Virus record (IMG/VR): IMGVR_UViG_3300031760_000004
Location: 28,294-92,293 of that record
Origin: a virus
Lineage: Duplodnaviria; Heunggongvirae; Uroviricota; Caudoviricetes
Strand: one strand, 5' to 3'
Length of the DNA: 64,000 nt
Part shown: in pieces, positions 1-64,000 of the stretch
Position numbering within the stretch: position 1 is the stretch's first letter
How the letters are laid out: every line of letters begins with the position of its first letter
The notes under the pieces: generated by a model
Databases searched by the model: none
Seen by the model: the letters and a program-made list of their open reading frames with translations, nothing else
What the model was told of the DNA's origin: nothing
Translations under genes and position numbers: made by a program

Positions 1-557
1 CCACGCTCGATTTCGTGCCACCACAGCTTCATGAACTCCGTGACGTACGGCGAGTCGATCTCGTACCTTATCCCGGTCTCGGCCATCATTCCATGGTGCT
101 CGGACATGCCGGCGGCCCTGTACCTCTTGAGCTGCTCGTCCAGACCGGCGGTCCTGTGCGGCCTGACTCGGCGAATCTCCTTGGCCTCCATGAAGATATC
201 GTCCCATCCGTAGTGCATCATGGCGTACAGGTATTTCCCGGGCGAGGCCGTTTCAGACACAAGTGTCCGCAGGTTGTCGGTTATGGCCATTGTGCCGTCT
301 ATCCAAAATCTGATCTTGTATTCCGGGAACATGGAGAACAGATGGGTCTTCACGTATCTTGCCTTGCGAACCGGTTCAAGATCACAGGCTTCCTTCGGGA
401 ACCGCACGGTCTCCCAGATGCGCGACTTCAGAAGCGGGTTGTCCGTGACGCACACGTACCTGCATCCGGGGGTTTTCGCCCTTGGATCCTTGAGCGCGTC
501 GTACCCCTTGGTTATGGCCGTGACCACGACCATGCTACTGTCAGATGTCACTCCCAT
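1..557 (-). CDS. Partial glycosyltransferase-like protein (N-terminal portion; the ORF runs off the window edge), DUF616/TOD1-like motif VVVTAITKGYD
   Basis: Reverse-complement translation from ATG at 557 (or 533) gives MGVTSDSSMVVVTAITKGYDALKDPRAKTPGCRYVCVTDNP..., open to the window edge. Its start overlaps the stop of the upstream GT2 gene, so the two are translationally coupled. It is not in the ORF track because it is truncated by the window edge. Confidence 0.45.
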   Translation of the reverse strand, partial: MGVTSDSSMVVVTAITKGYDALKDPRAKTPGCRYVCVTDNPLLKSRIWETVRFPKEACDLEPVRKARYVKTHLFSMFPEYKIRFWIDGTMAITDNLRTLVSETASPGKYLYAMMHYGWDDIFMEAKEIRRVRPHRTAGLDEQLKRYRAAGMSEHHGMMAETGIRYEIDSPYVTEFMKLWWHEIER

Positions 558-1216
558 AGCGACCTTCCCTTATCGATCCATTTCGACGTGTCCAGATTCC
601 TGAGCGACGCGTTCTTAAGATGATCCACGAAGTCAACCAGCTCTATCTTCAGAATGCGCCATCCCGCCGCGGAGATGTCGTGGTTGAACGAGGCTCCGGT
701 GTCGACAGGCGGCTTTGACGCCATGCACATGTCAGGACGCCAGTACCGTATCCCATCGCGTCGCATCCTGTAGGCGTTGAATGCGCAGAAGTACGGGAGC
801 AGCCTGTCGCCGGGGGTCCTGTCCCACCCCACCTGCCCGACGGCGCCGTAATCCGAGCCCGACGGAATCGTTGCGAGCAGCTTGCGTACTGGCGGCTTGA
901 AAAGCACGTCGTCGTCGGCCAGCAGCACCCATTTCGAGTCGATCGCGTGGTGCAGCGCCCAGTCTATCGAGCAGGCGTGCCTGTCGGACGGCTGACTCAT
1001 GTTCTCTGGCTTCATTCCCAGAAGCTTGCTGCCGCGGTTGTCGACCTCCCTGAACAGCTTTGCGTTGAACACGGGAGAATGCACGCTGCCGCCGTTGTTC
1101 ATCACCACTACCGGAAGCTTGCGGCCCAGCTGCTTGAACAGCGACCTGACCATGTAGTCCACGAGTTCGCACTTGTTGTACGTGCATGTGAGCACGGTGC
1201 AGTCGTCAAGCAGCAT
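548..1216 (-). CDS. Glycosyltransferase family 2-like protein
   Basis: 222 aa. Contains VVVMNNGGS...LLADDDVLF, a GT-A fold DxD-type signature. The start codon overlaps the stop of the 856-aa GT. Confidence 0.55.
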   Translation of the reverse strand: MLLDDCTVLTCTYNKCELVDYMVRSLFKQLGRKLPVVVMNNGGSVHSPVFNAKLFREVDNRGSKLLGMKPENMSQPSDRHACSIDWALHHAIDSKWVLLADDDVLFKPPVRKLLATIPSGSDYGAVGQVGWDRTPGDRLLPYFCAFNAYRMRRDGIRYWRPDMCMASKPPVDTGASFNHDISAAGWRILKIELVDFVDHLKNASLRNLDTSKWIDKGRSLWE

Positions 1217-3786
1217 TACGGAAACCTCCTAAGGTCCTTCTCGGCCTTCTGCCTGGCGTCGGCCGCGATCTTCCTGGCCTGCGCGGCCACGTACCCGTGC
1301 GAGAACTCCTCGGAAAGCAGGTCCCCCGACAGCTGAAGCCTTGCCGCCGCGCACCGCCTCGTGCCGTCGGCCGCGTTCTCGTGTATGTTCCCGTCGGCCT
1401 TCGGTGAGTACACGTACCACGGCGTGGCGCACGGTGCGACTGTCTTCACGGCGTCGCACAGGCGCATGAACCACACCACGTCGTTGAACCTGTACCTGTC
1501 GGCCATGAACCTCCTGGACAGCGAGGTCCTGTGGCACACCGTCCACGGCGCCTGGTTGTGCCGCACCAGCTCCTGAGGCGACCACTCGGTGCGCACCTTC
1601 TTCATTGAGCCCCAGTAGTAGGACAGCGCGACCGCGTCCGGGTACCCCGCCGCCACGACGGCGTCGTGCACAGCCTGTAGCGCGTCCGGGGACGCAAAGT
1701 CGTCGTCGACGTCCATGTACAGGGTGTACCTTGACGTCCCGATGTCCAGGGCGACGTTCCTGGCCCCTCCGGCGCAAGACCTCTTGTCAAGCAGCGCGAA
1801 CCTGACCCACGGCCTCTTCTCCGAGACCTCGGCGATGGCGTCCCTGGTGTCGTCGTCCGAGGCGTCGTCCCCTATGTGCCATTCGAAGTCACGGAACGAC
1901 TGCCTGTCGAGGGCCTCGGCCAGTCGCCTCACGCACGCCGCCCTGTTGCGCACCGGCGTTATTATCCTGAAGAACGGGCCGTCCGCCCCGTCGGCTCTCG
2001 ATTCCGCCGCCGGTCCGTCTGAGGCCTGGTCCCTGAGCCTTTTGTCGGCGTCGGCGTCGTTTAGCGCCACATACTCCTCGGGTATCGCGAACCCGTGGCC
2101 GGCGGTTGATTCGCCTATGTGCATGAAGAGCCCGTTGTCGTAGGTGTCCGTCGGCAGGTCGTCCGGGTACAGGACCTGGCAGTTCTCGGACAGCCCTCCT
2201 TTGAACCGCACGGCGTACGCGGCCACTACCTGCCTCTCCATCTCCTGGTGGTTGCAGTTCTCCGGGTAGTACCCTATGGCGTCGTACACCCTCTTGTGCC
2301 TCAGCATGACCTGGTTGTTGAACACGTACTTGTAGTGTGCGTTCATCACGCTGCCGGCCACCACGTTGACGAACCCCTTTATTTTGGACGGGCGCGTCCT
2401 GGTCCATGTCACGCCGGTTCCGGACGGCTTCGTCTTAACGTACGCCAGCCGTATTCCGGCCACGTCGTTGGACATTATGGTGTCCACGCACCCGGTGATG
2501 TCGAATTCGCGTTCCAGCAGGAAGTCGTCCTCGGACGTTAGCACGACCGGCGACCTTGAGAAAGCGTTTCTGAGGCCGTTGTTCATCGAGGCGCCGAGAC
2601 CCCACCGCCCGTTCAGGTTCCGCTCCACGGAGTAGCTTCGGCCGCACTCCCTCAGGACGCGTTCGAGGGCCTCGACGTGCCCGGGCCTGGATCTGTCGTC
2701 GCACACGCAGTAGTGGATGTCGCCGGCGTACCTGAGCTTGCGGCAGAGCATCTCCAGGCACTTGCACGCCACGGCCGTCCTGTCGTGCGTCATGAAGGCC
2801 ACCGTAAGCGGAGGCCGCTCCGACGCCGCGAACGCCGGGGTGTCCACCTCCACGGCCGGCGTGGGCCCTTCGGCGCCGGCTATCCTGACGGCCTTCAGCA
2901 AGTCGCCGGCGTATGCGGCGAAATTCCTGTAGCGCGCCATCTCGTCCGGGTTGAACCGGTATGCCGGAAGGTCAGACGACGACCCGTCCGCGCCGAACAT
3001 CCTGAACCTGCCGCGCCGCAGCCTCAGCCCGGAGCACATTTCGGCCATTCGCTCGCAGTCGGTGACGACAAGCACGACGCGGTCGTCGAACCCTTCGGCA
3101 TCAAACAGGCCGTATCCGTCGTTTGAATCACATCTGGGCCTTAGGAGCGCGGCCAGCACTTCCGAAAGGGCTGACGACGCATTTTTCGGACCATCTATGT
3201 CGCATTCCGACACCTCGTACACGCCGAACGCCCTGAACTCCGCCAGGCACCGGGGCCTCGCGTCCATAGGTATGTCATGAGACATCAGTATACCCATTCT
3301 TGGCGAAACCTGTTTCTCCGGCCATTCCCGCAGGATTCCGCCAGGGACGGACAGAGCCGCGGCGTCGGGCGACCCGTTGCCGAGCACCGCGTCCCTGAGG
3401 CTCCCGACGGTGAACACGGCGACTCCGCCCGACATGGCCGTCTCGGCGATTTTTCTGGTCATTGGCGCCTCCGCCAGCGCCAGCGTTCCAGCATACACGT
3501 GTGCCATGCCGCGTCTCGGCACGGGATCCCTGGAGATCCTCCCGTATGTGCTTGCCGCACGCGAGAACACGATCGCGTCGTCGTCGCCGTTCTTGTCCAG
3601 GACCTTGACAAGCGAGTTCAGGTTCGACACCTTGAAGTCAGCCCGGACGCCGGTGCTGAAATACTTCGACACCACCACCGTCGTTGAAAACCCAGCCTCC
3701 CTCATCCTCTGTAGGCAATGGGCCTGCGACATGCCGCCCATCATATCGGTCGCGAGCACGCCTATGAATCTTCGGTCGTTCTTCAT
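1216..3786 (-). CDS. Large multidomain glycosyltransferase with at least two GT2-like modules
   Basis: 856 aa. Two separate GT-A signatures: FFRIITPVRNRA...HIGDDASDDDT and VAFMTHDRTAV...CVCDDRSRPGH. An extra N-terminal domain is also present. It sits in an operon with the neighbouring GT genes. Confidence 0.6.
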   Translation of the reverse strand: MKNDRRFIGVLATDMMGGMSQAHCLQRMREAGFSTTVVVSKYFSTGVRADFKVSNLNSLVKVLDKNGDDDAIVFSRAASTYGRISRDPVPRRGMAHVYAGTLALAEAPMTRKIAETAMSGGVAVFTVGSLRDAVLGNGSPDAAALSVPGGILREWPEKQVSPRMGILMSHDIPMDARPRCLAEFRAFGVYEVSECDIDGPKNASSALSEVLAALLRPRCDSNDGYGLFDAEGFDDRVVLVVTDCERMAEMCSGLRLRRGRFRMFGADGSSSDLPAYRFNPDEMARYRNFAAYAGDLLKAVRIAGAEGPTPAVEVDTPAFAASERPPLTVAFMTHDRTAVACKCLEMLCRKLRYAGDIHYCVCDDRSRPGHVEALERVLRECGRSYSVERNLNGRWGLGASMNNGLRNAFSRSPVVLTSEDDFLLEREFDITGCVDTIMSNDVAGIRLAYVKTKPSGTGVTWTRTRPSKIKGFVNVVAGSVMNAHYKYVFNNQVMLRHKRVYDAIGYYPENCNHQEMERQVVAAYAVRFKGGLSENCQVLYPDDLPTDTYDNGLFMHIGESTAGHGFAIPEEYVALNDADADKRLRDQASDGPAAESRADGADGPFFRIITPVRNRAACVRRLAEALDRQSFRDFEWHIGDDASDDDTRDAIAEVSEKRPWVRFALLDKRSCAGGARNVALDIGTSRYTLYMDVDDDFASPDALQAVHDAVVAAGYPDAVALSYYWGSMKKVRTEWSPQELVRHNQAPWTVCHRTSLSRRFMADRYRFNDVVWFMRLCDAVKTVAPCATPWYVYSPKADGNIHENAADGTRRCAAARLQLSGDLLSEEFSHGYVAAQARKIAADARQKAEKDLRRFP

Positions 3787-3805
3787 GCACTTCTTTCTCC
3801 GGTTA

Positions 3806-5509
3806 CTATTTTACAGGTTTTACACGGATGGAGCAACCTGAAACGGGCTTGCCGAGCTTCACCGGCTTTCCGGCGCCGCGCTCGACGTGGCAGTTCTCCG
3901 CCAGCTTCGAGACGATGTCGCGCCATGCGAATCCGGTCGACGAGTAGAACGCCACGTACGGGCTGAGGCCGAGGTCCGAGTACGCCCTCTGCACCGCGGC
4001 CCTCATCCGCTCCGCCGTCAGGTCCCGCCATTCCAGCCTCACCTTGACGGCCGGGAACCCTCCCCTGGCCGACACGGTGCAGTCGAACGCCTCACCGCCG
4101 TCTGCGACGACCCTGGAGTCCACGGACAGCCCCACGTTCGCTATCGGGTCCATGACGCCGTTTGCCCTTACCGCGAACACCCCGTCCGGGCCGCAGTGAA
4201 GCGTCCTGCCGTTGGCGAGCGCCACGTTGCTGGGCTCGCCGCACTCCGCGGAGTCGAGCACCGCCACGAGCCTCTTCGTCGACTCCAGGTCGCCGTTGAA
4301 GCCTCCCCTCACGGTGAGCTGCGCGTTCGCGGCCGACCGTATGAGCTCCCTCATCGCCGCCGGCACCCGCTCGGACGCCAGCATGTCCAGCACCGGCCTC
4401 GGGTCTCCGCCGGCCACCATCGCGGCGAACCTCTTCGCGGCCATGTGCTGCAGGTCGTTGGTGACGAGCCTCGCCCCGAACGGGTTCTCAAGGTCCTCCC
4501 TAGGTATCGATCCGACTGGGCACTTCCAGTCGAGTACGCGCATGAGCGGTACTCCCCCGGCCTTTATCTCCGGCGCCGCGAGGGTCCGCAGAACGAACTC
4601 CGTGGACACCGGGAAGTCCGAGGACGACACGACGTCTATGTTCGTGGCGTTCCTGAACGCCTCCGGGAGCGGGTACCCAGAGAACGCCACGATCGGCGGC
4701 GTCTTCGCGGACGACAGCGCCCACAGCGCGTACAGCCTGGCCGCGGCCTCGGGCCTCTCCACCGCAAGCAGCTTCTGCCCGGACTCCGCCAGCTCCTCGC
4801 CGAACACCCCGGCGGTCGGGTGCGTCACGACGGCGGTGTACCTGAACGACTTGTCGGTGGTGTCGAGGACCTCTATCCTGGTGACCTCACCGTTCATGGT
4901 GTAGGGGTACAGGATCAGGCACGACTTGGCGTACTTCGGCTTCTCGAGCTCTCGCAGGCACCTGGGAACCTCGGACCCGTCAGCGGAGAACAGCCCTACG
5001 TCCGGGTGGAGGAGCTTCACGTTGAGCCTCGACAGGCCGGGCCGTATCCCGGCCTTCTCCGGGCATTCGCGCAGCCTCGCCCTGGCCACGGCCAGCCACG
5101 CCTTGAGCATCGTCTGCGACTTGGCCGTGTCGAGGTACAGCTCCGCGTCCTCCTCCGACATCGGCTCCGGAAGGCAGTCCGACAGCTCGCCTCCCTCCAT
5201 GAACATCCTCACGGCGTCGGCGACCGATATCTTCAGCGCCATCGACGCCAGCGACGCGGCGTCGCCCCTGAACCGGCACGCCGGGTTCGAGCATGAAAAC
5301 ACGACGCTGGGGCCGCGTGTGGCGGAAAGGCAGGCCTCGCCGTCCGGATGCAGCGGGCACTCCCATCTCCGGGGGTCGATGCCCGGGCTAGGCTTTCCGT
5401 TGACAGTGGCGAGGATTTTGCCTATACTTGTACCGAAGTGACGTATGAGCTTGTCCGGATAGACATTCATTGGCCTGTGATCCCGTTTTGTGGTAGAATA
5501 TCTTATCAT
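3806..5509 (-). CDS. Hypothetical protein with a Cys-rich, zinc-ribbon-like N-terminus
   Basis: 567 aa ORF, first gene of the minus-strand operon. N-terminus has WECPLHPDGEACLSA...FSCSNPACRF. No confident family assignment. Confidence 0.5.
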   Translation of the reverse strand: MIRYSTTKRDHRPMNVYPDKLIRHFGTSIGKILATVNGKPSPGIDPRRWECPLHPDGEACLSATRGPSVVFSCSNPACRFRGDAASLASMALKISVADAVRMFMEGGELSDCLPEPMSEEDAELYLDTAKSQTMLKAWLAVARARLRECPEKAGIRPGLSRLNVKLLHPDVGLFSADGSEVPRCLRELEKPKYAKSCLILYPYTMNGEVTRIEVLDTTDKSFRYTAVVTHPTAGVFGEELAESGQKLLAVERPEAAARLYALWALSSAKTPPIVAFSGYPLPEAFRNATNIDVVSSSDFPVSTEFVLRTLAAPEIKAGGVPLMRVLDWKCPVGSIPREDLENPFGARLVTNDLQHMAAKRFAAMVAGGDPRPVLDMLASERVPAAMRELIRSAANAQLTVRGGFNGDLESTKRLVAVLDSAECGEPSNVALANGRTLHCGPDGVFAVRANGVMDPIANVGLSVDSRVVADGGEAFDCTVSARGGFPAVKVRLEWRDLTAERMRAAVQRAYSDLGLSPYVAFYSSTGFAWRDIVSKLAENCHVERGAGKPVKLGKPVSGCSIRVKPVK

Positions 5510-5512
5510 AGA
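5486..5512 (+). promoter_or_regulatory. Putative sigma70-type promoter with extended -10 (TTGGCC-18-TGgTAGAAT) in a divergent intergenic region
   Basis: tTGGCCtgtgatcccgttttgTGGTAGAATatcttatcat lies upstream of the 5560 gene. AGGGAG ribosome-binding site 9 nt before the ATG. Confidence 0.35.
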
Positions 5513-5559
5513 ACGAGAACTATGGTCAAAGGAACCTAAGGCAGGGAGATGGCTGACAC

Positions 5560-6852
5560 ATGGACATTACCGACGACACCCTACACTCCAACATGCTGCG
5601 CATATTCCGGGACGGAAAGGTCCCGGAGTACGTGCTTGACGCTAACCCGAACGACATGACCAAGGCCGCCACGGCCAAGTTGCCGGACGCCCTGTTCGCC
5701 GACCGGGTAAACAGGCGCTACCCGATCGACTCCAAGGCCAGCACGTGGCTGTCGGCGGCGTACTTCGCCAAGACGGCGTCCGGGGACGCGTACTCCTCCG
5801 AGGCCCTCAGGGGTCTGGTGCGGGACACCATCAAGCTCGCCGCCGACAAGTACGGGATACGCAAGGACGTCGACGAGGCCATGGAGGCGCTGTCACGCGG
5901 CCCCGCGGAGAAGAAGGCCGCGGACGACGAGTCCAACTACGGGTGGCCCTCAGAGAAAAAGTACCCCATGTTCGACGAGCACGGGGTGAAGATGGCGAAC
6001 AGCTACTTCGCCGAGAACTGCTTCAACTACCCGCCGGCGATGCGCCGCACGATCGCTGAGCGCATCTTCCAGAAGTGCGCCGAATACGGCGTGGAGGCCA
6101 ACGACGTCGTCCGCCGCGAGGCCGGGCAGGGGTTCAACCTCCGCGAGGACGTGGGCGTGGAGCTGGTGGACCGCGTCAAGATGGCGAGCCACGACAGCCC
6201 CGAGCTGGCGTCCGCCCTGGCCGGCGCCGCCCAGGCCATGCTTGAGATGCCCATGGACCGGTACCAGGGCAGCCTGGCCAAGTTCGCGGCCCTGCTCGAC
6301 CGCTTCGACGAGGAGACCGGGTTCGCAGATCGCTACGGCGTCCGCTTCCGCTCGCCTATGGAAATATTCCACGGTCGCAACATAAAGGAGGCCTCCGACT
6401 TCCTGGACGACTCCGTGCAGCTCGGCGGCGACCTGTTCAGCATCACCAAGCTCGCCGGTCTCCCCATGGACCTGTTCACCTCCGCGCTGGGTGATGATTT
6501 CGGCGATATGATCCGCGGATGTGATGGCGGCTCATGCGGCTCGATGAAGGCCATGCGCATCACCAAGAAGGTTCCGGGCGGCCTGATGCGCATCACGATT
6601 TCCGGCGGCGTGCCCGAGATGATGGACGGCGGGTTCGGGTTCGACTCCGACAAGCCGATCGACGTCGAGGACACGGAAGACGCGGAATGCAATCCCGATG
6701 AATGCGAGAAGGCTGAGGAGCCGAAGGAGTTCGAGGAGGACGACGGCGGCGAAGGCGTCATCGACGTCAAGAAGCTCGGAAAGGCCCTGAAGGCGCTCCC
6801 GGAGCGCGACAGGAACGCGCTTCGCAAGGCGATTGAACTGTACATGGACTAA
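5560..6852 (+). CDS. Hypothetical protein with a highly acidic C-terminal region (possibly scaffold or virion-associated)
   Basis: 430 aa. Good ribosome-binding site. C-terminal D/E-rich tail (DVEDTEDAECNPDECEKAEEPKEFEEDDGGEG). Confidence 0.55.
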   Translation: MDITDDTLHSNMLRIFRDGKVPEYVLDANPNDMTKAATAKLPDALFADRVNRRYPIDSKASTWLSAAYFAKTASGDAYSSEALRGLVRDTIKLAADKYGIRKDVDEAMEALSRGPAEKKAADDESNYGWPSEKKYPMFDEHGVKMANSYFAENCFNYPPAMRRTIAERIFQKCAEYGVEANDVVRREAGQGFNLREDVGVELVDRVKMASHDSPELASALAGAAQAMLEMPMDRYQGSLAKFAALLDRFDEETGFADRYGVRFRSPMEIFHGRNIKEASDFLDDSVQLGGDLFSITKLAGLPMDLFTSALGDDFGDMIRGCDGGSCGSMKAMRITKKVPGGLMRITISGGVPEMMDGGFGFDSDKPIDVEDTEDAECNPDECEKAEEPKEFEEDDGGEGVIDVKKLGKALKALPERDRNALRKAIELYMD

Positions 6853-7400
6853 TGAGGACCACAATGACACGCTACGAACAGGGATTCATGAACAAGTGCG
6901 CCGAGTACGGCGTGGACGGGCAAACCGCCAGACAAATGCTTAAAGTTGCATGGCCGTGGTCAAGTAAGAAAGACGATTCGATCTACCTGGACAAAGTTCC
7001 GCACGAATCAAGTGATACGTTTTTGCCTAGTTTAGGTAAAAAACCTAAATACCATTCACTGGCAACCGCGTTTCAAAAAAGTATGAAACCAAATACTGTA
7101 GGCCAATTACTGCTTACGCTTGACGACAAAGACCCGAATATCCTAAAAGAATACACCGTTGCCACCGATGCTCCGGACTCATGGTCAGAATCCGATGAGT
7201 GGAAACTTATAGCACATGGAGTTGACACAATGAGGAAAAACAAAATAAAGAGGCTTCTTATTGCCATGACTAACTCAGGAAAAAACAGCTCGCCTTATCG
7301 TGTATGGACTGGAGACGTTGTATCACCGAAATCCAAAATGGATGATGGCAACGACATATCCTCGTTGTTTTTTAACGGAGAAGGCATTAGACTAAACTAG
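6852..7400 (+). CDS. Hypothetical protein; compositionally chimeric gene with a GC-rich 5' end and an AT-rich (~40% GC) body
   Basis: 182 aa ORF. A sharp drop in GC from about 6960 to 7400 against a ~63% background. Confidence 0.45.
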   Translation: MRTTMTRYEQGFMNKCAEYGVDGQTARQMLKVAWPWSSKKDDSIYLDKVPHESSDTFLPSLGKKPKYHSLATAFQKSMKPNTVGQLLLTLDDKDPNILKEYTVATDAPDSWSESDEWKLIAHGVDTMRKNKIKRLLIAMTNSGKNSSPYRVWTGDVVSPKSKMDDGNDISSLFFNGEGIRLN

Positions 7401-7401
7401 C

Positions 7402-8109
7402 ATGGATCCATTCCTCCAGCAATTCGGCCACGACCTGTCGGACCCGTTCACGGTCCGGCAGGACCTCATACAGTCGCCCGAGACCATGGCGACGGTGGTC
7501 CACGCCATCATCCGCGACAAGTACGGGGACGAGGCGTACTGGTGGGACCCGCTCACGGTGTCGCTGGAGCTCAAGGCCGACTTCCAGGTCGACCCGTGCC
7601 CGGAGTTCATGGACCGCTGGGGGGCCATGCAGGTCGTCATGACGGGCGACGCCTTCTTCAACCGCGTAGACGCCTTCTTCGGGGTCTGCAACGCCCTGTC
7701 GGACGGAAACCCGTTCTTCGGCGCCTTCGACCCAGTAACGGTCGAGGAGGCCGCCTGGGCGGTGGCGGAAGTCGGAATGAACAGGGACATGCTCCCGTTC
7801 TCCCCGACCATCAAGAAGTACTGCTCGATCATATTGGAGAAGAACGGCTACGGAAAGGGGAACTTCCCGCCGATTTTCGACGTGGTGTTTGACGACGACA
7901 CCACGCTCAAGGACATACGGGCCGGCCTGGTCTCGGACGAGAACGGCAGGGCCCTCCACCAGTACCTTTCGGAGAACGTCGACGACATCGCGAAGCAGTT
8001 CGACTCGCTGGCCGACCTGAAGAACGTGGACGACGACCTGCTCAAGAAGGGGCTTGTCAACGCCTTACGGGAGAACCACAATGAACGCACGCAGCAAAAT
8101 CCTGCTTAA
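7402..8109 (+). CDS. Hypothetical protein
   Basis: 235 aa ORF, tightly packed with its neighbours. Confidence 0.5.
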   Translation: MDPFLQQFGHDLSDPFTVRQDLIQSPETMATVVHAIIRDKYGDEAYWWDPLTVSLELKADFQVDPCPEFMDRWGAMQVVMTGDAFFNRVDAFFGVCNALSDGNPFFGAFDPVTVEEAAWAVAEVGMNRDMLPFSPTIKKYCSIILEKNGYGKGNFPPIFDVVFDDDTTLKDIRAGLVSDENGRALHQYLSENVDDIAKQFDSLADLKNVDDDLLKKGLVNALRENHNERTQQNPA

Positions 8110-8413
8110 GCAGGCTCAGATGCTCGCCCTGCACAACAAGTACGTCAGGGCAATGGAGGCCGGCCGGCGCGAGATCGAGAAGATCGCGGCGGCCGAGATG
8201 GCGAAGCAGGCCATGTACCGCAAGGTGATAGCCGGTCTGAAGGGGCTGGGGAAAGAGGCGCAAACGCAAGCGCAGCCCCCGTCCGTAGTCAAGGCCGTCG
8301 TGTCTCCGGCCGCCAGAAAGCGGCGAAACACGTTGCAGCAGGTGCAGCAGGCGCGACAGGAATACCGGAGCATGCTGCCGAACAATCCAACTCAACCGCA
8401 TAAGGTGGGATAA
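8081..8413 (+). CDS. Hypothetical small protein (helical, K/A/Q-rich)
   Basis: ORF 8054..8413. Internal Met at 8081 gives MNARSKILLKQAQ... Start is uncertain. Confidence 0.4.
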   Translation: MNARSKILLKQAQMLALHNKYVRAMEAGRREIEKIAAAEMAKQAMYRKVIAGLKGLGKEAQTQAQPPSVVKAVVSPAARKRRNTLQQVQQARQEYRSMLPNNPTQPHKVG

Positions 8414-8414
8414 C

Positions 8415-8750
8415 ATGAGCCAGGACAAGATCATAGCCGGTGTCACGGCCCTAATCGGGCTTGCGACAATGTTTTTCGGGATGTCCCATGAGACGGCGTC
8501 CGTCATCCAGTCCGCCGTCCCGGAGGTTGTCGGCGGGGTGATGGCCATGTGCACTGTCATTTCGTACCTGAACAACCGACAGAAGAACAAGGAGCGCGAG
8601 TTCCAGAAGCGCTGCCAGATCTTCCAGGCGATGGCGTACAGCGGGTCCCCTGTGTCAGAAAACGGTTCACCCAGGACCCCCGACGAAGTGAAACACGTCG
8701 AGGACCACGTCGCGAAGGCCGCCAGGGCCGCGTTCGGCATGGAAATCTGA
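8415..8750 (+). CDS. Small membrane protein
   Basis: 111 aa. Hydrophobic segment IIAGVTALIGLATMFFG. Confidence 0.45.
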   Translation: MSQDKIIAGVTALIGLATMFFGMSHETASVIQSAVPEVVGGVMAMCTVISYLNNRQKNKEREFQKRCQIFQAMAYSGSPVSENGSPRTPDEVKHVEDHVAKAARAAFGMEI

Positions 8751-9202
8751 TGAAGAAGATCTCGAAACTCGTCAAAAGGATACCGGCCGTCGGCCACGAG
8801 GCCGGCGACGAAGTCCCGAAGCGCGTCCTGATGAAGTTCGAGGACGGCGAGACCGGCAGGACCAAGTGCGCCGCGTTCATCGAGATAGCCGACACGCAGC
8901 CTCTGAGGACCAGGGGTCTTTCAAAGAGGGCCTCCATCGGAAGAAACGACGGCATGTGGTTCGACTGCCGCGGGCCGTTCTGGATGAAGGACGTCGAGTT
9001 CCCGCTCGACCTCTGCTACCTTGACGAGTCCGGCGCGGTCACGGAGAAGATCGCCATGGCCAAGGACAAGGCCGGCCGCACGCTGTATTCGAGGACGAAG
9101 TACGCGTCCGTGCAGGCGGTCGAGCTTCCGGCCGGGTTCTGCGACAGGCACGGGATAAAAGTGGGCGACTTCCTCGTCCCGTTATTGAAACTGGGGGACT
9201 GA
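8750..9202 (+). CDS. DUF192 (COG1430)-like protein
   Basis: Internal Met of ORF 8549..9202. MKKISKLVKR...GMWFDCRGPFWMKDVEFPLDLCYLDESGAV resembles the DUF192 core. Confidence 0.5.
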   Translation: MKKISKLVKRIPAVGHEAGDEVPKRVLMKFEDGETGRTKCAAFIEIADTQPLRTRGLSKRASIGRNDGMWFDCRGPFWMKDVEFPLDLCYLDESGAVTEKIAMAKDKAGRTLYSRTKYASVQAVELPAGFCDRHGIKVGDFLVPLLKLGD

Positions 9203-9205
9203 CAC

Positions 9206-9994
9206 ATGGCTGACGCACGTTTCAAGCCCATAGGCGGCATGTTCCAGGGCGTACGCGGCTCCACCGACGTAGGAGGAGCCAAAAAGTACGCCGGCAAGCT
9301 TGTTAAGCTCAATTCAGAAGGCATTGTCGACGAAACGTGCCTTCCGCCCGACGTGGCACGCGCCGCGGACCTGTCCCACCGTCTCGACGTCGAGATAGAG
9401 GAGCGGACGGAAGGCGACCTCGCCCTTTCAGGGCGCATAACCGACCTGGGACGCGTGGTGGACTCGAACTACGACGGGCTTTCGGCCTCGATCGGAGATA
9501 CGGCCGCCCGGCTGCAGGCGCTCGACGAGCGCGAAGCGGGCGACATCGCCTCAGTCACCGGTGAAATAGACGGCGTCAAGACGCGCATGGACGCCGCCGA
9601 GCGGGGCATACAGGACAACGCGCACAGCATTTCGGACATAAACAACGCCATATCCGACTTGGTTGACGCGGAAACCAGTCTGAGGGCGAGGATCGCGGCC
9701 CTTGAAACGTCCGTAAACGGCGACGACACGCACAAGGGCCTCGTTGAGAAGGTATCGGACCTGAACCTGGCGTACAACAGGCTCGACGCGGCCGTGACCA
9801 CGCTCAACGGCGAGCTCGCGTCGTGGGCCACCAACCTTTCAAACCTCCTCCAGGAGGTCCAGAACATGAAGCAGGACATGGACGCGTACAAGGACAGCAC
9901 GGACACGCATCTCGGCGAGATAGACGACGAAATCTCGTCAATCAACGCCAAGATCGAAGAGATCTACAACAGGCTCGTGCCGCCCAATTCGTGA
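9206..9994 (+). CDS. Coiled-coil protein (structural or assembly-like)
   Basis: 262 aa with long heptad-like stretches (RLQALDEREAGDIASVTGEIDGVKTRMDAAERGIQDNAHSISDINNAISDLVDAETSLRARIAALETSV). Confidence 0.5.
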   Translation: MADARFKPIGGMFQGVRGSTDVGGAKKYAGKLVKLNSEGIVDETCLPPDVARAADLSHRLDVEIEERTEGDLALSGRITDLGRVVDSNYDGLSASIGDTAARLQALDEREAGDIASVTGEIDGVKTRMDAAERGIQDNAHSISDINNAISDLVDAETSLRARIAALETSVNGDDTHKGLVEKVSDLNLAYNRLDAAVTTLNGELASWATNLSNLLQEVQNMKQDMDAYKDSTDTHLGEIDDEISSINAKIEEIYNRLVPPNS

Positions 9995-10011
9995 GACAGG
10001 AGCCGCAAAGA

Positions 10012-10404
10012 ATGAAGGGCGAGACAGCTGCGGACGCCGGAGGCCCGGATTCCGGCAAAACGAGGGGCGCAAGACGGTTCAGCTCCCGCACGATCGAGAA
10101 ACGGGACGCAAAACGCCTGTTTTTATTGAAGTTCCACGCCATGCACAAGGTGAACCACATTCCGTGGTCCGACTGCGCGGCGATGTACGAGGCCGAAACC
10201 GGCGAGGCCGTGACGGAGGACCAGCTTAGGAACCGCGTGAAACGCGCCGTGATGGACGCAGGATTCGTCAAAATCTCCGAATTTCCGGAAAAAATCGTGG
10301 TTTCGGTGTTCGAACTGTCGTTTTTCGGGTGTGTCTGGTGCGCAATCCGCAAGTTTTTCTCAAAAATAGGTCGTTTTAGCCAAAAATCAGCCAAAATTTG
10401 CTGA
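10012..10404 (+). CDS. Hypothetical protein; C-terminus may be spurious read-through into an A-tract repeat region
   Basis: Internal Met of ORF 9823..10404. The last ~30 codons translate the phased A/T-tract repeats. Confidence 0.3.
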   Translation: MKGETAADAGGPDSGKTRGARRFSSRTIEKRDAKRLFLLKFHAMHKVNHIPWSDCAAMYEAETGEAVTEDQLRNRVKRAVMDAGFVKISEFPEKIVVSVFELSFFGCVWCAIRKFFSKIGRFSQKSAKIC

Positions 10405-10470
10405 AAAACGGCTGAAAAATGGCGTTTTTAGGCAAAAATCGCCGCAAAACCGCAACAAGGACCAAAAAAT
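10330..10470. repeat. Helically phased A-tract and T-tract direct repeats (unit GCnnAAAAAtnGC, at least 7 copies about 11 bp apart)
   Basis: agccaaaaatcagcc / agccaaaatttgc / gctgaaaaacggc / gctgaaaaatggc / ggcaaaaatcgcc / gccgcaaaaccgc / accaaaaaatgcc, preceded by T-tracts (tcgtttttcggg, caagtttttctc). Confidence 0.6.
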
Positions 10471-11689
10471 GCCGTCCACAGCGCTTACACCAGATCCGGG
10501 GCTGGCCCAAGTCCTTTCAGAACTCCATCCCGCCGAGCCAGTCGTGCAGTACCGCAGCAACGTATCGCTCCTGATTCTCGGCGGAAGCTACAATGTTGGT
10601 TCTACAAGGGTGTTCATGCCCACGGATCTCATTCTGAACACCGCGCTCATGAACGTCGAGCCGGTCAACTACGCGTTTCCCATGTCAGTGGACATCGACG
10701 TTGGTGGATCCGCGTCCTCGATTCCTCCGGGAAGCGACTGCGGCATATATCTCGGCGATGACGGAAAGCTCAGATTGCTGCTATACGCCGGCGACGAAAT
10801 ATACGTCACTGGCGGAAATCCGCTGACAATGAGGTGTCTCGGCGGTTATCACACGCTGTGCTACGGAGTCGGGGTCCTAGGGATGCGCCCGGAGTCAGTG
10901 TACCCCGGCCAGGCACACCCGCTTTCATCCTTCACGGCCGGCGACATACTGCCAAAATCGGTATGGGCGTTCAATTTCAGGCCGGACTGCCCTGATCCCA
11001 CCGGGATGGTGTACATTTCGGAGACTAACACGTGGATCGACATATACCCGGCGTCCGGAAGCATGTCGAACCCCAAGTCCGTTTTCTCGTACAACCCCTC
11101 GGCCTTCGGGCAGGACGTGATACGGCGGAGGACCAGCGGCCACGACCAGACGGTCTACGTCGACCTGCACGCCTCATACTCGGGGTTCATGACCGGTTTC
11201 GCGGCGGTCGGCAAGAGGCTGCCCTATTCGGACGAGTTCTATTTCGCGGCCCTTGGGTCGAACTGCCGTACGATCGCCGACGGTACGTTTATAGACTATG
11301 TGCCTGGCCACATGCCGTACGCGGACTGGCACACCACGTATCTCAAGACTGGCGGATGGCTTGACACGAAAAACGAGAGGATGATATCGTCCATCGGGTG
11401 CGAAGCAATGTGCGGCCTGGTAAACCACTGGCTGCAGGAGAGATACATACCTCAGGACGGAGGATATACGGCAACCGAGGTCGCGACGGGGAACGCGAAC
11501 TCCGAGGGTATGTACGCGTCTGGCACGTCGATATTGCTCGCCGGTGGAAGCTACAAGAACTTTGCCGCCAACATACCGGTGTCGGGACCGATGTGCCGTA
11601 GAATCGTCAATAACAACGTGTCGTTTACTGGCGGATACGACAACGCCGGGGCGAGAGGCGTGTGCCCGTGCCGGCAGACCGCGAGGTAG
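10469..11689 (+). CDS. Tail fibre / receptor-binding-like protein, paralog A
   Basis: 406 aa. Shares PKSVWAFNFRPDCPDPTGMVYISETNTWIDIYPASG and MISSIGCEAMCGLVNHWLQERY with the downstream 818-aa protein. Confidence 0.5.
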   Translation: MPSTALTPDPGLAQVLSELHPAEPVVQYRSNVSLLILGGSYNVGSTRVFMPTDLILNTALMNVEPVNYAFPMSVDIDVGGSASSIPPGSDCGIYLGDDGKLRLLLYAGDEIYVTGGNPLTMRCLGGYHTLCYGVGVLGMRPESVYPGQAHPLSSFTAGDILPKSVWAFNFRPDCPDPTGMVYISETNTWIDIYPASGSMSNPKSVFSYNPSAFGQDVIRRRTSGHDQTVYVDLHASYSGFMTGFAAVGKRLPYSDEFYFAALGSNCRTIADGTFIDYVPGHMPYADWHTTYLKTGGWLDTKNERMISSIGCEAMCGLVNHWLQERYIPQDGGYTATEVATGNANSEGMYASGTSILLAGGSYKNFAANIPVSGPMCRRIVNNNVSFTGGYDNAGARGVCPCRQTAR

Positions 11690-11692
11690 GGC

Positions 11693-14149
11693 ATGGCGGC
11701 CAGAAATCTGAGACAGAATGCGAAGTCGCGGAGGGATGCGTCGGACGACCCAGTGGTAGTTTTAGACCCGTCGCCGTCCGAAGGGCTGCGCGAAAGCTAC
11801 CCGGCGTCCCCGGTGGTGTCATGCCCGGACCCGGACCATGTCAAGGTTCTGTCTGGAAGGTACCTTGTCAACGGCAAGTTCGTGTTCATTCCGGAGGACA
11901 CCCTCGTGCGGCACCCGTACTCCAAAAAGAACAGGGTGAAGTTCCCCGGCAGGGACATGGCCGTGCTGCTCGGGTCGGACGCCGCGATAAAGCTGGCGGT
12001 GTTTGATCCGAGAATCGACATGGCGTCCGCAATCCGGGACGGCGTCGAGGTGTCAGGGATAAGATACCGGGTTCTCGGAGGCGTACACCTCCTGTGCGAG
12101 GGCACCGCGTCGCTCGACCAGTCCCACCCGCTGTTCGGGCTTGTTGCCGGATCGATGTTGCCGGCGTCGGCGTGGGCGCTCAACTTCAGGCCGGCGTGCC
12201 CCGATCCCAGGGCAATGGCCTATGTAAAGGAGACAGACGTCTGGGTTGACATATACAACGCGTCTGGGGACATCGCGGCGCCTGAAAGCCGGTTCGGAGG
12301 CATACGGCTTGCGGCGAGATCGCAGACTGAGCTGTCCACCGGGTTGGGAAACGTCGGCAAGCTCCTTCCCACGGATGCCGACTTCCTGTCGGCGGCCCTC
12401 GGCTCCAACGCCGGAACGACCGTGATGCAGAACCCCAACTTCGGTGCAAGGTTCGCGCTATACAGGAACAGCCAGTATAACGCGTTTAGACCACCGGAAG
12501 ACGGAGAGTACTACAGGAACGAGCGGAACGTGTATTACGCCGACCTGAAAAACGACACGACCGGTGGCCATGTAGACACGCGCTACCGCAGGATGGTGTC
12601 CGACATCGGGTGCGAGGAGATGTGCGGCCTGCAGCGGCAGTTTCTCAGGACCGTCAGGCCGGACGTGTCAAAAAACGTGTACAGAACTGTGGAGAAGTCA
12701 GTCCAATATCTGGAATGGGATTTCGCGGGCATATGCAGCTTCGGCTCCAACGCCGTTGAAATAGATCCCATGTGGTTTCAGGACGTCACCGCCTTCAACA
12801 TCTCCGCCGCATGCGCCGGCGGCGGGGCGTGCGACATGCAGGCGGCGTGCGGTCCGGCAAGCCGGTCAGGCACTTCCGCGGTGTCTCCCGGACCGAGCGA
12901 CCGGCCATCATCTTACAGTACATACCCGTTGGCGAGTCTTGTCGGAGACGAGCCGCCATACACCTTCAAATTCTACAGGGACGACATCCTGTCCGGAGAA
13001 AATCACCTCACCGAGGGGCCAAACCCGGACGCCATATTCGCACCGTACTATACCGGCTCCAGGGGGGCGAGCCCGTGCATACACATCAGCCTGGTACACC
13101 ACGAGGTGCCGTCCGGCATATTGCCAGACTTCATGTGGTTCAGGAACGTCTGGACGGAGCCGCTCGTGCTCAACTTCGAGAACACGGGTTACGGAAGCAT
13201 CAGGGCCGTGCTTGAGTTCTCGAGGCTGTCCGGGTCCATGAGCTGGAATCAGTACGAAGGGGCGCCAGAGGCCGACCGCGTGTTCAACCCCGGTGAGACC
13301 ATGTGCGTAAGGGCCCCGGTCGGAGTGGTCAACAACGCCTTCGGCAGGAGGTTCCGACCGCTGTCGCTTGGATCTTACTCCTACGACGACCGGTGGAAGC
13401 GTGTCACCGGCGCCGTGGAGGTCGGCGGAAACATCATGTCAGTGCTGGAGCATGGTGCCACGGAGTTCCCTGACTACACGACCCACTACGCGTTCCGCGA
13501 CGCCTTCAGCCAGTGCCCGTCGCTGCTGAGCTCGAGGAAGCTTGTGCTGCCGGCCAAGGTGGCGGTCTCGGGATGCTACTGCCAGATGTTCGGCGACATG
13601 AACGACAGGCCGTACCTCCCCTGGACAAAGTACATGGTCGACGCGCCGGAAATCCGCGCCATGCGCTTACGGGCCTCCACGACGTCGTCGTCGAGGATAT
13701 ACAGTCCGTTCGAATGGATGTTCGCGGGATGCACGGCGATGGTCGACCCGCCACCCGAGCTGCTCATGGAGTCAGCGCAGTACGAGGAGATGTTCCGGCA
13801 GTGCAGCTCGATGAGGCGTCCGCCGAGAATAACGGCCGAAGACTTCAGTGAGGATTCCGCCTGCTACCGCATGTTCCGTGGGTGCACGTCGATGAAGACC
13901 GTGTCGGTCCTTCATCCCGTGGGGCCTGTCGGGCCATACGCCATGTACCAGATGTTCGGCAACGGGTCGTCAGCGTCGGGAACCGGCATAAGGTACAGCA
14001 CCGAGAAGGGCGGCGACTACCAGTACGAGTGGAGTCTGCCGGAGCTTGGGTCAGGGTCCGACGGAGACAACGCCCTTACCGGAATGCTTAACGGAACCGC
14101 GGCCGTGCGCGGCCAGAAATACTACTTTACGGAGCCGCCGGTGGAATAA
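11693..14149 (+). CDS. Tail fibre / receptor-binding-like protein, paralog B, with C-terminal BspA/DUF285-like repeats (FxGCxSM)
   Basis: 818 aa. Central region paralogous to the 10469 gene (PASAWALNFRPACPDPRAMAYVKETDVWVDIYNASG; MVSDIGCEEMCGLQRQFL). C-terminus has repeated MFGDMND / MFAGCTAM / MFRQCSSM / MFRGCTSM / MFGNGSS motifs. Confidence 0.55.
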   Translation: MAARNLRQNAKSRRDASDDPVVVLDPSPSEGLRESYPASPVVSCPDPDHVKVLSGRYLVNGKFVFIPEDTLVRHPYSKKNRVKFPGRDMAVLLGSDAAIKLAVFDPRIDMASAIRDGVEVSGIRYRVLGGVHLLCEGTASLDQSHPLFGLVAGSMLPASAWALNFRPACPDPRAMAYVKETDVWVDIYNASGDIAAPESRFGGIRLAARSQTELSTGLGNVGKLLPTDADFLSAALGSNAGTTVMQNPNFGARFALYRNSQYNAFRPPEDGEYYRNERNVYYADLKNDTTGGHVDTRYRRMVSDIGCEEMCGLQRQFLRTVRPDVSKNVYRTVEKSVQYLEWDFAGICSFGSNAVEIDPMWFQDVTAFNISAACAGGGACDMQAACGPASRSGTSAVSPGPSDRPSSYSTYPLASLVGDEPPYTFKFYRDDILSGENHLTEGPNPDAIFAPYYTGSRGASPCIHISLVHHEVPSGILPDFMWFRNVWTEPLVLNFENTGYGSIRAVLEFSRLSGSMSWNQYEGAPEADRVFNPGETMCVRAPVGVVNNAFGRRFRPLSLGSYSYDDRWKRVTGAVEVGGNIMSVLEHGATEFPDYTTHYAFRDAFSQCPSLLSSRKLVLPAKVAVSGCYCQMFGDMNDRPYLPWTKYMVDAPEIRAMRLRASTTSSSRIYSPFEWMFAGCTAMVDPPPELLMESAQYEEMFRQCSSMRRPPRITAEDFSEDSACYRMFRGCTSMKTVSVLHPVGPVGPYAMYQMFGNGSSASGTGIRYSTEKGGDYQYEWSLPELGSGSDGDNALTGMLNGTAAVRGQKYYFTEPPVE

Positions 14150-14171
14150 CGTGCGACACTGTCGGAATAGG

Positions 14172-14231
14172 GCTTAAAAAAGGCCCTGAAAAGGGTATAA
14201 ACACATAGAAGGAATGGGTTAATCCTTCTAT
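14172..14231 (+). promoter_or_regulatory. Conserved intergenic module, copy 1: CTTAAAAAAGgCCCTGAAAAGGGTATAAacacat plus hairpin AGAAGGA...TCCTTCT
   Basis: One of three near-identical modules (also 17194 and 17720). Each has a CCCTGAAAA(c)GGG mini-palindrome, a TATAA box and a downstream stem-loop. It lies upstream of the 14369 gene. Confidence 0.4.
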
Positions 14232-14368
14232 TAGCCGAAAGGCGTTTGCGGCGCGGGTCCGGGTGGATTCGCGCCTTCTCTTTACGGCGCCGGCCCGGGT
14301 GGGTCGGCGTCATTCTTTCACCGCCCCTGCGCAATGCGTTCGGGGCACATGTCCAAAGGAGGACAAAA

Positions 14369-14854
14369 ATGATACTTGCTACTCTGTTCAACAGGTGGGT
14401 CGAAACCGACCCGAATTCCGTTCATCACGGTGCGGACCTTCCCGATGAGGGCGTGGCCATCGACATTGATGGACATGTGTTCAACCAGTTCGTGAAAGAT
14501 CGCGGCTGGTGGGAGTGGGAATGGGAGGACACGGGTCGGACCGTGGCTATCCCGCTGGCGCTCCGCTTTGCCTTCAAAGAAGTCGAGGCGCGCTGCGCCA
14601 TGGCTGAAAAGGCCGTGGCGGCTTACAAGGAGACTGAGAGGAAGTTCCATGATGTGGCAGCCAAGGATCCCGCCACCGCGTGGTGGCCCGGAGGGGCCAC
14701 TCCGGGCAGCCTTACCGACAAGGTTGAGGCGGACAAGTGGGAAAAGGCCCTGGACACCTCGCACCGCGCCGAGCTTGAAGCATGGCGTCTACGCGACGAA
14801 GCGGTCGACAAGCTGAATAGGCTCGCCGAGCCTCTTCTAAAGGTTGTGGCGTAA
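14369..14854 (+). CDS. Hypothetical protein (W-rich WWEWEWED motif)
   Basis: Internal Met with ribosome-binding site AAAGGAGGACAAAAATG within ORF 14246..14854. Confidence 0.5.
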   Translation: MILATLFNRWVETDPNSVHHGADLPDEGVAIDIDGHVFNQFVKDRGWWEWEWEDTGRTVAIPLALRFAFKEVEARCAMAEKAVAAYKETERKFHDVAAKDPATAWWPGGATPGSLTDKVEADKWEKALDTSHRAELEAWRLRDEAVDKLNRLAEPLLKVVA

Positions 14855-15090
14855 TGAAAGTTCTTCTACTGGGGGACTTGAGCCCAGACGGTACCGTTCC
14901 GTCAATTCCGTACAAAGCCGTTCCGGTGGCTTCTTTCGAAGAGGCCAGAGACTGGGTGCGGCATGATTCCACGCGATTAGGCCTTAGGGCCGAATTGCGT
15001 GAGAACGAAGGTTGGTGGTGGGATTATTTCAAGACTGATGGAGAGCGCGTGTATAGGTACTACGTACGCATGCTCGACCTGCACAAATAA
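14854..15090 (+). CDS. Hypothetical small protein
   Basis: 78 aa. ATGA start/stop overlap with the upstream gene. Followed by a terminator. Confidence 0.45.
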   Translation: MKVLLLGDLSPDGTVPSIPYKAVPVASFEEARDWVRHDSTRLGLRAELRENEGWWWDYFKTDGERVYRYYVRMLDLHK

Positions 15091-15094
15091 TTGA

Positions 15095-15130
15095 AAGGCC
15101 CGTCCCTGAAAGGGGCTCCGGGCTTTTTCT
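15095..15130 (+). terminator. Rho-independent terminator (repeat family, copy 1)
   Basis: GGCCCGTCCCTGAAAGGGGCTCCGGGCTTTTTCT: nested GC stems plus a T-run. Confidence 0.6.
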
Positions 15131-15160
15131 CAACACCAGCTAACTTCAGGAGAAAACATC

Positions 15161-15388
15161 ATGAGCACGATGCTTGACAATGTCAACCACCCCCTCGTCA
15201 AGCTCCGCATCGTCGACAACCTCGACACCTTCGCGGAGCTGGTCGTAAAGGCGGCAAAAGCCGCCGATGAGGTCTACGAGGCCTCGGTACAGCGCGATGA
15301 CAAAAGCGCTGACGCACTACTAAACGACCCCAGGCTCGAAGCCCTGTGGGACCTCGAGGCCTTTTTCGAGGGGTGGATCGACAACTAG
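15161..15388 (+). CDS. Hypothetical small protein
   Basis: 75 aa. Ribosome-binding site GGAGAAAACATCATG. Flanked by terminators. Confidence 0.45.
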   Translation: MSTMLDNVNHPLVKLRIVDNLDTFAELVVKAAKAADEVYEASVQRDDKSADALLNDPRLEALWDLEAFFEGWIDN

Positions 15389-15391
15389 CAA

Positions 15392-15428
15392 AAGCCCGTC
15401 CCCGCAAGGGGCTCCGGGCTTTTCTTTA
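15392..15428 (+). terminator. Rho-independent terminator (repeat family, copy 2; GCAA tetraloop)
   Basis: AAGCCCGTCCCCGCAAGGGGCTCCGGGCTTTTCTTT. Confidence 0.65.
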
Positions 15429-15436
15429 CCTGCCAC

Positions 15437-15453
15437 GCGCTGTGTGCTATACT
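15437..15453 (+). promoter_or_regulatory. Putative extended -10 promoter TGcTATACT upstream of the LpxR-like gene
   Basis: tgtgTGCTATACTgttacc lies 7 nt before the ATG-proximal region. Weak -35. Confidence 0.3.
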
Positions 15454-15459
15454 GTTACC

Positions 15460-16365
15460 ATGAAAAAGACACTTGCAATCTTTTTATCACTTCTGGCCCT
15501 CGGGCTGCACGCGGGCCGCGTGGAAGTCACCGCCGAGAACGACGTGGTCTTCGACAACTGCGACGAGGACTACACGCACGGAACTAGAATCACGTACTTC
15601 AACGACTCCGGCTGGCGCTTCGGGGCACAGCAGCAGATCTACACCCCGGACGACATAACCCTCCGCGACCAGGTTCCCGGAAGGCACCCGTACGCCGGCG
15701 CGCTGATGGGCTTCGTTGGATACCGCGACAACTACCTAGCAAAAGGCCCGGTGAGCCTCTACAACGACTACGAGCTGCTTCTTGGCGTGCTGGGGCCGTC
15801 CGCCCTCGGCAAGGAGACGCAGAGGACGATCCACAAGTGGCTTGACTGTCACATGCCAGAGGGCTGGGACCACCAGCTCCATGACGAGGCAATCGTGCAG
15901 GGCCAGTACTTCCACGGGCTTGACTGGAGGGTCATCGGCGAGGACAAGGGCTGGTCGGCCCACCTGGAGCAGGACGCTGGCGTTCTTCTCGGCACCTACC
16001 AGATCGCCGCCGGCGGAAGCCTCACGCTCAAGGCCGGGTACGGCTTCGGAATCGGAGAGTCCGACCACGAGATGTACGTCAGGTCGGCCGTCAGGCACCC
16101 GTTCAGCTCCGTGTACGTCCTCGGTGGCTGCGAGGGCCGGTGGTGGCTCCGCAACGAGCTTCTCGACGGCAACGCGCACTACGTCGGAAACCATGACACC
16201 CTCACGGTGGACAAGGAGCCGCTCACAGGCTGCCTCAAGGCCGGCGTCGGCCTCAGGATCGGCGGGGTCGAGGTGCTGGCCGTGTGGATGTGGTGGTCAC
16301 GCGAGTACAAGACGCAGGAGTCGCCGGCCGACTACGGCTCCGTCAGGCTGGGGGTGGATTTCTGA
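15460..16365 (+). CDS. Secreted LpxR (DUF2219)-like lipid A 3-O-deacylase homolog (tentative)
   Basis: Signal peptide MKKTLAIFLSLLALGLHA. In the mature protein, ENDVVF places Asn9-Asp10 at the positions of LpxR catalytic residues. It also has a YTHG motif and His near position 120-123. Beta-barrel-like G/Y-rich C-terminus. Internal Met of ORF 15346..16365. Confidence 0.5.
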   Translation: MKKTLAIFLSLLALGLHAGRVEVTAENDVVFDNCDEDYTHGTRITYFNDSGWRFGAQQQIYTPDDITLRDQVPGRHPYAGALMGFVGYRDNYLAKGPVSLYNDYELLLGVLGPSALGKETQRTIHKWLDCHMPEGWDHQLHDEAIVQGQYFHGLDWRVIGEDKGWSAHLEQDAGVLLGTYQIAAGGSLTLKAGYGFGIGESDHEMYVRSAVRHPFSSVYVLGGCEGRWWLRNELLDGNAHYVGNHDTLTVDKEPLTGCLKAGVGLRIGGVEVLAVWMWWSREYKTQESPADYGSVRLGVDF

Positions 16366-16430
16366 TGCCTTTGTTCGCGGCGTTGTTCACGATTCTCCTT
16401 CTGGAGCTCATTGTAAAGGAGTAGGGCGCG

Positions 16431-17180
16431 ATGCTCTCGAAGTACATTTGGAACAGGATCAGGCTTTTGTGGGGTTTTATGACAGGCAACACCAGAATCG
16501 CGGACCGCGGCGACACGGCGGTGGTATGCGTCGGAATGCAGACTTCGTCGAAGTACGGGGCGTGCCCCGGGGCGCAGGTGGACTCCGACTCGATGGCGTC
16601 GCTGCTCGCCAGATACGGCAACGTGCAGCTGCTTCAGAACGGCGGGGCGACAGTTTCGTCCGTCTCGGCCGTCATGAAGGCCGGAGCCGAAAAGAAGCTG
16701 TTCATATTCTACTATTCGGGACATGGCGGGCAGGGCAAGGACGCCAAGGGCCAGAACGGGGTGTCCGAGTACCTGTGCCTCAACAACGGCCCCCTGCACG
16801 ACTACGACATCTGGAGCATCGTGTCCCAGGCGAAGGGGCGCGTCGTCATGGTGTTCGACTGCTGCCACTCGGCCACCATGTTCAGGGACCAGTCGGCAGA
16901 ACCGGAAGAGCCGTTCGACAACGCCGGCTTCTCGTTCTCCATGCTGCAGGGGCCGCTGGCCCTTGGGGAGGTCAATCTCCTGGTATGGTCCGGATGCCCG
17001 GCCAACAGCTATTCATACGGGGACGCCAACGGCGGAGTGCTGACGAATGGGCTTCGCAAGGGGTTCAGCGAGTCGGACACCTACGACGACGCGTGGAGGC
17101 GCATGGAGCGTGCAGCGAGGAGCCAGAGACCGGCGAGGACCGTGATCGGTTCCGGCTTCGGCGGCCTGGTGTTCAGGTAG
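16431..17180 (+). CDS. Metacaspase / peptidase C14 caspase-like protease
   Basis: 249 aa. Catalytic His motif FYYSGHGGQ and Cys motif VFDCCHSAT match the metacaspase HG / D-x-C-H-S dyad signatures. Confidence 0.7.
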   Translation: MLSKYIWNRIRLLWGFMTGNTRIADRGDTAVVCVGMQTSSKYGACPGAQVDSDSMASLLARYGNVQLLQNGGATVSSVSAVMKAGAEKKLFIFYYSGHGGQGKDAKGQNGVSEYLCLNNGPLHDYDIWSIVSQAKGRVVMVFDCCHSATMFRDQSAEPEEPFDNAGFSFSMLQGPLALGEVNLLVWSGCPANSYSYGDANGGVLTNGLRKGFSESDTYDDAWRRMERAARSQRPARTVIGSGFGGLVFR

Positions 17181-17193
17181 CCGGGGAGCGCCG

Positions 17194-17274
17194 CTTAAAA
17201 AAGACCCTGAAACGGGTATAACTACATAGTCGGAAGATTTACTTCGGACCGTCCGGGTGGGCGGTCCTTTTTCG
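17194..17274 (+). promoter_or_regulatory. Conserved intergenic module, copy 2 (CTTAAAAAAGaCCCTGAAAcGGGTATAActacat plus hairpin), followed by GGACCGTCCGGGTGGGCGGTCC-TTTTT stem-loop
   Basis: Between the metacaspase gene and the 17257 gene. The second hairpin has a T-run and may terminate the LpxR-metacaspase transcript. Confidence 0.4.
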
Positions 17275-17628
17275 TCTTCCGCGCATAACTTGAACTGGAG
17301 GTTCACCATGAAAGCTGAAAGACAACTCGAAATCGCAAACAAGCTGGAGGCGCACGAACGGATGTTGTTCACACCGTTTGCGTGCCTGTCACTCGGGCTT
17401 CTGCCCGTGATGTTCATAGGCGTGTTCTGTATCGGCGGGTACAGCCTGTTCACGAGAATCGTGGGATGGGTGTGCTTCGCCTACATGCTGGTCACCGTTT
17501 CGCTGTTCTTCGCGATCCTGATCCTGCATTCAGCGGAAGTCTGGTTCAGAGACCGGTGGTGGAGGAAAACGGAAGACCCGTGGAAGGTCTGGCAAATAGA
17601 CCACTACGGAAAGATCATCGACGACTGA
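17257..17628 (+). CDS. Small integral membrane protein (2 TM)
   Basis: 123 aa. LSLGLLPVMFIGVFCIGGYSLFTRIVGWVCFAYMLVTVSLFFAILIL. Ribosome-binding site GGAGG. Confidence 0.5.
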   Translation: MGGPFSSSAHNLNWRFTMKAERQLEIANKLEAHERMLFTPFACLSLGLLPVMFIGVFCIGGYSLFTRIVGWVCFAYMLVTVSLFFAILILHSAEVWFRDRWWRKTEDPWKVWQIDHYGKIIDD

Positions 17629-17632
17629 GCTA

Positions 17633-17670
17633 AAAGCCCGTCCCCGCAAGGGGCTCCGGGCTTTCTTTTA
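17633..17670 (+). terminator. Rho-independent terminator (repeat family, copy 3)
   Basis: AAAAGCCCGTCCCCGCAAGGGGCTCCGGGCTTTCTTTT, identical core to copy 2. Confidence 0.65.
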
Positions 17671-17719
17671 CCCCTTTGTAAACAGGTTGTCGACAGCCTG
17701 TCAACATGTCTCAGAAGGC

Positions 17720-26073: not shown

Positions 26074-27194
26074 TGGTCTTTTACTACGGTGGCAAATTCA
26101 ATCCCTGGACAAAGGGGCACATGAGCGTCCTGAAGGACCTGTGCCACTACATCCAGGACAACTACAAGCTCATCGAGGAGAAGTACGGAAAACCCAAGAT
26201 CATAATCGGGGTCAAGTCCGGCGCGCTTGATGGCAGCGACATGGCATGCGGACGCGGAATCAAGACGTCCGTTATGAACCGTAAGGACATGGTGCGCGAG
26301 GCCATCAACGGGCTTCAGAAGGAGTTCCCGTTCCTAGTCGAGTTTGAAAGCTACACCTCGAACGACAAGATCGACGTTGTGGAGCAGACGATCGACAGGA
26401 CCTGGGAATACTTCAACAGCAAGCCCATGTGGTGGCCTGACAACGGCAAGGTCACCATCGTCATGGGCGAGGACGAGCACCGCGATTTGATTCTCTCGTC
26501 CGAGGGCTCGAGCGACCGGTGGATGCACGCCAGGGAGATCCTTGACAAATGGCCCGTGATGGCATTCCCCAGGGACCCGTTCGTGTCCAGCACACGCGTC
26601 CGCGAGATATTCCGCGCCGACCCGTTCGTGCAGTGGCAGTCCGTGTCAGACTACCTGGAGAAGCCCGTATACGACTACATCGTCGACAACATGCTCTACT
26701 GGCAGTACCCGGAGGAGGAAGCCCGGCGCGAGGAGACCGTGTTTCTCCACAACTACGACATGTCGAAGTTCCCGAGGCCGTCGTGCACCGCCACGGTGGC
26801 CGTGACGTGCTGCGGGAAGATTCTCCTGGTGAGGCGCAAGGGCCACCCGTTCCGGGACTACTGGGCCATGCCCGGAGGGTTCTTCGACGTGGACAAGGAC
26901 GAGAGCCTTGTGTACACTGCACAGCGGGAGCTCTCGGAGGAGACCGGACTTGACTGTCCCCCGGGTATGTTCAAGCTTTTCGACGTGTTCAGCGAGAAAT
27001 GGATCGATCCTAGGGGGCGCATCGTGGACACGGTGTTCCATGTCGACCTGGGCGACAAGTTCCGGGAGGTCAAGGCCGGCGACGACGCGGCCGAGCTGAT
27101 GTGGTGGCCTATCGATGGGCTTCCCAAGATGGCGTTCCACCATCGCAAGGTGGTGGAGTTTCTGGCAAGCCGCATGGCTATGGACAAGGAGTAG
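26073..27194 (+). CDS. nadM: Bifunctional NadM-type nicotinamide/nicotinate-mononucleotide adenylyltransferase fused to a Nudix hydrolase (ADP-ribose pyrophosphatase-like)
   Basis: N-terminus YYGGKFNPWTKGHMSVLKDL matches the (H/T)xGH nucleotidyltransferase motif of NadM-type NMNAT. C-terminus GGFFDVDKDESLVYTAQRELSEETGLD matches the Nudix box Gx5Ex7REUxEExGU. Confidence 0.7.
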   Translation: MVFYYGGKFNPWTKGHMSVLKDLCHYIQDNYKLIEEKYGKPKIIIGVKSGALDGSDMACGRGIKTSVMNRKDMVREAINGLQKEFPFLVEFESYTSNDKIDVVEQTIDRTWEYFNSKPMWWPDNGKVTIVMGEDEHRDLILSSEGSSDRWMHAREILDKWPVMAFPRDPFVSSTRVREIFRADPFVQWQSVSDYLEKPVYDYIVDNMLYWQYPEEEARREETVFLHNYDMSKFPRPSCTATVAVTCCGKILLVRRKGHPFRDYWAMPGGFFDVDKDESLVYTAQRELSEETGLDCPPGMFKLFDVFSEKWIDPRGRIVDTVFHVDLGDKFREVKAGDDAAELMWWPIDGLPKMAFHHRKVVEFLASRMAMDKE

Positions 27195-27199
27195 TGAAA

Positions 27200-27736
27200 A
27201 TGGCAGTTGAAAACGAGCGCACGGTCGAACTCTCGGAAATCGAGGTTTCTCCAGACGAGATCAGGAAGTACATGGCCGAAAACGGAGTGAAGTCCGTGAC
27301 GGCCAAGCGGGTGATGGAAATCGTCAACCGCTTCGGGGTCGACGCATTCGCGAGCGGGAACAACGCGGCCTGGAACGAGATGTTCCACAAGGTCCGCCCC
27401 GGCACGTCGGTCGACCTGGCCGGAAAGAGCGTGAAGACGTTCTGGAAAGTGGCGACGTGGATCAAGGATCAGCGTTTCCAGAATAAGACCAGAATCCTCG
27501 AGAAGCAAAAAGAGGACGAGAAGGCGGCCAAGGACGCCGAGAAGGCGGAAAAGGCCAAAAAGGACCACGAGCGACTGCTCAACCCCGAGTTCACGGTGGA
27601 CGAGCTAGAGTCGATAGTCACCTTGATGAGGGACTGCCATTTCGACGCGGTCGACCTCAGGGGCGCCCGGGGGTTCCTCGACACGTTCAAGGTGTTCCCA
27701 AAGCCAGGCGCACCGGCTGAGAAGGACGGGAAGTGA
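27200..27736 (+). CDS. Hypothetical protein with a K/E-rich central region
   Basis: Internal Met (ribosome-binding site AGGAGTAGTGAAAATG) of ORF 27101..27736. Confidence 0.5.
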   Translation: MAVENERTVELSEIEVSPDEIRKYMAENGVKSVTAKRVMEIVNRFGVDAFASGNNAAWNEMFHKVRPGTSVDLAGKSVKTFWKVATWIKDQRFQNKTRILEKQKEDEKAAKDAEKAEKAKKDHERLLNPEFTVDELESIVTLMRDCHFDAVDLRGARGFLDTFKVFPKPGAPAEKDGK

Positions 27737-28305
27737 ACTCCGGCGAAATGTACAGGAAGGACGGAATCAGGTTCCCCGGCTTCCGGGGGACCTGGTACCG
27801 CTTCGACGCCGAAACAATTGGCGGAGTGACCTTCGAGGCCTATGAAAGCGAGGTCTGGGGCGACGAGGTGTCCGACATAATCGCAACCGAGGACGGGCAC
27901 GTCGTGCACCCAGACGCATGGAACGGGCTGGCCGACCTTCACGAGGCGATCGACGGCGGAGACGTCAAGGTCGAGAACGGAAAGGTGTGGGTCGACCCTG
28001 AGCTTTGGGCGTTGTGGGGAATGAAAGAGGCCGACAGGCCAAAAGGAGACACGGAGATGACTGACAAGTTCAAAAAGGAGCAAGAGGAGCACCTCAGGGT
28101 ACAGGGCGAAATCGTCATGCGAAACCACCTGTGCCGCCTTACCGACAACGACTACGCCAGAGCCATCGGGGACCTGATACTCGACGAGGTCCTCGAGGAT
28201 GTCCGTGTCTCGTCCAGCTTCGAGGCTAACGGGATATGGGGCCATGACGACATCGACCTGGCCATCGGCCGGGTGCTGTGCAAAAAGCTCGGACTGGAGG
28301 TGTGA
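27733..28305 (+). CDS. Hypothetical protein
   Basis: 190 aa. ATGA overlap. Confidence 0.5.
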   Translation: MNSGEMYRKDGIRFPGFRGTWYRFDAETIGGVTFEAYESEVWGDEVSDIIATEDGHVVHPDAWNGLADLHEAIDGGDVKVENGKVWVDPELWALWGMKEADRPKGDTEMTDKFKKEQEEHLRVQGEIVMRNHLCRLTDNDYARAIGDLILDEVLEDVRVSSSFEANGIWGHDDIDLAIGRVLCKKLGLEV

Positions 28306-28307
28306 TT

Positions 28308-28598
28308 ATGAAAATGTGGGTTGAATGGGTACAGAACGGATACGGTGCGTGCCATTGCTGCCCGACGCCGAACGTGTTCGGAAGCCGTGAGAACGTGCTT
28401 GAGTACTGGCGACGGCGGTGGTTCCCGTCAGACACTGTGGACGCTCAGGCCAAAATGCAGCCGGGCGACAAGATCGTCATCGAGAACCGCGTGGCGGAGC
28501 TGGTGGAGGTCGACGAGTACTTCGAGGAGAAGGCCAGGACCGAACTCAAGGAAAGGCTCGCAGACGAACAGAAGAAAATGAGGGATGAGCGGCAATGA
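28308..28598 (+). CDS. Hypothetical small protein
   Basis: Internal Met of ORF 28278..28598 (MKMWVEWVQNGY...). Confidence 0.45.
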   Translation: MKMWVEWVQNGYGACHCCPTPNVFGSRENVLEYWRRRWFPSDTVDAQAKMQPGDKIVIENRVAELVEVDEYFEEKARTELKERLADEQKKMRDERQ

Positions 28599-30730
28599 AG
28601 CTGAAAAAGATAAGCCTGCGGAACTACAGGCAGCACGAGAACCTGGACGTCGAGTTCCAGGGAAGCATGATAATGATATGCGGCCGGAACGGCAGCGGGA
28701 AGAGCAACTTCATCGGGGCCGTTCAGTTCGCGCTGACAGGCGAGCAGCCCGGCTTCGACAAGGGGGACCTGCTCAACTGGGGGGCGGCCCAGCGGGGCGA
28801 AGGCGGCTACGTCGACCTCGAGTTCGAACACAATGGCATGGAGTGCCGCATCCAGCGCCGAATCGAGAGGCCCGCCGTAACGCTCAAGATCGGAGCCGAC
28901 ACGTACACCGGCGTCAAGAAGGTGCAGGAGGCGATGGAGTCGGTGCTCGGCATCGACAAGGACGTGCTCCGGCAGAGCGTGTTCGTCCGGCAGACCGAGG
29001 TCGAGTCCGTGCTGTTCACAGACCCGCGTGAACGCGAGCTGGCATTCCAGCGCCTGATCGGACTTGGAGACGCGGCGAAGCACCAGAAGTTCCTCACGGA
29101 CTTTCTTTCCGCCATGGCCGAGCCCAGGAGCATGGTCGAGGAGATCGCCCGCCAGAAGGAGCTCGTCGCGAACCAGAAGGCCGACCTGAAGCGCCTGCGC
29201 GACTCTCTGGCCGAAATCTCGGCGAAGCTCGAGGAGGCCGGTGACGAGGCCGAGACGCAGAAGATGATCAAGCTGTGCCAGCAGCGCAAGTCGCTGGTCG
29301 GGGCGGCCATAGACGCGTTCGACACCCATGAGGCGTGCGTCGCGAACTTCAACAACATCACGACCATGTACGGCGAGATCGCCGGCAGGGAAGTGGAGGA
29401 CCTGAAACCGCTCATGGACGAGGTGTCCGGCCTGCAGGAGGCCGTACGGCACGCGCAGGACGCTATGGACGCCAACGCGACACGCCGGCAGGCCGCGCAG
29501 TTCCTTGAGTCGGCGCGCAGGGACCTTGACGCGATTCCGGACGACTTCGAGAAGCAGGTCGCCGAGCTTGACGACGTGAACACACGCGTCAACGAGCTCC
29601 GCGGAAAGGTGCAGCAGCTGGACAAGCTGCTTAAGGAGGCGCCGGACGGCAACGTGTGCCCTCTCTGCGGCTCGACCACGGACCACAACATCCGTGCCGA
29701 GATCCAGGCCGAAAGGGACGCCACCGTCAAGGAAGGCCGCGAGCTCTCGGACTGGCTCGCCAAACACATGCACATCAAGGACTACCCCGCCGCGTTCGAA
29801 CGTGCCAAGGCAAACGTCGACCGCTGGGAGCAGCGCGTCAGTGAGCTCGGGCCAATGGAGCCGGAGGAGAACGTGGACGAGCTGCTGGGCAGGCTCTCGG
29901 ACGCCAAGGTCAGGCTGTCCAAGGTACAGTCGAGCAACGTCTCGGTGTCGCAGGCCCGCCTCGAAATCGAGCACGCGAAGAAGAGCATGCTGGACGCGTC
30001 GTCCAAGTACGGCGAGGCGTTATCGAAGCTCCCGCACCAGGTGGATGGCCGGGATATGCTCGTCAAGGTGGCGTCCGGACTGGACAGCTCCGTGGAGGGT
30101 CTGTTCAACGTGCTGAACACATTGTCGCAGCTGAAGGCCCAGAAGGCGCAGTTCGAAGGCGGTATCGCCCAGGTCGAGAAGTCGGTCAGGGAAGCCGAGG
30201 ACGGAATCGCGGAGCTTGAGCGGATGGACCTGGAGAACAAGGCCAAGGCCGACAAGCTCAAGACGGTCAGGGACGTCAAGGACTGGTTCTCGTACAAGAA
30301 CGGCCCGCGGGTGATGTCCCAGTCCATCATGGCGCTCCTGGTCGACGAGACCAACCGGTATCTGGAGAACTTTGGATCCGAGTTCACGGTCATCCCGATG
30401 GAGGAGGGCATGGGCTTCAGGTACGTCTACAACGACGGCCGGCCCGTGTCCTCGCCCGCCCCCGAAGCCACGATGCTCTCGGGCGGCCAGAAGATAGCGC
30501 TCGCCGTGGCGTTCAGGTTCGCCGTGTACAGCATGTTCGCGAACAAGCTCGGGCTGCTGTCGCTGGACGAGCCGACGGCGTACCTGGACGACGAGACAAT
30601 CGGACGGTTCGCCGACGTTCTCTCCAAGATCAGGCAGCTTGCTGCCAATATGGGGCTACAAGTGATTGTGTCAACCCACGAAGCGGCCATCTCTCCGGCA
30701 TTTGACCAGACCATCTCGATCGGGAGGTAG
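28595..30730 (+). CDS. sbcC: SbcC/Rad50-like ATPase (T4 gp46-like recombination nuclease subunit)
   Basis: Walker A GRNGSGKSN. Long coiled-coil. Central CPLCGS zinc-hook. ABC signature LSGGQK and Walker B LLSLDEPTAYLD. Confidence 0.8.
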   Translation: MKLKKISLRNYRQHENLDVEFQGSMIMICGRNGSGKSNFIGAVQFALTGEQPGFDKGDLLNWGAAQRGEGGYVDLEFEHNGMECRIQRRIERPAVTLKIGADTYTGVKKVQEAMESVLGIDKDVLRQSVFVRQTEVESVLFTDPRERELAFQRLIGLGDAAKHQKFLTDFLSAMAEPRSMVEEIARQKELVANQKADLKRLRDSLAEISAKLEEAGDEAETQKMIKLCQQRKSLVGAAIDAFDTHEACVANFNNITTMYGEIAGREVEDLKPLMDEVSGLQEAVRHAQDAMDANATRRQAAQFLESARRDLDAIPDDFEKQVAELDDVNTRVNELRGKVQQLDKLLKEAPDGNVCPLCGSTTDHNIRAEIQAERDATVKEGRELSDWLAKHMHIKDYPAAFERAKANVDRWEQRVSELGPMEPEENVDELLGRLSDAKVRLSKVQSSNVSVSQARLEIEHAKKSMLDASSKYGEALSKLPHQVDGRDMLVKVASGLDSSVEGLFNVLNTLSQLKAQKAQFEGGIAQVEKSVREAEDGIAELERMDLENKAKADKLKTVRDVKDWFSYKNGPRVMSQSIMALLVDETNRYLENFGSEFTVIPMEEGMGFRYVYNDGRPVSSPAPEATMLSGGQKIALAVAFRFAVYSMFANKLGLLSLDEPTAYLDDETIGRFADVLSKIRQLAANMGLQVIVSTHEAAISPAFDQTISIGR

Positions 30731-30732
30731 GC

Positions 30733-31002
30733 ATGCCGTTTGCAGTTCAGTTTGCCCTGGGTTTGGCCACATACTTGTTCATGGCCGTCATCACGTTTCG
30801 GGTTGCGGTCAGTAGCAATGAGAGACCCGATGACGACACATGCCTGCTCGCAGCCGCGCTTTGGCCTTTAGCCATTGTGGTAATGGCCGCGTATGCGGTA
30901 TTTTCAGGGATAGAATGGTTTGCCGGCATTAGTCGCCGTCGGAGGGAGCGCAGAGAGTTCCTACGGGCACTTGACGACAGGCCCACAACAACAAAGGAGT
31001 AA
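30733..31002 (+). CDS. Small membrane protein
   Basis: 89 aa with two hydrophobic helices. Confidence 0.45.
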   Translation: MPFAVQFALGLATYLFMAVITFRVAVSSNERPDDDTCLLAAALWPLAIVVMAAYAVFSGIEWFAGISRRRRERREFLRALDDRPTTTKE

Positions 31003-31009
31003 TGAAGGC

Positions 31010-31330
31010 ATGAACATCAACGTTATTGAGGAGGCGTTGGTCGCCTTTCGCGACAAGAAAGTCACAGACGGTGCGAGGTGCACCGGGCTGCGCATAAGGG
31101 TTGAAAACCGACTGTACGCCATAGGGCGTTGTTGGAACACCGATGTCAAATGCGCATCAAAGGTGTCGCTTAACAAGGCGACGGGGACGCTTACGCTCAG
31201 CTATTGCTATGAAAGCGACGATCCCCGGCCGCGCATCGAGCTGGTCGACTGCGGCCAAGTGAGCGGAATCGCGGTGGAAAGCAGCAGGGACGCCGAAGTG
31301 TCAACAGACGGAATGGTGGAGATCCTGTAA
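31010..31330 (+). CDS. Hypothetical protein
   Basis: Internal Met (ribosome-binding site AAGGAGTAATGAAGGCATG) of ORF 30920..31330. Confidence 0.45.
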   Translation: MNINVIEEALVAFRDKKVTDGARCTGLRIRVENRLYAIGRCWNTDVKCASKVSLNKATGTLTLSYCYESDDPRPRIELVDCGQVSGIAVESSRDAEVSTDGMVEIL

Positions 31331-31668
31331 TGGATTCAATCTGGGAAAACAAGGAGTACATGTCCAGAACGGCCCCGCCGTATCACGACACGTTCCACCG
31401 GTACGGGGAACTGTCTGACGCGGTGATCTTCTGGTACGCGTACACGCCGACAGGGCGTGTGTCCAAGTACTGGCAGTCGCTTCAAATCCGTCACGGAGAG
31501 AAGGCGTCGCACGAGTGGCTGGAGAAGCGCGCCGAGAGGTTCGAACGCGAATGCGGCCATCCGAGGCTTCGCAAGGGGTATACGTGGTCGAAGGCCTATC
31601 TGTACAGCCCAATCCCGGAGCGGGTGCTGTGGCCAAACGGAAGGCCTACGGCAACGGCAAAACCATGA
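31330..31668 (+). CDS. Hypothetical protein
   Basis: 112 aa. ATGA overlap. Confidence 0.4.
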   Translation: MDSIWENKEYMSRTAPPYHDTFHRYGELSDAVIFWYAYTPTGRVSKYWQSLQIRHGEKASHEWLEKRAERFERECGHPRLRKGYTWSKAYLYSPIPERVLWPNGRPTATAKP

Positions 31669-31724
31669 CAACAGGCTGTCCTACCGGCCGTACGGGGAAA
31701 CCAACAACAAGGAGCAAGACAACA

Positions 31725-32585
31725 ATGAAGAAGTACACCAAGTCCGCGGCGTTCGCGCTCGCGATTGCAACCGCCGCCATCCTCTCGGGATGCGGACAGA
31801 TCGAGTCCGGCGAGGCCGGATTCTTCACCAACTGGGGCGAGGTCACCAGCAAGCAGCCGCTTGAGGAGGGGCTCCACTTCTTCCTCTCCCCCGGCAAGGA
31901 CCTCGTGGTCTACAACGTCCGCAACCAGGTAGTCACGGTAAAGACGCCTGTGTTCACAAAGGATGTGCAGGCCATGGACGTCGACATGACGGTCACCTAC
32001 AGCCTCCAGAAGGAAAAGGTCATCGACCTGCATGTCAAGACCGGGCAGAACTACAAGGACATCCTTGTGGTGCCGTCGATTCTCGGCGCGACGAAGAACG
32101 CCCTGGGAAAGATGGAGGCCGGGGACATCGTGGCCAACCGGGAGAAGGCGACCGAAGCCATCACCCAGGAAATCTCCAAGCAGCTGGAGCCTCACGGCAT
32201 CAACATCGTGCTGGTAAACCTGACCAACATCGACTATTCCGACGCGTTCGAGAAGGCGGTGGAGGAGAAGCAGGTCGCTCTGCAGCAGAGCCAGAAGGAG
32301 AAGAACGAGACCGCTCGTCTCCGCGAGGTTGCCGAGCAGGAAGTTGTCAAAGCCGAAGCGGACGCCAAGGCAAAAGTGCTACAATCGGAAGCCGAGGCAA
32401 AGGCCATCCTCGTGAAGGCCGAAGCCGAAGCCAAGTCGATCGAGGTGCGCAACAAGGCGCTTGCGTCGAGCCACGCCCTCATCGAGTACGAAACTGTCAA
32501 GAAATGGAACGGCAAACTTCCGGACCAGCTTCTCGGAAGTGCTCCGATTCCGTTTCTGAACCTTGAAAAAGGTTCCGAACGGTAG
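31725..32585 (+). CDS. SPFH/Band-7 (prohibitin/HflK-like) lipoprotein
   Basis: Signal peptide plus lipobox AILSGC. SPFH-like core and a C-terminal Ala/Glu/Lys coiled-coil (AEQEVVKAEADAKAKVLQSEAEAKAILVKAEAEAKS). Confidence 0.6.
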   Translation: MKKYTKSAAFALAIATAAILSGCGQIESGEAGFFTNWGEVTSKQPLEEGLHFFLSPGKDLVVYNVRNQVVTVKTPVFTKDVQAMDVDMTVTYSLQKEKVIDLHVKTGQNYKDILVVPSILGATKNALGKMEAGDIVANREKATEAITQEISKQLEPHGINIVLVNLTNIDYSDAFEKAVEEKQVALQQSQKEKNETARLREVAEQEVVKAEADAKAKVLQSEAEAKAILVKAEAEAKSIEVRNKALASSHALIEYETVKKWNGKLPDQLLGSAPIPFLNLEKGSER

Positions 32586-32843
32586 ATGTCGCGTCCATTT
32601 CGGACGCGTGAATTGAAACAAAAGGAGAAGGAGACCAAATAATGCTGGCACTTTTGTGGCTCGTGGTGGTATGGGGGCTTGTGATGGCCACCATCCACTA
32701 CTTCCGTTCCTCCCGCAAGGGCGGGAGCGACAACAAGTAGCAACGCGTTACCCCTCTGCCACCGTCTCGGGGAATGCCGGCCAGTGAGATGGCGTCGTAC
32801 ATGCGGGGAGCGACCCGCACAATCTTTTTACAGGAGTACAACT

Positions 32844-33701
32844 ATGAACACCGACTACAAGGAACTGGCCATGTATCTGGCCAACAGAATGTATAAGTGG
32901 TTTGAAAAGGAAGCCGGATACAAGGACAAGAAGGATTACAAGGCCGTCATCGGCATCTCCGGCGGCAAGGACTCCGCGGTTGCCGCCGCAATCGCCTGCG
33001 AGGCCATCGGCAAGGAGAACGTGTACGGAGTCTTGATGCCGAACGGCGAGCAGGCCGACATCGAAGACTCAAAGAAGGTGTGCAGGTTCCTGGACATCAA
33101 CTGGGGCGTGTGCAAGATTGACGGGCCATACGTCGCGATGCTCGCCGCACTGAACGTCTCGGACGCCGACATCAGAGACAGAGAGAAGTGGTGGAACCCC
33201 GACAAGTTCGAAAGCGACACGAGAGTCACGACAAACCTCCCGGCCCGTCTCCGGATGTGCGCGCTGTACTCGATCGCCGCCAGAATCAACGGCCGCGTAA
33301 TCGGCACCGGGAACTTCTCGGAGGCTATCGCCGGGTACACCACGCTGTGGGGCGACTCGGCCTGCGACTACAATCCGCTGGCCAGCCTGTACGCCGACGA
33401 GGTCGTGGAGGTGGGGCGTGCGCTGGGCGACCTGCCTGAGGAAGTCTTGGCCAAGCCTCCGTCGGACGGAATGTCCGGAAAGACCGACGAGGACAACCTC
33501 GGCTTCACCTATGCGGAGCTCAAGGCCGTGATGCACAGGACTGGAACCGAGGTACCGCCTAAGTACGACAAGGTGATGAAGCGGGCGACTGACTCCTCGT
33601 TCAAGCGCAGGCTTCTAATAGGGATACCGCATCCGAGCGTGGAGCGCCACCTTGACGGCTCGATCGACATGGTGCGCACGATGGACGCCTGGAATAAGTA
33701 A
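32844..33701 (+). CDS. nadE: NH3-dependent NAD+ synthetase
   Basis: PP-loop GISGGKDS and typical NadE downstream motifs. Internal Met (ribosome-binding site CAGGAGTACAACTATG) of ORF 32784..33701. Confidence 0.75.
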   Translation: MNTDYKELAMYLANRMYKWFEKEAGYKDKKDYKAVIGISGGKDSAVAAAIACEAIGKENVYGVLMPNGEQADIEDSKKVCRFLDINWGVCKIDGPYVAMLAALNVSDADIRDREKWWNPDKFESDTRVTTNLPARLRMCALYSIAARINGRVIGTGNFSEAIAGYTTLWGDSACDYNPLASLYADEVVEVGRALGDLPEEVLAKPPSDGMSGKTDEDNLGFTYAELKAVMHRTGTEVPPKYDKVMKRATDSSFKRRLLIGIPHPSVERHLDGSIDMVRTMDAWNK

Positions 33702-33718
33702 CGCCGGCGCCCGGTTTG

Positions 33719-33727
33719 TGGTATCAT
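33719..33727 (+). promoter_or_regulatory. Putative extended -10 promoter TGgTATCAT upstream of the helicase gene
   Basis: gtttgTGGTATCATatac. Same element as at 24513. Confidence 0.35.
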
Positions 33728-33749
33728 ATACGGGCTTAGGAGAGACAGA

Positions 33750-35315
33750 ATGAAAGACAACTCTAACGCGGTGAAGGTGACGCTGCGCGACGGGTTCCTG
33801 GAGGTCGAGGGCGAATGCCCCGGCCTCAGGGAGAAGTTGAGGTATTTCCGGAAGGAGATAAAGCTGGTCAACTACCAGCGGATGGTCGAGAAGCACTTCG
33901 AAGACCTGTTCTCAGTCCCGGAAGACCGTCCAGACATAACCGTCACCATGCCCGGGTTCGCGCACCGCGTGCTCGAGCACTGCCGCAAGAAGCGCATACC
34001 GTTTCAGTTCAGGGACGCCCGCACGCCGATGCCGAAGCCAAACCTCGACAAAGCGTTCGCCGGCCTCAGGGACTACCAGATACGCCTTGCCGGGCGCATG
34101 ATCATGTCCGGAGGAGGCATACTTGAGGCCGCCACCGGCGCCGGAAAGACCGCGATAGCCGCGGCCATAATCCGGGCCTTTGACAAAAAGAGCCTCATCG
34201 ACCGCGGGACTCCCACGTGCGTGTTCGCCTGCCCCGACCGGGACATCAACCGCAAGAACTGGCAGGAGTTCCAGAGGTGGCTTCCGGACCGCGAAATCGG
34301 GCTGATCATGTCCGGGTCGGCCAACGTGCCGTCGGATGACGTGGTGTGCTGCACCATCGACAGCCTGGAGCACCTCGACCCGGATGACGTAGGCGTGCTC
34401 ATCGTGGACGAGATGCACGCATCTGCCTCGTCGTCGCGGTCGGAGAAGATAGCCGAGTTTAGCAAGGCCATGAAGTGGGGCGTGTCCGCCACGGCCACCG
34501 GAAGGTTCGACGGCGCCGACATCGTAGCCGAGGGGCTGTACGGCCCCATCGTGGCCGAGTTCACATACCAGGACGGTGTCAAGTCAGGGGCGCTGGTTCC
34601 GATAACCGTCCTCTGGATGGACGCCCCGCAGCCGGTGTGCGGCCTGACAACCTACGCGAAGTTCAAGCAGCGCGAGGCCAAGATCCGCCACGGGTCCCTG
34701 GCCAACGAGGACTTCGCGCAGCTGGTCGCCGACATTCTGAACTGCACCCCCGACGACAGGCAGGTTCTGTGCATGCTCCAGTTCATCGAGCAGATGAGCC
34801 TCATACACAGGAAGTGTGTCAAGACGGGGTACGTCCATGCCGAGACCAGCCCGGACAAGCTCGTAAGGTATCCGGACCTGGAGGCCATAAAGACCAGGGA
34901 GCGCAAGGAGATATACGACATGTTCCATGACAGAAAGATCATGTCGATAATCTCCACGCACTGCTGGAAGCAGGGCGTCGACTTCCCGGAGCTCAACGTG
35001 GTGGTGAACGCGGGCGGAGGCGGTTCCGACATCGTGGCCAAGCAGGTGCCCGGACGGGCGTCCAGAAAGGCCGACGGCAAGGACCACGCCTACATAGTCG
35101 ATTTCTGGCACAAATGGGACAGGGAGGATCCGGTCACCGAGTCCGGGAAGCCGGGCCCTCTGCTGTCGAACGACTTCTCACGCCGAAGGGCGTACAAGGA
35201 TCTGGGGTTTGAACAAGTGCAATGTCCTACGATAACTCAAATACCGTTCATAGACCGGGAACTGGCGGCGAAGACGACTTCCGCGATGACGCTGGGGCGA
35301 AATCTGCTTCTGTAG
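33750..35315 (+). CDS. Superfamily-2 DEAD/DEAH-box DNA helicase (UvsW-like)
   Basis: Motif I ATGAGKT, motif II DEMH. C-terminal helicase domain. Confidence 0.7.
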   Translation: MKDNSNAVKVTLRDGFLEVEGECPGLREKLRYFRKEIKLVNYQRMVEKHFEDLFSVPEDRPDITVTMPGFAHRVLEHCRKKRIPFQFRDARTPMPKPNLDKAFAGLRDYQIRLAGRMIMSGGGILEAATGAGKTAIAAAIIRAFDKKSLIDRGTPTCVFACPDRDINRKNWQEFQRWLPDREIGLIMSGSANVPSDDVVCCTIDSLEHLDPDDVGVLIVDEMHASASSSRSEKIAEFSKAMKWGVSATATGRFDGADIVAEGLYGPIVAEFTYQDGVKSGALVPITVLWMDAPQPVCGLTTYAKFKQREAKIRHGSLANEDFAQLVADILNCTPDDRQVLCMLQFIEQMSLIHRKCVKTGYVHAETSPDKLVRYPDLEAIKTRERKEIYDMFHDRKIMSIISTHCWKQGVDFPELNVVVNAGGGGSDIVAKQVPGRASRKADGKDHAYIVDFWHKWDREDPVTESGKPGPLLSNDFSRRRAYKDLGFEQVQCPTITQIPFIDRELAAKTTSAMTLGRNLLL

Positions 35316-35896
35316 TCGCGTCCGGAGCCGAGGCCGCCTGGGACGCGTACTTCGATGAGGCCGCCGCCAGGTACCATGTGATACCGCCGTCGAACGCATA
35401 CTCCTCGCACGAGTCGTGGCCGCACTTCCTGCAGGTCGCCCTGCTGTGCGCGTCCAAGGGCTGGAACCCCGACGACTACGTCAGAAAGGCGATCGACTTC
35501 GCCGGTAAGTACGGCCGGCTGTTCCCGGCAGACCTTCCGACCGCCAGGTTCATACGGGCGTACGCGGCGAGGATGGACTCGGAGGGCTGCGACGCGGCCA
35601 GACGCGCCGAGAATGAGTACAAGCGGTGCGTCGAGCTGCTGATACAGCGCGAGATGGACGGCGGGGATGAAAAGCCGCTGCTCATGTCGCCCGCGACGTC
35701 GTTCCCGGCGTGGTTCCGCGTGGTGTACCCTGAGAGACTGGACCTGGACATACTCGACACCTGGGGCGACACGGCGAAGCGCGAGCTCTCGTCCACGCCC
35801 GGGCTCATACAGCTGGTGTCAAGGATGTTCCCGGACAAATGGGAGCGTCTCAGAAAGGCGCTCTGGCTGTACGAAAGGGAAGGAGGAGCCCGATGA
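35222..35896 (+). CDS. Hypothetical protein (overlaps the helicase 3' end; start uncertain)
   Basis: 224 aa ORF in an alternative frame. Confidence 0.4.
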   Translation: MSYDNSNTVHRPGTGGEDDFRDDAGAKSASVVASGAEAAWDAYFDEAAARYHVIPPSNAYSSHESWPHFLQVALLCASKGWNPDDYVRKAIDFAGKYGRLFPADLPTARFIRAYAARMDSEGCDAARRAENEYKRCVELLIQREMDGGDEKPLLMSPATSFPAWFRVVYPERLDLDILDTWGDTAKRELSSTPGLIQLVSRMFPDKWERLRKALWLYEREGGAR

Positions 35897-37395
35897 TCTG
35901 CGACGTCAACATGCAGACGAGACTGCTGTGCGCGCTGGCCTCGGATCCCGAGTTCCTGCGCCAGAACGTGAACAAGCTCAGGCTGTCGGACTTCACGTCC
36001 GCGGCGGTGAGGCTTGTGTTCGAGACGATGAGGGCCCACTACGCCAAGTACCAGGCCCATCCCACCTCCAGGGTGTTCCCCGACGAGGTGCTGAACGCCA
36101 TGAAGGGCATAGGCCCCGACGGCCAGGAGTCCATAGTCACCGACGTTCCGGAAACCTCGCTGAGGTCGGTCGCCGCCTGCCTCGGGAAAGTCGTGTCCGC
36201 CCTGTCCCACCAGACGGCGGAGGACACCCCGTACTGGAAGGATAGGCTCAAGGAGTACCTCTACACGGTGAGGCTGTCGGCGATGCCGGGGCAGGACATG
36301 ACAGCCACGGAGCAGATCGCCGCGGCCGCCAAGATCAAGGAGGACGTGGAGTCCATCACCGGCGGCGAGAAGAAGGGGCTGGCCAAGTCCGCAAGGACCA
36401 GGGTCGTCAAGAAGAAGACGATGGTCCCTAAGAGGTTCGGCACCGGGGTGTGGCCCATAGACATCCGCATGCGCATGGGAATGGAGCTCGGCGAGGCCGG
36501 GTGCGTTCTGGCGGGATCGGGCGTGGGCAAGACCAACATGCTCATCAACTTCGCGGTCAACGCCGCGTTGCGCGGGCAGAGGGCGCTGTTCCTGACCCTT
36601 GAGGTCTCGGACGAGATAATCCTGCGCCGCCTGCACGCGATGATGGGCAACTTCAGGATGTCGTCCATGGACAAGCCGGAGGAGGACTGGGACAGGCAGG
36701 AGCTCGCCCGGTACGACTACATGATGTCCCCAAGGTTCCCGAACGCCGACTACGTGACCATCAACTACGAGTACGTGTCCAAGATGCCCACGGTCGACGA
36801 CCTCGACAGGGAGATAGGGAACTGGCGCGAGGACCTCAGGAAGGACGGGGTGTCCGACGAGGACGCGCCGCTCGTGTGCGTCGACTACATCCGGCAGATC
36901 GACCCTGGGAATCTATCCACAAAGAACGACAACACGAACACCAAGTACGGCGCCATAATGCAGGGGCTGAAACGCCTGGCGATGAAGCACCACTGCATAA
37001 TCTGGACCGCGCAGCAGGTGACGCGAATCGCGAACCGCAAGGAGCACATCCACAAGGACGACATCGCAGATTCCATCGCGATCGTCAACCATTGCGACGT
37101 GATCCTGGGGTTCGTGCCGGTCGGCGGGATGGACGCGCAGCAGTCTCCGACAACCGAGGAGACGGAGGACGACACGGCCGACAACCACTCCGACAAGGAG
37201 AGGCTGATGAACGTCGACTTTGTCAAGCTGAGGAACTCGGGCGAGACCGGTTCGTTCTGCACGGTGTTCCAGGGCCGCTCGCTGCGGCTGTGGACAAGCG
37301 AGCAGTACGCCAGAGTCGTCGAGAAGATGGCCATGCAGGTGAACACGGTGGAGGACTACGACAGGTTCTTCGCGAACATGCGACCGAAGGCCTGA
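35893..37395 (+). CDS. DnaB/gp4-family hexameric replicative helicase
   Basis: Walker A GSGVGKTNMLINFAVNAAL. DnaB-like N-terminal domain. Internal Met of ORF 35839..37395 with ATGA overlap. Confidence 0.7.
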   Translation: MICDVNMQTRLLCALASDPEFLRQNVNKLRLSDFTSAAVRLVFETMRAHYAKYQAHPTSRVFPDEVLNAMKGIGPDGQESIVTDVPETSLRSVAACLGKVVSALSHQTAEDTPYWKDRLKEYLYTVRLSAMPGQDMTATEQIAAAAKIKEDVESITGGEKKGLAKSARTRVVKKKTMVPKRFGTGVWPIDIRMRMGMELGEAGCVLAGSGVGKTNMLINFAVNAALRGQRALFLTLEVSDEIILRRLHAMMGNFRMSSMDKPEEDWDRQELARYDYMMSPRFPNADYVTINYEYVSKMPTVDDLDREIGNWREDLRKDGVSDEDAPLVCVDYIRQIDPGNLSTKNDNTNTKYGAIMQGLKRLAMKHHCIIWTAQQVTRIANRKEHIHKDDIADSIAIVNHCDVILGFVPVGGMDAQQSPTTEETEDDTADNHSDKERLMNVDFVKLRNSGETGSFCTVFQGRSLRLWTSEQYARVVEKMAMQVNTVEDYDRFFANMRPKA

Positions 37396-37406
37396 CAGGA
37401 GCAGAC

Positions 37407-38396
37407 ATGACCGAGAGACAGCTGAGAAAGGCGCTGTCCTCGAAGTTCGGCGGGCTGACGGAGTCAAGCGGCGGAAACGGCGTGGAGCTCCTTGTCGACT
37501 GCCCGTGGTGCGGCCGGCACAAGCTGTCGGTCAACCCATCAAAGGGAGTGTGGCAGTGCTGGCATTGCCACGAAAGCGGAACGGTCTCCAAGCTGCTCGG
37601 CCAACCTGTGAAGGTGGAGGTCGAGCAGCGGAGGCCGAAGCCGCGTCCCCGAGGGTACGAGCCGCCCGGCGAGCTGATACCGCTGGCCGACCTGCCGTCC
37701 GAACACGAGGCGTCGCTGTACGTAAGGAACAGGGGTTTCGACCCCAAGTACCTATCCGACACGTTCGGAATCACATACTGCCGTCATGGCAGGAAGTATG
37801 CCGACGGGCTGTTCGACGCCAACGGAACCATAGTCATACCGGTGTCCGAGAACGGCGTCGACATCGCGTGGCAGGCCCGGCTCCTCTACGACCCGGACAA
37901 GGTGCGGGAGGGCGAGGAGGCCGCGTACGGCTGGAAGTGTGAGGATGGCAAGTACAAGAAACCGCCCAAGTACTTCACATCGCCAGGCTTTCGCAAGGGC
38001 GAGCACTTCTTCAACTTCGACCAAGCCGCCAAGTGCGGTTTCGTCGTGGTCACCGAGGGCGCCTTCGACGCCATGCGCGTCGGCAGGTGCGCGGTTGCCG
38101 CGTTCGGAAAGGGGCTCACCGACACCCAGGTGCAGATACTTCGCGACACCTGGAAGCTCGTGGTGCTCCTTCTGGACCCGGACGCCGAGGAAGACCAGCG
38201 AAGGCTTTTTGAGCGCATCGAGGGGCGCGGGTTCATGGGGCGCAACTCCACCGGGGTGCGCTGCGTTCCGGTGAGACTGGCCGGATACAAGGACGCCGGA
38301 GAGGCGCCCGAATCGGAAGTGCGGAGACAGATCGTCCAGTCAGCCGCCGCCGAGGGGGTGGACCTATCGGCATATTCAAGGACGAATCCGTTTTAG
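37407..38396 (+). CDS. DNA primase (zinc-ribbon plus TOPRIM)
   Basis: CPWCGRHKLSVNP...WQCWHCHESG zinc finger. TOPRIM-like VVVTEGAFDAMRV...LLLDPDAEED. Internal Met of ORF 36876..38396. Confidence 0.7.
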   Translation: MTERQLRKALSSKFGGLTESSGGNGVELLVDCPWCGRHKLSVNPSKGVWQCWHCHESGTVSKLLGQPVKVEVEQRRPKPRPRGYEPPGELIPLADLPSEHEASLYVRNRGFDPKYLSDTFGITYCRHGRKYADGLFDANGTIVIPVSENGVDIAWQARLLYDPDKVREGEEAAYGWKCEDGKYKKPPKYFTSPGFRKGEHFFNFDQAAKCGFVVVTEGAFDAMRVGRCAVAAFGKGLTDTQVQILRDTWKLVVLLLDPDAEEDQRRLFERIEGRGFMGRNSTGVRCVPVRLAGYKDAGEAPESEVRRQIVQSAAAEGVDLSAYSRTNPF

Positions 38397-38405
38397 GGGA
38401 ACAAC

Positions 38406-38693
38406 ATGGATAATAAAACAAGAGGGGAAACGAGCGTGACGGCCGAGCAGGCCCGCAAGATTGCTGAGTCTGCCGCGCCACGGATAAACAGGGAACTGTA
38501 CGGACAGGCCTGCCGCGAGATACGCTCCGCGGCGCAGGTCGGCAAGTGTTCGTGCCTGCTTCCAGTCGAATACGGCTACGAGCAGCAGAACGCTCTGGCC
38601 AAGAGGCTCGCGGACGATGGTTTCAAGGTGGACTGGGTGTGCACGGCTGGACCTCGCACGGATGACTGCGCAGTCATGAAAATCAAGTGGTAG
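38406..38693 (+). CDS. Hypothetical small protein
   Basis: 95 aa ORF. Confidence 0.45.
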   Translation: MDNKTRGETSVTAEQARKIAESAAPRINRELYGQACREIRSAAQVGKCSCLLPVEYGYEQQNALAKRLADDGFKVDWVCTAGPRTDDCAVMKIKW

Positions 38694-38702
38694 GAGGTTG
38701 AC

Positions 38703-39257
38703 ATGGGAAGTTCATCGGCATGGGTGGCCATGAAGGCCAAGGACTACAATAGTCTCAGAAAAAAGTACCCCGACTACGAGCTGATCAACGAGGTGAACCA
38801 GGAAGGGCTGTACGACATTCTCGAGTCGTACGGACTAGGAGGTGGAATCGTTTACGACGAGCCGTTCGACTCAGAGTGGGAGAAAACTCCAGAGTACTTA
38901 TGGTTCTCAACTAACCAGATGAGACTGGGGTTGGAGAAGCTTGAAACCGGGGACGTAATGATATGGTTCCCATCGGCGAAGGACAAGCAGGAATGGTTCC
39001 GGCCATACTTCGAGACATTCAGGAAGAGGCTGATAAACGAGCTTGCAAAGCTCACAATAGAGAGTTATTCGGCCTACGATGTAGGCGACTCGGCGTGGCG
39101 CATTAAGGAAGCATACAGCGGCTGCTGGGATGGCCGCGTATTAACGTACGACGGAGAAGGACGGATGTCCGACTTTGACACCCCAATGAACTTCCTGAGA
39201 CTCATGAAGCCAAGGGAGAAATGGGTGGTCGCAGGAAAGGAATGGAGGTACAAGTGA
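38703..39257 (+). CDS. Hypothetical protein in an AT-richer (~50% GC) island
   Basis: 184 aa. Ribosome-binding site AGGAGGTTGACATG. Confidence 0.5.
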   Translation: MGSSSAWVAMKAKDYNSLRKKYPDYELINEVNQEGLYDILESYGLGGGIVYDEPFDSEWEKTPEYLWFSTNQMRLGLEKLETGDVMIWFPSAKDKQEWFRPYFETFRKRLINELAKLTIESYSAYDVGDSAWRIKEAYSGCWDGRVLTYDGEGRMSDFDTPMNFLRLMKPREKWVVAGKEWRYK

Positions 39258-39559
39258 TGATTGACACAATATGGCAGTACACGCAGGGCGAGGTCGTCCT
39301 GTCTGTCCCACAGATCATGGATATATCCATGGTGGAGGGCATCATAGTCAATGGAGACAAGATTCCAGAAAACATGGTGCACATACCGCTTTCGAAGGTG
39401 GATTACGCCATTACCAATACCGAGTACCGTAAAAAGTACGTCGAGTTCTCAATTGGCGTAAGGTCATTCTACGTGATCGACTCACCAGAAGTGAGACAAG
39501 CGCTTGAGAACACAATGTTCGAGAACGTGTTCTCCGGAGGCGGTGATGAACGCGACTGA
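39257..39559 (+). CDS. Hypothetical protein (AT-richer island)
   Basis: Internal Met of ORF 39221..39559. ATGA overlap. Confidence 0.45.
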   Translation: MIDTIWQYTQGEVVLSVPQIMDISMVEGIIVNGDKIPENMVHIPLSKVDYAITNTEYRKKYVEFSIGVRSFYVIDSPEVRQALENTMFENVFSGGGDERD

Positions 39560-39821
39560 AAAGATCCTCGACGAGCCAAAGAAATGGGAGCATCTGGCTC
39601 TCAGGTACGCCGAGTCAATAGGCGTGTACGAGTACCAGGTGAATGACCATTTCATGGAGTACTGGTCGTTCTACGGCAACGAGGGCTGGTACTTCATCCG
39701 GTACGACCTTGAGGCCGGCAAGGAGGTATTCCGCGGCGCCAACATTCCGTGGGATGGTCTGATTCCCAGGTTCCTTCTGACGGAATCGGGGGCAACAAAA
39801 TACAACTACTTGGAGGGTTGA
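39546..39821 (+). CDS. Hypothetical protein (AT-richer island)
   Basis: Internal Met of ORF 39504..39821 (MNATEKILDEPKKWEH...). Confidence 0.45.
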   Translation: MNATEKILDEPKKWEHLALRYAESIGVYEYQVNDHFMEYWSFYGNEGWYFIRYDLEAGKEVFRGANIPWDGLIPRFLLTESGATKYNYLEG

Positions 39822-39823
39822 CA

Positions 39824-40450
39824 ATGGATGGCAAGGAACTAGACGTGCAGGTAGTAAAAAACGCATACGAGCGGCGCATGCACGCGCTGGCGCAGCTGAT
39901 GCTGTCCCTGAACGGCGGCGGCGTGCAGGAGCTGTACGACGCGTCCGGGTCGGACAGCCAGGTGTTCGCGAACGAGGTCACGCGTCTGGCGTCCGACTTC
40001 GCCGACGAGTGGGCCAAGGTGCCCGGCGACGTCCACGACGAACTCGGGGAGGACTACGTCGAGGAGATCGACCTCATGGCGGACTGGATGAGGGCCCACG
40101 CCGCGGACATAATGGAGAACTCGCTCGAGTACGGCCTGTACAGGGCCGGCAGGCCCAAGTTCTCGATGGTGGTGGAGGATCTCTCATCCGACATGACCGG
40201 CTCCAACTGTGATGTGACGACGTCCGAGAAGAAGGAGCTGATCGCCCAGGACGCCAGCCGCGCATGGGAGGAGATGCTCAACCAGGCCTTTATCAGCAAC
40301 GCGATCGGCGCGATCAGGTCCGGAAGCGGGTCATCCGAAATGATCTGGAGGGACTCGAAGGTGTTCGAGGCGGTGGAGCGCGACAAGCGCGGTATCGTGT
40401 TCGGCCACCGCCGGTACAGGCTTGAAATGGAGAAGGAGGAGCTGCGATGA
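39824..40450 (+). CDS. Hypothetical protein
   Basis: Internal Met (MDGKELDVQVV...) of ORF 39749..40450. Confidence 0.5.
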   Translation: MDGKELDVQVVKNAYERRMHALAQLMLSLNGGGVQELYDASGSDSQVFANEVTRLASDFADEWAKVPGDVHDELGEDYVEEIDLMADWMRAHAADIMENSLEYGLYRAGRPKFSMVVEDLSSDMTGSNCDVTTSEKKELIAQDASRAWEEMLNQAFISNAIGAIRSGSGSSEMIWRDSKVFEAVERDKRGIVFGHRRYRLEMEKEELR

Positions 40451-41487
40451 GAGAGTTTGAGTCAACATCCCAGATATTCCCGCTGGTGGATGTCGGCACG
40501 TACTGGGGACGGTACGAATTCGAACGAATGTGGTACGACTACATCGAGCAGGACAGGGAGGAGGGGTACATCGTATGCGACGACTACGACTTCGACGAGT
40601 TTAAGAAGGCGCTGTGCGAGAGCGTGCAGCGTGTCTTCGACAAGGAGAAGCCGCTTGAGAAATACGGTGTAAAGGCGTTCCATGCGGACAAGATAGGGTC
40701 TCCACGCGAATACAACTTCATGGACGACTGGCTCGAGTTCCGCGTGGAGGTTGACGACGACTGGTTCGACAAGTCGGCCGAGATCCTCAGAAAGCCCGAA
40801 AACAAGGCGCTGGTGGACAAGTACATACATGACCACTGGCACTCGTGTGACGGGTTCACCTCGTTCATGCCATACGACCTGGACGAGCTGCTTGAGAACG
40901 CGTTCGGCCTCAGAGACCATCCGGAGGACTGGCAGTTCTCACGCGAGGAGGACCGCACGGTCGGCGGAATCCTGTGCCTGCTCGTGCACGTGGACGGCAG
41001 GATGGAGAATGAAGACGGCGACGAGGAATGCGACAAGAGCGGCAGTTTCGACCCGTTCAAGCTGCTCCGCGACGAGCTGTCCGATCTGGTGTACGAGGAC
41101 TTTACCGGGTGCCACACCCATTCAGACTTCATGACGACCGTTGACCGCGAAGAAGTGGACAAGGTGTTCAAGAAGCACTATCTGAAGTTCGACTCCGTGA
41201 TGGACGGCATCGCCGGCGACTACAAGAAGTACCGAGAGGCCATGGCCGGAAACGAGTCGTCGCTGCGGAAGGCGGAGAGATGGTTCGAGGCCGTGAGCCG
41301 CGAGATCGACGACTACAAGCGTAGGCAGGATGAGATAATCTCCGCATACTTCGACCGGTTCGCGCCGAAGGATGAGGTAAAGAAGCTCATTAAGAAGGAC
41401 GAAATCGTTGAGGAGCTGCACGACTTGCGCAAGGAGTTCGACAAGGACCGCGAGTTCAAGTGGCAGGGCTTCTGGAAGGAGAAGTGA
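40447..41487 (+). CDS. Hypothetical acidic protein
   Basis: 346 aa. ATGA overlap. Confidence 0.5.
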   Translation: MREFESTSQIFPLVDVGTYWGRYEFERMWYDYIEQDREEGYIVCDDYDFDEFKKALCESVQRVFDKEKPLEKYGVKAFHADKIGSPREYNFMDDWLEFRVEVDDDWFDKSAEILRKPENKALVDKYIHDHWHSCDGFTSFMPYDLDELLENAFGLRDHPEDWQFSREEDRTVGGILCLLVHVDGRMENEDGDEECDKSGSFDPFKLLRDELSDLVYEDFTGCHTHSDFMTTVDREEVDKVFKKHYLKFDSVMDGIAGDYKKYREAMAGNESSLRKAERWFEAVSREIDDYKRRQDEIISAYFDRFAPKDEVKKLIKKDEIVEELHDLRKEFDKDREFKWQGFWKEK

Positions 41488-41488
41488 C

Positions 41489-44278
41489 ATGGGAACATAC
41501 GACGGAGAGCACGCGAGGACAAAGGCTAAGCCGAAGAAACTGGAGGAAGGCCCCGGATGGTTCCGTGAGCCATTTTCCGAGATCGACGGCCGCAAGTGCC
41601 TCAACGGAACCGGGCCCGTGCCGGCGAAGGTGCTCTTCGTCGACAAGGTCCCGGACGAGAGGGAGGTCTGGACCCGCAAGCCGTACAGCGGCCGCACGGG
41701 CCAGTTCCTCTTCGAGTGCCTGAAGAAGGCCGGGTGGTCAAAGGAGCAGATAAAGGCCTGCAGGTTCACATACGCGACGCACCACGCCCCGAAGAAGTAC
41801 ACCGCGGCCGAGGTCAACTGGGGCAAGCGCATGTTCCGCGAGGAGCTCTACGAGACCGGGGCGGAAATCGTGGTGTGCTTCGGGGCCGAGCCGCTCAAGC
41901 AGGTGGTAGGACCCACATACAGGTGGGACGACGTCCACGGGGCGTTCATCAAGCCGGATTCGATCGAGGACTGCTGGTTTACGATGTTCCCGACCTTCAA
42001 TCTCGAGCAGGTGCTGTTCGGGCCGAAATGGGACAAGTACTTCCTGCGCGACCTGGAGTGGATCCGGAGGCGCATGGAGGGTGACGAAATAAAGCCTCCG
42101 AGATGCGACCACGCGGTCATAGCCGACCCAAGGGCCATAGACATGCTCCGGGAAACGCTGGAGCGATATCCCGGCAAGACGGTGGTGGCGCTCGACTGCG
42201 AATGGAACGGCCGCAACTGGATGGACCCGGAGAGGTATCTCCGGACCGTCCAGATCGGGTTCCGCAAGGGCCGGGTCATGACCGTCGAGCTGAACTACGA
42301 GGGTGGCAGGCCGGTCATGGAACCTGGCGTGGAGACAGCCGTGATGGACGCCCTGAAGCGGTTTCTGGAGTCGCCGAAGATATGCATCTGCGGCCACAAC
42401 GTGATCGCCGACGGCGAGTGGCTGCTGAGCTACGGAATCGACATCCGAGAGCACGTGGTGTACGACACCATGCTGGCCGAGCACATAATCGACCAGAACG
42501 GGCCGTTCGGCCTGGAGGCGCTCTCGATGAAGTACACCGACTACGGCCGGTACTCGACGGACGTCGAGGTGTGGGTCAGGCGCCACCAGAACGCGAAGCT
42601 GCCGGACACCAGCGCCTACGGCTACGGGTATGTCCCGAGGGACATGCTGCTCAAGTATGGGTACATAGACGTGGATGTGCTCCACTACATCATGGAGAAG
42701 CAGATACCGATCCTCCGTGAAAGGGGCTGCCTGAAGCCCCGTGGGCTTCACAAGGAGTATCCGAGTTTGTTCCACACCGTGATGAAGGTCCAGAAGGTCA
42801 CGTACGACCTGGAGCTCAACGGGCTCCCGGTGGACATGGCCCAGCTGGACATGCTGACGGAAAAGTACCAGAAGGCAAGGTCGGAGACGCTGTCCAAGGT
42901 CATGGCCATGGCGCGTGCGGCAGGGTTCGAGGATTTCAACCCCAGGTCGGCCATACACCTCAGGAAGATGCTGTTCGGGGTCCTGGGCCTTACGCCCATA
43001 AAGACCACGGACGGAGACGACTGGGGCGACGTGGCCGGCGAGATGGGAATGGACTCCGAGGAGGAGGTTTCTGCCTCGACCGACAAGACCACCCTGCAGA
43101 TTCTGGAAGGCCAGCACCCGTTCGTGGACGCCCTGCTGGACTTCCGCCGCGTGGACCAGGTCTGCAAGACATGGCTCACCAAGGAGAAGGACGGCGAGCC
43201 GGCGGGGTTGTACGCCCTGCTCTGGCCCGACTGCACGCTGAAGCCGCACTACAGCCCGCTCACCGCAACCGGACGCATGAGGGTGTCGGCCCCGAACAGC
43301 CAGAACTTCCCGAAGGCGGCGGAGTCGTACTTGACCAAGATATTCGGCGAGGGAAATGAACCGCCGATGATACGGACGATCGTGAAGCCGCGCAACGAGT
43401 GGATTCAGATCGAGGCGGACTTCTGCGCCGCCGAACTCAACATCCTCGGGAACCTGTCGCAGGACCCGAACATGCTCAGGGCGCTCAACACGCCTGGGCT
43501 GGACCTGCACGACAAGACCGCGGTGGATTCATTCGGGCTCGTGATGTACGACGAGAACGGCAGGGAGGTCACGGAGGACGACCTGGTCAGGCTGGCGGCC
43601 GAGATGGGCGAGGAGTCCGACGACTACCAGCACTTCATGAAGACGCTGACCTATGTGGACAAGCAGGGGAAGCGCATGACAAGGTCGGAGATGAAGAGCT
43701 CCATACGAGTCATAGCGAAGAGCCTGAACTTCGGCATTGCCTATGGCCGCGGGGCGCGTGCCATCTCGCTCGCCGTCAAGGCGCAGACGGGATCCAAGGA
43801 ACCGCTGGACGCCATCATCCCCGGTGTCGCCGCATCTGTGGAGGGCTGGAAGACAAAGGCCTATCCAGTGGCATGGAAATGGCTTGTGGACCACCAGCAG
43901 ATGATCTACGACCCCGGATACGTGGAGAACCCGTGGGGGCGCCGCAAGTATGTGTACCTGAGGAACGGCGAGAAGAGCCCGAGCCTGGAAAGGGAGGCCG
44001 GAAATTTCCCAATACAATCGTGCTGTGCGGACTCCGTCCAGATCGCGATGGGAAAGCTGCTGGACTTCAAGGAGACTGCCGGGTTCCCGTTCCGAATCCA
44101 GAACCAAATCCACGACGCCCTGATGATCGAAACGCCTCGAGAGCATATCGAGGAGGCGAAAGAGGTCCTCAGGAAGTCGATGTCGGAGATAGACATCCCG
44201 ATCCCCGGCACCAGCAAGACATTCCGTCTCGGCGTCGACATAGACGTATACGAGCGTTGGGGTGTGAAGATGAAGTAA
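41489..44278 (+). CDS. Family-A DNA polymerase (3'-5' exonuclease plus polymerase) with an N-terminal uracil-DNA-glycosylase family-4-like domain
   Basis: N-terminus GTGPVPAKVLFVDKVPDEREV...PYSGRTGQFLFECLKKAG parallels UDG family 4 motif A (GeGPxxAxxmxvGExPG...PFvGxaGxLL) but with DKVPD instead of GExPG. Exo I VVALDCEWNG. Polymerase motif B RSEMKSSIRVIAKSLNFGIAYG. Motif C IQNQIHDALMIE. Confidence 0.8.
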   Translation: MGTYDGEHARTKAKPKKLEEGPGWFREPFSEIDGRKCLNGTGPVPAKVLFVDKVPDEREVWTRKPYSGRTGQFLFECLKKAGWSKEQIKACRFTYATHHAPKKYTAAEVNWGKRMFREELYETGAEIVVCFGAEPLKQVVGPTYRWDDVHGAFIKPDSIEDCWFTMFPTFNLEQVLFGPKWDKYFLRDLEWIRRRMEGDEIKPPRCDHAVIADPRAIDMLRETLERYPGKTVVALDCEWNGRNWMDPERYLRTVQIGFRKGRVMTVELNYEGGRPVMEPGVETAVMDALKRFLESPKICICGHNVIADGEWLLSYGIDIREHVVYDTMLAEHIIDQNGPFGLEALSMKYTDYGRYSTDVEVWVRRHQNAKLPDTSAYGYGYVPRDMLLKYGYIDVDVLHYIMEKQIPILRERGCLKPRGLHKEYPSLFHTVMKVQKVTYDLELNGLPVDMAQLDMLTEKYQKARSETLSKVMAMARAAGFEDFNPRSAIHLRKMLFGVLGLTPIKTTDGDDWGDVAGEMGMDSEEEVSASTDKTTLQILEGQHPFVDALLDFRRVDQVCKTWLTKEKDGEPAGLYALLWPDCTLKPHYSPLTATGRMRVSAPNSQNFPKAAESYLTKIFGEGNEPPMIRTIVKPRNEWIQIEADFCAAELNILGNLSQDPNMLRALNTPGLDLHDKTAVDSFGLVMYDENGREVTEDDLVRLAAEMGEESDDYQHFMKTLTYVDKQGKRMTRSEMKSSIRVIAKSLNFGIAYGRGARAISLAVKAQTGSKEPLDAIIPGVAASVEGWKTKAYPVAWKWLVDHQQMIYDPGYVENPWGRRKYVYLRNGEKSPSLEREAGNFPIQSCCADSVQIAMGKLLDFKETAGFPFRIQNQIHDALMIETPREHIEEAKEVLRKSMSEIDIPIPGTSKTFRLGVDIDVYERWGVKMK

Positions 44279-44293
44279 CCAAGGAGAAGAACC

Positions 44294-44707
44294 ATGACAA
44301 GAATCGTGAAGGAATACATCGAGGCCAAGATCCGCGAGGGTGCGCAGCCGATGTTGGACAAGATTAACCACGACGTCGATGAAATCGACAAAAACACGCC
44401 AACTGACAATGACGTCGAAAAGGCCGTATTCGGCAGCGCCGAGTACAAGGCCCTCGAGACGTTCATCCGCAAGTGGGCCAAGGCGCACCACGCAACGGTC
44501 AGGAGCACAGCGTACCGGGCGTCGCATCTTATGAGCACCGAGTTCGTAATGGACTTCGACGCCACAATAAACGCACGCAAGACGCTGGGAGCCTTTGAGG
44601 ACAAGCTAAACACGGCAATTCGTGACGCGCTGGTGGCGATGGAGCTGTCCAAGTCCAAGGAGGACGTGGACCAGCTAATCGCGAAGGCCATAGAGGGGCT
44701 GAAGTAG
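44294..44707 (+). CDS. Hypothetical protein
   Basis: 137 aa. Ribosome-binding site AAGGAGAAGAACCATG. Confidence 0.5.
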   Translation: MTRIVKEYIEAKIREGAQPMLDKINHDVDEIDKNTPTDNDVEKAVFGSAEYKALETFIRKWAKAHHATVRSTAYRASHLMSTEFVMDFDATINARKTLGAFEDKLNTAIRDALVAMELSKSKEDVDQLIAKAIEGLK

Positions 44708-44709
44708 CC

Positions 44710-45042
44710 ATGGCAGCGGACTTCCGAGCATACGTCGCCACGGACAATCCGGAGCGCAGCGCCTGGAACGGCCTGCGCCGAGCCATCGCCGAGGCGTACC
44801 CAAACGACCCGTGCATGGCCGACAGGGTATGCTACGAAGACACAGACGGCGTATACCGCTTCGTGTCCCAGATCCTCTGCGCGAACCAACGCAGGGCAAA
44901 GCGTATCGAGGAGCTCATGAACGCCCTCGATGAGGCAAAGGACGCCCTGTACCGGATTTCGGACAGGGCTGAGAGCGCGATGAACGCGGCTTCCGACGTC
45001 ATCGAGAAGGTTGGGGACGTATCGGTCCAGGAAGTGGTATAA
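44710..45042 (+). CDS. Hypothetical protein
   Basis: 110 aa. Confidence 0.45.
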   Translation: MAADFRAYVATDNPERSAWNGLRRAIAEAYPNDPCMADRVCYEDTDGVYRFVSQILCANQRRAKRIEELMNALDEAKDALYRISDRAESAMNAASDVIEKVGDVSVQEVV

Positions 45043-45109
45043 TCATTTCGCCCGCCGATGGCCGCGGTGGCTGTAGGCGGAGGTCAAAAAACAACAGAAA
45101 GGTACAATC

Positions 45110-46516
45110 ATGGCATTCAACTTCGACAATGCCGTCGGTTCCGAGCAGACTCAGAACCGCATGTTCAAGCAGGGCGTCAAGTACGCCTTCTTCAAGGCCG
45201 ACGACAAGCGGCCGATCACGTTCCGGCTCCTGCCGGCGTTCCCCGAGCACGACGGCCAGCTCACGGACGAGGACAAGGCCGGGTCATACGTGCCAGCAGT
45301 CACGCTCGTTGGCGGAAGGCCGGTCATCGCGGACTGGATCTTCGCTCTGAAGGTCAGCCGCTCCTACCAGAAGGGGGCCAACCCAATCGTCTCCCGCCGC
45401 ACCATCATCGAGCTCAACTCGGACGGCACGGTGGTGGAACAGGAGGACCCCCTCTCCCAGGTGCACGCCTACTGCCGCCAGTACGACAAGGACTGGGGAT
45501 ACATCGTCAAGGACGTCGGCGAGTGGGGGTCCAAGGACCGCGTGTCGGCCAAGCTCCCGTACTGCCGCCCCGAGTACGTCATGAACGTGCTCACCCTCGA
45601 CGACGACAGACCGGGCGTCAAGATCGGCGTGATCTCGTCCGGCATGGCCATCGCCTGCCTCATCTCCCAGAGGGAGGGGCACGAGGGTCTGGCCCTCCGC
45701 CAGCGCGACGAGGACATCCCCCAGGAGCGCATCGACGCCAACCCGTCCATCGTGTTCCAGTACGGCGACATCACCGACCCGAACTCGGCCCCGGTGTTCA
45801 AGTACGCAAAGGCTCTCGCGGAGGACAACTCCAAGAAGGTGTACAACATCTCGCTGTCCGCCATTTTGGACCCGTCCACCGGCCGCAAGCGCGTCGAGCG
45901 CATGGGCCTCACCACGGACCACATGGCGCTCCGGCAGGACCTGGCGCACCCCGAGACGTACGTCAACATCCCGACGCCGGAGGAGCAGGTCGCGCAGATC
46001 GTCGAGCGGTGCTGCGGGCGCAGCCCCAACGGCATACACGAGTACGGCATGCTCAAGGCGGCCCTCCCGGACTACGCGAGCCTCATCCCCGAGCCACCGA
46101 TGGCGCCGGGAGCGGTCAACCAGGTCCAGGGCTTCACGCCTCAGACGCAGGCACAATCCGCGCCGGCTGAGGAGCCCGTCGTCCAGCAGGCGACGATGGA
46201 TCCGGAGGCCCAGGTTGTCAAGACGACTACCACGGCTCCGGCCCATCAGTCCGTACACACGACGCATACGTTCAAGCCGGCGTCCACCGTGACGGCCCAG
46301 CGCCAGCCAGCTGCAACGGCACAGCCCCAGCAGGCGGCCCCGGTGTTCCGTCCGGCGTCGTCCGTGGCGAACGTAGTCCGCAAGGCCGCAGCTGCGGCCC
46401 CGGCTGAACCCGAGGCATCGGTGGCGGTCGCCAGCGGCGAAGGCCCCGTCGAGGGCGTTCCCGGCGAGGAGTTTTCCGAGGACGACTGGATGGCCAAGTA
46501 CAGCGGAGGTAAGTAA
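45110..46516 (+). CDS. Putative single-stranded DNA-binding protein (T4 gp32-like) with a long low-complexity linker and acidic C-terminal tail
   Basis: N-terminal KRPITFRLLPAFPEHDGQ resembles gp32 AVIRFLPSKNDEQ. Ala/Pro/Gln/Thr-rich linker. C-terminus EEFSEDDWMAKYSGGK. Located directly upstream of the UvsX/RecA-like gene. Confidence 0.5.
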   Translation: MAFNFDNAVGSEQTQNRMFKQGVKYAFFKADDKRPITFRLLPAFPEHDGQLTDEDKAGSYVPAVTLVGGRPVIADWIFALKVSRSYQKGANPIVSRRTIIELNSDGTVVEQEDPLSQVHAYCRQYDKDWGYIVKDVGEWGSKDRVSAKLPYCRPEYVMNVLTLDDDRPGVKIGVISSGMAIACLISQREGHEGLALRQRDEDIPQERIDANPSIVFQYGDITDPNSAPVFKYAKALAEDNSKKVYNISLSAILDPSTGRKRVERMGLTTDHMALRQDLAHPETYVNIPTPEEQVAQIVERCCGRSPNGIHEYGMLKAALPDYASLIPEPPMAPGAVNQVQGFTPQTQAQSAPAEEPVVQQATMDPEAQVVKTTTTAPAHQSVHTTHTFKPASTVTAQRQPAATAQPQQAAPVFRPASSVANVVRKAAAAAPAEPEASVAVASGEGPVEGVPGEEFSEDDWMAKYSGGK

Positions 46517-47862
46517 TGCCGAAGGCCAAGCTGGAGGGTCCCCGCAAGGGGACCATGCAGTCGCTCATGGGCCGGATGTACGCCGACTTCGGCGTGCAGA
46601 TGACCACGGGCGAGGAGTTCTCCAAGACCTGGCGCTACCTGACGTTCACCGACCCGAAGACCGGCCTGCCCTCCATAGCCCATGAGTGGATTGTGGGGGC
46701 GGCCGGATTCCGGGCCGGTACCGTCAACCAGCTGCGGGGGCTCGCCGCTACCGGCAAGTCCTCCATCTGCATGCTGGAGTACGCCAGCGCCATGCGCAAC
46801 GGCGGGGCGTTCTGCGCGCACCTCGAGACAGAGGGCGGCGGAATGGCCAACTCCAGAATCGCCGAGTTCGGGATGGACCCGCGACAGCTGGCCGTTCCGG
46901 ACTCCGTGGACTCGCTGGAGAATGCCGTCAAGTTCGTGGACACGTTCCGCTGCATCATCCGCGGCGGCGACGGTGGCTCCATCAACGAGCTCGGGCGCAA
47001 GTCCGCCACGAAGTTCAAGACCGAGGACGCCGAGGACCCGAAGTGCGAGAAGCCGATTCTCATCGGCATCGACTCGCTGTCGGACCTTGGAAAGGACGAC
47101 GACGTCAACACCGACGTGGCCGACATGACCAGGGCCAAGCAGCCTGGGTGGTTCCCGCGGCAGATCAAGGCGTGGTTCAGGGACAGGAAGAAAAAGTACG
47201 AAAAACAGCTCGTCACCCTCTTCCTGACCTCCCAGGAGACCACAAAGATCGCCACGGGCGCGTCCTCGTTCCTGCCGCCGGAGAAGACCTCCGTGGCCGG
47301 CGACGCAATCAAGTTCGAGGCAACCGTCGCCCTGGACCTGTCTATCAAGGACTGGAAGGACAAGTCTGGCGTCAAGATCGGACGCGAGGTGATGCTCAAG
47401 TGCTTCAAGAGCAAGCTGGGCTGCAACCTCGGCCGAAAGGTGTCGTTCTTCCTGACTGACCACGACGGGTTCGACTTCATCCACGCCGACGCCGAGTTCC
47501 TGCTCGGAAAGGACTCGCCGTTCAAGGACGGAGGGGCCTTCCCCGGGACACGCCTGTGCTACCGGCACTCGCAGGGCATCACCTGCCGGCCGCTGGGAGA
47601 CAGGGCGTTCAAGACCGAGGAGGAGTTCATCCGGGCGTTCTACGCGAACAAGGAGGTTCTGGACAGGTGCCGCGACTGGATGTTCACATACGGTTACGGA
47701 CTGCCTCACGAGACGAGGTACAAGGACAGCTTCGACGCCGACGGCAAGTGGGTCGGCGGAGAGGCGTCCGCGAAGCCTCCGACGAGCGAACCGGACGCCG
47801 ACGAGTTGATCGACCCTGAGCTTGACGGCTCGGACACCGATGAACCCGTTGACGAGATCTAA
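46516..47862 (+). CDS. RecA/UvsX-family recombinase
   Basis: Walker A GLAATGKSSICM. Walker B-like ILIGIDSLSDL. RecA-fold core. Acidic C-terminal tail. Confidence 0.75.
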   Translation: MPKAKLEGPRKGTMQSLMGRMYADFGVQMTTGEEFSKTWRYLTFTDPKTGLPSIAHEWIVGAAGFRAGTVNQLRGLAATGKSSICMLEYASAMRNGGAFCAHLETEGGGMANSRIAEFGMDPRQLAVPDSVDSLENAVKFVDTFRCIIRGGDGGSINELGRKSATKFKTEDAEDPKCEKPILIGIDSLSDLGKDDDVNTDVADMTRAKQPGWFPRQIKAWFRDRKKKYEKQLVTLFLTSQETTKIATGASSFLPPEKTSVAGDAIKFEATVALDLSIKDWKDKSGVKIGREVMLKCFKSKLGCNLGRKVSFFLTDHDGFDFIHADAEFLLGKDSPFKDGGAFPGTRLCYRHSQGITCRPLGDRAFKTEEEFIRAFYANKEVLDRCRDWMFTYGYGLPHETRYKDSFDADGKWVGGEASAKPPTSEPDADELIDPELDGSDTDEPVDEI

Positions 47863-47874
47863 TCAATCCACACG

Positions 47875-47926
47875 CCCCGCCGCCCGGTCTTTTCATGCTT
47901 TTCAGCCGGGCGGCGGGGCTTTTTTC
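47875..47926 (+). terminator. Strong rho-independent terminator (13-bp GC stem plus T-run)
   Basis: CCCCGCCGCCCGG-tcttttcatgcttttcag-CCGGGCGGCGGGG-CTTTTTTC, immediately after the recombinase gene. Confidence 0.7.
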
Positions 47927-47939
47927 ATTTGGAGGAGCC

Positions 47940-48293
47940 ATGACCAGGAAAGAGAAGGAAAGCCTCATACGAGAGGACTACGCCAAGATAATCGCGTGGA
48001 TGGACAAGAACGTTATCCCAGGCAACCCGTGGCCCGAGGGGCACGACTGCTTCTATCTTGTACGGCGAGACGGGGGCATATACGCCTGGTTCGGCGTATC
48101 GTCAACCGACAGCGTCGGCAGACAGTTCACAAGGATAAGGTTCGAGGGCGCCCACTCGGACATACTTGACATACCGGATGAGGGTCGCGGAATCCAGGAG
48201 ATGGAGGACGTGATACTGAAATGGCACGAGGAGAAGGAGCACATCCTGAACCAACTAAACTACGCTAACCGCATAAGGGACTTTGAACCATGA
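47940..48293 (+). CDS. Hypothetical protein
   Basis: Internal Met (ribosome-binding site GGAGGAGCCATG) after the terminator, ORF 47895..48293. Confidence 0.45.
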   Translation: MTRKEKESLIREDYAKIIAWMDKNVIPGNPWPEGHDCFYLVRRDGGIYAWFGVSSTDSVGRQFTRIRFEGAHSDILDIPDEGRGIQEMEDVILKWHEEKEHILNQLNYANRIRDFEP

Positions 48294-48538
48294 AGAACGA
48301 CGACGTGACTAGAATGGAGACGCTGTGCTACGAGGCGCAGCTCAAGGTCGAGGAGGCCGGACAGATCCTCTGCCCCGAGACGGGCGAGGCGGCAAACATG
48401 GTCCGCAACCTCATCGGAACGGCCATAGCGGCCATTGAGGACGTCATACACCACTGTTACGTGCTTCGAGACACCGTGGAGCCGTTCTACGACAATTCCG
48501 TTGAGGAGCCTGAAGATGAGGACGGTGGGAAACAGTAA
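48290..48538 (+). CDS. Hypothetical small acidic protein
   Basis: 82 aa. ATGA overlap. Confidence 0.4.
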   Translation: MKNDDVTRMETLCYEAQLKVEEAGQILCPETGEAANMVRNLIGTAIAAIEDVIHHCYVLRDTVEPFYDNSVEEPEDEDGGKQ

Positions 48539-48710
48539 GGTCAGAAAGGCCGGCATAGCGGCGGCAGTCGCGATGCTGTGCCTATCCTATGTGTGTTTCC
48601 TCCGGGTAAACATAGTCGGGTTCTTCGCGTTTCTAATGACAGCCTGTGCGCTTGGCGTGATATTCGGAGAAGATCCGCCAAAGCCAGGCAATTCCGGAGT
48701 TTCACAGTGA
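48516..48710 (+). CDS. Small membrane protein
   Basis: Internal Met of ORF 48435..48710. IAAAVAMLCLSYVCFLRVNIVGFFAFLMTACALGVIFG. Confidence 0.35.
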   Translation: MRTVGNSKVRKAGIAAAVAMLCLSYVCFLRVNIVGFFAFLMTACALGVIFGEDPPKPGNSGVSQ

Positions 48711-49051
48711 ACAGGATAAAGAAAAAGGTAACCGGAGAGCAGTTCAAGGACTTAGTAGAGGACTACTACAAGGACTGGGAGGAGGCCAAGAACAACCTCA
48801 AGTACACGACGCTGAACCTGATCGTTGGAATGCTCGGCATGTTCCACAACAAGACATGCTGGCTGACCACGGTGTCCTGGGGCGAGTACAACGTGGTGTA
48901 CGTCAGGCTTGCCAGCCGTGACAAGGATCCCCAGGTTGTATTCATGTCGGATTTCGACGGGGTTGAACGCGATGTGTTCGACCTGCCGTTCGAGGACATG
49001 GCCGCAGTCGCAGAGGAGCTCCACGACATCATTACACATAGGACGGTTTGA
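48707..49051 (+). CDS. Hypothetical protein (GTG start overlapping upstream stop)
   Basis: VNRIKKKVTGEQFKDLVEDYYKDWEE... in ORF 48578..49051. Start is uncertain. Confidence 0.4.
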   Translation: MNRIKKKVTGEQFKDLVEDYYKDWEEAKNNLKYTTLNLIVGMLGMFHNKTCWLTTVSWGEYNVVYVRLASRDKDPQVVFMSDFDGVERDVFDLPFEDMAAVAEELHDIITHRTV

Positions 49052-49052
49052 C

Positions 49053-49466
49053 ATGACGATTCCAGAGGTTGTAAAGGCGATGCGCCACTCCGTTCGGCCG
49101 GTAAGCTACGGTGGCGACATAGTGAGCGCCACGATGCCCGTTCCGGCTGACATCGAACTGTGGGCCCGCCATGTTGAAGAGGCGTACGGCGAGCTGGTGT
49201 CGGAACTGGCCAAGTTAAGTCGCGGCATGGACGGCATGCATCCGAATGACTGCGACGCCTGCGAACCGTCAGACGAGTATCTCAAGGAATACGCCGAGTC
49301 CGTTGACGCCAAGTACCCTCCGGTAGAGGGTGACGACGCCTGGACTGAGGACGCCAAGTGGGACATGGACTGCTGCGAGCAGTGCGGCAACCGAGACTGC
49401 GCCGCGGTCAAGTTCCGCGAGTTCGTAAATAGGCTAAAGGAGGAGAAGGCAAGATGCGAAAAGTGA
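49053..49466 (+). CDS. Hypothetical Cys-containing protein
   Basis: Internal Met (MTIPEVVKAMRH...) of ORF 48909..49466. CDACEP...CCEQCGNRDC. Confidence 0.45.
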   Translation: MTIPEVVKAMRHSVRPVSYGGDIVSATMPVPADIELWARHVEEAYGELVSELAKLSRGMDGMHPNDCDACEPSDEYLKEYAESVDAKYPPVEGDDAWTEDAKWDMDCCEQCGNRDCAAVKFREFVNRLKEEKARCEK

Positions 49467-50569
49467 GGATCATGCACATTGGCGACCTTCATCTGGGCAC
49501 CCGGCAGTACGGGATGGCCCGGAGGGAGGAGGACTTCTACGACGCTCTGAACCGCGTCAAGAAGCTGGCATTGGAAAACGATGTCGACATCGTCATCATA
49601 TCGGGCGACGTGTTCGACAGCCCCAAGCCTCCGGCCCGCGCCGTTTTCGAGCTGTCGGAGTTCGTGAGGGCGTTGTCCGGATGCGGGATAAATGTCTGCG
49701 GCATAGAGGGAAACCACGACCTCACCCAGGACAACTACTGGCTGAGCGTGTGCGGGATAAGGCCCCTCGACGGACTGCTAGAAGGCGTCGGGTATTCCAA
49801 GGGCATCGCGTACGTCACCGGGTTCAACTTCTGCCGGAGCGAGGAGCTCCTCGACAAGCTGGACAAGCTGGCTGACTTCTGCGGTGACACGTCACGGTAT
49901 CCGGTTATAGTGCTCCACTGCGGAGTGGCGGAGATGGGCGCCGGTTTCAACCCGGACCTGTCGGTGCACCAGCTCGTTCCGGCGCTGAAGAAGGTCGGGT
50001 GCAAATACTGCGCACTTGGACACATCCACATCCCGATGGAGCAGAAGGTGGACGACATCTGGTTCGTGCAGCCGGGAAGCCTCGAGATGAAGAGCGTCGA
50101 CGAGCCGCAGGACAAGTCGGTCGAGATCTTCGAGCTGGACAAGGACACCGGTGAGGTGCTGGGTCTGACGAAGTTCCCGTACCAGACGCGCAGGATCGTG
50201 TTCGAGAACGTCAACACGGACGAGGACGTGGACCGCATTCTGGCCACGTCTCCCGACTCAATCAGCGACAACCTGACGGTGTGCTACGTGTCAAACGCCA
50301 TTCAAAACGGAGTATCCCGGCTGTCCGACTTCGGAAAGGACAACGGGCTCATGTTCAGAGTGGTGCCGGTAGGAGATCCGGAGACGCGAAGCAAGACCGA
50401 CGACTTCGACAGGCACAGCAGCATGAACCTGCTCCAGATGGCCGTCGAGACGTTCTTCGAGAAGGACTCCGACCAGTACAGGATGGTGATGGACATTCTG
50501 TCCACAGGCAACCCCAGGATGGTGGTTGAGAAGTTCATGAACGACAACAACAATGAGGAGGAGAAGTAA
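49454..50569 (+). CDS. sbcD: SbcD/Mre11-like nuclease (T4 gp47-like)
   Basis: Calcineurin-like phosphoesterase motifs IMHIGDLHLG, GDVFD, GNHD, and LGHIH. Confidence 0.8.
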   Translation: MRKVRIMHIGDLHLGTRQYGMARREEDFYDALNRVKKLALENDVDIVIISGDVFDSPKPPARAVFELSEFVRALSGCGINVCGIEGNHDLTQDNYWLSVCGIRPLDGLLEGVGYSKGIAYVTGFNFCRSEELLDKLDKLADFCGDTSRYPVIVLHCGVAEMGAGFNPDLSVHQLVPALKKVGCKYCALGHIHIPMEQKVDDIWFVQPGSLEMKSVDEPQDKSVEIFELDKDTGEVLGLTKFPYQTRRIVFENVNTDEDVDRILATSPDSISDNLTVCYVSNAIQNGVSRLSDFGKDNGLMFRVVPVGDPETRSKTDDFDRHSSMNLLQMAVETFFEKDSDQYRMVMDILSTGNPRMVVEKFMNDNNNEEEK

Positions 50570-50570
50570 C

Positions 50571-50939
50571 ATGGGAATGGAACTGAAGGTAAGTATCTCG
50601 ATGTCTGACGGGGACATGTACCCCAACGAAGTGATCGTGAATCGGAACTTCGAAGTTGGTCTGCCGTGGGCGCCCGGCAACCACAATGCCGAATCGGCCC
50701 TTGTAGAGGCCATAAGTAGCATTGTCAGCTTCGGCGAGGTCATCGGAGAGCTGCATGAAGAGCTCACTGTCAAGTACGACGAGAAACTCGCCAAGAAGGC
50801 GGCCGAGGAGTCTGAGAAGCTCAAGATGGACGAGGAGCGAGGAGATCCACAGGAGCCCGCGGAGCCCGAGGAGCCTGCGGAACCAGCCGAACCAGCTCCT
50901 GAAAGCGCAAACCAGGATGACACCGAGGTGCCGCAATGA
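50571..50939 (+). CDS. Hypothetical acidic protein
   Basis: Internal Met of ORF 50553..50939. Confidence 0.45.
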   Translation: MGMELKVSISMSDGDMYPNEVIVNRNFEVGLPWAPGNHNAESALVEAISSIVSFGEVIGELHEELTVKYDEKLAKKAAEESEKLKMDEERGDPQEPAEPEEPAEPAEPAPESANQDDTEVPQ

Positions 50940-51457
50940 TGATTGTGCCTCTGTTTCTGCACGTCGAGTTCGAACCGACCGACGAAAAACCGACCCCTGC
51001 CACCCCGGTGGCGGGGGTTTTTCTGGGATACATGACGGACAACGGTCTGTCAGTGTCATCGTTCAAGGCCGATGAAAACACGGACGACCGCGCCATGTGG
51101 TACGATGTATCGCGCTATCTGCACGATTTCACCACGCAGGTGGCAAACACGCGCATCATCGGGTGGGACCTGCGGAACCTGGAATGGCCGGCGGTGGTGG
51201 CGAACATCGTGAAGCACGGTCACAAGATTCCAAGATGGCTTCTGCTTCCCCTGGACGAGAAGTGGAACAAGGCCCCCCTCGTGGACCTCAAGAACATATT
51301 CGTGCAAGGCGGGTTCATCGAGGCTGACAAGTGGCCCGGGATATGGGACGTGTATTTCGCGCTGCTGGGCCAGTACGGGGGCGACGCCGGCGACGGCGAA
51401 AACTTTGTAAAGGCGTGCTCGGAGATATACGGGCTATACGAGAAAGCGTTAAGTTAA
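50936..51457 (+). CDS. Hypothetical protein
   Basis: 173 aa. ATGA overlap. Confidence 0.5.
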   Translation: MMIVPLFLHVEFEPTDEKPTPATPVAGVFLGYMTDNGLSVSSFKADENTDDRAMWYDVSRYLHDFTTQVANTRIIGWDLRNLEWPAVVANIVKHGHKIPRWLLLPLDEKWNKAPLVDLKNIFVQGGFIEADKWPGIWDVYFALLGQYGGDAGDGENFVKACSEIYGLYEKALS

Positions 51458-51467
51458 GGAGTGTAAC

Positions 51468-51710
51468 ATGAAAACCATTACCGATAAGGAGATGGCGGAG
51501 ATAACCGACTCAATCGAGAGTCGCATCGCCGAGGCGCTCACGCCGCTGTACAACCAGCTGGCCGAGCAATACGGGTTTCCTCGCACAAACGAGGACGACA
51601 TGTACGACGAAGGGATCGACACCGGGTTCATACCTGACATGCGAGAACTGGCCGTAAGACTGTTCGAGCATCTTGGCATGGACGTCCAGGGTGACGGAAA
51701 GGGATTTTGA
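51468..51710 (+). CDS. Hypothetical small acidic protein
   Basis: 80 aa. Ribosome-binding site AAGGAGTGTAACATG. Confidence 0.4.
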   Translation: MKTITDKEMAEITDSIESRIAEALTPLYNQLAEQYGFPRTNEDDMYDEGIDTGFIPDMRELAVRLFEHLGMDVQGDGKGF

Positions 51711-51711
51711 C

Positions 51712-52254
51712 ATGGAGCTGGAAGAGTTTTTCAGCGACTTGCCAGAGCCTACACGGTCAGAGTGCCGAAGGCTTGTGGCCGCCGCAATTGATGTCAAGTC
51801 GGGCAAGCTGGCAGAGGCCGTGATAAAGCTGCAGGCGTTCATGGCCAACTGGCGCGTGGACCACCCCGACCTTCCGCTGGTACCAAGGTCGGACTTCAGG
51901 AACGTCGAGGACAACCGGCCGCCCACGGACAAGCAGAAGGAGTACGCGCTCAAGGTGTCGATATACACCGGTGTGCGGCTCCCGGCGAAGTTCACCAGGT
52001 CGGAGGTCTCAAAGTTCTTGGATGAGAACGCCCCGAAGTTCTACAAGATCCTGGCGGACGCACGTGAGCAGGGTGAGAATGCCGAACCTCTCATATCGGA
52101 GGAAGAGGCCGTTATGGACCTGAAGTCTGGAGCGTCATGCAGCGTCAGTTCCGGAAGCTCCGGGTGCAAGCGGTGCCAGGAGCGCCGTAAGGAATACGTG
52201 GAGAACCACAAGGATGACGCGGAAGTACAGTATGCTGACGAGATGCCGTTCTAG
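51712..52254 (+). CDS. Hypothetical protein
   Basis: Internal Met (MELEEFFSDLPEP...) of ORF 51673..52254. Confidence 0.45.
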   Translation: MELEEFFSDLPEPTRSECRRLVAAAIDVKSGKLAEAVIKLQAFMANWRVDHPDLPLVPRSDFRNVEDNRPPTDKQKEYALKVSIYTGVRLPAKFTRSEVSKFLDENAPKFYKILADAREQGENAEPLISEEEAVMDLKSGASCSVSSGSSGCKRCQERRKEYVENHKDDAEVQYADEMPF

Positions 52255-52262
52255 GAGGAACT

Positions 52263-52625
52263 ATGTGGGACAACATACTGGGCGGTCTGCTGTTTCTTCT
52301 GGCCGTATCATTTGTGGTCTTGATATGCGTGTCGATATCCCATGAGGACACATATCGCGGATTCGACCACATCAGGAGACGGATAAGCTGCATACGCAGC
52401 CGAAAGTTCAGGGACAACAGGATCAAGTGCTTCCGCGGCGCCGGCGCCGGGGACATAAAATGCGAGTACTGCTTTGACCGCGAAAAGTGCTGGGACGAGT
52501 GCTGGAATGTGGTCAAGGCGGAACTGGACAAGGAGATCGAGAGGAGGAAGGCGCATGGACGTAAAACTGACGAACGGGCAGAAGGCGGCGCTTGTCCAGG
52601 AGATAATACACTACCTGGATGTTGA
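52263..52625 (+). CDS. Small membrane protein with a Cys-rich C-terminal part
   Basis: 120 aa. N-terminal TM LGGLLFLLAVSFVVLICVSI. Confidence 0.4.
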   Translation: MWDNILGGLLFLLAVSFVVLICVSISHEDTYRGFDHIRRRISCIRSRKFRDNRIKCFRGAGAGDIKCEYCFDREKCWDECWNVVKAELDKEIERRKAHGRKTDERAEGGACPGDNTLPGC

Positions 52626-52782
52626 CTGCTATGACTTCACCGTCTCGACCGGAAGAGTCAAGATCTCATGCGAGGAGATCCCGCCGGCTGAAACGGGGGG
52701 GGGGGCAAATACGAGACCGGGCACAAGGAGAACCAATGAAGGACATCAGAAAACTGTTCCGGGACGCGATATCCCGGCTTAA
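52555..52782 (+). CDS. Hypothetical small ORF whose 3' part contains an 11-G homopolymer tract (possible upstream half of a slippage-fused gene)
   Basis: MDVKLTNGQKAALVQEI... In frame it ends after the G-tract. Frame 2 downstream carries the 52736 gene. Confidence 0.3.
   Translation: MDVKLTNGQKAALVQEIIHYLDVDCYDFTVSTGRVKISCEEIPPAETGGGANTRPGTRRTNEGHQKTVPGRDIPA
52695..52705 (+). repeat. G11 homopolymer tract
   Basis: gaaacGGGGGGGGGGGcaaat. Located at the junction of overlapping ORFs in frame 1 (52555..52782) and frame 2 (52619..53251). Confidence 0.8.
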
Positions 52783-53251
52783 GGAGCGTGGTCACAAGAC
52801 ACTGTACGTAGCCGTTGACGCCCACGGCACGATAATCAGGCCGTCCAAGAAGACCGTAATGCAGATGGCCGACGGGGATGACAAGCCCTCAGAGGTGGTA
52901 TGCAGGTGCGGATGCACGCCGGAGTTCGAGTTCTACCCATACGCTCGCATAGCCCTTGCCAGTATGGCAGACGCCGGCGTGAGGCTGATCCTTTGGACCA
53001 GCACTCTGGATTCATACGGGCTTCTTCAGCGGTTAAGGCGGGAAGGAATCGGAATAACCGACTTCAACGACAATCCCGACTTCAGGCTTACACCGTACGC
53101 GGACTTCTCAAAGAAGTTTTACTTCGATGTCCTCTTGGACGACAAGGCCGGGTTCGACCCTATGCACGACTGGGAGAAGATTTTCGAAATCGACTTCGAT
53201 AAGGAGTTAAAGCAGGAGGGTTCTGCAAATGAGCGAGAACGAGAACGATAA
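52736..53251 (+). CDS. Hypothetical protein (possibly HAD-like phosphatase fold)
   Basis: Internal Met (MKDIRKLFRD...) of ORF 52619..53251. LYVAVDAHGTII is loosely similar to HAD motif I. Uncertain. Confidence 0.4.
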   Translation: MKDIRKLFRDAISRLKERGHKTLYVAVDAHGTIIRPSKKTVMQMADGDDKPSEVVCRCGCTPEFEFYPYARIALASMADAGVRLILWTSTLDSYGLLQRLRREGIGITDFNDNPDFRLTPYADFSKKFYFDVLLDDKAGFDPMHDWEKIFEIDFDKELKQEGSANERERER

Positions 53252-54143
53252 TGAATGCACGTACTGCGACATCATGTTCGCGAACGCCGGCAGAACCAGC
53301 AAGAGCAAGCTGCCGGGGCTGATAAGGGAGCTGCTTCCACACCGCGGCGGCGACCAGATGAGATTCGTACTGGACGTCGGCTGCGCGGACGGCCGATTCA
53401 CGCGATGTTTGAAGAACAGCCTTCCTGACGACGTGGGCGTGATCGGCCTTGAGCCGAACAGGCAAAGATACCGTAAGGCTCAGAAGCTGATGGACGGTGA
53501 CGGACGGCTGTCGTTCATTAACAATCAGTTCGACAATTCGTACGCTGATGGCAGGGGTGACTTCGACTGCATCCTGTTCTCGTCCTCGATGCACGAGATA
53601 TCGTCGGCATGCCCAGATAAGATTGACCGGTACACCACGATTCCGATAAGGGTGGCTCTCAAGAAGGCGGCAGGCCTCCTGCGCAAGGACGGCGTAGTCG
53701 TGGTGCGCGACTTTGTCAAGGTCTGTAACTGGGAATATGGCTCCGTGGAGGTCGTATTCACGACCGAGGAAATTGAAAACCAATTCCTGAGGTACGTCAG
53801 GGAATGCCCGTTCATAGACTATGGCGGTAGCTTTGTGTTCAGCATGAGCAAGGTCTATCAAAAGCAGGCCATATTCAAGATAAGGGCTGACCTGTTCCTC
53901 GAGTTCATGCTGTGCAGGACATGGGGGGAGAACGCGTGGAAACGAGAGGTGAAGGAGCGCAAGCTCATCCTCAGCAAGGAAATGTGGAAGACCGCGTTCG
54001 AGGAAGCCGGGCTTACCGATGTAACCGCGGAGACACACACCGAGGAATACCCGGATTTCTTCAAGAACGCGGCGTTTGTAGTGAGCCCGGCCGGGTGGTC
54101 GTGGCCCGATCTCTCAATCACCATAACAGGTAGGAAGAAGTGA
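53229..54143 (+). CDS. Class I SAM-dependent methyltransferase
   Basis: Motif I VLDVGCADGRFT. Acidic post-I D. Slightly AT-richer codon composition than its neighbours. Confidence 0.6.
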   Translation: MSENENDNECTYCDIMFANAGRTSKSKLPGLIRELLPHRGGDQMRFVLDVGCADGRFTRCLKNSLPDDVGVIGLEPNRQRYRKAQKLMDGDGRLSFINNQFDNSYADGRGDFDCILFSSSMHEISSACPDKIDRYTTIPIRVALKKAAGLLRKDGVVVVRDFVKVCNWEYGSVEVVFTTEEIENQFLRYVRECPFIDYGGSFVFSMSKVYQKQAIFKIRADLFLEFMLCRTWGENAWKREVKERKLILSKEMWKTAFEEAGLTDVTAETHTEEYPDFFKNAAFVVSPAGWSWPDLSITITGRKK

Positions 54144-54400
54144 CAAACCCAGTTACCAATATTCACCAGAGCGACACAGTGTCGGTTCTGGCGGAGCTTG
54201 AAACAGGCTATAGGGCCTTGAGGTCCGCGGCATCCGACATAATGGACGGTAAAGCGGGAAGAGGATACGACCCGCCTCTTCTGCCAAGACTTAACCAGGC
54301 CATGGACCTGGTACAAGATGTGCAGCGCGACATAATGCTGGTCTCGGCGATGGCGTTGCGCGTAACAGAGAAGGAGAACAAGGAGAACGACAATGACTAA
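54140..54400 (+). CDS. Hypothetical small protein
   Basis: 86 aa. Confidence 0.4.
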   Translation: MTNPVTNIHQSDTVSVLAELETGYRALRSAASDIMDGKAGRGYDPPLLPRLNQAMDLVQDVQRDIMLVSAMALRVTEKENKENDND

Positions 54401-55205
54401 AAAGTGCACTGACATCCGCGAGATGGACCTCGCGGACTTCAAGGAGACCGAAGGCGGGAAGAACGCGTCGTGCCCGCTCTGCCCGGCCAGATGGGTGATG
54501 CATTCCCAGGCCGGAATCTGCGACGGCTGCCCAATGAAGGGGTCCAACGGGCCTCTGGACAGCATGTGCGGGCTTCCGCACATGACGGTAGACCATCCGT
54601 ACCGAGTGGTGGACAAGGGGGACGGGGAGACGCGCCACTTCATAGCGTACCCGTACCACACCAACCTGGAGGACATGGAGGCCATCGTCAAGATGTGCAA
54701 GGCGCATCCTGGGCTGCAAGTGGACATCCAGAACGTCAAGGACGGGCACGGACGGTCGTACCGGCTGGACTTCTACTACAGCGAGCATCTTGCCAGGGAA
54801 GAGTACGCGGCGAAGGATGTAGAACATGGGACAGCCGGCGGCGCGAAGCTGTACGCCGCGGTCTGCGACTGCTACGACCCGTCCAAACAGGATAGCCGGT
54901 TCAAGCCGTACATCTTCTGGCGTCGCTCGCCGATTGTAAGCGAATCCGACATGCTGGGTGTGTACAACATGAAGAAGACCGCCAACAAAGAGCTCGTAAA
55001 GCACGCCAAGCGCATCGTCCACAAGATGAACCGCAACGCGGCGATGCTCGGAATCGACCATGCGTCATTCACGGAATACAAGCCAGGCTACATCGAGGTG
55101 TTCGCCGAGTACGACAGGGAGAACCAGGTTAAATGGTCATCCGCGTACATCCTACATGTCGAAGCCTGCGACTTCAACAAGGCCCTGCCGGAGGATGCCA
55201 AGTGA
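54393..55205 (+). CDS. Hypothetical Cys-rich protein
   Basis: 270 aa. CPLCPARW...CDGCP. Confidence 0.5.
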   Translation: MTKKCTDIREMDLADFKETEGGKNASCPLCPARWVMHSQAGICDGCPMKGSNGPLDSMCGLPHMTVDHPYRVVDKGDGETRHFIAYPYHTNLEDMEAIVKMCKAHPGLQVDIQNVKDGHGRSYRLDFYYSEHLAREEYAAKDVEHGTAGGAKLYAAVCDCYDPSKQDSRFKPYIFWRRSPIVSESDMLGVYNMKKTANKELVKHAKRIVHKMNRNAAMLGIDHASFTEYKPGYIEVFAEYDRENQVKWSSAYILHVEACDFNKALPEDAK

Positions 55206-55216
55206 AATTCAGACCG

Positions 55217-56434
55217 ATGATCAACTCGCTTCTCGAGAACGACCTGTACAAGTTCTCGCAGGGGCAGATGATATACCACCAGTTCCCGGAGTACAGGACC
55301 AAATGGGAGTTCCGCTGCCGGAACAAGGACGTGGTGTTCACCGGTGCCATGATACAGGAGATCAACGAGCAGATAGACCATTACTGCAACCTCAGGTTCA
55401 CCGAGGACGAGCTGGACTATCTGAAGTCGATCCGCTGGATAAAGCCAGCATATGTCGACTTTTTGAGACTCTGGCATCCTCGCCGAGAGGACATCATGGT
55501 CGGGGTGAGCCTTGACGACGGTGGTCCTGAAGACGAATGCGGAATGCGCATCTGGGCGGAGGGGTCGTGGCTCAACACGTCACCTCTTGAGGTGCCGATC
55601 CTGGCCATTGTGAACGAAGTGTACTACAGGGAAAAGTGCCGGGATATATATCCGGAACTGGAGGCCTCGTTCATGTATCGGCTGAAAGACAAGGCGGAGT
55701 GGCTTAAGACGCACAACATCGGCTCCTTCTCCGAGTTCGGCCTACGCCGCCGGTTCAGCGGCGAGATGCAGGACAGGGCGGTGGCGCTGCTCAAGAAGTA
55801 CTCCCCGACGTGGCCTGACAGCCACTTCGTGGGCACGTCCAACGTGTACCTCGCGAAAAAGCACTGTCTGACCCCTGTCGGAACCATGGCGCATGAATCG
55901 TTGCAGTGCGTCGGGCAAGGCGACCCGTCGAAGAACCCCGCGTACTCCAACCGGTTCATGATGGAGGCGTGGGTCCGCGAGTTCGGCGTGGACAACGGCA
56001 TCATGCTCACGGACTGCCTGTCGACCGACCTGTTCCTGCTGGACTTCGACCGAAAGTACGCGACGCTGTTCAGCGGCGTTCGCCACGATTCTGGAGACCC
56101 GTTCGAATGGGCCAAGAAGATCCTGAAGCACTACGAGATGCTCGGGATCAATCCGCACACGAAGACCCTGCTGTTCTCGGACAGCCTCAACTTCCAACGT
56201 GCGGAGGCCATCTACTCCAAGTTCAGCGACATCGCGAAGGTGGCGTTCGGCATCGGCACGTACCTGGCCAACGACACGTGTGCCGAGCCACTCAACATCG
56301 TCATGAAGGTGACCCAGTGCAACGGGCGCCCTGTGGCGAAACTGAGCGACACCCCGGGAAAGGGAATCTGCACGAACGCGGAGTACATCGACTATTTGAA
56401 GCGTACAATGGACTGGCGCTTCAACCACCAGTAG
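55217..56434 (+). CDS. pncB: Nicotinate phosphoribosyltransferase (PncB family)
   Basis: N-terminal LLENDLYKFSQGQMIY...EFRCR matches the PncB LLDTDxYKLxM...FR motif. ~405 aa. Alternative GTG start at 55202. Confidence 0.7.
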   Translation: MINSLLENDLYKFSQGQMIYHQFPEYRTKWEFRCRNKDVVFTGAMIQEINEQIDHYCNLRFTEDELDYLKSIRWIKPAYVDFLRLWHPRREDIMVGVSLDDGGPEDECGMRIWAEGSWLNTSPLEVPILAIVNEVYYREKCRDIYPELEASFMYRLKDKAEWLKTHNIGSFSEFGLRRRFSGEMQDRAVALLKKYSPTWPDSHFVGTSNVYLAKKHCLTPVGTMAHESLQCVGQGDPSKNPAYSNRFMMEAWVREFGVDNGIMLTDCLSTDLFLLDFDRKYATLFSGVRHDSGDPFEWAKKILKHYEMLGINPHTKTLLFSDSLNFQRAEAIYSKFSDIAKVAFGIGTYLANDTCAEPLNIVMKVTQCNGRPVAKLSDTPGKGICTNAEYIDYLKRTMDWRFNHQ

Positions 56435-56470
56435 TGGTACAACTACAGCCCATCCAACAGGAGAAGAAAC

Positions 56471-57049
56471 ATGAGTGACAAGACAAAGAAGGTGCTGGTA
56501 GTCGTCGACATGCAGAACGACTTCCTCGAAGGACCCCTCGGAACAGACCACACGCGTGCGTCAATCCCGAACGTCGTGAACCTGATCAAGGGCTGCGCGT
56601 GGGACACGGTGATCCTTACACTGGACACGCACGGCGAGGACTACCTGAAGACACTAGAAGGCGAAAAGCTCCCGGTCGTCCACTGCGTCAACAAATCAGC
56701 GGGGCACAAGGTTTGCCATGAGGTCCGGGACGCAATCCACAGCATGGAGAACGAGATCCCGGATACATTCCAGTGGACCCCAATCATGAAGCGAACGTTC
56801 GGGTCCACAGACCTGATGGCTGAGCTGAGCAGAATTTCTGACTCGGTATCGGGACGCGACATGGAGATTCATTTCTGCGGCGTCTGCACGAGCATCTGCG
56901 TGCTGGCGAACGCCGTGCTGACGCGTGCGTTCACGCCTGACGCCAAGATCGTGATTCACTCGAAGGCATGCGGAGACGTCGACGAGCACACGCACAACCA
57001 CGCTCTGGAGTGTCTTAAGATGCAGCAGTGCGAAGTCGTAGAGGACTAG
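56471..57049 (+). CDS. pncA: Nicotinamidase / isochorismatase-family hydrolase (PncA-like)
   Basis: VLVVVDMQNDF catalytic Asp motif. Cys in FCGVCTSICV. Sits immediately downstream of pncB. Confidence 0.65.
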   Translation: MSDKTKKVLVVVDMQNDFLEGPLGTDHTRASIPNVVNLIKGCAWDTVILTLDTHGEDYLKTLEGEKLPVVHCVNKSAGHKVCHEVRDAIHSMENEIPDTFQWTPIMKRTFGSTDLMAELSRISDSVSGRDMEIHFCGVCTSICVLANAVLTRAFTPDAKIVIHSKACGDVDEHTHNHALECLKMQQCEVVED

Positions 57050-57105
57050 CATAAAACACGCCCGGCCTCCGCACATGCGGGGGTCGGGATAAGGAGATAC
57101 ATGAC

Positions 57106-57468
57106 ATGACAAAGGAAGCAATCGAGAAGCTGGAACCGCTCTGCGCGAGAATCGTGGAGCTCAAGAACCAGAAGGAGCAGGTCGAGAAGGAGCTCAAGGA
57201 GGCCGAGGCCGCCGTCAAGGCCGAGATGAACGCCCAGAACGTTCTATCCGACCTGATAGGCAAGTACACGGTCGAGCTCGTCAAGGTCGCGGCGAGCCGC
57301 ACGGTCGACACCGCCAAGCTCAAGGCTGACGGGCTGTACGACAAGTACTCGAAGCCGAAGGCCGGGTACGACATTCTCAAGGTCGTCGACCCGGACGACG
57401 CCCAGGGCTCCGCACGGCGCGGCCGCCAGGCCGAGCACGCTGAAAAGGCGATGAAGAAGCTGGACTAG
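57106..57468 (+). CDS. Hypothetical coiled-coil protein
   Basis: 120 aa. Ribosome-binding site AAGGAGATACATGACATG. Confidence 0.45.
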   Translation: MTKEAIEKLEPLCARIVELKNQKEQVEKELKEAEAAVKAEMNAQNVLSDLIGKYTVELVKVAASRTVDTAKLKADGLYDKYSKPKAGYDILKVVDPDDAQGSARRGRQAEHAEKAMKKLD

Positions 57469-57470
57469 CC

Positions 57471-57722
57471 ATGCTCAACATGCCTGAAGTGGGAAAGTCG
57501 ACGGACTACGCCAGAGAGGCCGTCGAGGAAGTACTGCTCCAGAGGGACTCCCGTCAGCTGGCCGACTCGATGGCCCAGCTGACGGCCGAGCTCCGGGAGC
57601 TGAAGGACAAAAAGAAGGCGTTCCTCGCTGACATCAACCCCCGCATCAAGGAGCTGGAGGAGCTGATAGAGGAGGAGAACGCGCAGTGGAAGCTGCTCAA
57701 GGGCTCAGAGGAGGGCGCATGA
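57471..57722 (+). CDS. Hypothetical small coiled-coil protein
   Basis: 83 aa. Confidence 0.4.
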   Translation: MLNMPEVGKSTDYAREAVEEVLLQRDSRQLADSMAQLTAELRELKDKKKAFLADINPRIKELEELIEEENAQWKLLKGSEEGA

Positions 57723-57946
57723 GGAACTTCGACAGGTTCGGAAGCCCCGCCCAGGCGTTCCTAACGTGGGCCGACGAGGTGTACGGAATTGACAACCCGC
57801 GTGAACGATACGAACTGGAGGAGGACGACGATGATGAAGTCGTCGACTTCCTGCGTACAGAGGTGTTCCGCAGCGACCAGCTAGCCGACTTCATCGACTG
57901 GCTGTGGGAGGAGGTAAAGAATGGCGAAGAAAAAGGCACCAAATGA
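57719..57946 (+). CDS. Hypothetical small acidic protein
   Basis: Internal Met of ORF 57686..57946. ATGA overlap. Confidence 0.4.
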   Translation: MRNFDRFGSPAQAFLTWADEVYGIDNPRERYELEEDDDDEVVDFLRTEVFRSDQLADFIDWLWEEVKNGEEKGTK

Positions 57947-58217
57947 GCAGAAGGACGACATAGTGTTCGAGGCGTCGTCGTTCCGGAAGGAACACTGCGA
58001 CATGTGCGGTCTGTCCAACATGTACGGAAAATACGGCGTAAAGGTCACGTCGAAGTACGACGACAAGCCGGCGATGATATGCCTGGACTGCTACAACCAC
58101 CGACACGCCCCGTTCATGGCCGGGTATGTGCGCAAGTTCGTGGACACATGTTTTCCGAATCTCGGGAAACACTGGCGCGAGTCTGCCGCTGGTAAAGGAG
58201 CCGAGCATGACGGCTGA
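57921..58217 (+). CDS. Small Cys-rich (zinc-binding-like) protein
   Basis: CDMCG...CLDCYNHRH. Confidence 0.45.
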   Translation: MAKKKAPNEQKDDIVFEASSFRKEHCDMCGLSNMYGKYGVKVTSKYDDKPAMICLDCYNHRHAPFMAGYVRKFVDTCFPNLGKHWRESAAGKGAEHDG

Positions 58218-58428
58218 CGAGTTCAAGAAGAGGAAGCACTGGCGCAAATGCGACCAGCGCTGCTGCAGAAACTGCGGGAACGAGCGGGTCAGGATATGGC
58301 AGGACGGACTAGAGACACGTGTGTCCACCGGATGCGCCGCAAACGGCGAAGTCACAAGAAAGGTGTTCATGACGCAGGACTGGTACGTCTGCGACGCCTG
58401 GAAACCATTGGAGGAGAAGCTGAAATGA
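58207..58428 (+). CDS. Small Cys-rich protein
   Basis: Internal Met of ORF 58126..58428. CDQRCCRNCGN. Confidence 0.4.
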   Translation: MTADEFKKRKHWRKCDQRCCRNCGNERVRIWQDGLETRVSTGCAANGEVTRKVFMTQDWYVCDAWKPLEEKLK

Positions 58429-58856
58429 GCACTCTTGACGAGAAGGTCAAGGACTATGTATTCGGTCGGACGTCCGTTCCGGACGGGAAGACCATGTCCC
58501 TGTGCCAGGTGTGCGGGCAGTTCGAGCCGAAGAAGCTGCTTGTCACCGGGCGCTACGAGGGAGAGAACGCGCTCTGCGGGCACTGCATCGAGAAGAACAA
58601 GGGGCTTGCGTACCTCGTGTGCGAGAAGTGCGGCAAGTTCCTCGGGTTCTACAAGCCTGGGGTTGTGAAGCTCGAGTCCGGAGTGCGCGTGCTTATCGAG
58701 CCGGGCGACACGCTGCACACGGTGTGGTGCTCCCACTGCAACCCGAACGAGCCGTCTGCCGACATCGCCGAGTTCCGCGACATCATGGCCGGGACGCTGA
58801 AGAACGCGCCGGAGACGGACGCGGGGCTGAAGGTCGAGAAGGGAAGCCCGAGTTGA
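58425..58856 (+). CDS. Cys-rich protein with several CxxC pairs
   Basis: CQVCG...CGHC...CEKCG...CSHCNP. Confidence 0.5.
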   Translation: MSTLDEKVKDYVFGRTSVPDGKTMSLCQVCGQFEPKKLLVTGRYEGENALCGHCIEKNKGLAYLVCEKCGKFLGFYKPGVVKLESGVRVLIEPGDTLHTVWCSHCNPNEPSADIAEFRDIMAGTLKNAPETDAGLKVEKGSPS

Positions 58857-59440
58857 ACTGGAAGGAGAAGGCCGAGGCGTTCCGCAAGGCCGGCGGAACC
58901 GCGTCCCAGAAGAGGGACCTCGACTTCATAGGCCGCACGATCCTGAGGGGGCTCGGATGGCCGGAGAGGCGCCTGCCACTGCTCGCGTCAGATCTCGGCA
59001 TCAGCACCGATTCCGTGACCTCAATGGACACGGCCGTGGACGTGCTTAACCAGGTGTCGGAGGGCATGTTCTCGCCGGCGTCCGTCACGCGCAGGTTCTC
59101 CATCGACACCTGCCAGCTGCGCTTCACCAAGGCGTTCCTGGCAGGCTCGAAGGTGGAGGACCGCATGGCGGCCGCGATCCAGATGCCGGAGAACGGCGGG
59201 ATCGTCGCGCTGTTCAGGAACCCGAAGGACGAGAAGAAGTGCGTGGCGGCCGTGTTCCTGCACGAGCCGTCGCAGGGCTACCTGCCAAACTGGCTGCTGA
59301 GGCCGGTGACTACGCTGTGGGCCAGGCGGGACGACCTGCACGCGTCCCTGTGGACCAGGGAGGCGTCGTCGCTGTTCCGCGACATGGCCAGGGACCTTGG
59401 ATGGGCCGTCCCGGAGGCGCCCGTCCCGGAAGAGGAGTGA
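58853..59440 (+). CDS. Hypothetical protein (putative TTG start)
   Basis: Coding-looking C-terminal 196 aa of ORF 58502..59440. Upstream part overlaps the 58425 gene in another frame. Confidence 0.4.
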   Translation: MNWKEKAEAFRKAGGTASQKRDLDFIGRTILRGLGWPERRLPLLASDLGISTDSVTSMDTAVDVLNQVSEGMFSPASVTRRFSIDTCQLRFTKAFLAGSKVEDRMAAAIQMPENGGIVALFRNPKDEKKCVAAVFLHEPSQGYLPNWLLRPVTTLWARRDDLHASLWTREASSLFRDMARDLGWAVPEAPVPEEE

Positions 59441-59449
59441 GGTGAAGAC

Positions 59450-59653
59450 ATGACCAGGAAGAAAACCGAGAAGAAGATCGTGACCGTGTGCTACAGGCAG
59501 CGGCGCGAATGGAGCACCCGCCGCGAGGCGGTGGAGTACTTTCAGGAGGGGATGATGTCGTGCGACCCGATGTCCCACGAGCATCTCCGGTACGAGACCA
59601 TCGTCGACCAGCTGAAGGGAGGGGCCTACTATGCCACTGACGAGGACTGCTAG
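59450..59653 (+). CDS. Hypothetical small protein
   Basis: 67 aa. Ribosome-binding site GGTGAAGACATG. Confidence 0.4.
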   Translation: MTRKKTEKKIVTVCYRQRREWSTRREAVEYFQEGMMSCDPMSHEHLRYETIVDQLKGGAYYATDEDC

Positions 59654-60056
59654 GAGAAGGCGTGTCAGCGGGCCGGCCGTTAAAAGCCCGTGGAAGACAA
59701 ACGGCAAGATGCCGAACCCACTGAAGCAGGGGGTGTCCGTCAAAAAGGAGACCGAGGCCTGGGTGGTTGTGAACGTGAGCGTCGACGGGGTCGAGGGCGA
59801 GGAGAACCTCGTAAACTGCGCCGTGGTGTGCAAGACGCAGAAAGACGCCATGGAGACCGCGTTCGAGAAGGCCTACGGCATCTACCAGGAGTACCTGGAG
59901 GAACTCAAGGCGCGCAATGCGCCTCCGGTGACTTTCAACGAGGTCTGGGAGGAGGTCGACAGATACGACGGCATCGAACGTGAATACGGGTTCGACCCCA
60001 TCTTCAACAAGGTGGCGTACTGCGCCATCAGGGTGGTCAAGGCCGTCGTGGCATAG
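59631..60056 (+). CDS. Hypothetical protein
   Basis: 141 aa. Start uncertain. Confidence 0.45.
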   Translation: MPLTRTARRRRVSGPAVKSPWKTNGKMPNPLKQGVSVKKETEAWVVVNVSVDGVEGEENLVNCAVVCKTQKDAMETAFEKAYGIYQEYLEELKARNAPPVTFNEVWEEVDRYDGIEREYGFDPIFNKVAYCAIRVVKAVVA

Positions 60057-60065
60057 GAGGCTGTA

Positions 60066-60650
60066 ATGATTTCACAGGAAGAATTGGACCTTTGCGCAAA
60101 AATCAGGGAAACCGGCACGGTTAAGATGAAAGAGCGCATCGACCGGCTGTCGGAAGTTGTCGGCATCAAGTGGAATGTCGAAGGCGAGAAGAACTGGGTG
60201 GACCGCGTTGACTCCGTTACCAGAGAGCTGCGTGGCTGCGTGTACTCGTGGATGCATGACACCTACGATCTACTACGCGCAGGTAGAACGGCGTTCATGC
60301 GTCATGGCGTCTCGTTCACGAAGTTCGACCCGAGGTACGGCGGAGACTTCTACGCCACCATGGTTCTTTGGAACGGCTATGACAAACGGGAAGTGGAGAT
60401 AACTGGCCGGTGTACGCCGTATGGCGGCCGGGTCTCGCTGCCGTCAATGGCATGGCACTGGAAGGATGGCATGACGTCAGCTGAGACAATGGACTCTCTA
60501 ACGAAGGACCTGCGATATGTTGACGACCTCACAGACTTTTGCATCCGTTACAAGGCGGCCAAGTCCGAGGTCAACGACATCGAGGTCCAGGAAGGGCTTG
60601 AGCGAGTCGCCAAGTCCCGCCACCAGCTGGAGCTGTTGGAGAAGCTGTAG
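60066..60650 (+). CDS. Hypothetical protein, paralog family member 1 (C-terminus RHQLELLEKL)
   Basis: 194 aa. Shares a C-terminal HQLELL(R/E)KL motif and N-terminal architecture with the 63164 gene. Confidence 0.5.
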   Translation: MISQEELDLCAKIRETGTVKMKERIDRLSEVVGIKWNVEGEKNWVDRVDSVTRELRGCVYSWMHDTYDLLRAGRTAFMRHGVSFTKFDPRYGGDFYATMVLWNGYDKREVEITGRCTPYGGRVSLPSMAWHWKDGMTSAETMDSLTKDLRYVDDLTDFCIRYKAAKSEVNDIEVQEGLERVAKSRHQLELLEKL

Positions 60651-60661
60651 GAGGCTCTGTA

Positions 60662-60853
60662 ATGCTGAAACGCGACGAAGGAGCCGCTATATGCCTGTCG
60701 AAAAGGCATGAAAACGGCTCATACACTCAGATGGAGGGACGTCCTGTAATCGGGCTTCTGGGGGCCATTATCGAGCTCTGGAGGTTCTGGCGTCATCACG
60801 GCACCGGTCTTGATGATTACGACCGATTTGAGCTTAGAATTGTAAGGAGGTAG
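60662..60853 (+). CDS. Hypothetical small protein
   Basis: 63 aa. Confidence 0.35.
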   Translation: MLKRDEGAAICLSKRHENGSYTQMEGRPVIGLLGAIIELWRFWRHHGTGLDDYDRFELRIVRR

Positions 60854-60854
60854 C

Positions 60855-61205
60855 ATGAGCTTTAATGACTGTTTGTCAGGGCTGCCCAAAATCAACTGGG
60901 CCAGGGTCAATCGGGAGAATGCGGAGTATAACGCTGAGTCGTACTGGTGCGTGGTGCACTATGAAACGAACCGCGAATGGCGGCACGGGTACCCGCATGA
61001 CATCACAAAGTATTGGGACAAAACGCACCCAATATGCGGCATGTACAACGCAGAACGCAGGATGAACGGCCTGACCACCGGCGACAAGGGTCTATGGAGG
61101 ATAAGGGAGGTGTCTCCATACGAGCTGGAGCACGACTGCCGCCTCGGCAAGGACAAGTGTGGCAACGACGTCTACACGTTCAACGACCTGCCGTACCCGG
61201 CGTGA
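60855..61205 (+). CDS. Hypothetical protein
   Basis: 116 aa. Ribosome-binding site AAGGAGGTAGCATG. Confidence 0.45.
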   Translation: MSFNDCLSGLPKINWARVNRENAEYNAESYWCVVHYETNREWRHGYPHDITKYWDKTHPICGMYNAERRMNGLTTGDKGLWRIREVSPYELEHDCRLGKDKCGNDVYTFNDLPYPA

Positions 61206-61232
61206 TGCACAACTGTAGGCAGGGGTATAGAC

Positions 61233-61463
61233 ATGCCAAACTTGGAAGATGTTTCAGAGTACATGAAGGGCGTGGTATGCAAGCCTGGCAACGAGGGCGT
61301 GGACTACGACAAGATGTCCGAAAAGTTCCGGAAGCTAATATCCTACACCCTTGGTACGGACAAGTTTGAAATCACCAAGGGGGAAACTCCTGGATCACTC
61401 GTTGTCAGTCTGTCGCCTGAGGCTATCGCGGCATACAATACCTTTATAGGGAGTGATAAATGA
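61233..61463 (+). CDS. Hypothetical small protein
   Basis: 76 aa. Confidence 0.4.
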   Translation: MPNLEDVSEYMKGVVCKPGNEGVDYDKMSEKFRKLISYTLGTDKFEITKGETPGSLVVSLSPEAIAAYNTFIGSDK

Positions 61464-62701
61464 ACTACCTCGCAGGAGATCTGTTCTGCGGTTGCGGTGG
61501 GATGGCCACTGGGGCTATAAACGCACTCGTGAGCCGAGAAATACCGTATGAGTTCTGGGCGGTGAACCACTGGGAACGGGCCGTGCAGACGATGATGGTC
61601 AACCATCCTAACGTCCATGTCTTCGAGGCCGACCTGTCATCGGCCAGGCCCATAGACATCGTTACAGGCGGGAGGCTGAACCACCTGCACGCCAGCCCAT
61701 CGTGTACCCACCACTCGAGAGCCTGCGGCGGACGGCCCAGGAGCGACCAGCTCAGGGCGCAGCCCAACTGGGTGCTGGACTGGCTCGACGACATCAACGT
61801 CGAGCGGCTGTCCATCGAGAACGTTCCAGAGTTCACGACCTGGGGACCTCTGGACGATAACGGGAAGCCGGTAAAGTCGCAGAAGGGTACGCTGTTTGAC
61901 CTGTGGGTAAAGTCCATCGAGGCCCGGAACTACAAGGTAGAGTGGCGTGTCGTCAACTGCGCCGACTACGGCGACGCGACCACAAGAAAACGGTTTTTCC
62001 TGAAGGCCGTTAAGAAAGGGTGCGGGGAAATCCGCTGGCCTACTCCGTCGTACTCCAAGGACGGCTCCACCGGTCTCAAGTGGAGGAGCGTCGGCGAGTG
62101 CCTAGACTTCTCGGACACAGGAACGTCCATATTCGGGCGCAAGAAACCACTCGTGCCAGCGACTTTGGAACGCATCGCCGTGGGTGCCGAGAAGTACTGG
62201 GGTATTGACATAAAGCCGTTCATCGTCAGGATGAACCGCAACTGCTACGCGGAGTCGATAGACGACCCGTGCTCGGCGATCACCACGTCCGGGGCGCACC
62301 ACATGCTGTGCACGCCGATAGTCGTGGATCACTGCAACAACGGTGTGTGCCAGGACGGGTCGGAACCGGCTGGCGTGGTCATGACGCACGACCGGTACTC
62401 TCTGGTGACCCCGATGGTGCTGGGGCAGCAGGGCGGAGCCACGTGCAGGCCGGCTGACGAACCATGCCCGACGCTGTCATGCGCAGGCGCCGTGCGCGGG
62501 ATATTCCCGCAGCTGGCGGACGGAAGGATCATCGACATCCGCATCAGGATGCTTCGTCCAGACGAGCTGGCGAAGGTTCACTCGTTCCCGGACGACTACA
62601 TCATCACTGGAAACCGGTGTGAAAAAGTGAAGCAAATCGGGAACTCGGTTCCCGTCAGGACGGCCGAGGCCATGATGGCCGCCGACCTGGAAGTGGCATA
62701 A
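61460..62701 (+). CDS. DNA (cytosine-5)-methyltransferase family protein with a variant catalytic motif (PSC instead of PCQ)
   Basis: Motif I LFCGCGGMATG. Motif IV region LHASPSCTHHS. Motif VI ENVPEF. Motif X QIGNSVPV. Confidence 0.65.
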   Translation: MNYLAGDLFCGCGGMATGAINALVSREIPYEFWAVNHWERAVQTMMVNHPNVHVFEADLSSARPIDIVTGGRLNHLHASPSCTHHSRACGGRPRSDQLRAQPNWVLDWLDDINVERLSIENVPEFTTWGPLDDNGKPVKSQKGTLFDLWVKSIEARNYKVEWRVVNCADYGDATTRKRFFLKAVKKGCGEIRWPTPSYSKDGSTGLKWRSVGECLDFSDTGTSIFGRKKPLVPATLERIAVGAEKYWGIDIKPFIVRMNRNCYAESIDDPCSAITTSGAHHMLCTPIVVDHCNNGVCQDGSEPAGVVMTHDRYSLVTPMVLGQQGGATCRPADEPCPTLSCAGAVRGIFPQLADGRIIDIRIRMLRPDELAKVHSFPDDYIITGNRCEKVKQIGNSVPVRTAEAMMAADLEVA

Positions 62702-62721
62702 ACGACAAGAAGGAGAAGACC

Positions 62722-63153
62722 ATGAGAATGTTTGAAAAACTGCATGTCGGCACGTATCGCAAGTACGTCACCGACGACGAGTTGAAACGCGCCCAGGAGG
62801 TTTACGACCGTTACGTCAAGTACTGGGACGAGAGCAGATGCGACAAGAGCCGTATGCGCTCCCTGGTTCAATTCCTGCTGGAGGATGTTGAACACGATCA
62901 GCTGGACAGCTTCATCTGGGACAAGGGGCAGCTGGTGAAAACACCAGACGGCAAACTGGGAATGACCATCGGATGGACCAGGATTGGCTACAGCAAGTCG
63001 CACTTCGCAGTGTCGGTCAAAACGGCTAACGGGAACGTGTCGTATCTGGCTGACGCCCTTGAAAAGGCGGATGTGCCGCCGGAGGTCCTCGAGTACGTCA
63101 AGTCGACGCTGCAGGACAAGGTCCACGACAAGGTCGACGAAGCGTTCAAGTAA
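62722..63153 (+). CDS. Hypothetical protein
   Basis: 143 aa. Ribosome-binding site AAGGAGAAGACCATG. Confidence 0.45.
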   Translation: MRMFEKLHVGTYRKYVTDDELKRAQEVYDRYVKYWDESRCDKSRMRSLVQFLLEDVEHDQLDSFIWDKGQLVKTPDGKLGMTIGWTRIGYSKSHFAVSVKTANGNVSYLADALEKADVPPEVLEYVKSTLQDKVHDKVDEAFK

Positions 63154-63163
63154 GGAGCGGACC

Positions 63164-64000: not shown

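Follow-up and report, generated by a model that had tools for sequence, protein, structure and literature searches.

The window, by which we mean the whole 64,000-nucleotide (64-kb) stretch of DNA that was analysed, comes from an uncultured phage found in rumen-type metagenomes, and most of the genes scanned in this phage are without annotation. A small conserved gene for a protein of 130 amino acids (10012..10404, plus strand), which is also called on an identical public contig, is followed on the same strand by two paralogous tail-protein genes, the first coding for 406 amino acids (10469..11689; phrog_11262, E=8e-31) and the second for 818 amino acids (11693..14149; phrog_11262); the two products match each other by BLASTP with E=1e-42. 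The 3' end of the small gene carries an array of short A and T tracts, about 120-200 bp in extent, which continues through the intergenic spacer and lies directly 5' of the 406-amino-acid gene, and its position upstream of two paralogous tail genes is thus as described in an earlier annotation made from the letters alone (the sequence-only reading). The gene for the large terminase TerL (22602-24521) stands alone on the minus strand, 12 kb from the array. A BLAST search with positions 9000-13000 gave no match among the INPHARED phages, a search of IMG/VR with the tail protein gave none either, and no tRNAs were found.

The 130-amino-acid protein has 15 homologues with 53-96% identity, which are conserved through ...GCVWCAIRKFFSKI and have a variable tail beyond it; in the protein alignment the motif KFFSKI is conserved and the residues past it vary. 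Four residues are invariant in the family (H45, C55, C107, and C110). An AlphaFold model of low confidence (pLDDT 64) is helical, with three helices followed by one long helix, and together with the invariant residues it suggests a small zinc-stabilised domain. A membrane anchor in segment 94-112 (hydropathy 1.82) was considered and is doubted, because the invariant Cys and His point to metal binding. Sequence and profile searches of Pfam, PHROGs and the PDB gave no family match, and a search among representatives of 1.8 billion proteins returned just 7 members of the family. Foldseek with the model found nothing significant and nothing below E=0.7; the weak matches were mostly helix-turn-helix proteins, and small terminase chains of G20c were present at a non-significant E=3-9. 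Alignment by hhalign with SPP1 G1P and lambda Nu1 gave probabilities below 1%. For a family as divergent as the small terminases, all these searches are weak tests. When a profile of the protein was used to look for the host in bacterial and archaeal genomes, no match was obtained.

Phasing and predicted curvature of the array

Between 10321 and 10470, 12 runs of at least four A or four T occur within 150 bp, and the runner-up among the 150-bp bins holds 6; the whole 64 kb contains 217 such tracts, a mean of about 0.5 per bin. The GC content of this stretch is about 41% vs 60% for the window, and mononucleotide shuffling of the 140-bp array sequence produced 1.8 tracts on average and 6 at most. 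From left to right, the tracts are T5 at 10321, T5 at 10354, A5 at 10362, T4 at 10374, A5 at 10382 and A4 at 10393 in the first half, and A5 at 10404, A5 at 10415, T5 at 10425, A5 at 10434, A4 at 10446 and A6 at 10464 in the second. At least seven A-tract repeats had been proposed for this block in the sequence-only reading; the repeats are there, but the count is too low, for the T-tracts are in-phase members too.

The dense part of the array (10354..10404, no strand assigned) coincides with the end of the small gene, where it covers codons 115-130 (KFFSKIGRFSQKSAKIC) and the stop codon. The following 64 bp (10405..10468, no strand) are non-coding, include the ribosome-binding site AAGGA at 10457-10461, end at the ATG of the tail gene and form the sole sizeable gap in the gene string 5560-14149, in which the other gaps measure 0-20 bp. 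On the left, a sparser edge inside the small gene (10270..10353, no strand) has A4 at 10270, A6 at 10289 and the T5 at 10321, with tract spacings of 20, 31.5 and 33 bp that are roughly multiples of a helical turn. The sliding 10.3-bp Fourier amplitude shows that the left side of the curved zone is gradual, starting from about 10270, and that the 10.3-bp periodic signal ends abruptly at the start codon of the 406-amino-acid tail gene (10469). A weaker cluster of A/T runs with spacing of about one turn is present in the 5' part of the small gene (10040..10140, no strand), where the Fourier amplitude reaches 7.3 vs a 99th percentile of 5.8. Genome-wide phasing of A-tracts was rejected as the cause of the array, background periodicity being weak.

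Starting from 10356, the tract centres follow one another at steps of 8, 11.5, 8.5, 10.5, 11.5, 11, 10, 9, 11.5 and 19 bp, and when A and T runs are fitted jointly the best period of the centres is 10.25-10.30 bp, with a resultant of 0.86-0.91. Pooling the arrays of the family of related loci described below, T-to-A steps have a mean of 8.8 bp, A-to-A steps a mean of 10.7 bp and A-to-T steps a median of about 11 bp (mean 10.4, sd 2.1, with one outlier). Such a step asymmetry is expected if each tract bends toward the minor groove at a point that is displaced 3' on the A strand. By the same tract rule, repeats of A4T4 are curved and repeats of T4A4 are straight.

The units of the array share little else. 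The repeat consensus GCnnAAAAAtnGC given in the sequence-only reading is loose, with only the tract and G/C-rich spacers recurring, and the description of the array as iteron-like is not supported, as the units have no specific sequence in common beyond the tract and the arrays of relatives cannot be aligned. The array does not have the head-to-tail copies of one unit that make up a simple tandem repeat or minisatellite, Tandem Repeats Finder reporting just 2.2 copies of the 11-bp unit GCTGAAAAACG. The same program detected a tandem duplication of the 11-bp unit GCTGAAAAAYG (10400..10423, plus strand), which is evidence that the array grows by copying units one helical turn long. A repeat-family search revealed in addition two plus-strand copies of a 26-nt block, AAAA(A)TrGnCGTTTT(T)AGsCAAAAATC, at 10363-10388 and 10415-10440, that is 52 bp or five helical turns apart. 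The duplications of 10-11-bp units and of the 52-bp block show growth of the array with its phase kept.

Curvature was predicted with a dinucleotide wedge model (Bolshoy-type roll, tilt and twist values) and expressed as the ratio of end-to-end distance to contour length over 120 bp, lower values meaning more curved DNA. The controls behaved as they should: A4T4 repeats were curved (0.44) and T4A4 repeats straight (0.99), and A5 repeats were curved at a spacing of 10-10.5 bp and straight at 12 and 15 bp. For the array the ratio is 0.28-0.31 (0.31 at 10398), the median of the window is 0.976, and the second-lowest value is 0.80 at 10091, which falls in the weaker cluster of the same small gene. 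Mononucleotide shuffles never gave a ratio below 0.76. In 3000 further trials, which preserved the tracts and re-partitioned the spacers between them, the observed curvature of the array was never reached. The summed turning of the array is about 300 degrees and near-planar, vs about 80 degrees in control segments, and if each of 11 tracts is roughly taken to bend by about 18 degrees, the total is about 200 degrees; the tract bends are thus predicted to add up in one plane, turning about 120 bp of DNA through roughly 200-300 degrees as a fixed curve. Scored in this way, lambda ori (0.70) ranks second in curvature within lambda and the SPP1 pac region has a ratio of 0.83, so that the predicted bend of the array exceeds both and would be an extreme case.

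Judged by tract number, helical spacing, orientation asymmetry and its outlying position in the wedge model, the array has every sequence-level property of curved phased A-tract DNA and is, as far as prediction goes, a phased A-tract bend of the textbook kind. The proposal of intrinsically bent DNA made in the sequence-only reading is thus strongly backed by the period, the asymmetry of the tracts and the modelled curvature, the curvature prediction that it called for placed the array as a far outlier in the 64-kb window, and with 6 tracts in the next 150-bp bin and 0.80 as the next curvature ratio the array is indeed the only such structure there.

The array in related phages and selection on DNA shape

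Through the small protein, the loci of 15 distinct lineages were recovered. A phased array is found at the same gene end in 11 of them: it is dense in the window and L021, L003/L009, L004, L005-7, L013, L018, L019 (with 19 tracts) and L020, and shorter in L011 and L015. No array is present at that position in L008, L010, L014 and L017. The arrays of the relatives contain 6-19 tracts, have resultants of 0.85-0.96 and, when long, periods of 10.2-10.4 bp; for L015, with six tracts, the best-fit period is 10.75 bp. Beyond the small gene the arrays cannot be aligned to each other. As relatives keep a phased array that does not align, selection would appear to act on the shape of the array and not on its sequence. 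The 176-kb contig of an array-less lineage has no strong curve within the 21 kb scanned, and in L008 a phased cluster of lower tract density lies in a different small gene, 1.5 kb upstream. The absence of the array from 4 of the 15 lineages argues against an essential single-copy site.

The relation of the array to the reading frames varies. In relatives without the array, the small gene ends on a stop codon that overlaps the start codon of the gene behind it. A spacer of 64-88 bp, taken up by the array, separates the two genes in the window, L018, L019 and L020, and in L019 and L020 the array extends beyond the downstream start codon; in L003-L005 it is translated. The genes 3' of the array are of three unrelated kinds, namely a tail gene in the window and L018, a protein of 175-179 amino acids with the motif NGVGPDRW in L003-5 and L011, and a protein of 166-175 amino acids starting with a Lys/Phe/Leu-rich helix in L019 and L020. 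The array is in fact the left border of a plastic region, in which gene content differs by lineage and whose right border is a conserved Peptidase_C14 gene (16431-17180 in the window).

Codon usage in the small gene departs from that of the genome. Genome-wide, AAA makes up 10% of Lys codons and TTT 10% of Phe codons; in the small gene the corresponding numbers are 9 of 13 and 5 of 11. Across the family, small genes vs flanking genes use AAA at 65% vs 30%, TTT at 47% vs 20% and CAA at 71% vs 12%, and only run-extending codons are enriched, whereas NAT codons are not. In L003 and L004, the part of the array that follows the stop codon is read as extra N-terminal residues of the downstream protein, and 5 of 7 substitutions are synonymous in that frame; even so, A5 tracts occur at 10-bp spacing in three different codon phases, and the array block is 92-98% identical between the two lineages vs about 80% for flanking coding sequence. 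The near-identical loci L018 and L013 differ in the coding tail by an indel of 10 bp (GAAAAAGCCT), the length of a helical turn, which causes a frameshift. Selection on DNA shape is indicated by the choice of codons, by the changing codon phase and by the frameshifting 10-bp indel.

An amphipathic Lys/Phe helix, in which 3.6 residues correspond to about 10.8 nt, was considered as the source of the periodicity and rejected, since the spacings are 10-11 bp and not multiples of 3, the tracts are found in each of the three codon phases, and four arrangements have 64-88 bp of non-coding array. In the sequence-only reading, confident translation of the region as the C-terminus of ORF 10012-10404 was held to speak against a bent array. 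Positions 10330-10404 are in fact translated and 10405-10468 are not, and the finding survives because of this non-coding part and because of the DNA-level constraint in the coding part. It is therefore very probable that the DNA of the array is intrinsically curved and that it is maintained by selection. The array would then be an unusually clean natural case of selection on the shape of DNA rather than on its sequence, in which an element overrides the codon preference of the genome, frameshifts are tolerated if one helical turn is added, and the array switches freely between coding and non-coding status.

Possible functions of the curved element

The reading that we prefer, with a rough probability of 0.35, is that the array is an accessory cis site, read by its shape and wrapping a protein, which would control the exchangeable cassette downstream. 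The small in-phase bends of 11-12 A/T runs would add in one plane to a pre-formed curve, and a shape-reading protein, for which the alpha domains of RNA polymerase, a nucleoid protein or the adjacent small protein are candidates, could wrap around this curve or dock on it as an accessory architectural site. The site lies where a conserved block of genes, mostly of unknown function, meets an exchangeable downstream block, and the array would most likely set downstream expression independently of the upstream operon. It might stimulate a non-canonical internal promoter in the manner of curved DNA or an UP element, or it might bind a nucleoid protein or a small protein and so gate read-through. 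As the genes of array-less relatives overlap and are translationally coupled, the array would uncouple downstream expression from the upstream operon, or tune it.

An accessory architectural site is favoured because the two other broad classes of explanation each fit in part. An origin or a pac site, being essential and present once, would agree with the uniqueness in 64 kb but not with the dispensability in 4 of 15 lineages. Slippage alone would account for the turnover, yet not for the asymmetry of phase, the bias in codons or the local hyper-conservation.

Several observations speak against transcription control. A scan of 10300-10500 for sigma-70-type promoters and for terminators found no core promoter and nothing credible in the array; two minus-strand matches that resembled terminators are artefacts of the A/T tracts. 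Good sigma-70-type promoters were found elsewhere, at 5400-5428 and 15425-15453. The phage also has a promoter-like motif of its own, cTTAAAAAAGnCCCTGAAAnGGGTATAA, at 14160, 17194 and 17720, with relatives of the motif in other loci. In this motif A-tracts about a turn apart stand upstream of TATAA, and promoter-like sites (14111, 17181 and 15391) are among the weaker 10.3-bp periodic peaks of the window, which speaks for a link of the periodicity to promoter regions. In or after the array, the GGGTATAA-type motif of the phage is absent, its TATAA part missing. The array thus has the in-phase A/T tracts upstream of a gene that are typical of UP elements and upstream curved DNA and lacks a core promoter downstream of them, and a strong promoter with UP element, as the sequence-only reading had offered, is not borne out by either kind of promoter motif. 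Moreover, the array reaches past the start codon in L019 and L020 and is translated in L003-L005, and so is not simply upstream of a promoter. There is one such array in 64 kb, yet the genome has many promoters; there is none in the 21 kb of the relative, and four lineages do without. The curvature itself is a predicted one.

The small protein itself may be the partner. According to this alternative, which we consider unlikely, the 130-amino-acid protein binds the curved DNA as a multimer and either autoregulates its gene or organises or tethers phage DNA. The array is anchored at the 3' end of the small gene whichever gene follows, run-extending codons are enriched over the whole small gene, and many cis sites lie in or beside the gene of their binding protein. 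The predicted three helices and long helix with the invariant H45, C55, C107 and C110, as well as the weak and non-significant Foldseek matches, which are mostly to helix-turn-helix proteins, are consistent with such a role. On the other hand, the protein belongs to no known family and its model is of low confidence (pLDDT 64), four lineages keep the gene without the array, and the phased cluster of L008 lies 1.5 kb off in another gene. An elaborated form of this idea, which seems similarly improbable, is that the array represents a new shape-only cis site serving a putative zinc-stabilised, helix-turn-helix-like 130-amino-acid protein, that a multimer of this protein would be encircled about once by the DNA, which is curved beforehand, and that the complex would organise the genome in packaging initiation, partition or tethering without any sequence relationship to the terminase and Par systems now known. 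The phage family to which this form of the idea refers consists of large (150-190 kb) uncultured rumen phages.

It is also doubtful that the array has little or no selected function and is a turnover-prone 10-11-bp minisatellite, arisen from a Lys/Phe-rich tail, that persists as a recombination junction for cassette exchange. Such an origin would agree with the duplicated units (GCTGAAAAAYG twice in the window, the 10-bp unit CTAAAAACCG three times in the array of L019), the 10-bp indel between L018 and L013 and the 52-bp block repeat, with the position of the array at the border of a region of lineage-specific gene content, and with its dispensability in four lineages. However, slippage leaves unexplained the phase of the T-tracts and the asymmetry of 8-9 vs 11-12 bp, the mixture of 10- and 11-bp units that gives 10.3 bp in nearly every lineage, the gene-wide enrichment of run-extending codons, and the identity of 92-98% between the arrays of L003 and L004 vs about 80% in their flanks.

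A packaging site of the SPP1/SF6 type, in which a ring of small terminase picks about 100 bp of bent DNA by its shape and the small gene would be the small terminase gene, appears quite unlikely. The array is a single site in 64 kb; with about 110-170 bp and a shape that is conserved without sequence, it resembles what the conformational-selection model of SPP1-like pac describes, and it lies in and beside the gene of a small helical protein, for which the small terminase chains of G20c were among the Foldseek matches, but with E=3-9. A bent segment of about 100 bp is thus predicted here, whereas the neighbouring protein, in tests that are weak for so divergent a family, matched neither the terminase families of Pfam or PHROG nor SPP1 G1P nor lambda Nu1, TerL is encoded 12 kb off on the opposite strand, and the array is missing in L008, L010, L014 and L017, including the 176-kb contig with no strong curve in 21 kb. 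Furthermore, the public contigs that carry the array of the window hold it internally. The suggestion of a pac or cos region in the sequence-only reading could not be confirmed: the adjacent protein shows no terminase similarity, and four of 15 lineages are array-less.

A replication origin, also suggested there, is very unlikely. It would combine bent DNA with an easily opened AT-rich stretch partly inside a gene, in the style of lambda ori, and the array is the one island of 41% GC in a genome of 60% GC and is predicted to be strongly curved; lambda ori, inside gene O, is flagged by the same wedge model. But there are no sequence-specific iterons for an initiator, no DnaA or IHF consensus sites were found at the array, GC skew turns at about 5.5 kb, at a strand switch, and has no inflection at 10.4 kb, the replication genes lie 18-37 kb off at 28-48 kb and not adjacent to it, and the array is missing in four of the 15 lineages. 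Hardly plausible, finally, is an RNA element in the form of an A/U-rich, weakly structured intercistronic leader that aids translation or lets a GC-rich mRNA be processed: the ribosome-binding site and start codon are either reached or spanned by the array, the final tracts before the start are sense-strand A-runs where the array is non-coding (window, L018, L019 and L020) and the RNA fold z-score is just -2.4, but nothing at the RNA level would call for a period of 10.3 bp or for the T/A asymmetry, Rfam gave no match and start-codon pairing, judged by eye, is apparently not conserved in L018.

Comparison with known systems

Structurally, the array is closest in kind to classical phased A-tract DNA such as the kinetoplast minicircle bend and synthetic A5-6N5 repeats, with which it shares runs of A4-6, G/C-rich spacers and a spacing of one helical turn. 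The helical repeat of A-tract multimers was reportedly put at about 10.34 bp by Drak and Crothers (1991), and the period of 10.3 bp in the array matches this value. The preference of the A4T4 type over the T4A4 type is also common to both. Unlike the classical bends, the array mixes A and T runs, is partly coding and is found in a phage of 60% GC, and its curve is a predicted one.

Curved DNA and UP elements occur upstream of bacterial and phage promoters (Aiyar, Gourse and Ross 1998; Estrem et al. 1998, both listed in PMC3326320). The array resembles UP elements in having in-phase A/T tracts directly 5' of a gene, and its sub-motif of a T-tract, 3-4 nt and an A-tract is similar to TTTTNNNAAA, the core of the UP consensus. 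It differs from them in that no -35/-10 elements follow, in that it is far longer (11-19 tracts) and in that it continues into downstream coding sequence in some relatives. Centromere-like iteron arrays such as R1 parC and pBtoxis tubC consist of units of about 10-12 bp beside the gene of a small DNA-binding protein. Like these, the array repeats at about 10-12 bp and could wrap a protein scaffold; its units, in contrast, have no specific sequence. A gene for a partition NTPase was not found among the neighbouring genes scanned.

The origin of lambda is located inside gene O, and its iterons are intrinsically bent (PMC7466680). Both lambda ori and the array are single bent sites in a tolerant part of a coding sequence, but the array, unlike the origin, has no specific repeats, no initiator gene and no adjoining AT-rich block. 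The pac site of SPP1-like phages has about 100 bp with runs of 5-7 AT pairs between GC pairs and is wrapped round a ring, and its shape is read by conformational selection through a ring of weak DNA-binding (helix-turn-helix) domains (PMC4737164). By analogy, the pac DNA of SPP1/SF6 may be regarded as the nearest documented functional counterpart of the array. Both comprise about 100 bp of bent AT runs beside the gene of a small protein, and in pac the shape is what is read; the array differs in having no terminase-like neighbour, in its distance from TerL, in its absence from some relatives and in its much stronger predicted curvature (0.3 vs 0.83).

Within this comparison, the array is a highly non-random and, by prediction, unusually strong curved-DNA element whose structural class is known but whose setting is unexpected. 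Discovery of a partner protein would make the element a handle on regulation or genome organisation in large rumen phages with hardly any annotated genes, and if none is found, it would serve as a test case for the origin and turnover of curved DNA.

The small protein family and a displaced cluster

Four residues, His45, Cys55, Cys107 and Cys110 (the GCxWC motif), are invariant across the family of the conserved 130-aa small protein (window 10012-10404, plus strand), and this invariance suggests a CCCH metal site. Residues 94-112 form a hydrophobic segment (hydropathy 1.82) that, given the putative metal site, may belong to the protein core rather than act as a membrane anchor. In the 234-aa protein P0019, a distant homologue of the small protein, the N-terminal domain is fused to the type of protein encoded downstream of the array in the related loci L019 and L020, and because of this fusion the small gene and the L019/L020-type downstream gene may be functionally linked.

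In the related locus L008, the phased A/T-tract array is absent from its usual position at the 3' end of the small gene, and a sparser cluster is found instead at L008:2523-2690. This cluster, which contains ten A/T runs at multiples of about 10.5 bp and has a curvature ratio of 0.57, lies 1.5 kb upstream of the usual place, within a gene for a Lys-rich product of 61 aa.

The plastic interval and putative control elements

The interval that separates the small gene from the Peptidase_C14 gene (window 16431-17180) is hyperplastic (window 10469-16430 versus L003:4345-5003). One gene is present there in L003, whereas L004, L005 and L020 have two each. In the window the number is about six, among them both tail paralogues (406 aa, 10469-11689; 818 aa, 11693-14149) with their own terminators and promoters. 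Three intrinsic terminator hairpins (window 15115-15150, 15389-15425 and 17629-17665) have almost the same sequence (AAAGCCCGTCCCcgcAAGGGGCTCCGGGCTTTT), indicating that a single terminator sequence is used repeatedly.

A promoter-like repeat, cTTAAAAAAGrCCCTGAAAnGGGTATAAnnACATAG, occurs in the window as two exact-core copies and one variant (regions 14160-14311, 17194-17275 and 17720-17850), and every copy is followed after 60-110 nt by a GC hairpin with CCGGGTGG and a T-run. No Rfam match was obtained for these three regions. In relatives, AAAAAnnGGTTATAA was found 5' of genes (L003:5860, L004:6914 and L011:2749). Motif and hairpin together resemble a promoter specific to this phage, followed by a short transcript or leader with secondary structure.

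Strand organization and replication genes

The strand switches at a divergent control region (window 5380-5560), which is also the turning point of both cumulative GC skew and AT skew. It contains two promoters: the one at 5400-5428 is of the sigma-70 type and close to consensus (TTGACA-17-TATACT), and the other lies at 5470-5499. The gene at window 6852-7400, with a local GC of 38-41% and a GC3 of 0.47 versus 0.8-0.9 in its neighbours, is probably a recent acquisition.

The large terminase gene (window 22602-24521), which matches GpA_ATPase weakly, is isolated on the minus strand with plus-strand genes around it, and no small terminase was recognized near it. The adjoining 496-aa minus-strand ORF (window 24568-26058, GC3 0.56) is a shadow of plus-strand genes. 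A 956-aa family A DNA polymerase is encoded at window 41408-44278 and combines an N-terminal uracil-DNA-glycosylase-superfamily domain with a 3'-5' exonuclease domain.

What the first reader, a model, noticed from the sequence alone, without database searches (positions are those of the whole stretch)
15460..17180. Co-transcribed LpxR-like outer-membrane enzyme and metacaspase pair
The two genes are 65 bp apart on the same strand. They share one candidate upstream promoter (TGcTATACT at 15445) and have no terminator between them. The next hairpin with a T-run follows the metacaspase gene, at 17247-17274. A lipid A 3-O-deacylase paired with a caspase-like protease is an unusual gene pair. One idea is proteolytic activation of the deacylase or of a host envelope factor. 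Another is a two-component abortive or exclusion module.
Basis: inference. Interest (0 to 1): 0.65.

Follow-up and report, generated by a model that had tools for sequence, protein, structure and literature searches.

The report
Phage LpxR–micropeptide–caspase-like envelope operon
A large uncultured phage carries a small self-contained operon for an outer-membrane lipid A deacylase, a 19-residue membrane peptide and a caspase-like protease; the two enzymes turn up together in two separate phage lineages, so the phage probably uses both to remodel its host's envelope, but neither needs the other.

Summary
ORF A (15460-16365) is a full-length LpxR with an intact active site. ORF B (16431-17180) is a metacaspase/orthocaspase-type C14 peptidase with the His-Cys dyad. 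The window is a large phage.

The pair lies between two strong intrinsic terminators. It sits behind an extended -10 box (TGCTATACT) that ends 6 nt before the LpxR ATG, which has no Shine-Dalgarno sequence. At least six relatives keep a close copy of this layout and four more a looser one, so a leaderless transcript is likely.

The 65-bp "spacer" is not empty. It encodes a conserved 19-aa hydrophobic peptide whose ATG overlaps the LpxR stop codon. The unit therefore has three genes.

LpxR and C14 are adjacent in 7 of 21 distinct phage LpxR loci. These include a second, phiKZ-like lineage where the pair is divergently oriented and the C14 is a lipoprotein. None of 80 bacterial LpxR loci has this C14 nearby. 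Each gene also occurs alone, in one case in the same genomic slot.

My reading is a moron-like accessory cassette of envelope-directed effectors acting in parallel. It is not an obligate two-component system or a protease-activated deacylase. No link to lysis or defence genes was found. It is a new variant of a known kind, of moderate interest.

The parts
15388..15430 (+). Intrinsic terminator of the upstream 75-aa gene. It insulates the cassette on its 5' side.
   Evidence: The RNA fold gives a 9+4 bp hairpin, dG -21.6 kcal/mol, z -3.73 (0 of 200 shuffles as good), followed by UUUUCUUU. The same hairpin plus 'CTTTTCTTTACC' tail precedes LpxR in L151, L153, L154, L150 and L005.
15425..15453 (+). 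Sigma-70-type promoter: -35-like TTTACC (15425-15430), a 17-nt spacer, and the extended -10 TGCTATACT (15445-15453). The -10 ends 6 nt before the LpxR ATG, so the predicted +1 is at or next to the A of the ATG (a leaderless mRNA).
   Evidence: Promoter scan. The pattern occurs only twice in 64 kb. LpxR has no Shine-Dalgarno sequence, whereas 36 of 55 window genes do. An extended -10-like box ending 6-8 nt before the ATG is kept in L005, L001, L150 and L229/L146, a plain -10 (TACAAT) ending 6 nt before it in L154, weaker TATTAT/TATTCT boxes ending 9 nt before it in L151 and L153, and more distant boxes in L006 and L149, although the flanking sequence has diverged. Transcription was not measured.
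15460..16365 (+). LpxR-family outer-membrane lipid A 3'-O-deacylase gene (301 aa). It has a signal peptide MKKTLAIFLSLLALGLHA|G and a C-terminal Phe.
   Evidence: Pfam PF09982, E 2.9e-51. The family profile hits Salmonella LpxR 3FID at E 4.7e-18. The AF2 model (pLDDT 82.6) matches 3FID at TM 0.75, E 1.2e-17. Invariant N27, D28 and H125 and near-invariant T39 correspond to mature N9, D10, H122 and T34 of Salmonella LpxR.
16365..16424 (+). 19-codon ORF encoding the hydrophobic peptide MPLFAALFTILLLELIVKE. Its ATG overlaps the LpxR stop (TGATG). Its last sense codons form the AAGGAG Shine-Dalgarno sequence of C14.
   Evidence: Read directly from the sequence. It is conserved as a 19-aa ORF in L060/L227 (MALLAALFVILLLELIVKE) and L226 (MKLFALLFTLILIGLTVRK). 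Between the window and L060 there are 8 synonymous and 3 conservative replacement codon changes. In L226 it is out of frame with C14 and overlaps both neighbours by TGATG, so it is a separate, translationally coupled gene. Other C14 homologues (P0081, P0075, P0091) carry a fused N-terminal TM helix instead.
16431..17180 (+). Caspase-fold (C14, orthocaspase/metacaspase-type) cysteine peptidase gene (249 aa). The dyad is H98/C145. The N-terminus is an amphipathic helix with no signal peptide.
   Evidence: Pfam PF00656, E 2.4e-12. The profile hits GSU0716 (3BIJ) at 1.5e-24, then metacaspases. C145 aligns with the mutated catalytic Cys of Yca1 C276A. The AF2 model (pLDDT 81.9) has 3BIJ and metacaspases as top folds. 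Invariant residues are C45, D51, S96, G97, H98, D143, C145 and H146. The N-terminus has maximum mean hydrophobicity 0.19 and muH 0.54.
17246..17275 (+). Intrinsic terminator that closes the cassette.
   Evidence: Terminator scan: 9 pairs, 7 of them GC, loop of 4, T-run. dG -18.2 kcal/mol, z -2.92. Equivalent hairpins with T-runs follow C14 in L060, L006 and L011.

Best explanation
This is an autonomous, moron-like accessory operon of a large phage. It delivers envelope-directed products into the infected Gram-negative host.

**Shown**
- The unit is terminator, extended -10 promoter, LpxR, 19-aa hydrophobic peptide, C14 peptidase, terminator.
- Both enzymes keep their catalytic residues and folds.
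- The two enzyme genes are linked far more often than chance allows in phages, in two lineages. Each can also occur alone.

**Inferred mechanism**
1. Host RNA polymerase transcribes the unit from the extended -10 promoter as a leaderless mRNA. The three ORFs are translated in a coupled way.
2. LpxR is exported by Sec through its signal peptide. BAM inserts it into the outer membrane (12-strand barrel, C-terminal Phe). There it removes the 3'-acyloxyacyl group of lipid A, using Ca2+ and a histidine-activated water as in Salmonella LpxR. This thins and loosens the outer leaflet.
3. The C14 peptidase has a metacaspase-type acidic S1 pocket, so it should cut after Arg or Lys. It works at a membrane surface:
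   - in this phage, through its amphipathic N-terminal helix, probably together with the 19-aa TM peptide;
   - in other relatives, through a fused TM helix;
   - in the phiKZ-like lineage, as an exported lipoprotein.

   It cleaves host envelope-associated protein(s).
4. The two enzymes act in parallel on the envelope. One does not activate the other.

**Most likely pay-off**
- An altered cell surface, giving superinfection exclusion or protection of progeny from re-adsorption to infected cells and debris. This fits the position of the cassette next to tail-fibre-like genes in the variable region.
- Outer-membrane weakening that helps release is the next most likely benefit.
For: **Phage context**
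- Tail proteins, TerL, SbcC, helicases, DnaB and PolA are present.

**Cassette anatomy**
- Flanking terminators and a rare extended -10 box.
- LpxR has no Shine-Dalgarno sequence although 36 of 55 genes do.
- The promoter and leaderless layout is conserved in relatives.
- A TGATG overlap and the conserved micropeptide.

**Enzymes intact**
-.

**Variable accessory status**
- Related phages share the flanking blocks (window 3806-10404 and TerL).
- In the slot between them they carry LpxR+C14 (L001, L006, L060), C14 only (L011) or LpxR only (L005).

**Linkage**
- Seven of 21 distinct phage LpxR loci have an adjacent C14.
- These include the divergent pairs L228 and L159 in a second lineage. There LpxR is 32% and C14 about 40% identical to the window proteins, and the neighbour is a phiKZ_IP-like gene.
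- The two genes lie on the same contig but apart in IMGVR 3300031760_000002 and 3300031998_000033.
- No C14 lies within 10 kb of 80 bacterial LpxR genes.

**Envelope targeting of the C14 family**
- Lipoprotein signal peptides in P0138, P0144, P0152, P0171, P0172, P0183 and L228 C14a.
- TM anchors in P0075, P0081, P0091, P0115 and P0116.
- Three predicted membrane proteins follow the cassette (17308-19061).

**Precedent**
- lpxR is a conserved neighbour (within 10 kb) of antiterminator Q beside the prophage-encoded PasD1/PasD2 sRNA genes of pathogenic E. coli (PMC13192938).
Against: - No expression, localisation or activity data exist.
- The window C14 has no export signal. It would sit in the cytoplasm or on the inner face of the inner membrane, while lineage-B homologues are exported lipoproteins. 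The compartment, and hence the substrate, is unresolved and may differ between lineages.
- Two thirds of phage LpxR loci lack an adjacent C14, and most phage C14 genes have no LpxR nearby. The coupling is therefore facultative and could reflect shared insertion hot-spots.
- In some relatives (L002, L061) LpxR is packed without a gap into an operon of large, probably virion, genes and has no promoter of its own. Timing and regulation are therefore not uniform.
- The benefit to the phage (exclusion or egress) is inferred from analogy only.
Confidence: 0.5

Rival explanations
1. Hot-spot neighbours with unrelated functions. LpxR and C14 are independent morons that repeatedly land in the same variable regions of related phages. 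Their adjacency has no functional meaning.
For: - Each gene occurs alone in the same slot (L011, L005).
- Fourteen of 21 LpxR loci lack an adjacent C14.
- C14 is a solitary gene on the opposite strand to its neighbours in L230 and L231.
- LpxR alone is bounded by a terminator and promoter in several loci.
- No LpxR fusion proteins appear among the best 150 of 5,637 family representatives.
Against: - Adjacency arose in two divergent lineages with different orientations.
- In the window sub-lineage the genes are joined by a translationally coupled micropeptide and share one promoter and terminator.
- Three of the four IMG/VR contigs over 100 kb that carry LpxR also carry C14.
Confidence: 0.25
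2. Enzymatic outer-membrane disruption at lysis. LpxR accumulates in the outer membrane and destabilises it. The Arg/Lys-specific protease severs outer-membrane-to-wall tethers such as Braun lipoprotein, OmpA or Pal. Together they replace or assist spanins, as LysB esterase does for mycobacteriophages.
For: - No endolysin, holin or spanin domain is recognisable anywhere in the 64-kb window.
- In L002/L003 LpxR follows directly after a LysM protein.
- Lineage-B C14 proteins are lipoproteins with a non-Asp +2 residue, as outer-membrane lipoproteins have.
- Some C14 N-termini are Gly/Ala-rich weak TM segments reminiscent of SAR domains.
- In L001 a small lipoprotein-like ORF follows C14.
Against: - The window is only part of the genome, so canonical lysis genes may lie elsewhere.
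- The cassette is dispensable in close relatives (L011, L005), which is unusual for an essential lysis function.
- It has a host-type promoter insulated from the late genes.
- The window C14 has no export signal.
- No clan CD peptidase is known to act in phage lysis.
Confidence: 0.13
3. One reading: the protease processes or activates the deacylase, or the pair is a two-component abortive or exclusion toxin like the bacterial gasdermin-protease systems.
For: - Adjacency and co-transcription.
- A weak PADLOC 'caspase' hit (E 3.8e-6) and a weak NCBIfam EACC1-type caspase hit.
- A conserved Arg (MFR, R152) begins the disordered 154-178 linker of C14, which would suit autoprocessing.
Against: - LpxR homologues with and without a C14 partner have the same length and no pro-domain.
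- The LpxR active site faces the outer leaflet, while this C14 is not exported.
- No gasdermin-like or other effector is present, and LpxR has no PADLOC hit.
- The element sits in a replicative phage with no integrase found in the window. An abortive-infection role for a host is therefore unlikely.
Confidence: 0.07

Closest known systems
Salmonella Typhimurium LpxR (PDB 3FID), lipid A 3'-O-deacylase
   Same: - Same Pfam family.
- Same 12-strand barrel with a loop helix that carries the catalytic His (TM 0.75).
- N9, D10, T34 and H122 equivalents are conserved, as is Q118 by alignment.
- Signal peptide and C-terminal aromatic residue are present.
   Different: - Only about 15% structural-alignment identity.
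- D11 and E128 are not conserved (V29 and H131 here).
- It is phage-encoded and belongs to a clade (48-90% identity within it) whose best match in 185,579 bacterial species genomes is about 32-33%.
Prophage-borne lpxR of pathogenic E. coli, linked with antiterminator Q near the prophage PasD sRNA genes (PMC13192938)
   Same: A phage-associated genome region carrying lpxR as a non-essential accessory gene.
   Different: - Those are temperate lambdoid prophages, where LpxR is viewed as a host-adaptation or virulence trait.
- Here the phage is large and replicative-looking, with no integrase in the window.
- The gene is joined to a micropeptide and a protease.
- tblastn found no similarity in 50,697 GenBank phage records.
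Orthocaspases and metacaspases (GSU0716 / 3BIJ; Yca1; TbMCA2)
   Same: - Caspase-hemoglobinase fold.
- SGHG and DCCHS dyad motifs. The double Cys as in TbMCA2 is from my memory.
- Conserved Cys/Asp/Ser/Asp positions that form the acidic S1 pocket described for TbMCA2 (PMC4357240).
   Different: - Small single-domain protein (249 aa).
- Viral.
- Its N-terminus varies between amphipathic helix, TM anchor and lipoprotein signal.
- No known substrate.
- The metacaspase Ca2+ site was not examined.
Phage morons (promoter-gene-terminator cassettes of lambdoid and HK97-like phages; established concept)
   Same: - Own promoter and terminator.
- Inserted between conserved blocks.
- Present or absent among close relatives.
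- Products are aimed at the cell envelope.
   Different: - Found here in a non-lambdoid, probably virulent, large phage.
- It has three genes and a leaderless first cistron.
Receptor-blocking exclusion lipoproteins encoded next to receptor-binding genes (T5 Llp, phi80/N15 Cor; from my knowledge)
   Same: - Small envelope-targeted accessory products.
- Encoded beside tail-fibre or receptor-binding genes.
- Lineage-B C14 proteins are lipoproteins.
   Different: - Those are non-enzymatic blockers of a protein receptor.
- Here the products are two enzymes.
- No exclusion phenotype has been shown.
Bacterial gasdermin / caspase-like protease defence operons
   Same: A caspase-like protease gene next to a membrane-active partner.
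   Different: - The partner is an LpxR barrel, not a gasdermin.
- It is encoded by a phage, not a host defence island.
- PADLOC support is negligible.

Membership tests
LpxR (PF09982) lipid A 3'-O-deacylase | Sequence match above the curated family threshold over the full domain | tested here: met
   174.7 bits against a cut-off of 26. Residues 18-301 align to profile positions 20-323 of 323.
LpxR (PF09982) lipid A 3'-O-deacylase | 12-stranded outer-membrane beta-barrel with the LpxR fold | tested here: met
   The AF2 model has pLDDT 82.6 and 12 long strands plus helix 117-127. Foldseek's top hit is 3FID at E 1.2e-17, TM 0.75, and the next hit has TM 0.41.
LpxR (PF09982) lipid A 3'-O-deacylase | Catalytic and Ca2+-binding residues N9, D10, T34 and H122 (Salmonella mature numbering) | tested here: met
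   N27, D28 and H125 are invariant and T39 is at least 90% conserved in 30 homologues. H125, Q121 and T39 align with H122, Q118 and T34 of 3FID. N27 and D28 are mature positions 9 and 10 after the 18-aa signal peptide. The residue roles come from PMC6260217.
LpxR (PF09982) lipid A 3'-O-deacylase | Export signals of an outer-membrane protein (Sec signal peptide, C-terminal aromatic beta-signal) | tested here: met
   By inspection, the protein starts MKKTLAIFLSLLALGLHA|G and ends ...VRLGVDF. F301 is at least 90% conserved. No dedicated predictor was run.
LpxR (PF09982) lipid A 3'-O-deacylase | Removes the 3'-acyloxyacyl group of lipid A | not testable with these tools
   Needs lipid A mass spectrometry after expression.
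Peptidase C14 (metacaspase/orthocaspase subfamily) | Sequence match above the curated family threshold | tested here: met
   PF00656 at 47.5 bits against a cut-off of 21.4. The profile hits 3BIJ at E 1.5e-24 and metacaspases at E 4e-11 and weaker.
Peptidase C14 (metacaspase/orthocaspase subfamily) | Caspase fold with a His-Cys catalytic dyad | tested here: met
   The AF2 model has pLDDT 81.9, and its top folds are 3BIJ, metacaspases 9, 4 and 1, and MALT1. H98 (YSGHGG) and C145 (DCCHS) are invariant. C145 aligns with the Cys-to-Ala site of Yca1 C276A.
Peptidase C14 (metacaspase/orthocaspase subfamily) | Acidic S1 pocket (TbMCA2 C92, D95, S156, D211) giving Arg/Lys specificity | tested here: inconclusive
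   C45, D51, S96 and D143 are invariant. They occupy the GC..D, SGHG and D-x-C motifs, which align with Yca1. The pocket definition comes from PMC4357240. There was no direct alignment to TbMCA2 over residues 92-95 and no substrate test.
Peptidase C14 (metacaspase/orthocaspase subfamily) | Eukaryotic type I, II or III metacaspase architecture (prodomain or long p20-p10 linker) | tested here: not met
   It is a 249-aa single compact domain with a 25-residue low-confidence loop (154-178). The best structural relative is the bacterial GSU0716. 'Orthocaspase-like' is the better label.
Phage moron (autonomous accessory cassette) | Own promoter and terminator, insulated from neighbouring operons | tested here: met
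   Terminators lie at 15388-15430 and 17246-17275, and an extended -10 box at 15445-15453. This layout is conserved in relatives. The evidence is from sequence only.
Phage moron (autonomous accessory cassette) | Present or absent among otherwise syntenic relatives | tested here: met
   L001, L006 and L060 carry both genes, L011 only C14 and L005 only LpxR, all between the same conserved blocks.
Phage lysis cassette (endolysin, holin, spanin) | Adjacency to recognisable endolysin, holin or spanin genes | tested here: not met
   No lysis-related Pfam or PHROG family was found in the neighbours or anywhere in the window. The only hint is a LysM protein upstream of LpxR in L002.
Anti-phage defence system with a caspase-like protease (gasdermin-type, CHAT/Craspase, EACC1) | Match to defence-system models and presence of the cognate effector or sensor partner | tested here: not met
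   PADLOC gives no hit for LpxR and only a 24-bit 'caspase' hit for C14. NCBIfam caspase_w_EACC1 scores 24 bits against a cut-off of 140. No partner genes are present.

The most novel reading that the evidence does not exclude
LpxR and an envelope-targeted Arg/Lys-specific caspase-like protease, with a small TM peptide in this sub-lineage, form a previously unrecognised enzymatic outer-membrane-disruption or egress system of phages of Gram-negative bacteria. Lipid A deacylation loosens the outer leaflet. The protease severs the protein tethers between outer membrane and cell wall. This would be a Gram-negative counterpart of mycobacteriophage LysB and an alternative to spanins and disruptins.
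Probability: 0.13. Interest if true: 0.8.

Novelty: new variant of a known kind. Interest (0 to 1): 0.5.

Why it matters
**What is already known**
- Phage accessory genes that rewrite the host surface are known, for example O-antigen modification genes, exclusion lipoproteins and lpxR in prophage regions of pathogenic E. coli.

**What is new here**
- A lipid A deacylase in large, apparently virulent phages.
- Its recurrent partnership with a caspase-fold protease. No such protease has a described role in any phage.

**What it would show if the two act on the envelope together**
- Phages edit the lipid anchor of LPS during infection, not only its sugars.
- Clan CD peptidases have an envelope-directed role in viruses.
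- This bears on superinfection exclusion, vesicle or decoy formation and outer-membrane breakdown at lysis.

**A further, directly testable point**
- The conserved leaderless promoter layout and the 19-aa coupled micropeptide are clean small examples of non-canonical gene expression signals in uncultured phages.

Tried and rejected
1. **TAG read-through or stop-codon recoding fusing the 19-aa TM ORF to C14.** The ORF is in frame in the window and in L060. I rejected the idea for three reasons:
   - TAG is the commonest stop codon (21 of 55 genes).
   - No tRNA was found.
   - In L226 the same peptide ORF ends in TGA and is out of frame with C14.
2. **Lysis cassette.** Pfam and PHROG scans of all neighbours and of 56 further window ORFs found no endolysin, holin or spanin.
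3. **Defence system.** PADLOC and NCBIfam gave only sub-threshold caspase hits.
4. **Origin from a host or prophage.**
   - The best LpxR identity in 185,579 species genomes is 32-33%.
   - None of the 80 best bacterial loci has the C14 within 10 kb.
5. **Known isolated phages.** There was no blastn or tblastn hit in 50,697 GenBank phage records for the region or either protein.
6. **Rosetta-stone fusion.** The best 150 of 5,637 LpxR family representatives are all 121-374 aa.
7. **Function of proteins flanking LpxR in other phages.** Pfam gave only LysM and a weak phiKZ_IP match.
8. **Literature.** No paper links lipid A deacylase with viromes, or caspase-like proteases with phage lysis. A search for the IMG sample numbers found nothing, so the habitat and host remain undetermined.
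Full report
**1. The observation**

- ORF A runs from 15460 to 16365 (301 aa). ORF B runs from 16431 to 17180 (249 aa). They lie on the + strand, 65 nt apart.
- Pfam assigns ORF A to LpxR (PF09982, E 2.9e-51, essentially the whole profile). It assigns ORF B to Peptidase_C14 (PF00656, E 2.4e-12). Both are well above the curated cut-offs.
- TGCTATACT lies at 15445-15453. The scan pairs it with TTTACC 17 nt upstream. The extended -10 pattern TGNTATAMT occurs only twice in the 64-kb window.
- The hairpin at 17246-17267 plus its T-run folds at -18.2 kcal/mol (z -2.9). The inter-ORF stretch folds no better than shuffled sequence (z +1.7).

It spans 15388-15430, folds at -21.6 kcal/mol (z -3.7) and is followed by UUUUCUUU. 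The pair is therefore bracketed by terminators.

**2. Context**

- The window is part of a large phage genome of about 60% G+C.
- Recognisable genes include:
  - two tail proteins (10469-14149);
  - a large terminase (22602-24521, minus strand);
  - SbcC, two helicases and DnaB;
  - a family A polymerase with an N-terminal UDG domain.
- No integrase, endolysin, holin or spanin family was found in any of about 80 ORFs scanned.
- The genetic code is standard: stop codons are TAG 21, TGA 20 and TAA 14. Most genes (36 of 55) have a Shine-Dalgarno sequence.
- Nothing similar exists among 50,697 GenBank phage records, at DNA or protein level.

**3. The proteins**

*LpxR*
- A profile of 30 homologues hits Salmonella LpxR (3FID) at E 4.7e-18.
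- The AlphaFold model (pLDDT 82.6) is a 12-strand barrel. It superposes on 3FID with TM 0.75.
- The key residues of the Salmonella enzyme are N9, D10, T34 and H122 (PMC6260217). They correspond to N27, D28, T39 and H125 here, which are invariant or nearly so.
- A typical signal peptide and a C-terminal Phe are present.
- The protein has every sequence feature of an active outer-membrane lipid A 3'-O-deacylase.

*C14*
- The profile hits the uncharacterised Geobacter protein GSU0716 (3BIJ, E 1.5e-24) and then fungal, plant and trypanosome metacaspases.
- The model (pLDDT 81.9) gives the same ranking by fold.
- H98 and C145 are invariant. C145 aligns with the mutated catalytic Cys of Yca1 C276A.
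- The invariant C45, D51, S96 and D143 fall in the motifs that form the acidic S1 pocket described for TbMCA2 (PMC4357240). Cleavage after Arg or Lys is therefore the likely specificity. This is an inference.
- The loop 154-178 is of low confidence and begins just after a conserved Arg.

**4. The spacer is a gene**

- Bases 16365-16424 encode MPLFAALFTILLLELIVKE.
- The ATG overlaps the LpxR stop (TGATG). The last codons form the AAGGAG ribosome-binding site 8 nt before the C14 ATG.
- The same 19-codon ORF is present in L060/L227 (MALLAALFVILLLELIVKE) and in L226 (MKLFALLFTLILIGLTVRK).
- Between the window and L060 there are 8 synonymous and 3 conservative codon changes. That is the signature of a translated sequence.
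- In the window it is in frame with C14 across a TAG, so I considered read-through. In L226, however, it ends in TGA, is out of frame and overlaps both neighbours by TGATG.
- It is therefore a separate micropeptide that is translationally coupled to both neighbours. This is also the best sequence evidence that all three ORFs share one mRNA.
- Other homologues carry a fused TM helix at this position (P0081 in L006, P0075, P0091). L001 has neither a fused helix nor a peptide ORF.

**5. Promoter conservation and a leaderless start**

- The -10 box ends 6 nt before the LpxR ATG, and there is no Shine-Dalgarno sequence.
- At least six LpxR homologues of 50-57% identity keep a close copy of this layout: a terminator tail, then a -10 box ending 6-8 nt before the ATG. 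Four more keep a looser version.

| Locus | -10-like box | nt to ATG |
|---|---|---|
| L005 | TGTGCTATACT | 6 |
| L001 | TGTGGTATACT | 8 |
| L150 | TGTGCTACACT | 7 |
| L229 / L146 | TATGGTAAACT | 6 |
| L154 | TACAAT (not extended) | 6 |
| L151 | TGGTATTAT (weaker) | 9 |
| L153 | TGATATTCT (weaker) | 9 |

- L006 and L149 have a similar box further upstream.
It also implies a leaderless mRNA, which remains untested.
- In some phages (L002, L061) LpxR is instead packed without a gap behind a large gene and has no promoter of its own.

**6. Is the pair a pair?**

- Both proteins have many metagenomic relatives: 64 for LpxR and at least 210 for C14.
- Related phages share the blocks flanking the locus (window 3806-10404, and TerL). 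The slot between them is variable:
  - LpxR followed by C14 in L001, L006 and L060;
  - C14 only in L011;
  - LpxR only in L005, with a 34%-identical C14 about 90 kb away on the same contig (L015).
- A second lineage carries an LpxR only 32% identical to the window protein and has a phiKZ internal-head-protein-like neighbour. There L228 and L159 have C14 and LpxR adjacent but divergently oriented. L228 also carries a second C14 paralogue.
- Overall, 7 of 21 distinct phage LpxR loci have an adjacent C14.
- At least two further contigs, probably four, carry both genes apart from each other.
- By contrast, none of the 80 best bacterial LpxR loci has this C14 within 10 kb. The best bacterial LpxR is only 32-33% identical.
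- No LpxR fusion proteins appear among the top 150 family representatives.
- The linkage is real and phage-specific, but facultative.

**7. Where the protease works**

C14 homologues have three kinds of N-terminus:
- Clear lipoprotein signal peptides. An example is L228 C14a, MLKKILIPMALLAIAGC. Others are P0138, P0144, P0152, P0171, P0172 and P0183.
- A hydrophobic TM anchor (P0075, P0081, P0091, P0115, P0116).
- An amphipathic helix only, as in the window protein (maximum mean hydrophobicity 0.19, muH 0.54).

The family is therefore membrane- or envelope-directed. The compartment appears to differ between lineages. This is unexplained and limits any statement about substrates.

**8. Interpretation**

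- The best-supported reading is a moron-like accessory operon.
- Its products act on the host envelope in parallel. LpxR deacylates lipid A in the outer membrane. The protease, possibly anchored by the micropeptide, cuts envelope-associated proteins.
- Activation of LpxR by the protease is unlikely for three reasons:
  - LpxR has no pro-segment.
  - Its length is the same with or without a C14 partner.
  - The topology does not fit in this phage.
- A defence or abortive-infection module is unsupported.
- I favour surface alteration (exclusion, or protection of progeny from re-adsorption), for these reasons:
  - The cassette lies in the variable region beside tail-fibre-like genes.
  - It is dispensable in close relatives.
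  - It has a host-type promoter.
- Outer-membrane weakening for release is a serious alternative and the most novel reading. Mere co-location in an insertion hot-spot cannot be excluded.

**9. Novelty**

- Each enzyme family is known. lpxR linked to prophage genes is known in pathogenic E. coli (PMC13192938).
- Three things are new:
  - a phage-specific LpxR clade in large phages;
  - its recurrent pairing with a caspase-fold peptidase;
  - the coupled micropeptide and leaderless layout.
- I rate this a new variant of a known kind, with interest about 0.5.

Noticed in passing
window 26073-27194, 32784-33701, 55133-56434, 56471-57049: The phage encodes a near-complete NAD+ salvage and synthesis set. 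It comprises an NMN-adenylyltransferase-like + NUDIX fusion, NAD synthase (NadE), nicotinate phosphoribosyltransferase and an isochorismatase-type (nicotinamidase-like) protein. This could counter NAD-depleting host defences.
   Followed up: partly
window 17308-17628, 18180-18629, 18639-19061: Three predicted membrane proteins lie directly downstream of the cassette. Two of them are paralogue-like, with an N-terminal CxxC...CxxC zinc ribbon followed by several hydrophobic segments. There are no family hits beyond weak DZR matches. L011 keeps a homologue of 18639-19061.
   Followed up: partly
window 17211-17222; L060 about 5940-5955: The motif AACGGGTATAA(C/T) lies between the C14 stop and the terminator hairpin in the window. 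It also lies upstream of LpxR in the closest relative L060, where it replaces the TGnTATACT box and is followed by a normal AGGAGG Shine-Dalgarno sequence. It may be a second promoter type.
   Followed up: no
L002 7116-8000 and 8928-9470; L061 6894-7496; L064 7604-8260; window 6852-7400: Several otherwise unrelated proteins flanking LpxR in other phages share an N-terminal motif, roughly M-x-x-YEQGFLxKCAExG. One of them also carries a LysM domain. A weak match occurs in a window ORF just after the DUF6582 protein. It may be a common targeting or assembly tag of virion proteins.
   Followed up: partly
L001 9699-10187: The ORF immediately after C14 in L001 contains an internal lipoprotein-type signal (…NYAIIGFLLLTVVGC|KSNN…) followed by about 55 residues. 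It could be a small exported lipoprotein, either spanin-like or exclusion-like.
   Followed up: no
window 41408-44278: The family A DNA polymerase carries an N-terminal uracil-DNA-glycosylase-superfamily domain ahead of the 3'-5' exonuclease and polymerase domains.
   Followed up: no
window 31515-32585: A phage-encoded SPFH/Band 7 membrane-scaffold protein (E 2.9e-29).
   Followed up: no
window 1216-3786 (minus strand); L002/L003 1-1683; L064 1-573; L229 4741-8270: Glycosyltransferase genes accompany the LpxR-carrying phages. The families are GT2, and in L229 GT92, GT11 and UDP-galactopyranose mutase. This hints at wider surface-glycan or LPS modification by this phage group.
   Followed up: no
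L228 534-1313 and 6040-6810: One phiKZ-like contig carries two paralogous lipoprotein C14 peptidases about 5 kb apart. Only one of them is next to LpxR.
   Followed up: partly
window 45035-45043: The only other extended -10 match in the window (TGGTATAAT) sits at the end of ORF 44710-45042. It lies just before a long ORF of low GC3 (45058-46170), whose coding status is doubtful.
   Followed up: no

Follow-up and report, generated by a model that had tools for sequence, protein, structure and literature searches.

The window, by which we mean the whole 64,000-nucleotide stretch of DNA analyzed here, contains a gene for a 929-aa family-A DNA polymerase that carries a uracil-DNA glycosylase (UDG)-like domain at its N-terminus. 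Its ATG start codon (41489–41491) is preceded, one base away, by the TGA (41485–41487) that terminates a 346-aa ORF (40447–41487), and its own stop codon lies at 44276–44278. An identical protein, P0001, is encoded on the 190,763-bp metagenomic contig ena:ERZ27256908:k141_4137673, of which the window makes up roughly the segment from 98 to 162 kb; a further 10 kb was read on each side, so that 84 kb were inspected in all. The gene encodes the family-A polymerase with which an uncultivated tailed phage of ∼190 kb replicates its DNA. Near-identical DNA was sought by megablast in 50,697 phage records and by exact 40-mers in IMG/VR and JGI metagenome contigs, in both cases with no match. Genome contigs were also searched for clues to the host; the protein found no relative in them, and the alignment recovered only distant matches to MAGs (at most 27% identity) that are uninformative on the host. 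The coordinates of the gene and of its features are shown in Table 1.

Table 1. [quoted passage not shown]
Feature	Position	Strand	Evidence
Ribosome-binding site AAGGAG, 7 nt 5' of the polymerase ATG	41476..41481	+	Sequence read directly
UDG-PolA gene, 929-aa family-A DNA polymerase with N-terminal UDG-like domain	41489..44278 (including stop)	+	ORF, Pfam
Residues 1–24, basic N-terminal tail, low-confidence prediction	41489..41560	+	pLDDT 32–57 in both AF2 models
Residues 25–200, predicted family-4-type UDG fold, catalytically degenerate	41561..42088	+	Pfam PF03167, AF2 pLDDT >90, Foldseek, TIGR00758
UDG motif A remnant, V51-D-K-V-P-D-E-R-E59	41639..41665	+	Alignment to T. thermophilus V39-G-E-G-P-G-E-E-E
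Tyr95, at the site of the uracil-recognizing Asn80 of family-4 UDG	41771..41773	+	Alignment
UDG motif B remnant, F167-P-T-F-N-L-E-Q-V-L176	41987..42016	+	Alignment to FPMFHPAYLL
Residues 215–410, 3'-5' proofreading exonuclease	42131..42718	+	Pfam PF01612
Residues 411–929, PolA thumb/palm/fingers	42719..44275	+	Pfam PF00476, Taq alignment, AF2, Foldseek

The polymerase gene is part of a replication module whose order (Rad50-like, ResIII helicase, DnaB-like helicase, primase-like, polymerase, a 468-aa conserved protein, UvsX/RecA-like, Mre11-like) is common to the relatives. We considered the 346-aa ORF directly upstream as a conserved partner of the polymerase and rejected it, as it has no Pfam or PHROG match and no counterpart in the relatives; the gene of ∼320–340 aa that precedes the polymerase in those phages is the counterpart of the primase-like gene at 37401–38396.

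Pfam places three domains on the one polypeptide in the order UDG (PF03167, residues 41–144), DNA_pol_A_exo1 (218–404) and DNA_pol_A (from 460), which is the UDG-PolA architecture of UDG followed by 3'-5' exonuclease and PolA, and a match to PHROG_17 ('DNA polymerase') spans residues 46 to 928. The motifs of both enzymatic domains are intact: D236 and E238 of Exo I, N304 and D308 of Exo II, and Y390 and D394 of Exo III in the exonuclease, and D644/E649 (motif A), R740/K744/F748/Y752 (motif B) and H875-D876-A877 (motif C) in the polymerase, all of them with little or no variation in the alignment of 62 sequences (A1) from which their conservation was read. The fingers carry an insert of ∼50 aa at about residues 685–735. 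The HDA of motif C, where HDE might be looked for, was examined as a possible oddity and dismissed, since it is invariant across the window's family and occurs in N4 and PMBT14, with HDS in Nachito.

An AF2 model of the whole protein has a pLDDT of 91.5, and Foldseek matches it to Klenow with an E-value of 1.6e-29. Its TMq is 0.70–0.81 against viral PolA models of UDG-PolA length and 0.56 against Klenow; it is from these whole-length scores and the whole-model pTM of 0.88 that the placement of the UDG domain on the polymerase is predicted. Searches of the PDB with phmmer and Foldseek returned no solved UDG-PolA, and the full-length matches were confined to Klenow, Taq and Pol theta.

An earlier note on this DNA, made from its letters alone, proposed that a family-4-like UDG fold is fused here to an exonuclease and PolA, and Pfam, phmmer and AF2/Foldseek agree on this. 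The sequence strings to which the note drew attention are present (GTGPVPAKV; VDKVPDE, compared with VGEGPGE; KPYSGRTGQFL, compared with RPFVGKAGQLL). The PF03167 match, at 38.8 bits (E 1.3e-9), exceeds the gathering score of 24.3, and phmmer against the PDB finds the family-4 UDGs 1l9g/1vk2 (5e-5) and 1ui0 (2e-4). Structure prediction, suggested in the note as a check on the N-terminal domain, gives a model of residues 1–215 with a pLDDT of 92.5 whose best Foldseek matches in the PDB are UdgX and the family-4 UDGs of T. thermophilus, T. maritima and S. tokodaii, with E-values from 2.6e-12 to 1e-10, TM-scores of 0.62–0.75 and ∼20% identity. Among individual entries, UdgX 6iod (2.6e-12) and 1ui0 (3.1e-12) have TM-scores of 0.66–0.75, 1l9g and 4zby are also among the matches at ∼1e-12, and family-5 UDG and TDG rank lower, at ∼1e-6. 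The lack of a UDG fold, which the note named as the outcome that would count against it, was thus not what AF2 and Foldseek found. Both the sequence score, above the Pfam gathering score, and the predicted fold place the domain in the UDG superfamily, with a signal well beyond what chance would give, and we take the N-terminal domain to be a real UDG fold.

The elements required for UDG catalysis are replaced. In the alignment to T. thermophilus UDGA (1ui0), D52-K53-V54-P55-D56 stands opposite G40-E41-G42-P43-G44, so that no GE(A/G)PG motif is present; G40 is replaced by D52, the catalytic Glu41 by Lys53, and G42 by V54. The uracil-binding Asn80 is replaced by Y95 and H155-P156 by N171-L172, leaving no HP(S/A) in motif B. 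Of the 4Fe-4S ligands, the alignment likewise shows neither the N-terminal CxxC nor the two cysteines that follow later. The stacking aromatic F54 of T. thermophilus UDGA is retained as Y66. Scores against the curated models fall below their cut-offs for the family-4 model TIGR00758 (33.6 bits, cut-off 125.3), for NF040953 (29.5 bits, cut-off 250) and for the UdgX model TIGR03914 (41.5 bits, cut-off 189.95). A UdgX-like covalent mechanism was considered and rejected, as the corresponding loop region (THHAPKKYT) has no KRRIH insert and the score is far under the cut-off. The alignment therefore bears out the earlier report of DKVPD where GExPG would be expected, and the loss of catalysis that the note thought probable appears to be wider than it claimed, with the motif B His-Pro, the uracil-specific Asn and the four Fe-S cysteines also gone. 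The UDG domain is almost certainly inactive, to judge from these replacements, and would not be expected to excise uracil.

About 100 homologues with the same three domains were found. The polymerase belongs, on present sequence comparisons, to a metagenomic family of phages of ∼130–210 kb that is nearer to the SPO1-like polymerases than to that of N4; the family forms its own clade, with N4 outside it in 100 of 100 neighbor-joining bootstraps. Within this family, a subclade of 29 members that includes the window's polymerase lost the catalytic residues once, and independently of N4 (bootstrap 100/100). Outside this degenerate clade the full catalytic set is retained in only 9 of the 53 members, and decay of the motifs is graded across ∼80 related sequences. 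In two relatives with intact-looking motifs, genes for an Ogg-HhH-like glycosylase/lyase, a dNMP-kinase and a methyltransferase/GT2-like protein adjoin the polymerase; none of these genes lies beside the polymerase in the window or in its close relative.

The UDG domain is the most variable of the three. Within the close clade the UDG, exonuclease and polymerase domains share 55%, 64% and 70% identity, and with distant relatives 24%, 45% and 42%, respectively. Among close relatives, position 53 is K, R, G, H or Q and position 54 is V, C, A, M or S, and the residues at 53, 54 and 56 differ even between sequences of at least 55% identity. Neither Asp52 nor Asp56 is constant in the clade: Q, A and G also occur at the first position, and T, S, E and N at the second. 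The former catalytic-loop positions thus vary freely, which fits relaxed selection on the pocket. Other residues are held: position 95 is Tyr in 25 of the 29 members of the degenerate clade, Tyr95 and Gln174 are each kept in at least 90% of its aligned members, as is Glu59 in at least 90% of the clade, and Gln174, in the motif B remnant, is conserved across the clade as part of an L-[D/E]-Q at the motif B site. R187-D188-L189 is conserved as well and, together with Q174 and Y95, is of surface type. Essentially all full-length members of the family have the domain, and none shows a deletion of it. The pattern of conservation indicates that the UDG domain is still under constraint, and that of Tyr95 and Gln174 hints at a specific function, retained or new, beyond that of a mere scaffold.

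The earlier note also linked the domain to the possible use of modified DNA by the phage, pointing to glycosyltransferase and methyltransferase genes. We find nothing in favor of this link. Pfam scans of 61 window ORFs (most of those of at least 120 aa, with a dozen or so shorter ORFs left out) showed no ThyA/ThyX, dUTPase, dCMP/dCTP deaminase or hmU kinase, and with the additional 10 kb at each end, no gene of a dU or hmU pathway was found in 84 of the 190.8 kb; the proposed connection is therefore left without support, and genes for thymidine modification could lie in the remaining ∼107 kb. The GT2 glycosyltransferases adjoin tail-fiber and LysM genes and lie outside the replication module. 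Ordinary metagenomic data yielded an assembly of the genome as a 190 kb contig, which sets it apart from the hypermodified genomes of YerA41 and RP13. The polymerase gene itself is no evidence for modified phage DNA.

The explanation that we consider probable is that the inactive UDG domain has been retained as a non-catalytic module of the replicative polymerase that serves in template guiding or processivity. Since the domain is still conserved, it would be kept as a built-in structural part of the enzyme. From its presumed position on the polymerase it would most likely guide or hold the incoming single-stranded template, by homology with the active UDG-PolAs, and it could aid processivity or strand displacement, or offer a docking surface, without acting on bases. 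Cryo-EM of active UDG-PolAs shows the UDG domain over the fingers, where it threads the 5' template ∼5 nt before the active site (bioRxiv 10.1101/2025.03.26.645540). The N4-like PolAs have been described as carrying an inactive family-4 UDG domain that is possibly a processivity module (PMC10201439), and a role in processivity has been proposed for the UDG-like domains of SPO1 and T5 (PMC3201878).

It is improbable that the domain is instead an evolutionary relic with no role on DNA, kept because it packs on the exonuclease and fingers and is needed for the polymerase to fold. Such a relic would account for the UDG domain being the fastest-evolving of the three and for the repeated decay of the catalytic motifs, seen in the few complete sets outside the degenerate clade. 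It fits poorly with the absence of deletions among full-length members and with the conserved surface-type residues, and the N4-like and T5-like polymerases have kept such domains for very long (PMC10201439; PMC3201878). The sensing of uracil or of a modified base, which the earlier note favored, would make the domain a non-catalytic reader that flips out and recognizes a uracil or modified pyrimidine in the template before the active site is reached, and then stalls or modulates the polymerase, much like the uracil-sensing pocket of the archaeal family-B polymerases. The fold is retained at high model confidence, the stacking aromatic persists as Tyr66, Tyr95 and Gln174 are conserved, and in active UDG-PolAs the domain does read the template 5 nt ahead (bioRxiv 10.1101/2025.03.26.645540). 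The residues that confer specificity for uracil (Asn80 and the backbone loop of motif A) are replaced, however, the loop positions 53, 54 and 56 of the former pocket are free to vary among close relatives, a bulky Tyr at the Asn80 site would more likely fill the pocket than read a base, and neither the genes in the 84 kb nor the ordinary assembly of the genome speaks for altered bases; we regard a base reader as unlikely.

Very unlikely, in our view, is a DNA glycosylase that is still active by an altered mechanism or on an altered substrate, with Asp52, Asp56, Glu57 or Glu59 taking the place of the canonical Glu and His. Glycosylases may use unconventional residues: the family-5 UDGb (GLAPG) has no motif A acid, MUG/TDG use Asn, and UDG families other than family 4 thus function without its catalytic set. 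The conservation of Glu59 and the presence of Asn171 at the position of His155 could be read in this way, although Glu59 occurs in canonical enzymes too (GEGPGEEE) and is non-catalytic there, Asp52 and Asp56 vary, the three known strategies (an acid or Asn of motif A, a His of motif B, an Asn that contacts the base) are lacking together, and the scores against the curated family models are far under their cut-offs. A more speculative and improbable idea is that the conserved Tyr95 and L-[D/E]-Q have been turned into a pocket or surface for reading some other template feature, or that the single loss of UDG function signals altered genome chemistry or a different strategy of repair. If this were true, a base-excision or base-modification module could be predicted in large uncultivated phages from the state of the UDG motifs in their polymerase.

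The gene adds to a known picture in which phage family-A replicases repeatedly retain the UDG fold once its chemistry has gone, here in a lineage separate from that of N4, and such independent retention supports a structural role in template handling or processivity that is distinct from uracil excision. The gene would be aptly annotated as a DNA polymerase whose UDG-like domain is inactive; the label 'uracil-DNA glycosylase', which appears in the source annotations of some homologues, is inappropriate for it. The graded decay of the motifs over ∼80 sequences also offers a natural series of variants for studying the role of the domain.

The UDG-PolA fusion has been published in both inactive (N4-like) and active (SPO1-like and SP15-like) forms (PMC10201439; bioRxiv 10.1101/2025.03.26.645540). 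Since it has already been described for N4, SPO1 and SP-15, the window's gene adds one more example of this fusion without being a novel type of enzyme. Residues 25–200 are matched best in structure by the free-standing family-4 UDGs and UdgX (1ui0, 1l9g, 4zby, 6iod), although these possess GE(G/Q)PG, HP(A/S) in motif B and a 4Fe-4S cluster, with the KRRIH loop in addition in UdgX, none of which is found in the window's protein. Among sequenced phages the best matches, which extend from the UDG domain through the whole polymerase, are SPO1 gp31 and the polymerases of Nachito (Bacillus), PMBT14 (Pseudomonas) and Serbin (Serratia). Similarity to this SPO1-like group extends over the full length (residues 36–900 by tblastn; 38–898 by blastp with Nachito, 2e-43) at an identity of just 23–25%, the domain order is the same, and the polymerase, SSB and RecA-like genes are similarly ordered. 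Unlike the window's protein, the SPO1-like polymerases have an acid in motif A (QENPF, ADAPT, GDNPN) and His-Pro in motif B (IHPNT, IHPET, FHPAM), and PMBT14 and Serbin retain the cluster cysteines that are missing here. The polymerases of SPO1, Nachito, PMBT14 and Serbin also adjoin homologues of dUMP-hydroxymethylase/thymidylate synthase, a dCMP deaminase or a dUTPase, none of which was found in the 84 kb inspected here. The DNA of SPO1 contains hmU.

The N4-like PolAs (N4 gp39; cluster #17 of Czernecki et al. 2023, PMC10201439) are likewise family-A replicases with a UDG domain in which catalytic residues have been replaced or deleted. By blastp, N4 gp39 resembles the window's protein in the polymerase domain alone (E 1.4e-13) and has no similarity to its UDG or exonuclease domains; the UDG domain of N4 is much more eroded than that of the window, and the loss in the window is a separate event. 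The SP15-like polymerases (YerA41, phiLo) share the N-terminal UDG domain joined to PolA and provide the structural precedent for such a domain on the path of the 5' template. They are larger, at 1175–1306 aa, and carry two large inserts and, at the C-terminus, a domain of ∼80 aa (Missoury et al. 2025, bioRxiv 10.1101/2025.03.26.645540), whereas the window's protein has 929 aa, ends at the palm and is without the catalytic residues; its alignment to Taq reaches to ∼30 residues from the C-terminus, which leaves no room for a C-terminal domain of the SP15-like kind. Their UDG is catalytically active (in phiLo with E53, P55 and H178), and the polymerases work with Pol X and a ligase in phages with hypermodified thymidine (bioRxiv 10.1101/2025.03.26.645540).

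A further parallel is seen in the poxviruses, where the UDG (D4 of vaccinia, E4 of mpox) is likewise a UDG fold that forms a structural part of a viral replicase. It differs in being of family-1 type and catalytically active, and in acting in trans as a separate subunit whose partner is a family-B polymerase. The essential role of D4 in replication is not known to require its glycosylase activity. The position of mpox E4 has been compared with that of the phage UDG domain (bioRxiv 10.1101/2025.03.26.645540).

The ORF encoding the polymerase is genuine, as the earlier note had it; its ATG has an AAGGAG ribosome-binding site 7 nt upstream, and the preceding ORF stops one base before it. Pfam analysis of the 929-aa product identifies a UDG domain (PF03167, residues 41–144; 38.8 bits, gathering score 24.3), a 3'-5' exonuclease domain (PF01612, residues 218–404; 62.7 bits, gathering score 23.6) and a family-A polymerase domain (PF00476, residue 460 onward; 152.9 bits, gathering score 34.3). 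In phmmer searches of PDB sequences, residues 1–234 match only family-4 UDGs significantly (T. maritima 1l9g/1vk2, E = 5e-5; T. thermophilus 1ui0, 2e-4), for which "Phage SPO1 DNA polymerase-related protein" is an old-established database name. An AlphaFold2 model of residues 1–215, built from 29 homologues (pLDDT 92.5), has UdgX, T. thermophilus UDGA, T. maritima UDG and S. tokodaii UDG as its top PDB folds (E 3e-12 to 1e-10, TM 0.62–0.75), with family-5 UDG and TDG about five orders of magnitude worse. The UDG-like domain read earlier from quoted motif strings is thus borne out by all three approaches: the strings are present, VDKVPDE aligns to VGEGPGE, and structure prediction, where a lack of UDG fold was the contrary outcome, yields a model and PDB matches that are UDGs.

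The motif residues of the exonuclease (D236/E238, N304/D308, Y390/D394) and polymerase (D644, R740/K744/F748/Y752, H875-D876) all show little or no variation in a 62-sequence alignment. The full-length AlphaFold2 model (pLDDT 91.5, pTM 0.88) resembles Klenow, Taq and Pol theta across both parts. Polymerase motif C reads HDA, not HDE, which is not special because N4 and PMBT14 share it.

Mapped onto T. thermophilus UDGA, motif A (G40-E41-G42-P43-G44) has become D52-K53-V54-P55-D56 with loss of the catalytic Glu, the uracil-binding N80 is Y95, motif B (H155-P156) is N171-L172, and none of the four 4Fe-4S cluster cysteines is left; the stacking aromatic is kept (F54 to Y66). The window protein scores 33.6 bits with the curated NCBIfam family-4 model (cut-off 125.3) and 41.5 bits with the UdgX model (cut-off 190), and lacks the KRRIH loop of UdgX. 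On these sequence grounds we are highly confident that the domain does not act as a uracil glycosylase. The earlier suggestion of a non-catalytic domain is strengthened, as the damage extends beyond motif A.

No near-identical DNA was found among the phage records searched. The best protein matches in sequenced phages, the SPO1-like Bacillus phages and the PMBT14/Serbin group, share 22–25% identity in alignments running from the UDG domain to the polymerase end, whereas N4 gp39 can be aligned across the polymerase domain only. In large protein collections, approximately 100 homologues share this three-domain make-up, nearly all of them metagenomic, and the N-terminal domain as sole query retrieves mainly long UDG-PolAs plus some free-standing UDGs. 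In a neighbor-joining tree built on the exonuclease plus polymerase regions (100 bootstraps), an 82-member metagenomic family is separated from N4, Nachito, PMBT14, Serbin and bacterial Pol I in 100/100 replicates, and a 29-member clade including the window protein is nested within it, also in 100/100. Residue counts differ between this clade and the rest of the family, so decay of the catalytic set is graded: an acid at the Glu41 site occurs in 3/29 and 39/53, respectively, Tyr at the Asn80 site in 25/29 and 9/53, the motif B His in 2/29 and 12/53, and the full acid, His, Pro and Asn set in 0/29 and 9/53. The set was lost a single time, at the root of the clade that includes the window protein, and separately from the loss in N4.

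Among homologues P0002–P0007, identity to the window protein is 81–88% in the polymerase domain, 57–66% in the UDG-like domain and 62–71% in the exonuclease, so that the N-terminal half may have either diverged much faster or been exchanged by recombination. Six homologues (P0006, P0008, P0011, P0015, P0018 and P0020; 1225–1250 aa, 64–69% identity) are about 300 aa longer, with best local alignments covering only ∼65% of the window protein, which points to inserted sequence inside the polymerase, perhaps an intein or a homing element; no Pfam domain is on record for the excess.

The same protein sequence occurs on a 190,763-bp metagenomic contig, of which the window represents roughly 98–162 kb. 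This is plainly a tailed phage, with a terminase, and tail-fibre and LysM genes just past one window end. The order of the replication module, which includes the polymerase gene, is common to relatives on 130–211 kb contigs. Its primase-like gene directly follows the DnaB-like helicase gene, overlapping the helicase stop at 37395, and was found by tblastn with the ∼316–338-aa genes that precede the polymerase in relatives (64% identity to close relative L003, 42–47% to L010, L011 and L012); longest-ORF calling misses it because of spurious overlapping ORFs in GC-rich DNA. The Toprim_2 and DnaG zinc-ribbon Pfam models match its orthologue in L010 weakly. The slot between this gene and the polymerase appears variable in the loci compared: in L003 the two abut, in L010 and L011 it holds a methyltransferase gene and two other ORFs, and in the window it holds five ORFs, of which the three scanned (184, 233 and 346 aa) lack both Pfam and PHROG matches as well as any blastp counterpart among the relatives' neighbour genes compared. 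Elsewhere, the window carries dispersed NAD+ salvage/synthesis genes, an SPFH/Band 7 gene, and an LpxR-like lipid A deacylase gene (outer-membrane; E = 5e-51) adjoined by one for a caspase-like peptidase; the LpxR-like gene suggests a Gram-negative host.

Features of the window and of related or adjoining loci
Feature	Location	Remarks
GT2 glycosyltransferases (222 and 855 aa)	548-3786 (-)	beside tail-fibre and LysM genes
LpxR-like	15346-16365	
Peptidase C14-like	16431-17180	
NAD+ genes	26073-27194, 32784-33701, 55133-56434, 56471-57049	NMN adenylyltransferase-like/Nudix fusion, NadE NAD synthase, nicotinate phosphoribosyltransferase, isochorismatase/PncA-like nicotinamidase
Rad50-like	28595-30730	replication module
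SPFH/Band 7	31515-32585	
ResIII helicase	33750-35315	replication module
DnaB-like helicase	35839-37395	replication module
Primase-like	about 37401-38396 (+)	replication module
Five ORFs (95, 184, 112, 233, 346 aa)	38406-41487 (+)	slot
Polymerase	41489-44278 (+)	
Two small ORFs		directly after polymerase, before 468-aa protein gene
Conserved 468-aa protein	45110-46516	replication module
UvsX/RecA-like	46516-47862	replication module
Mre11-like phosphoesterase	49454-50569	replication module
SAM-dependent methyltransferase	53229-54143	separate; target unassigned
C5 cytosine-specific DNA methyltransferase	61460-62701	
TOD1/MUCI70-like glycosyltransferase	L009 10660-11367	just outside window, by tail-fibre/LysM genes
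SAM methyltransferase and two ORFs	L010 7985-10004; L011 7991-10000	just upstream of polymerase
dNMP-kinase-like, Ogg-HhH-like glycosylase/lyase	L010 17923-18513, 19524-20483	downstream of polymerase
Ogg-HhH-like glycosylase/lyase	L011 21828-22367	downstream of polymerase

Other UDG families function without the motif A acid, family 5 through the motif B His and the Asn and family 2 through Asn residues; the residues on which these rely are likewise missing here. Close relatives carry K/R/G/H/Q at position 53, V/C/A/M/S at 54 and D/T/S/E/N at 56, and such free variation would not be expected of a pocket selected to bind its substrate. A glycosylase working by altered chemistry is very improbable. 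We also doubt that the domain is purely a folding relic. It is the fastest-evolving part in the close clade (55% identity, against 64% for the exonuclease and 70% for the polymerase); it is also never deleted in the family, and F25, P55, E59, T94, Y95, E119, G132, G151, Q174 and R187-D188-L189 are conserved in at least 90% of aligned clade members.

A non-catalytic reader of uracil or modified bases, as proposed in the earlier note, is unlikely, and the accessible sequence lends no support to a link with uracil sensing or modified DNA. In SPO1, Nachito, PMBT14 and Serbin, dU/hmU-type genes adjoin the UDG-PolA gene, unlike here, where no thymidylate-synthase homologue, dUTPase, dCMP/dCTP deaminase or hmU kinase was found in the window ORFs scanned (most of at least 120 aa) and 10 kb past each end, 84 kb in all; thymidine-modification genes may lie in the remaining ∼107 kb of the phage genome. 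The GT2 genes invoked earlier are distant from the replication genes, and their placement is easier to reconcile with modification of glycans or surfaces than with glycosylation of DNA. The C5 methyltransferase suggests ordinary cytosine methylated after replication. Relatives P0055 and P0069, with an intact-looking motif A that keeps the acid, have the slot ahead of the polymerase occupied by three additional genes, a SAM methyltransferase and two small ORFs, one of the latter with a weak GT2 match. Within 10 kb downstream of the polymerase, these same two relatives both have the Ogg-HhH-like gene, and one of them (L010) has the dNMP-kinase-like gene. By tblastn, none of these genes is matched in the window, in the 20 kb flanking it or in L003, and P0051, with a partly degenerate motif, also lacks them. 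This association is a lead from few relatives, a sample far too small to claim it.

We consider it likely that the UDG-like domain is a non-catalytic, built-in replicase module which, by homology to SP15-like structures, would lie where the incoming single-stranded template passes. There it could help to guide the template, to keep the enzyme processive or to displace strands, or it could offer a docking surface. Superposed over its whole length, the protein model fits viral PolA models of UDG-PolA length at TMq 0.70–0.81, versus 0.56 for Klenow, which agrees with the arrangement of domains being conserved. Missoury et al. (2025; bioRxiv 10.1101/2025.03.26.645540) solved SP15-like enzymes by cryo-EM; the UDG domain of these is active and contacts the 5' template strand at a point five nucleotides in front of the polymerase site. 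The idea that the SPO1 and T5 polymerases have intrinsic processivity factors in their UDG-like domains, as an analogue of vaccinia D4, was discussed by Kazlauskas and Venclovas (2011; PMC3201878). The fusion itself was published as "UDG-PolAs" by Czernecki et al. (2023; PMC10201439), who describe catalytic residues in the UDG domains of the SPO1, SP-10 and SP-15 polymerases and, in N4-like polymerases, a family-4 UDG domain that has not conserved its catalytic residues and is possibly a processivity module. The architecture, inactive versions included, has therefore already been described, and the window polymerase represents a new metagenomic lineage with independent loss.
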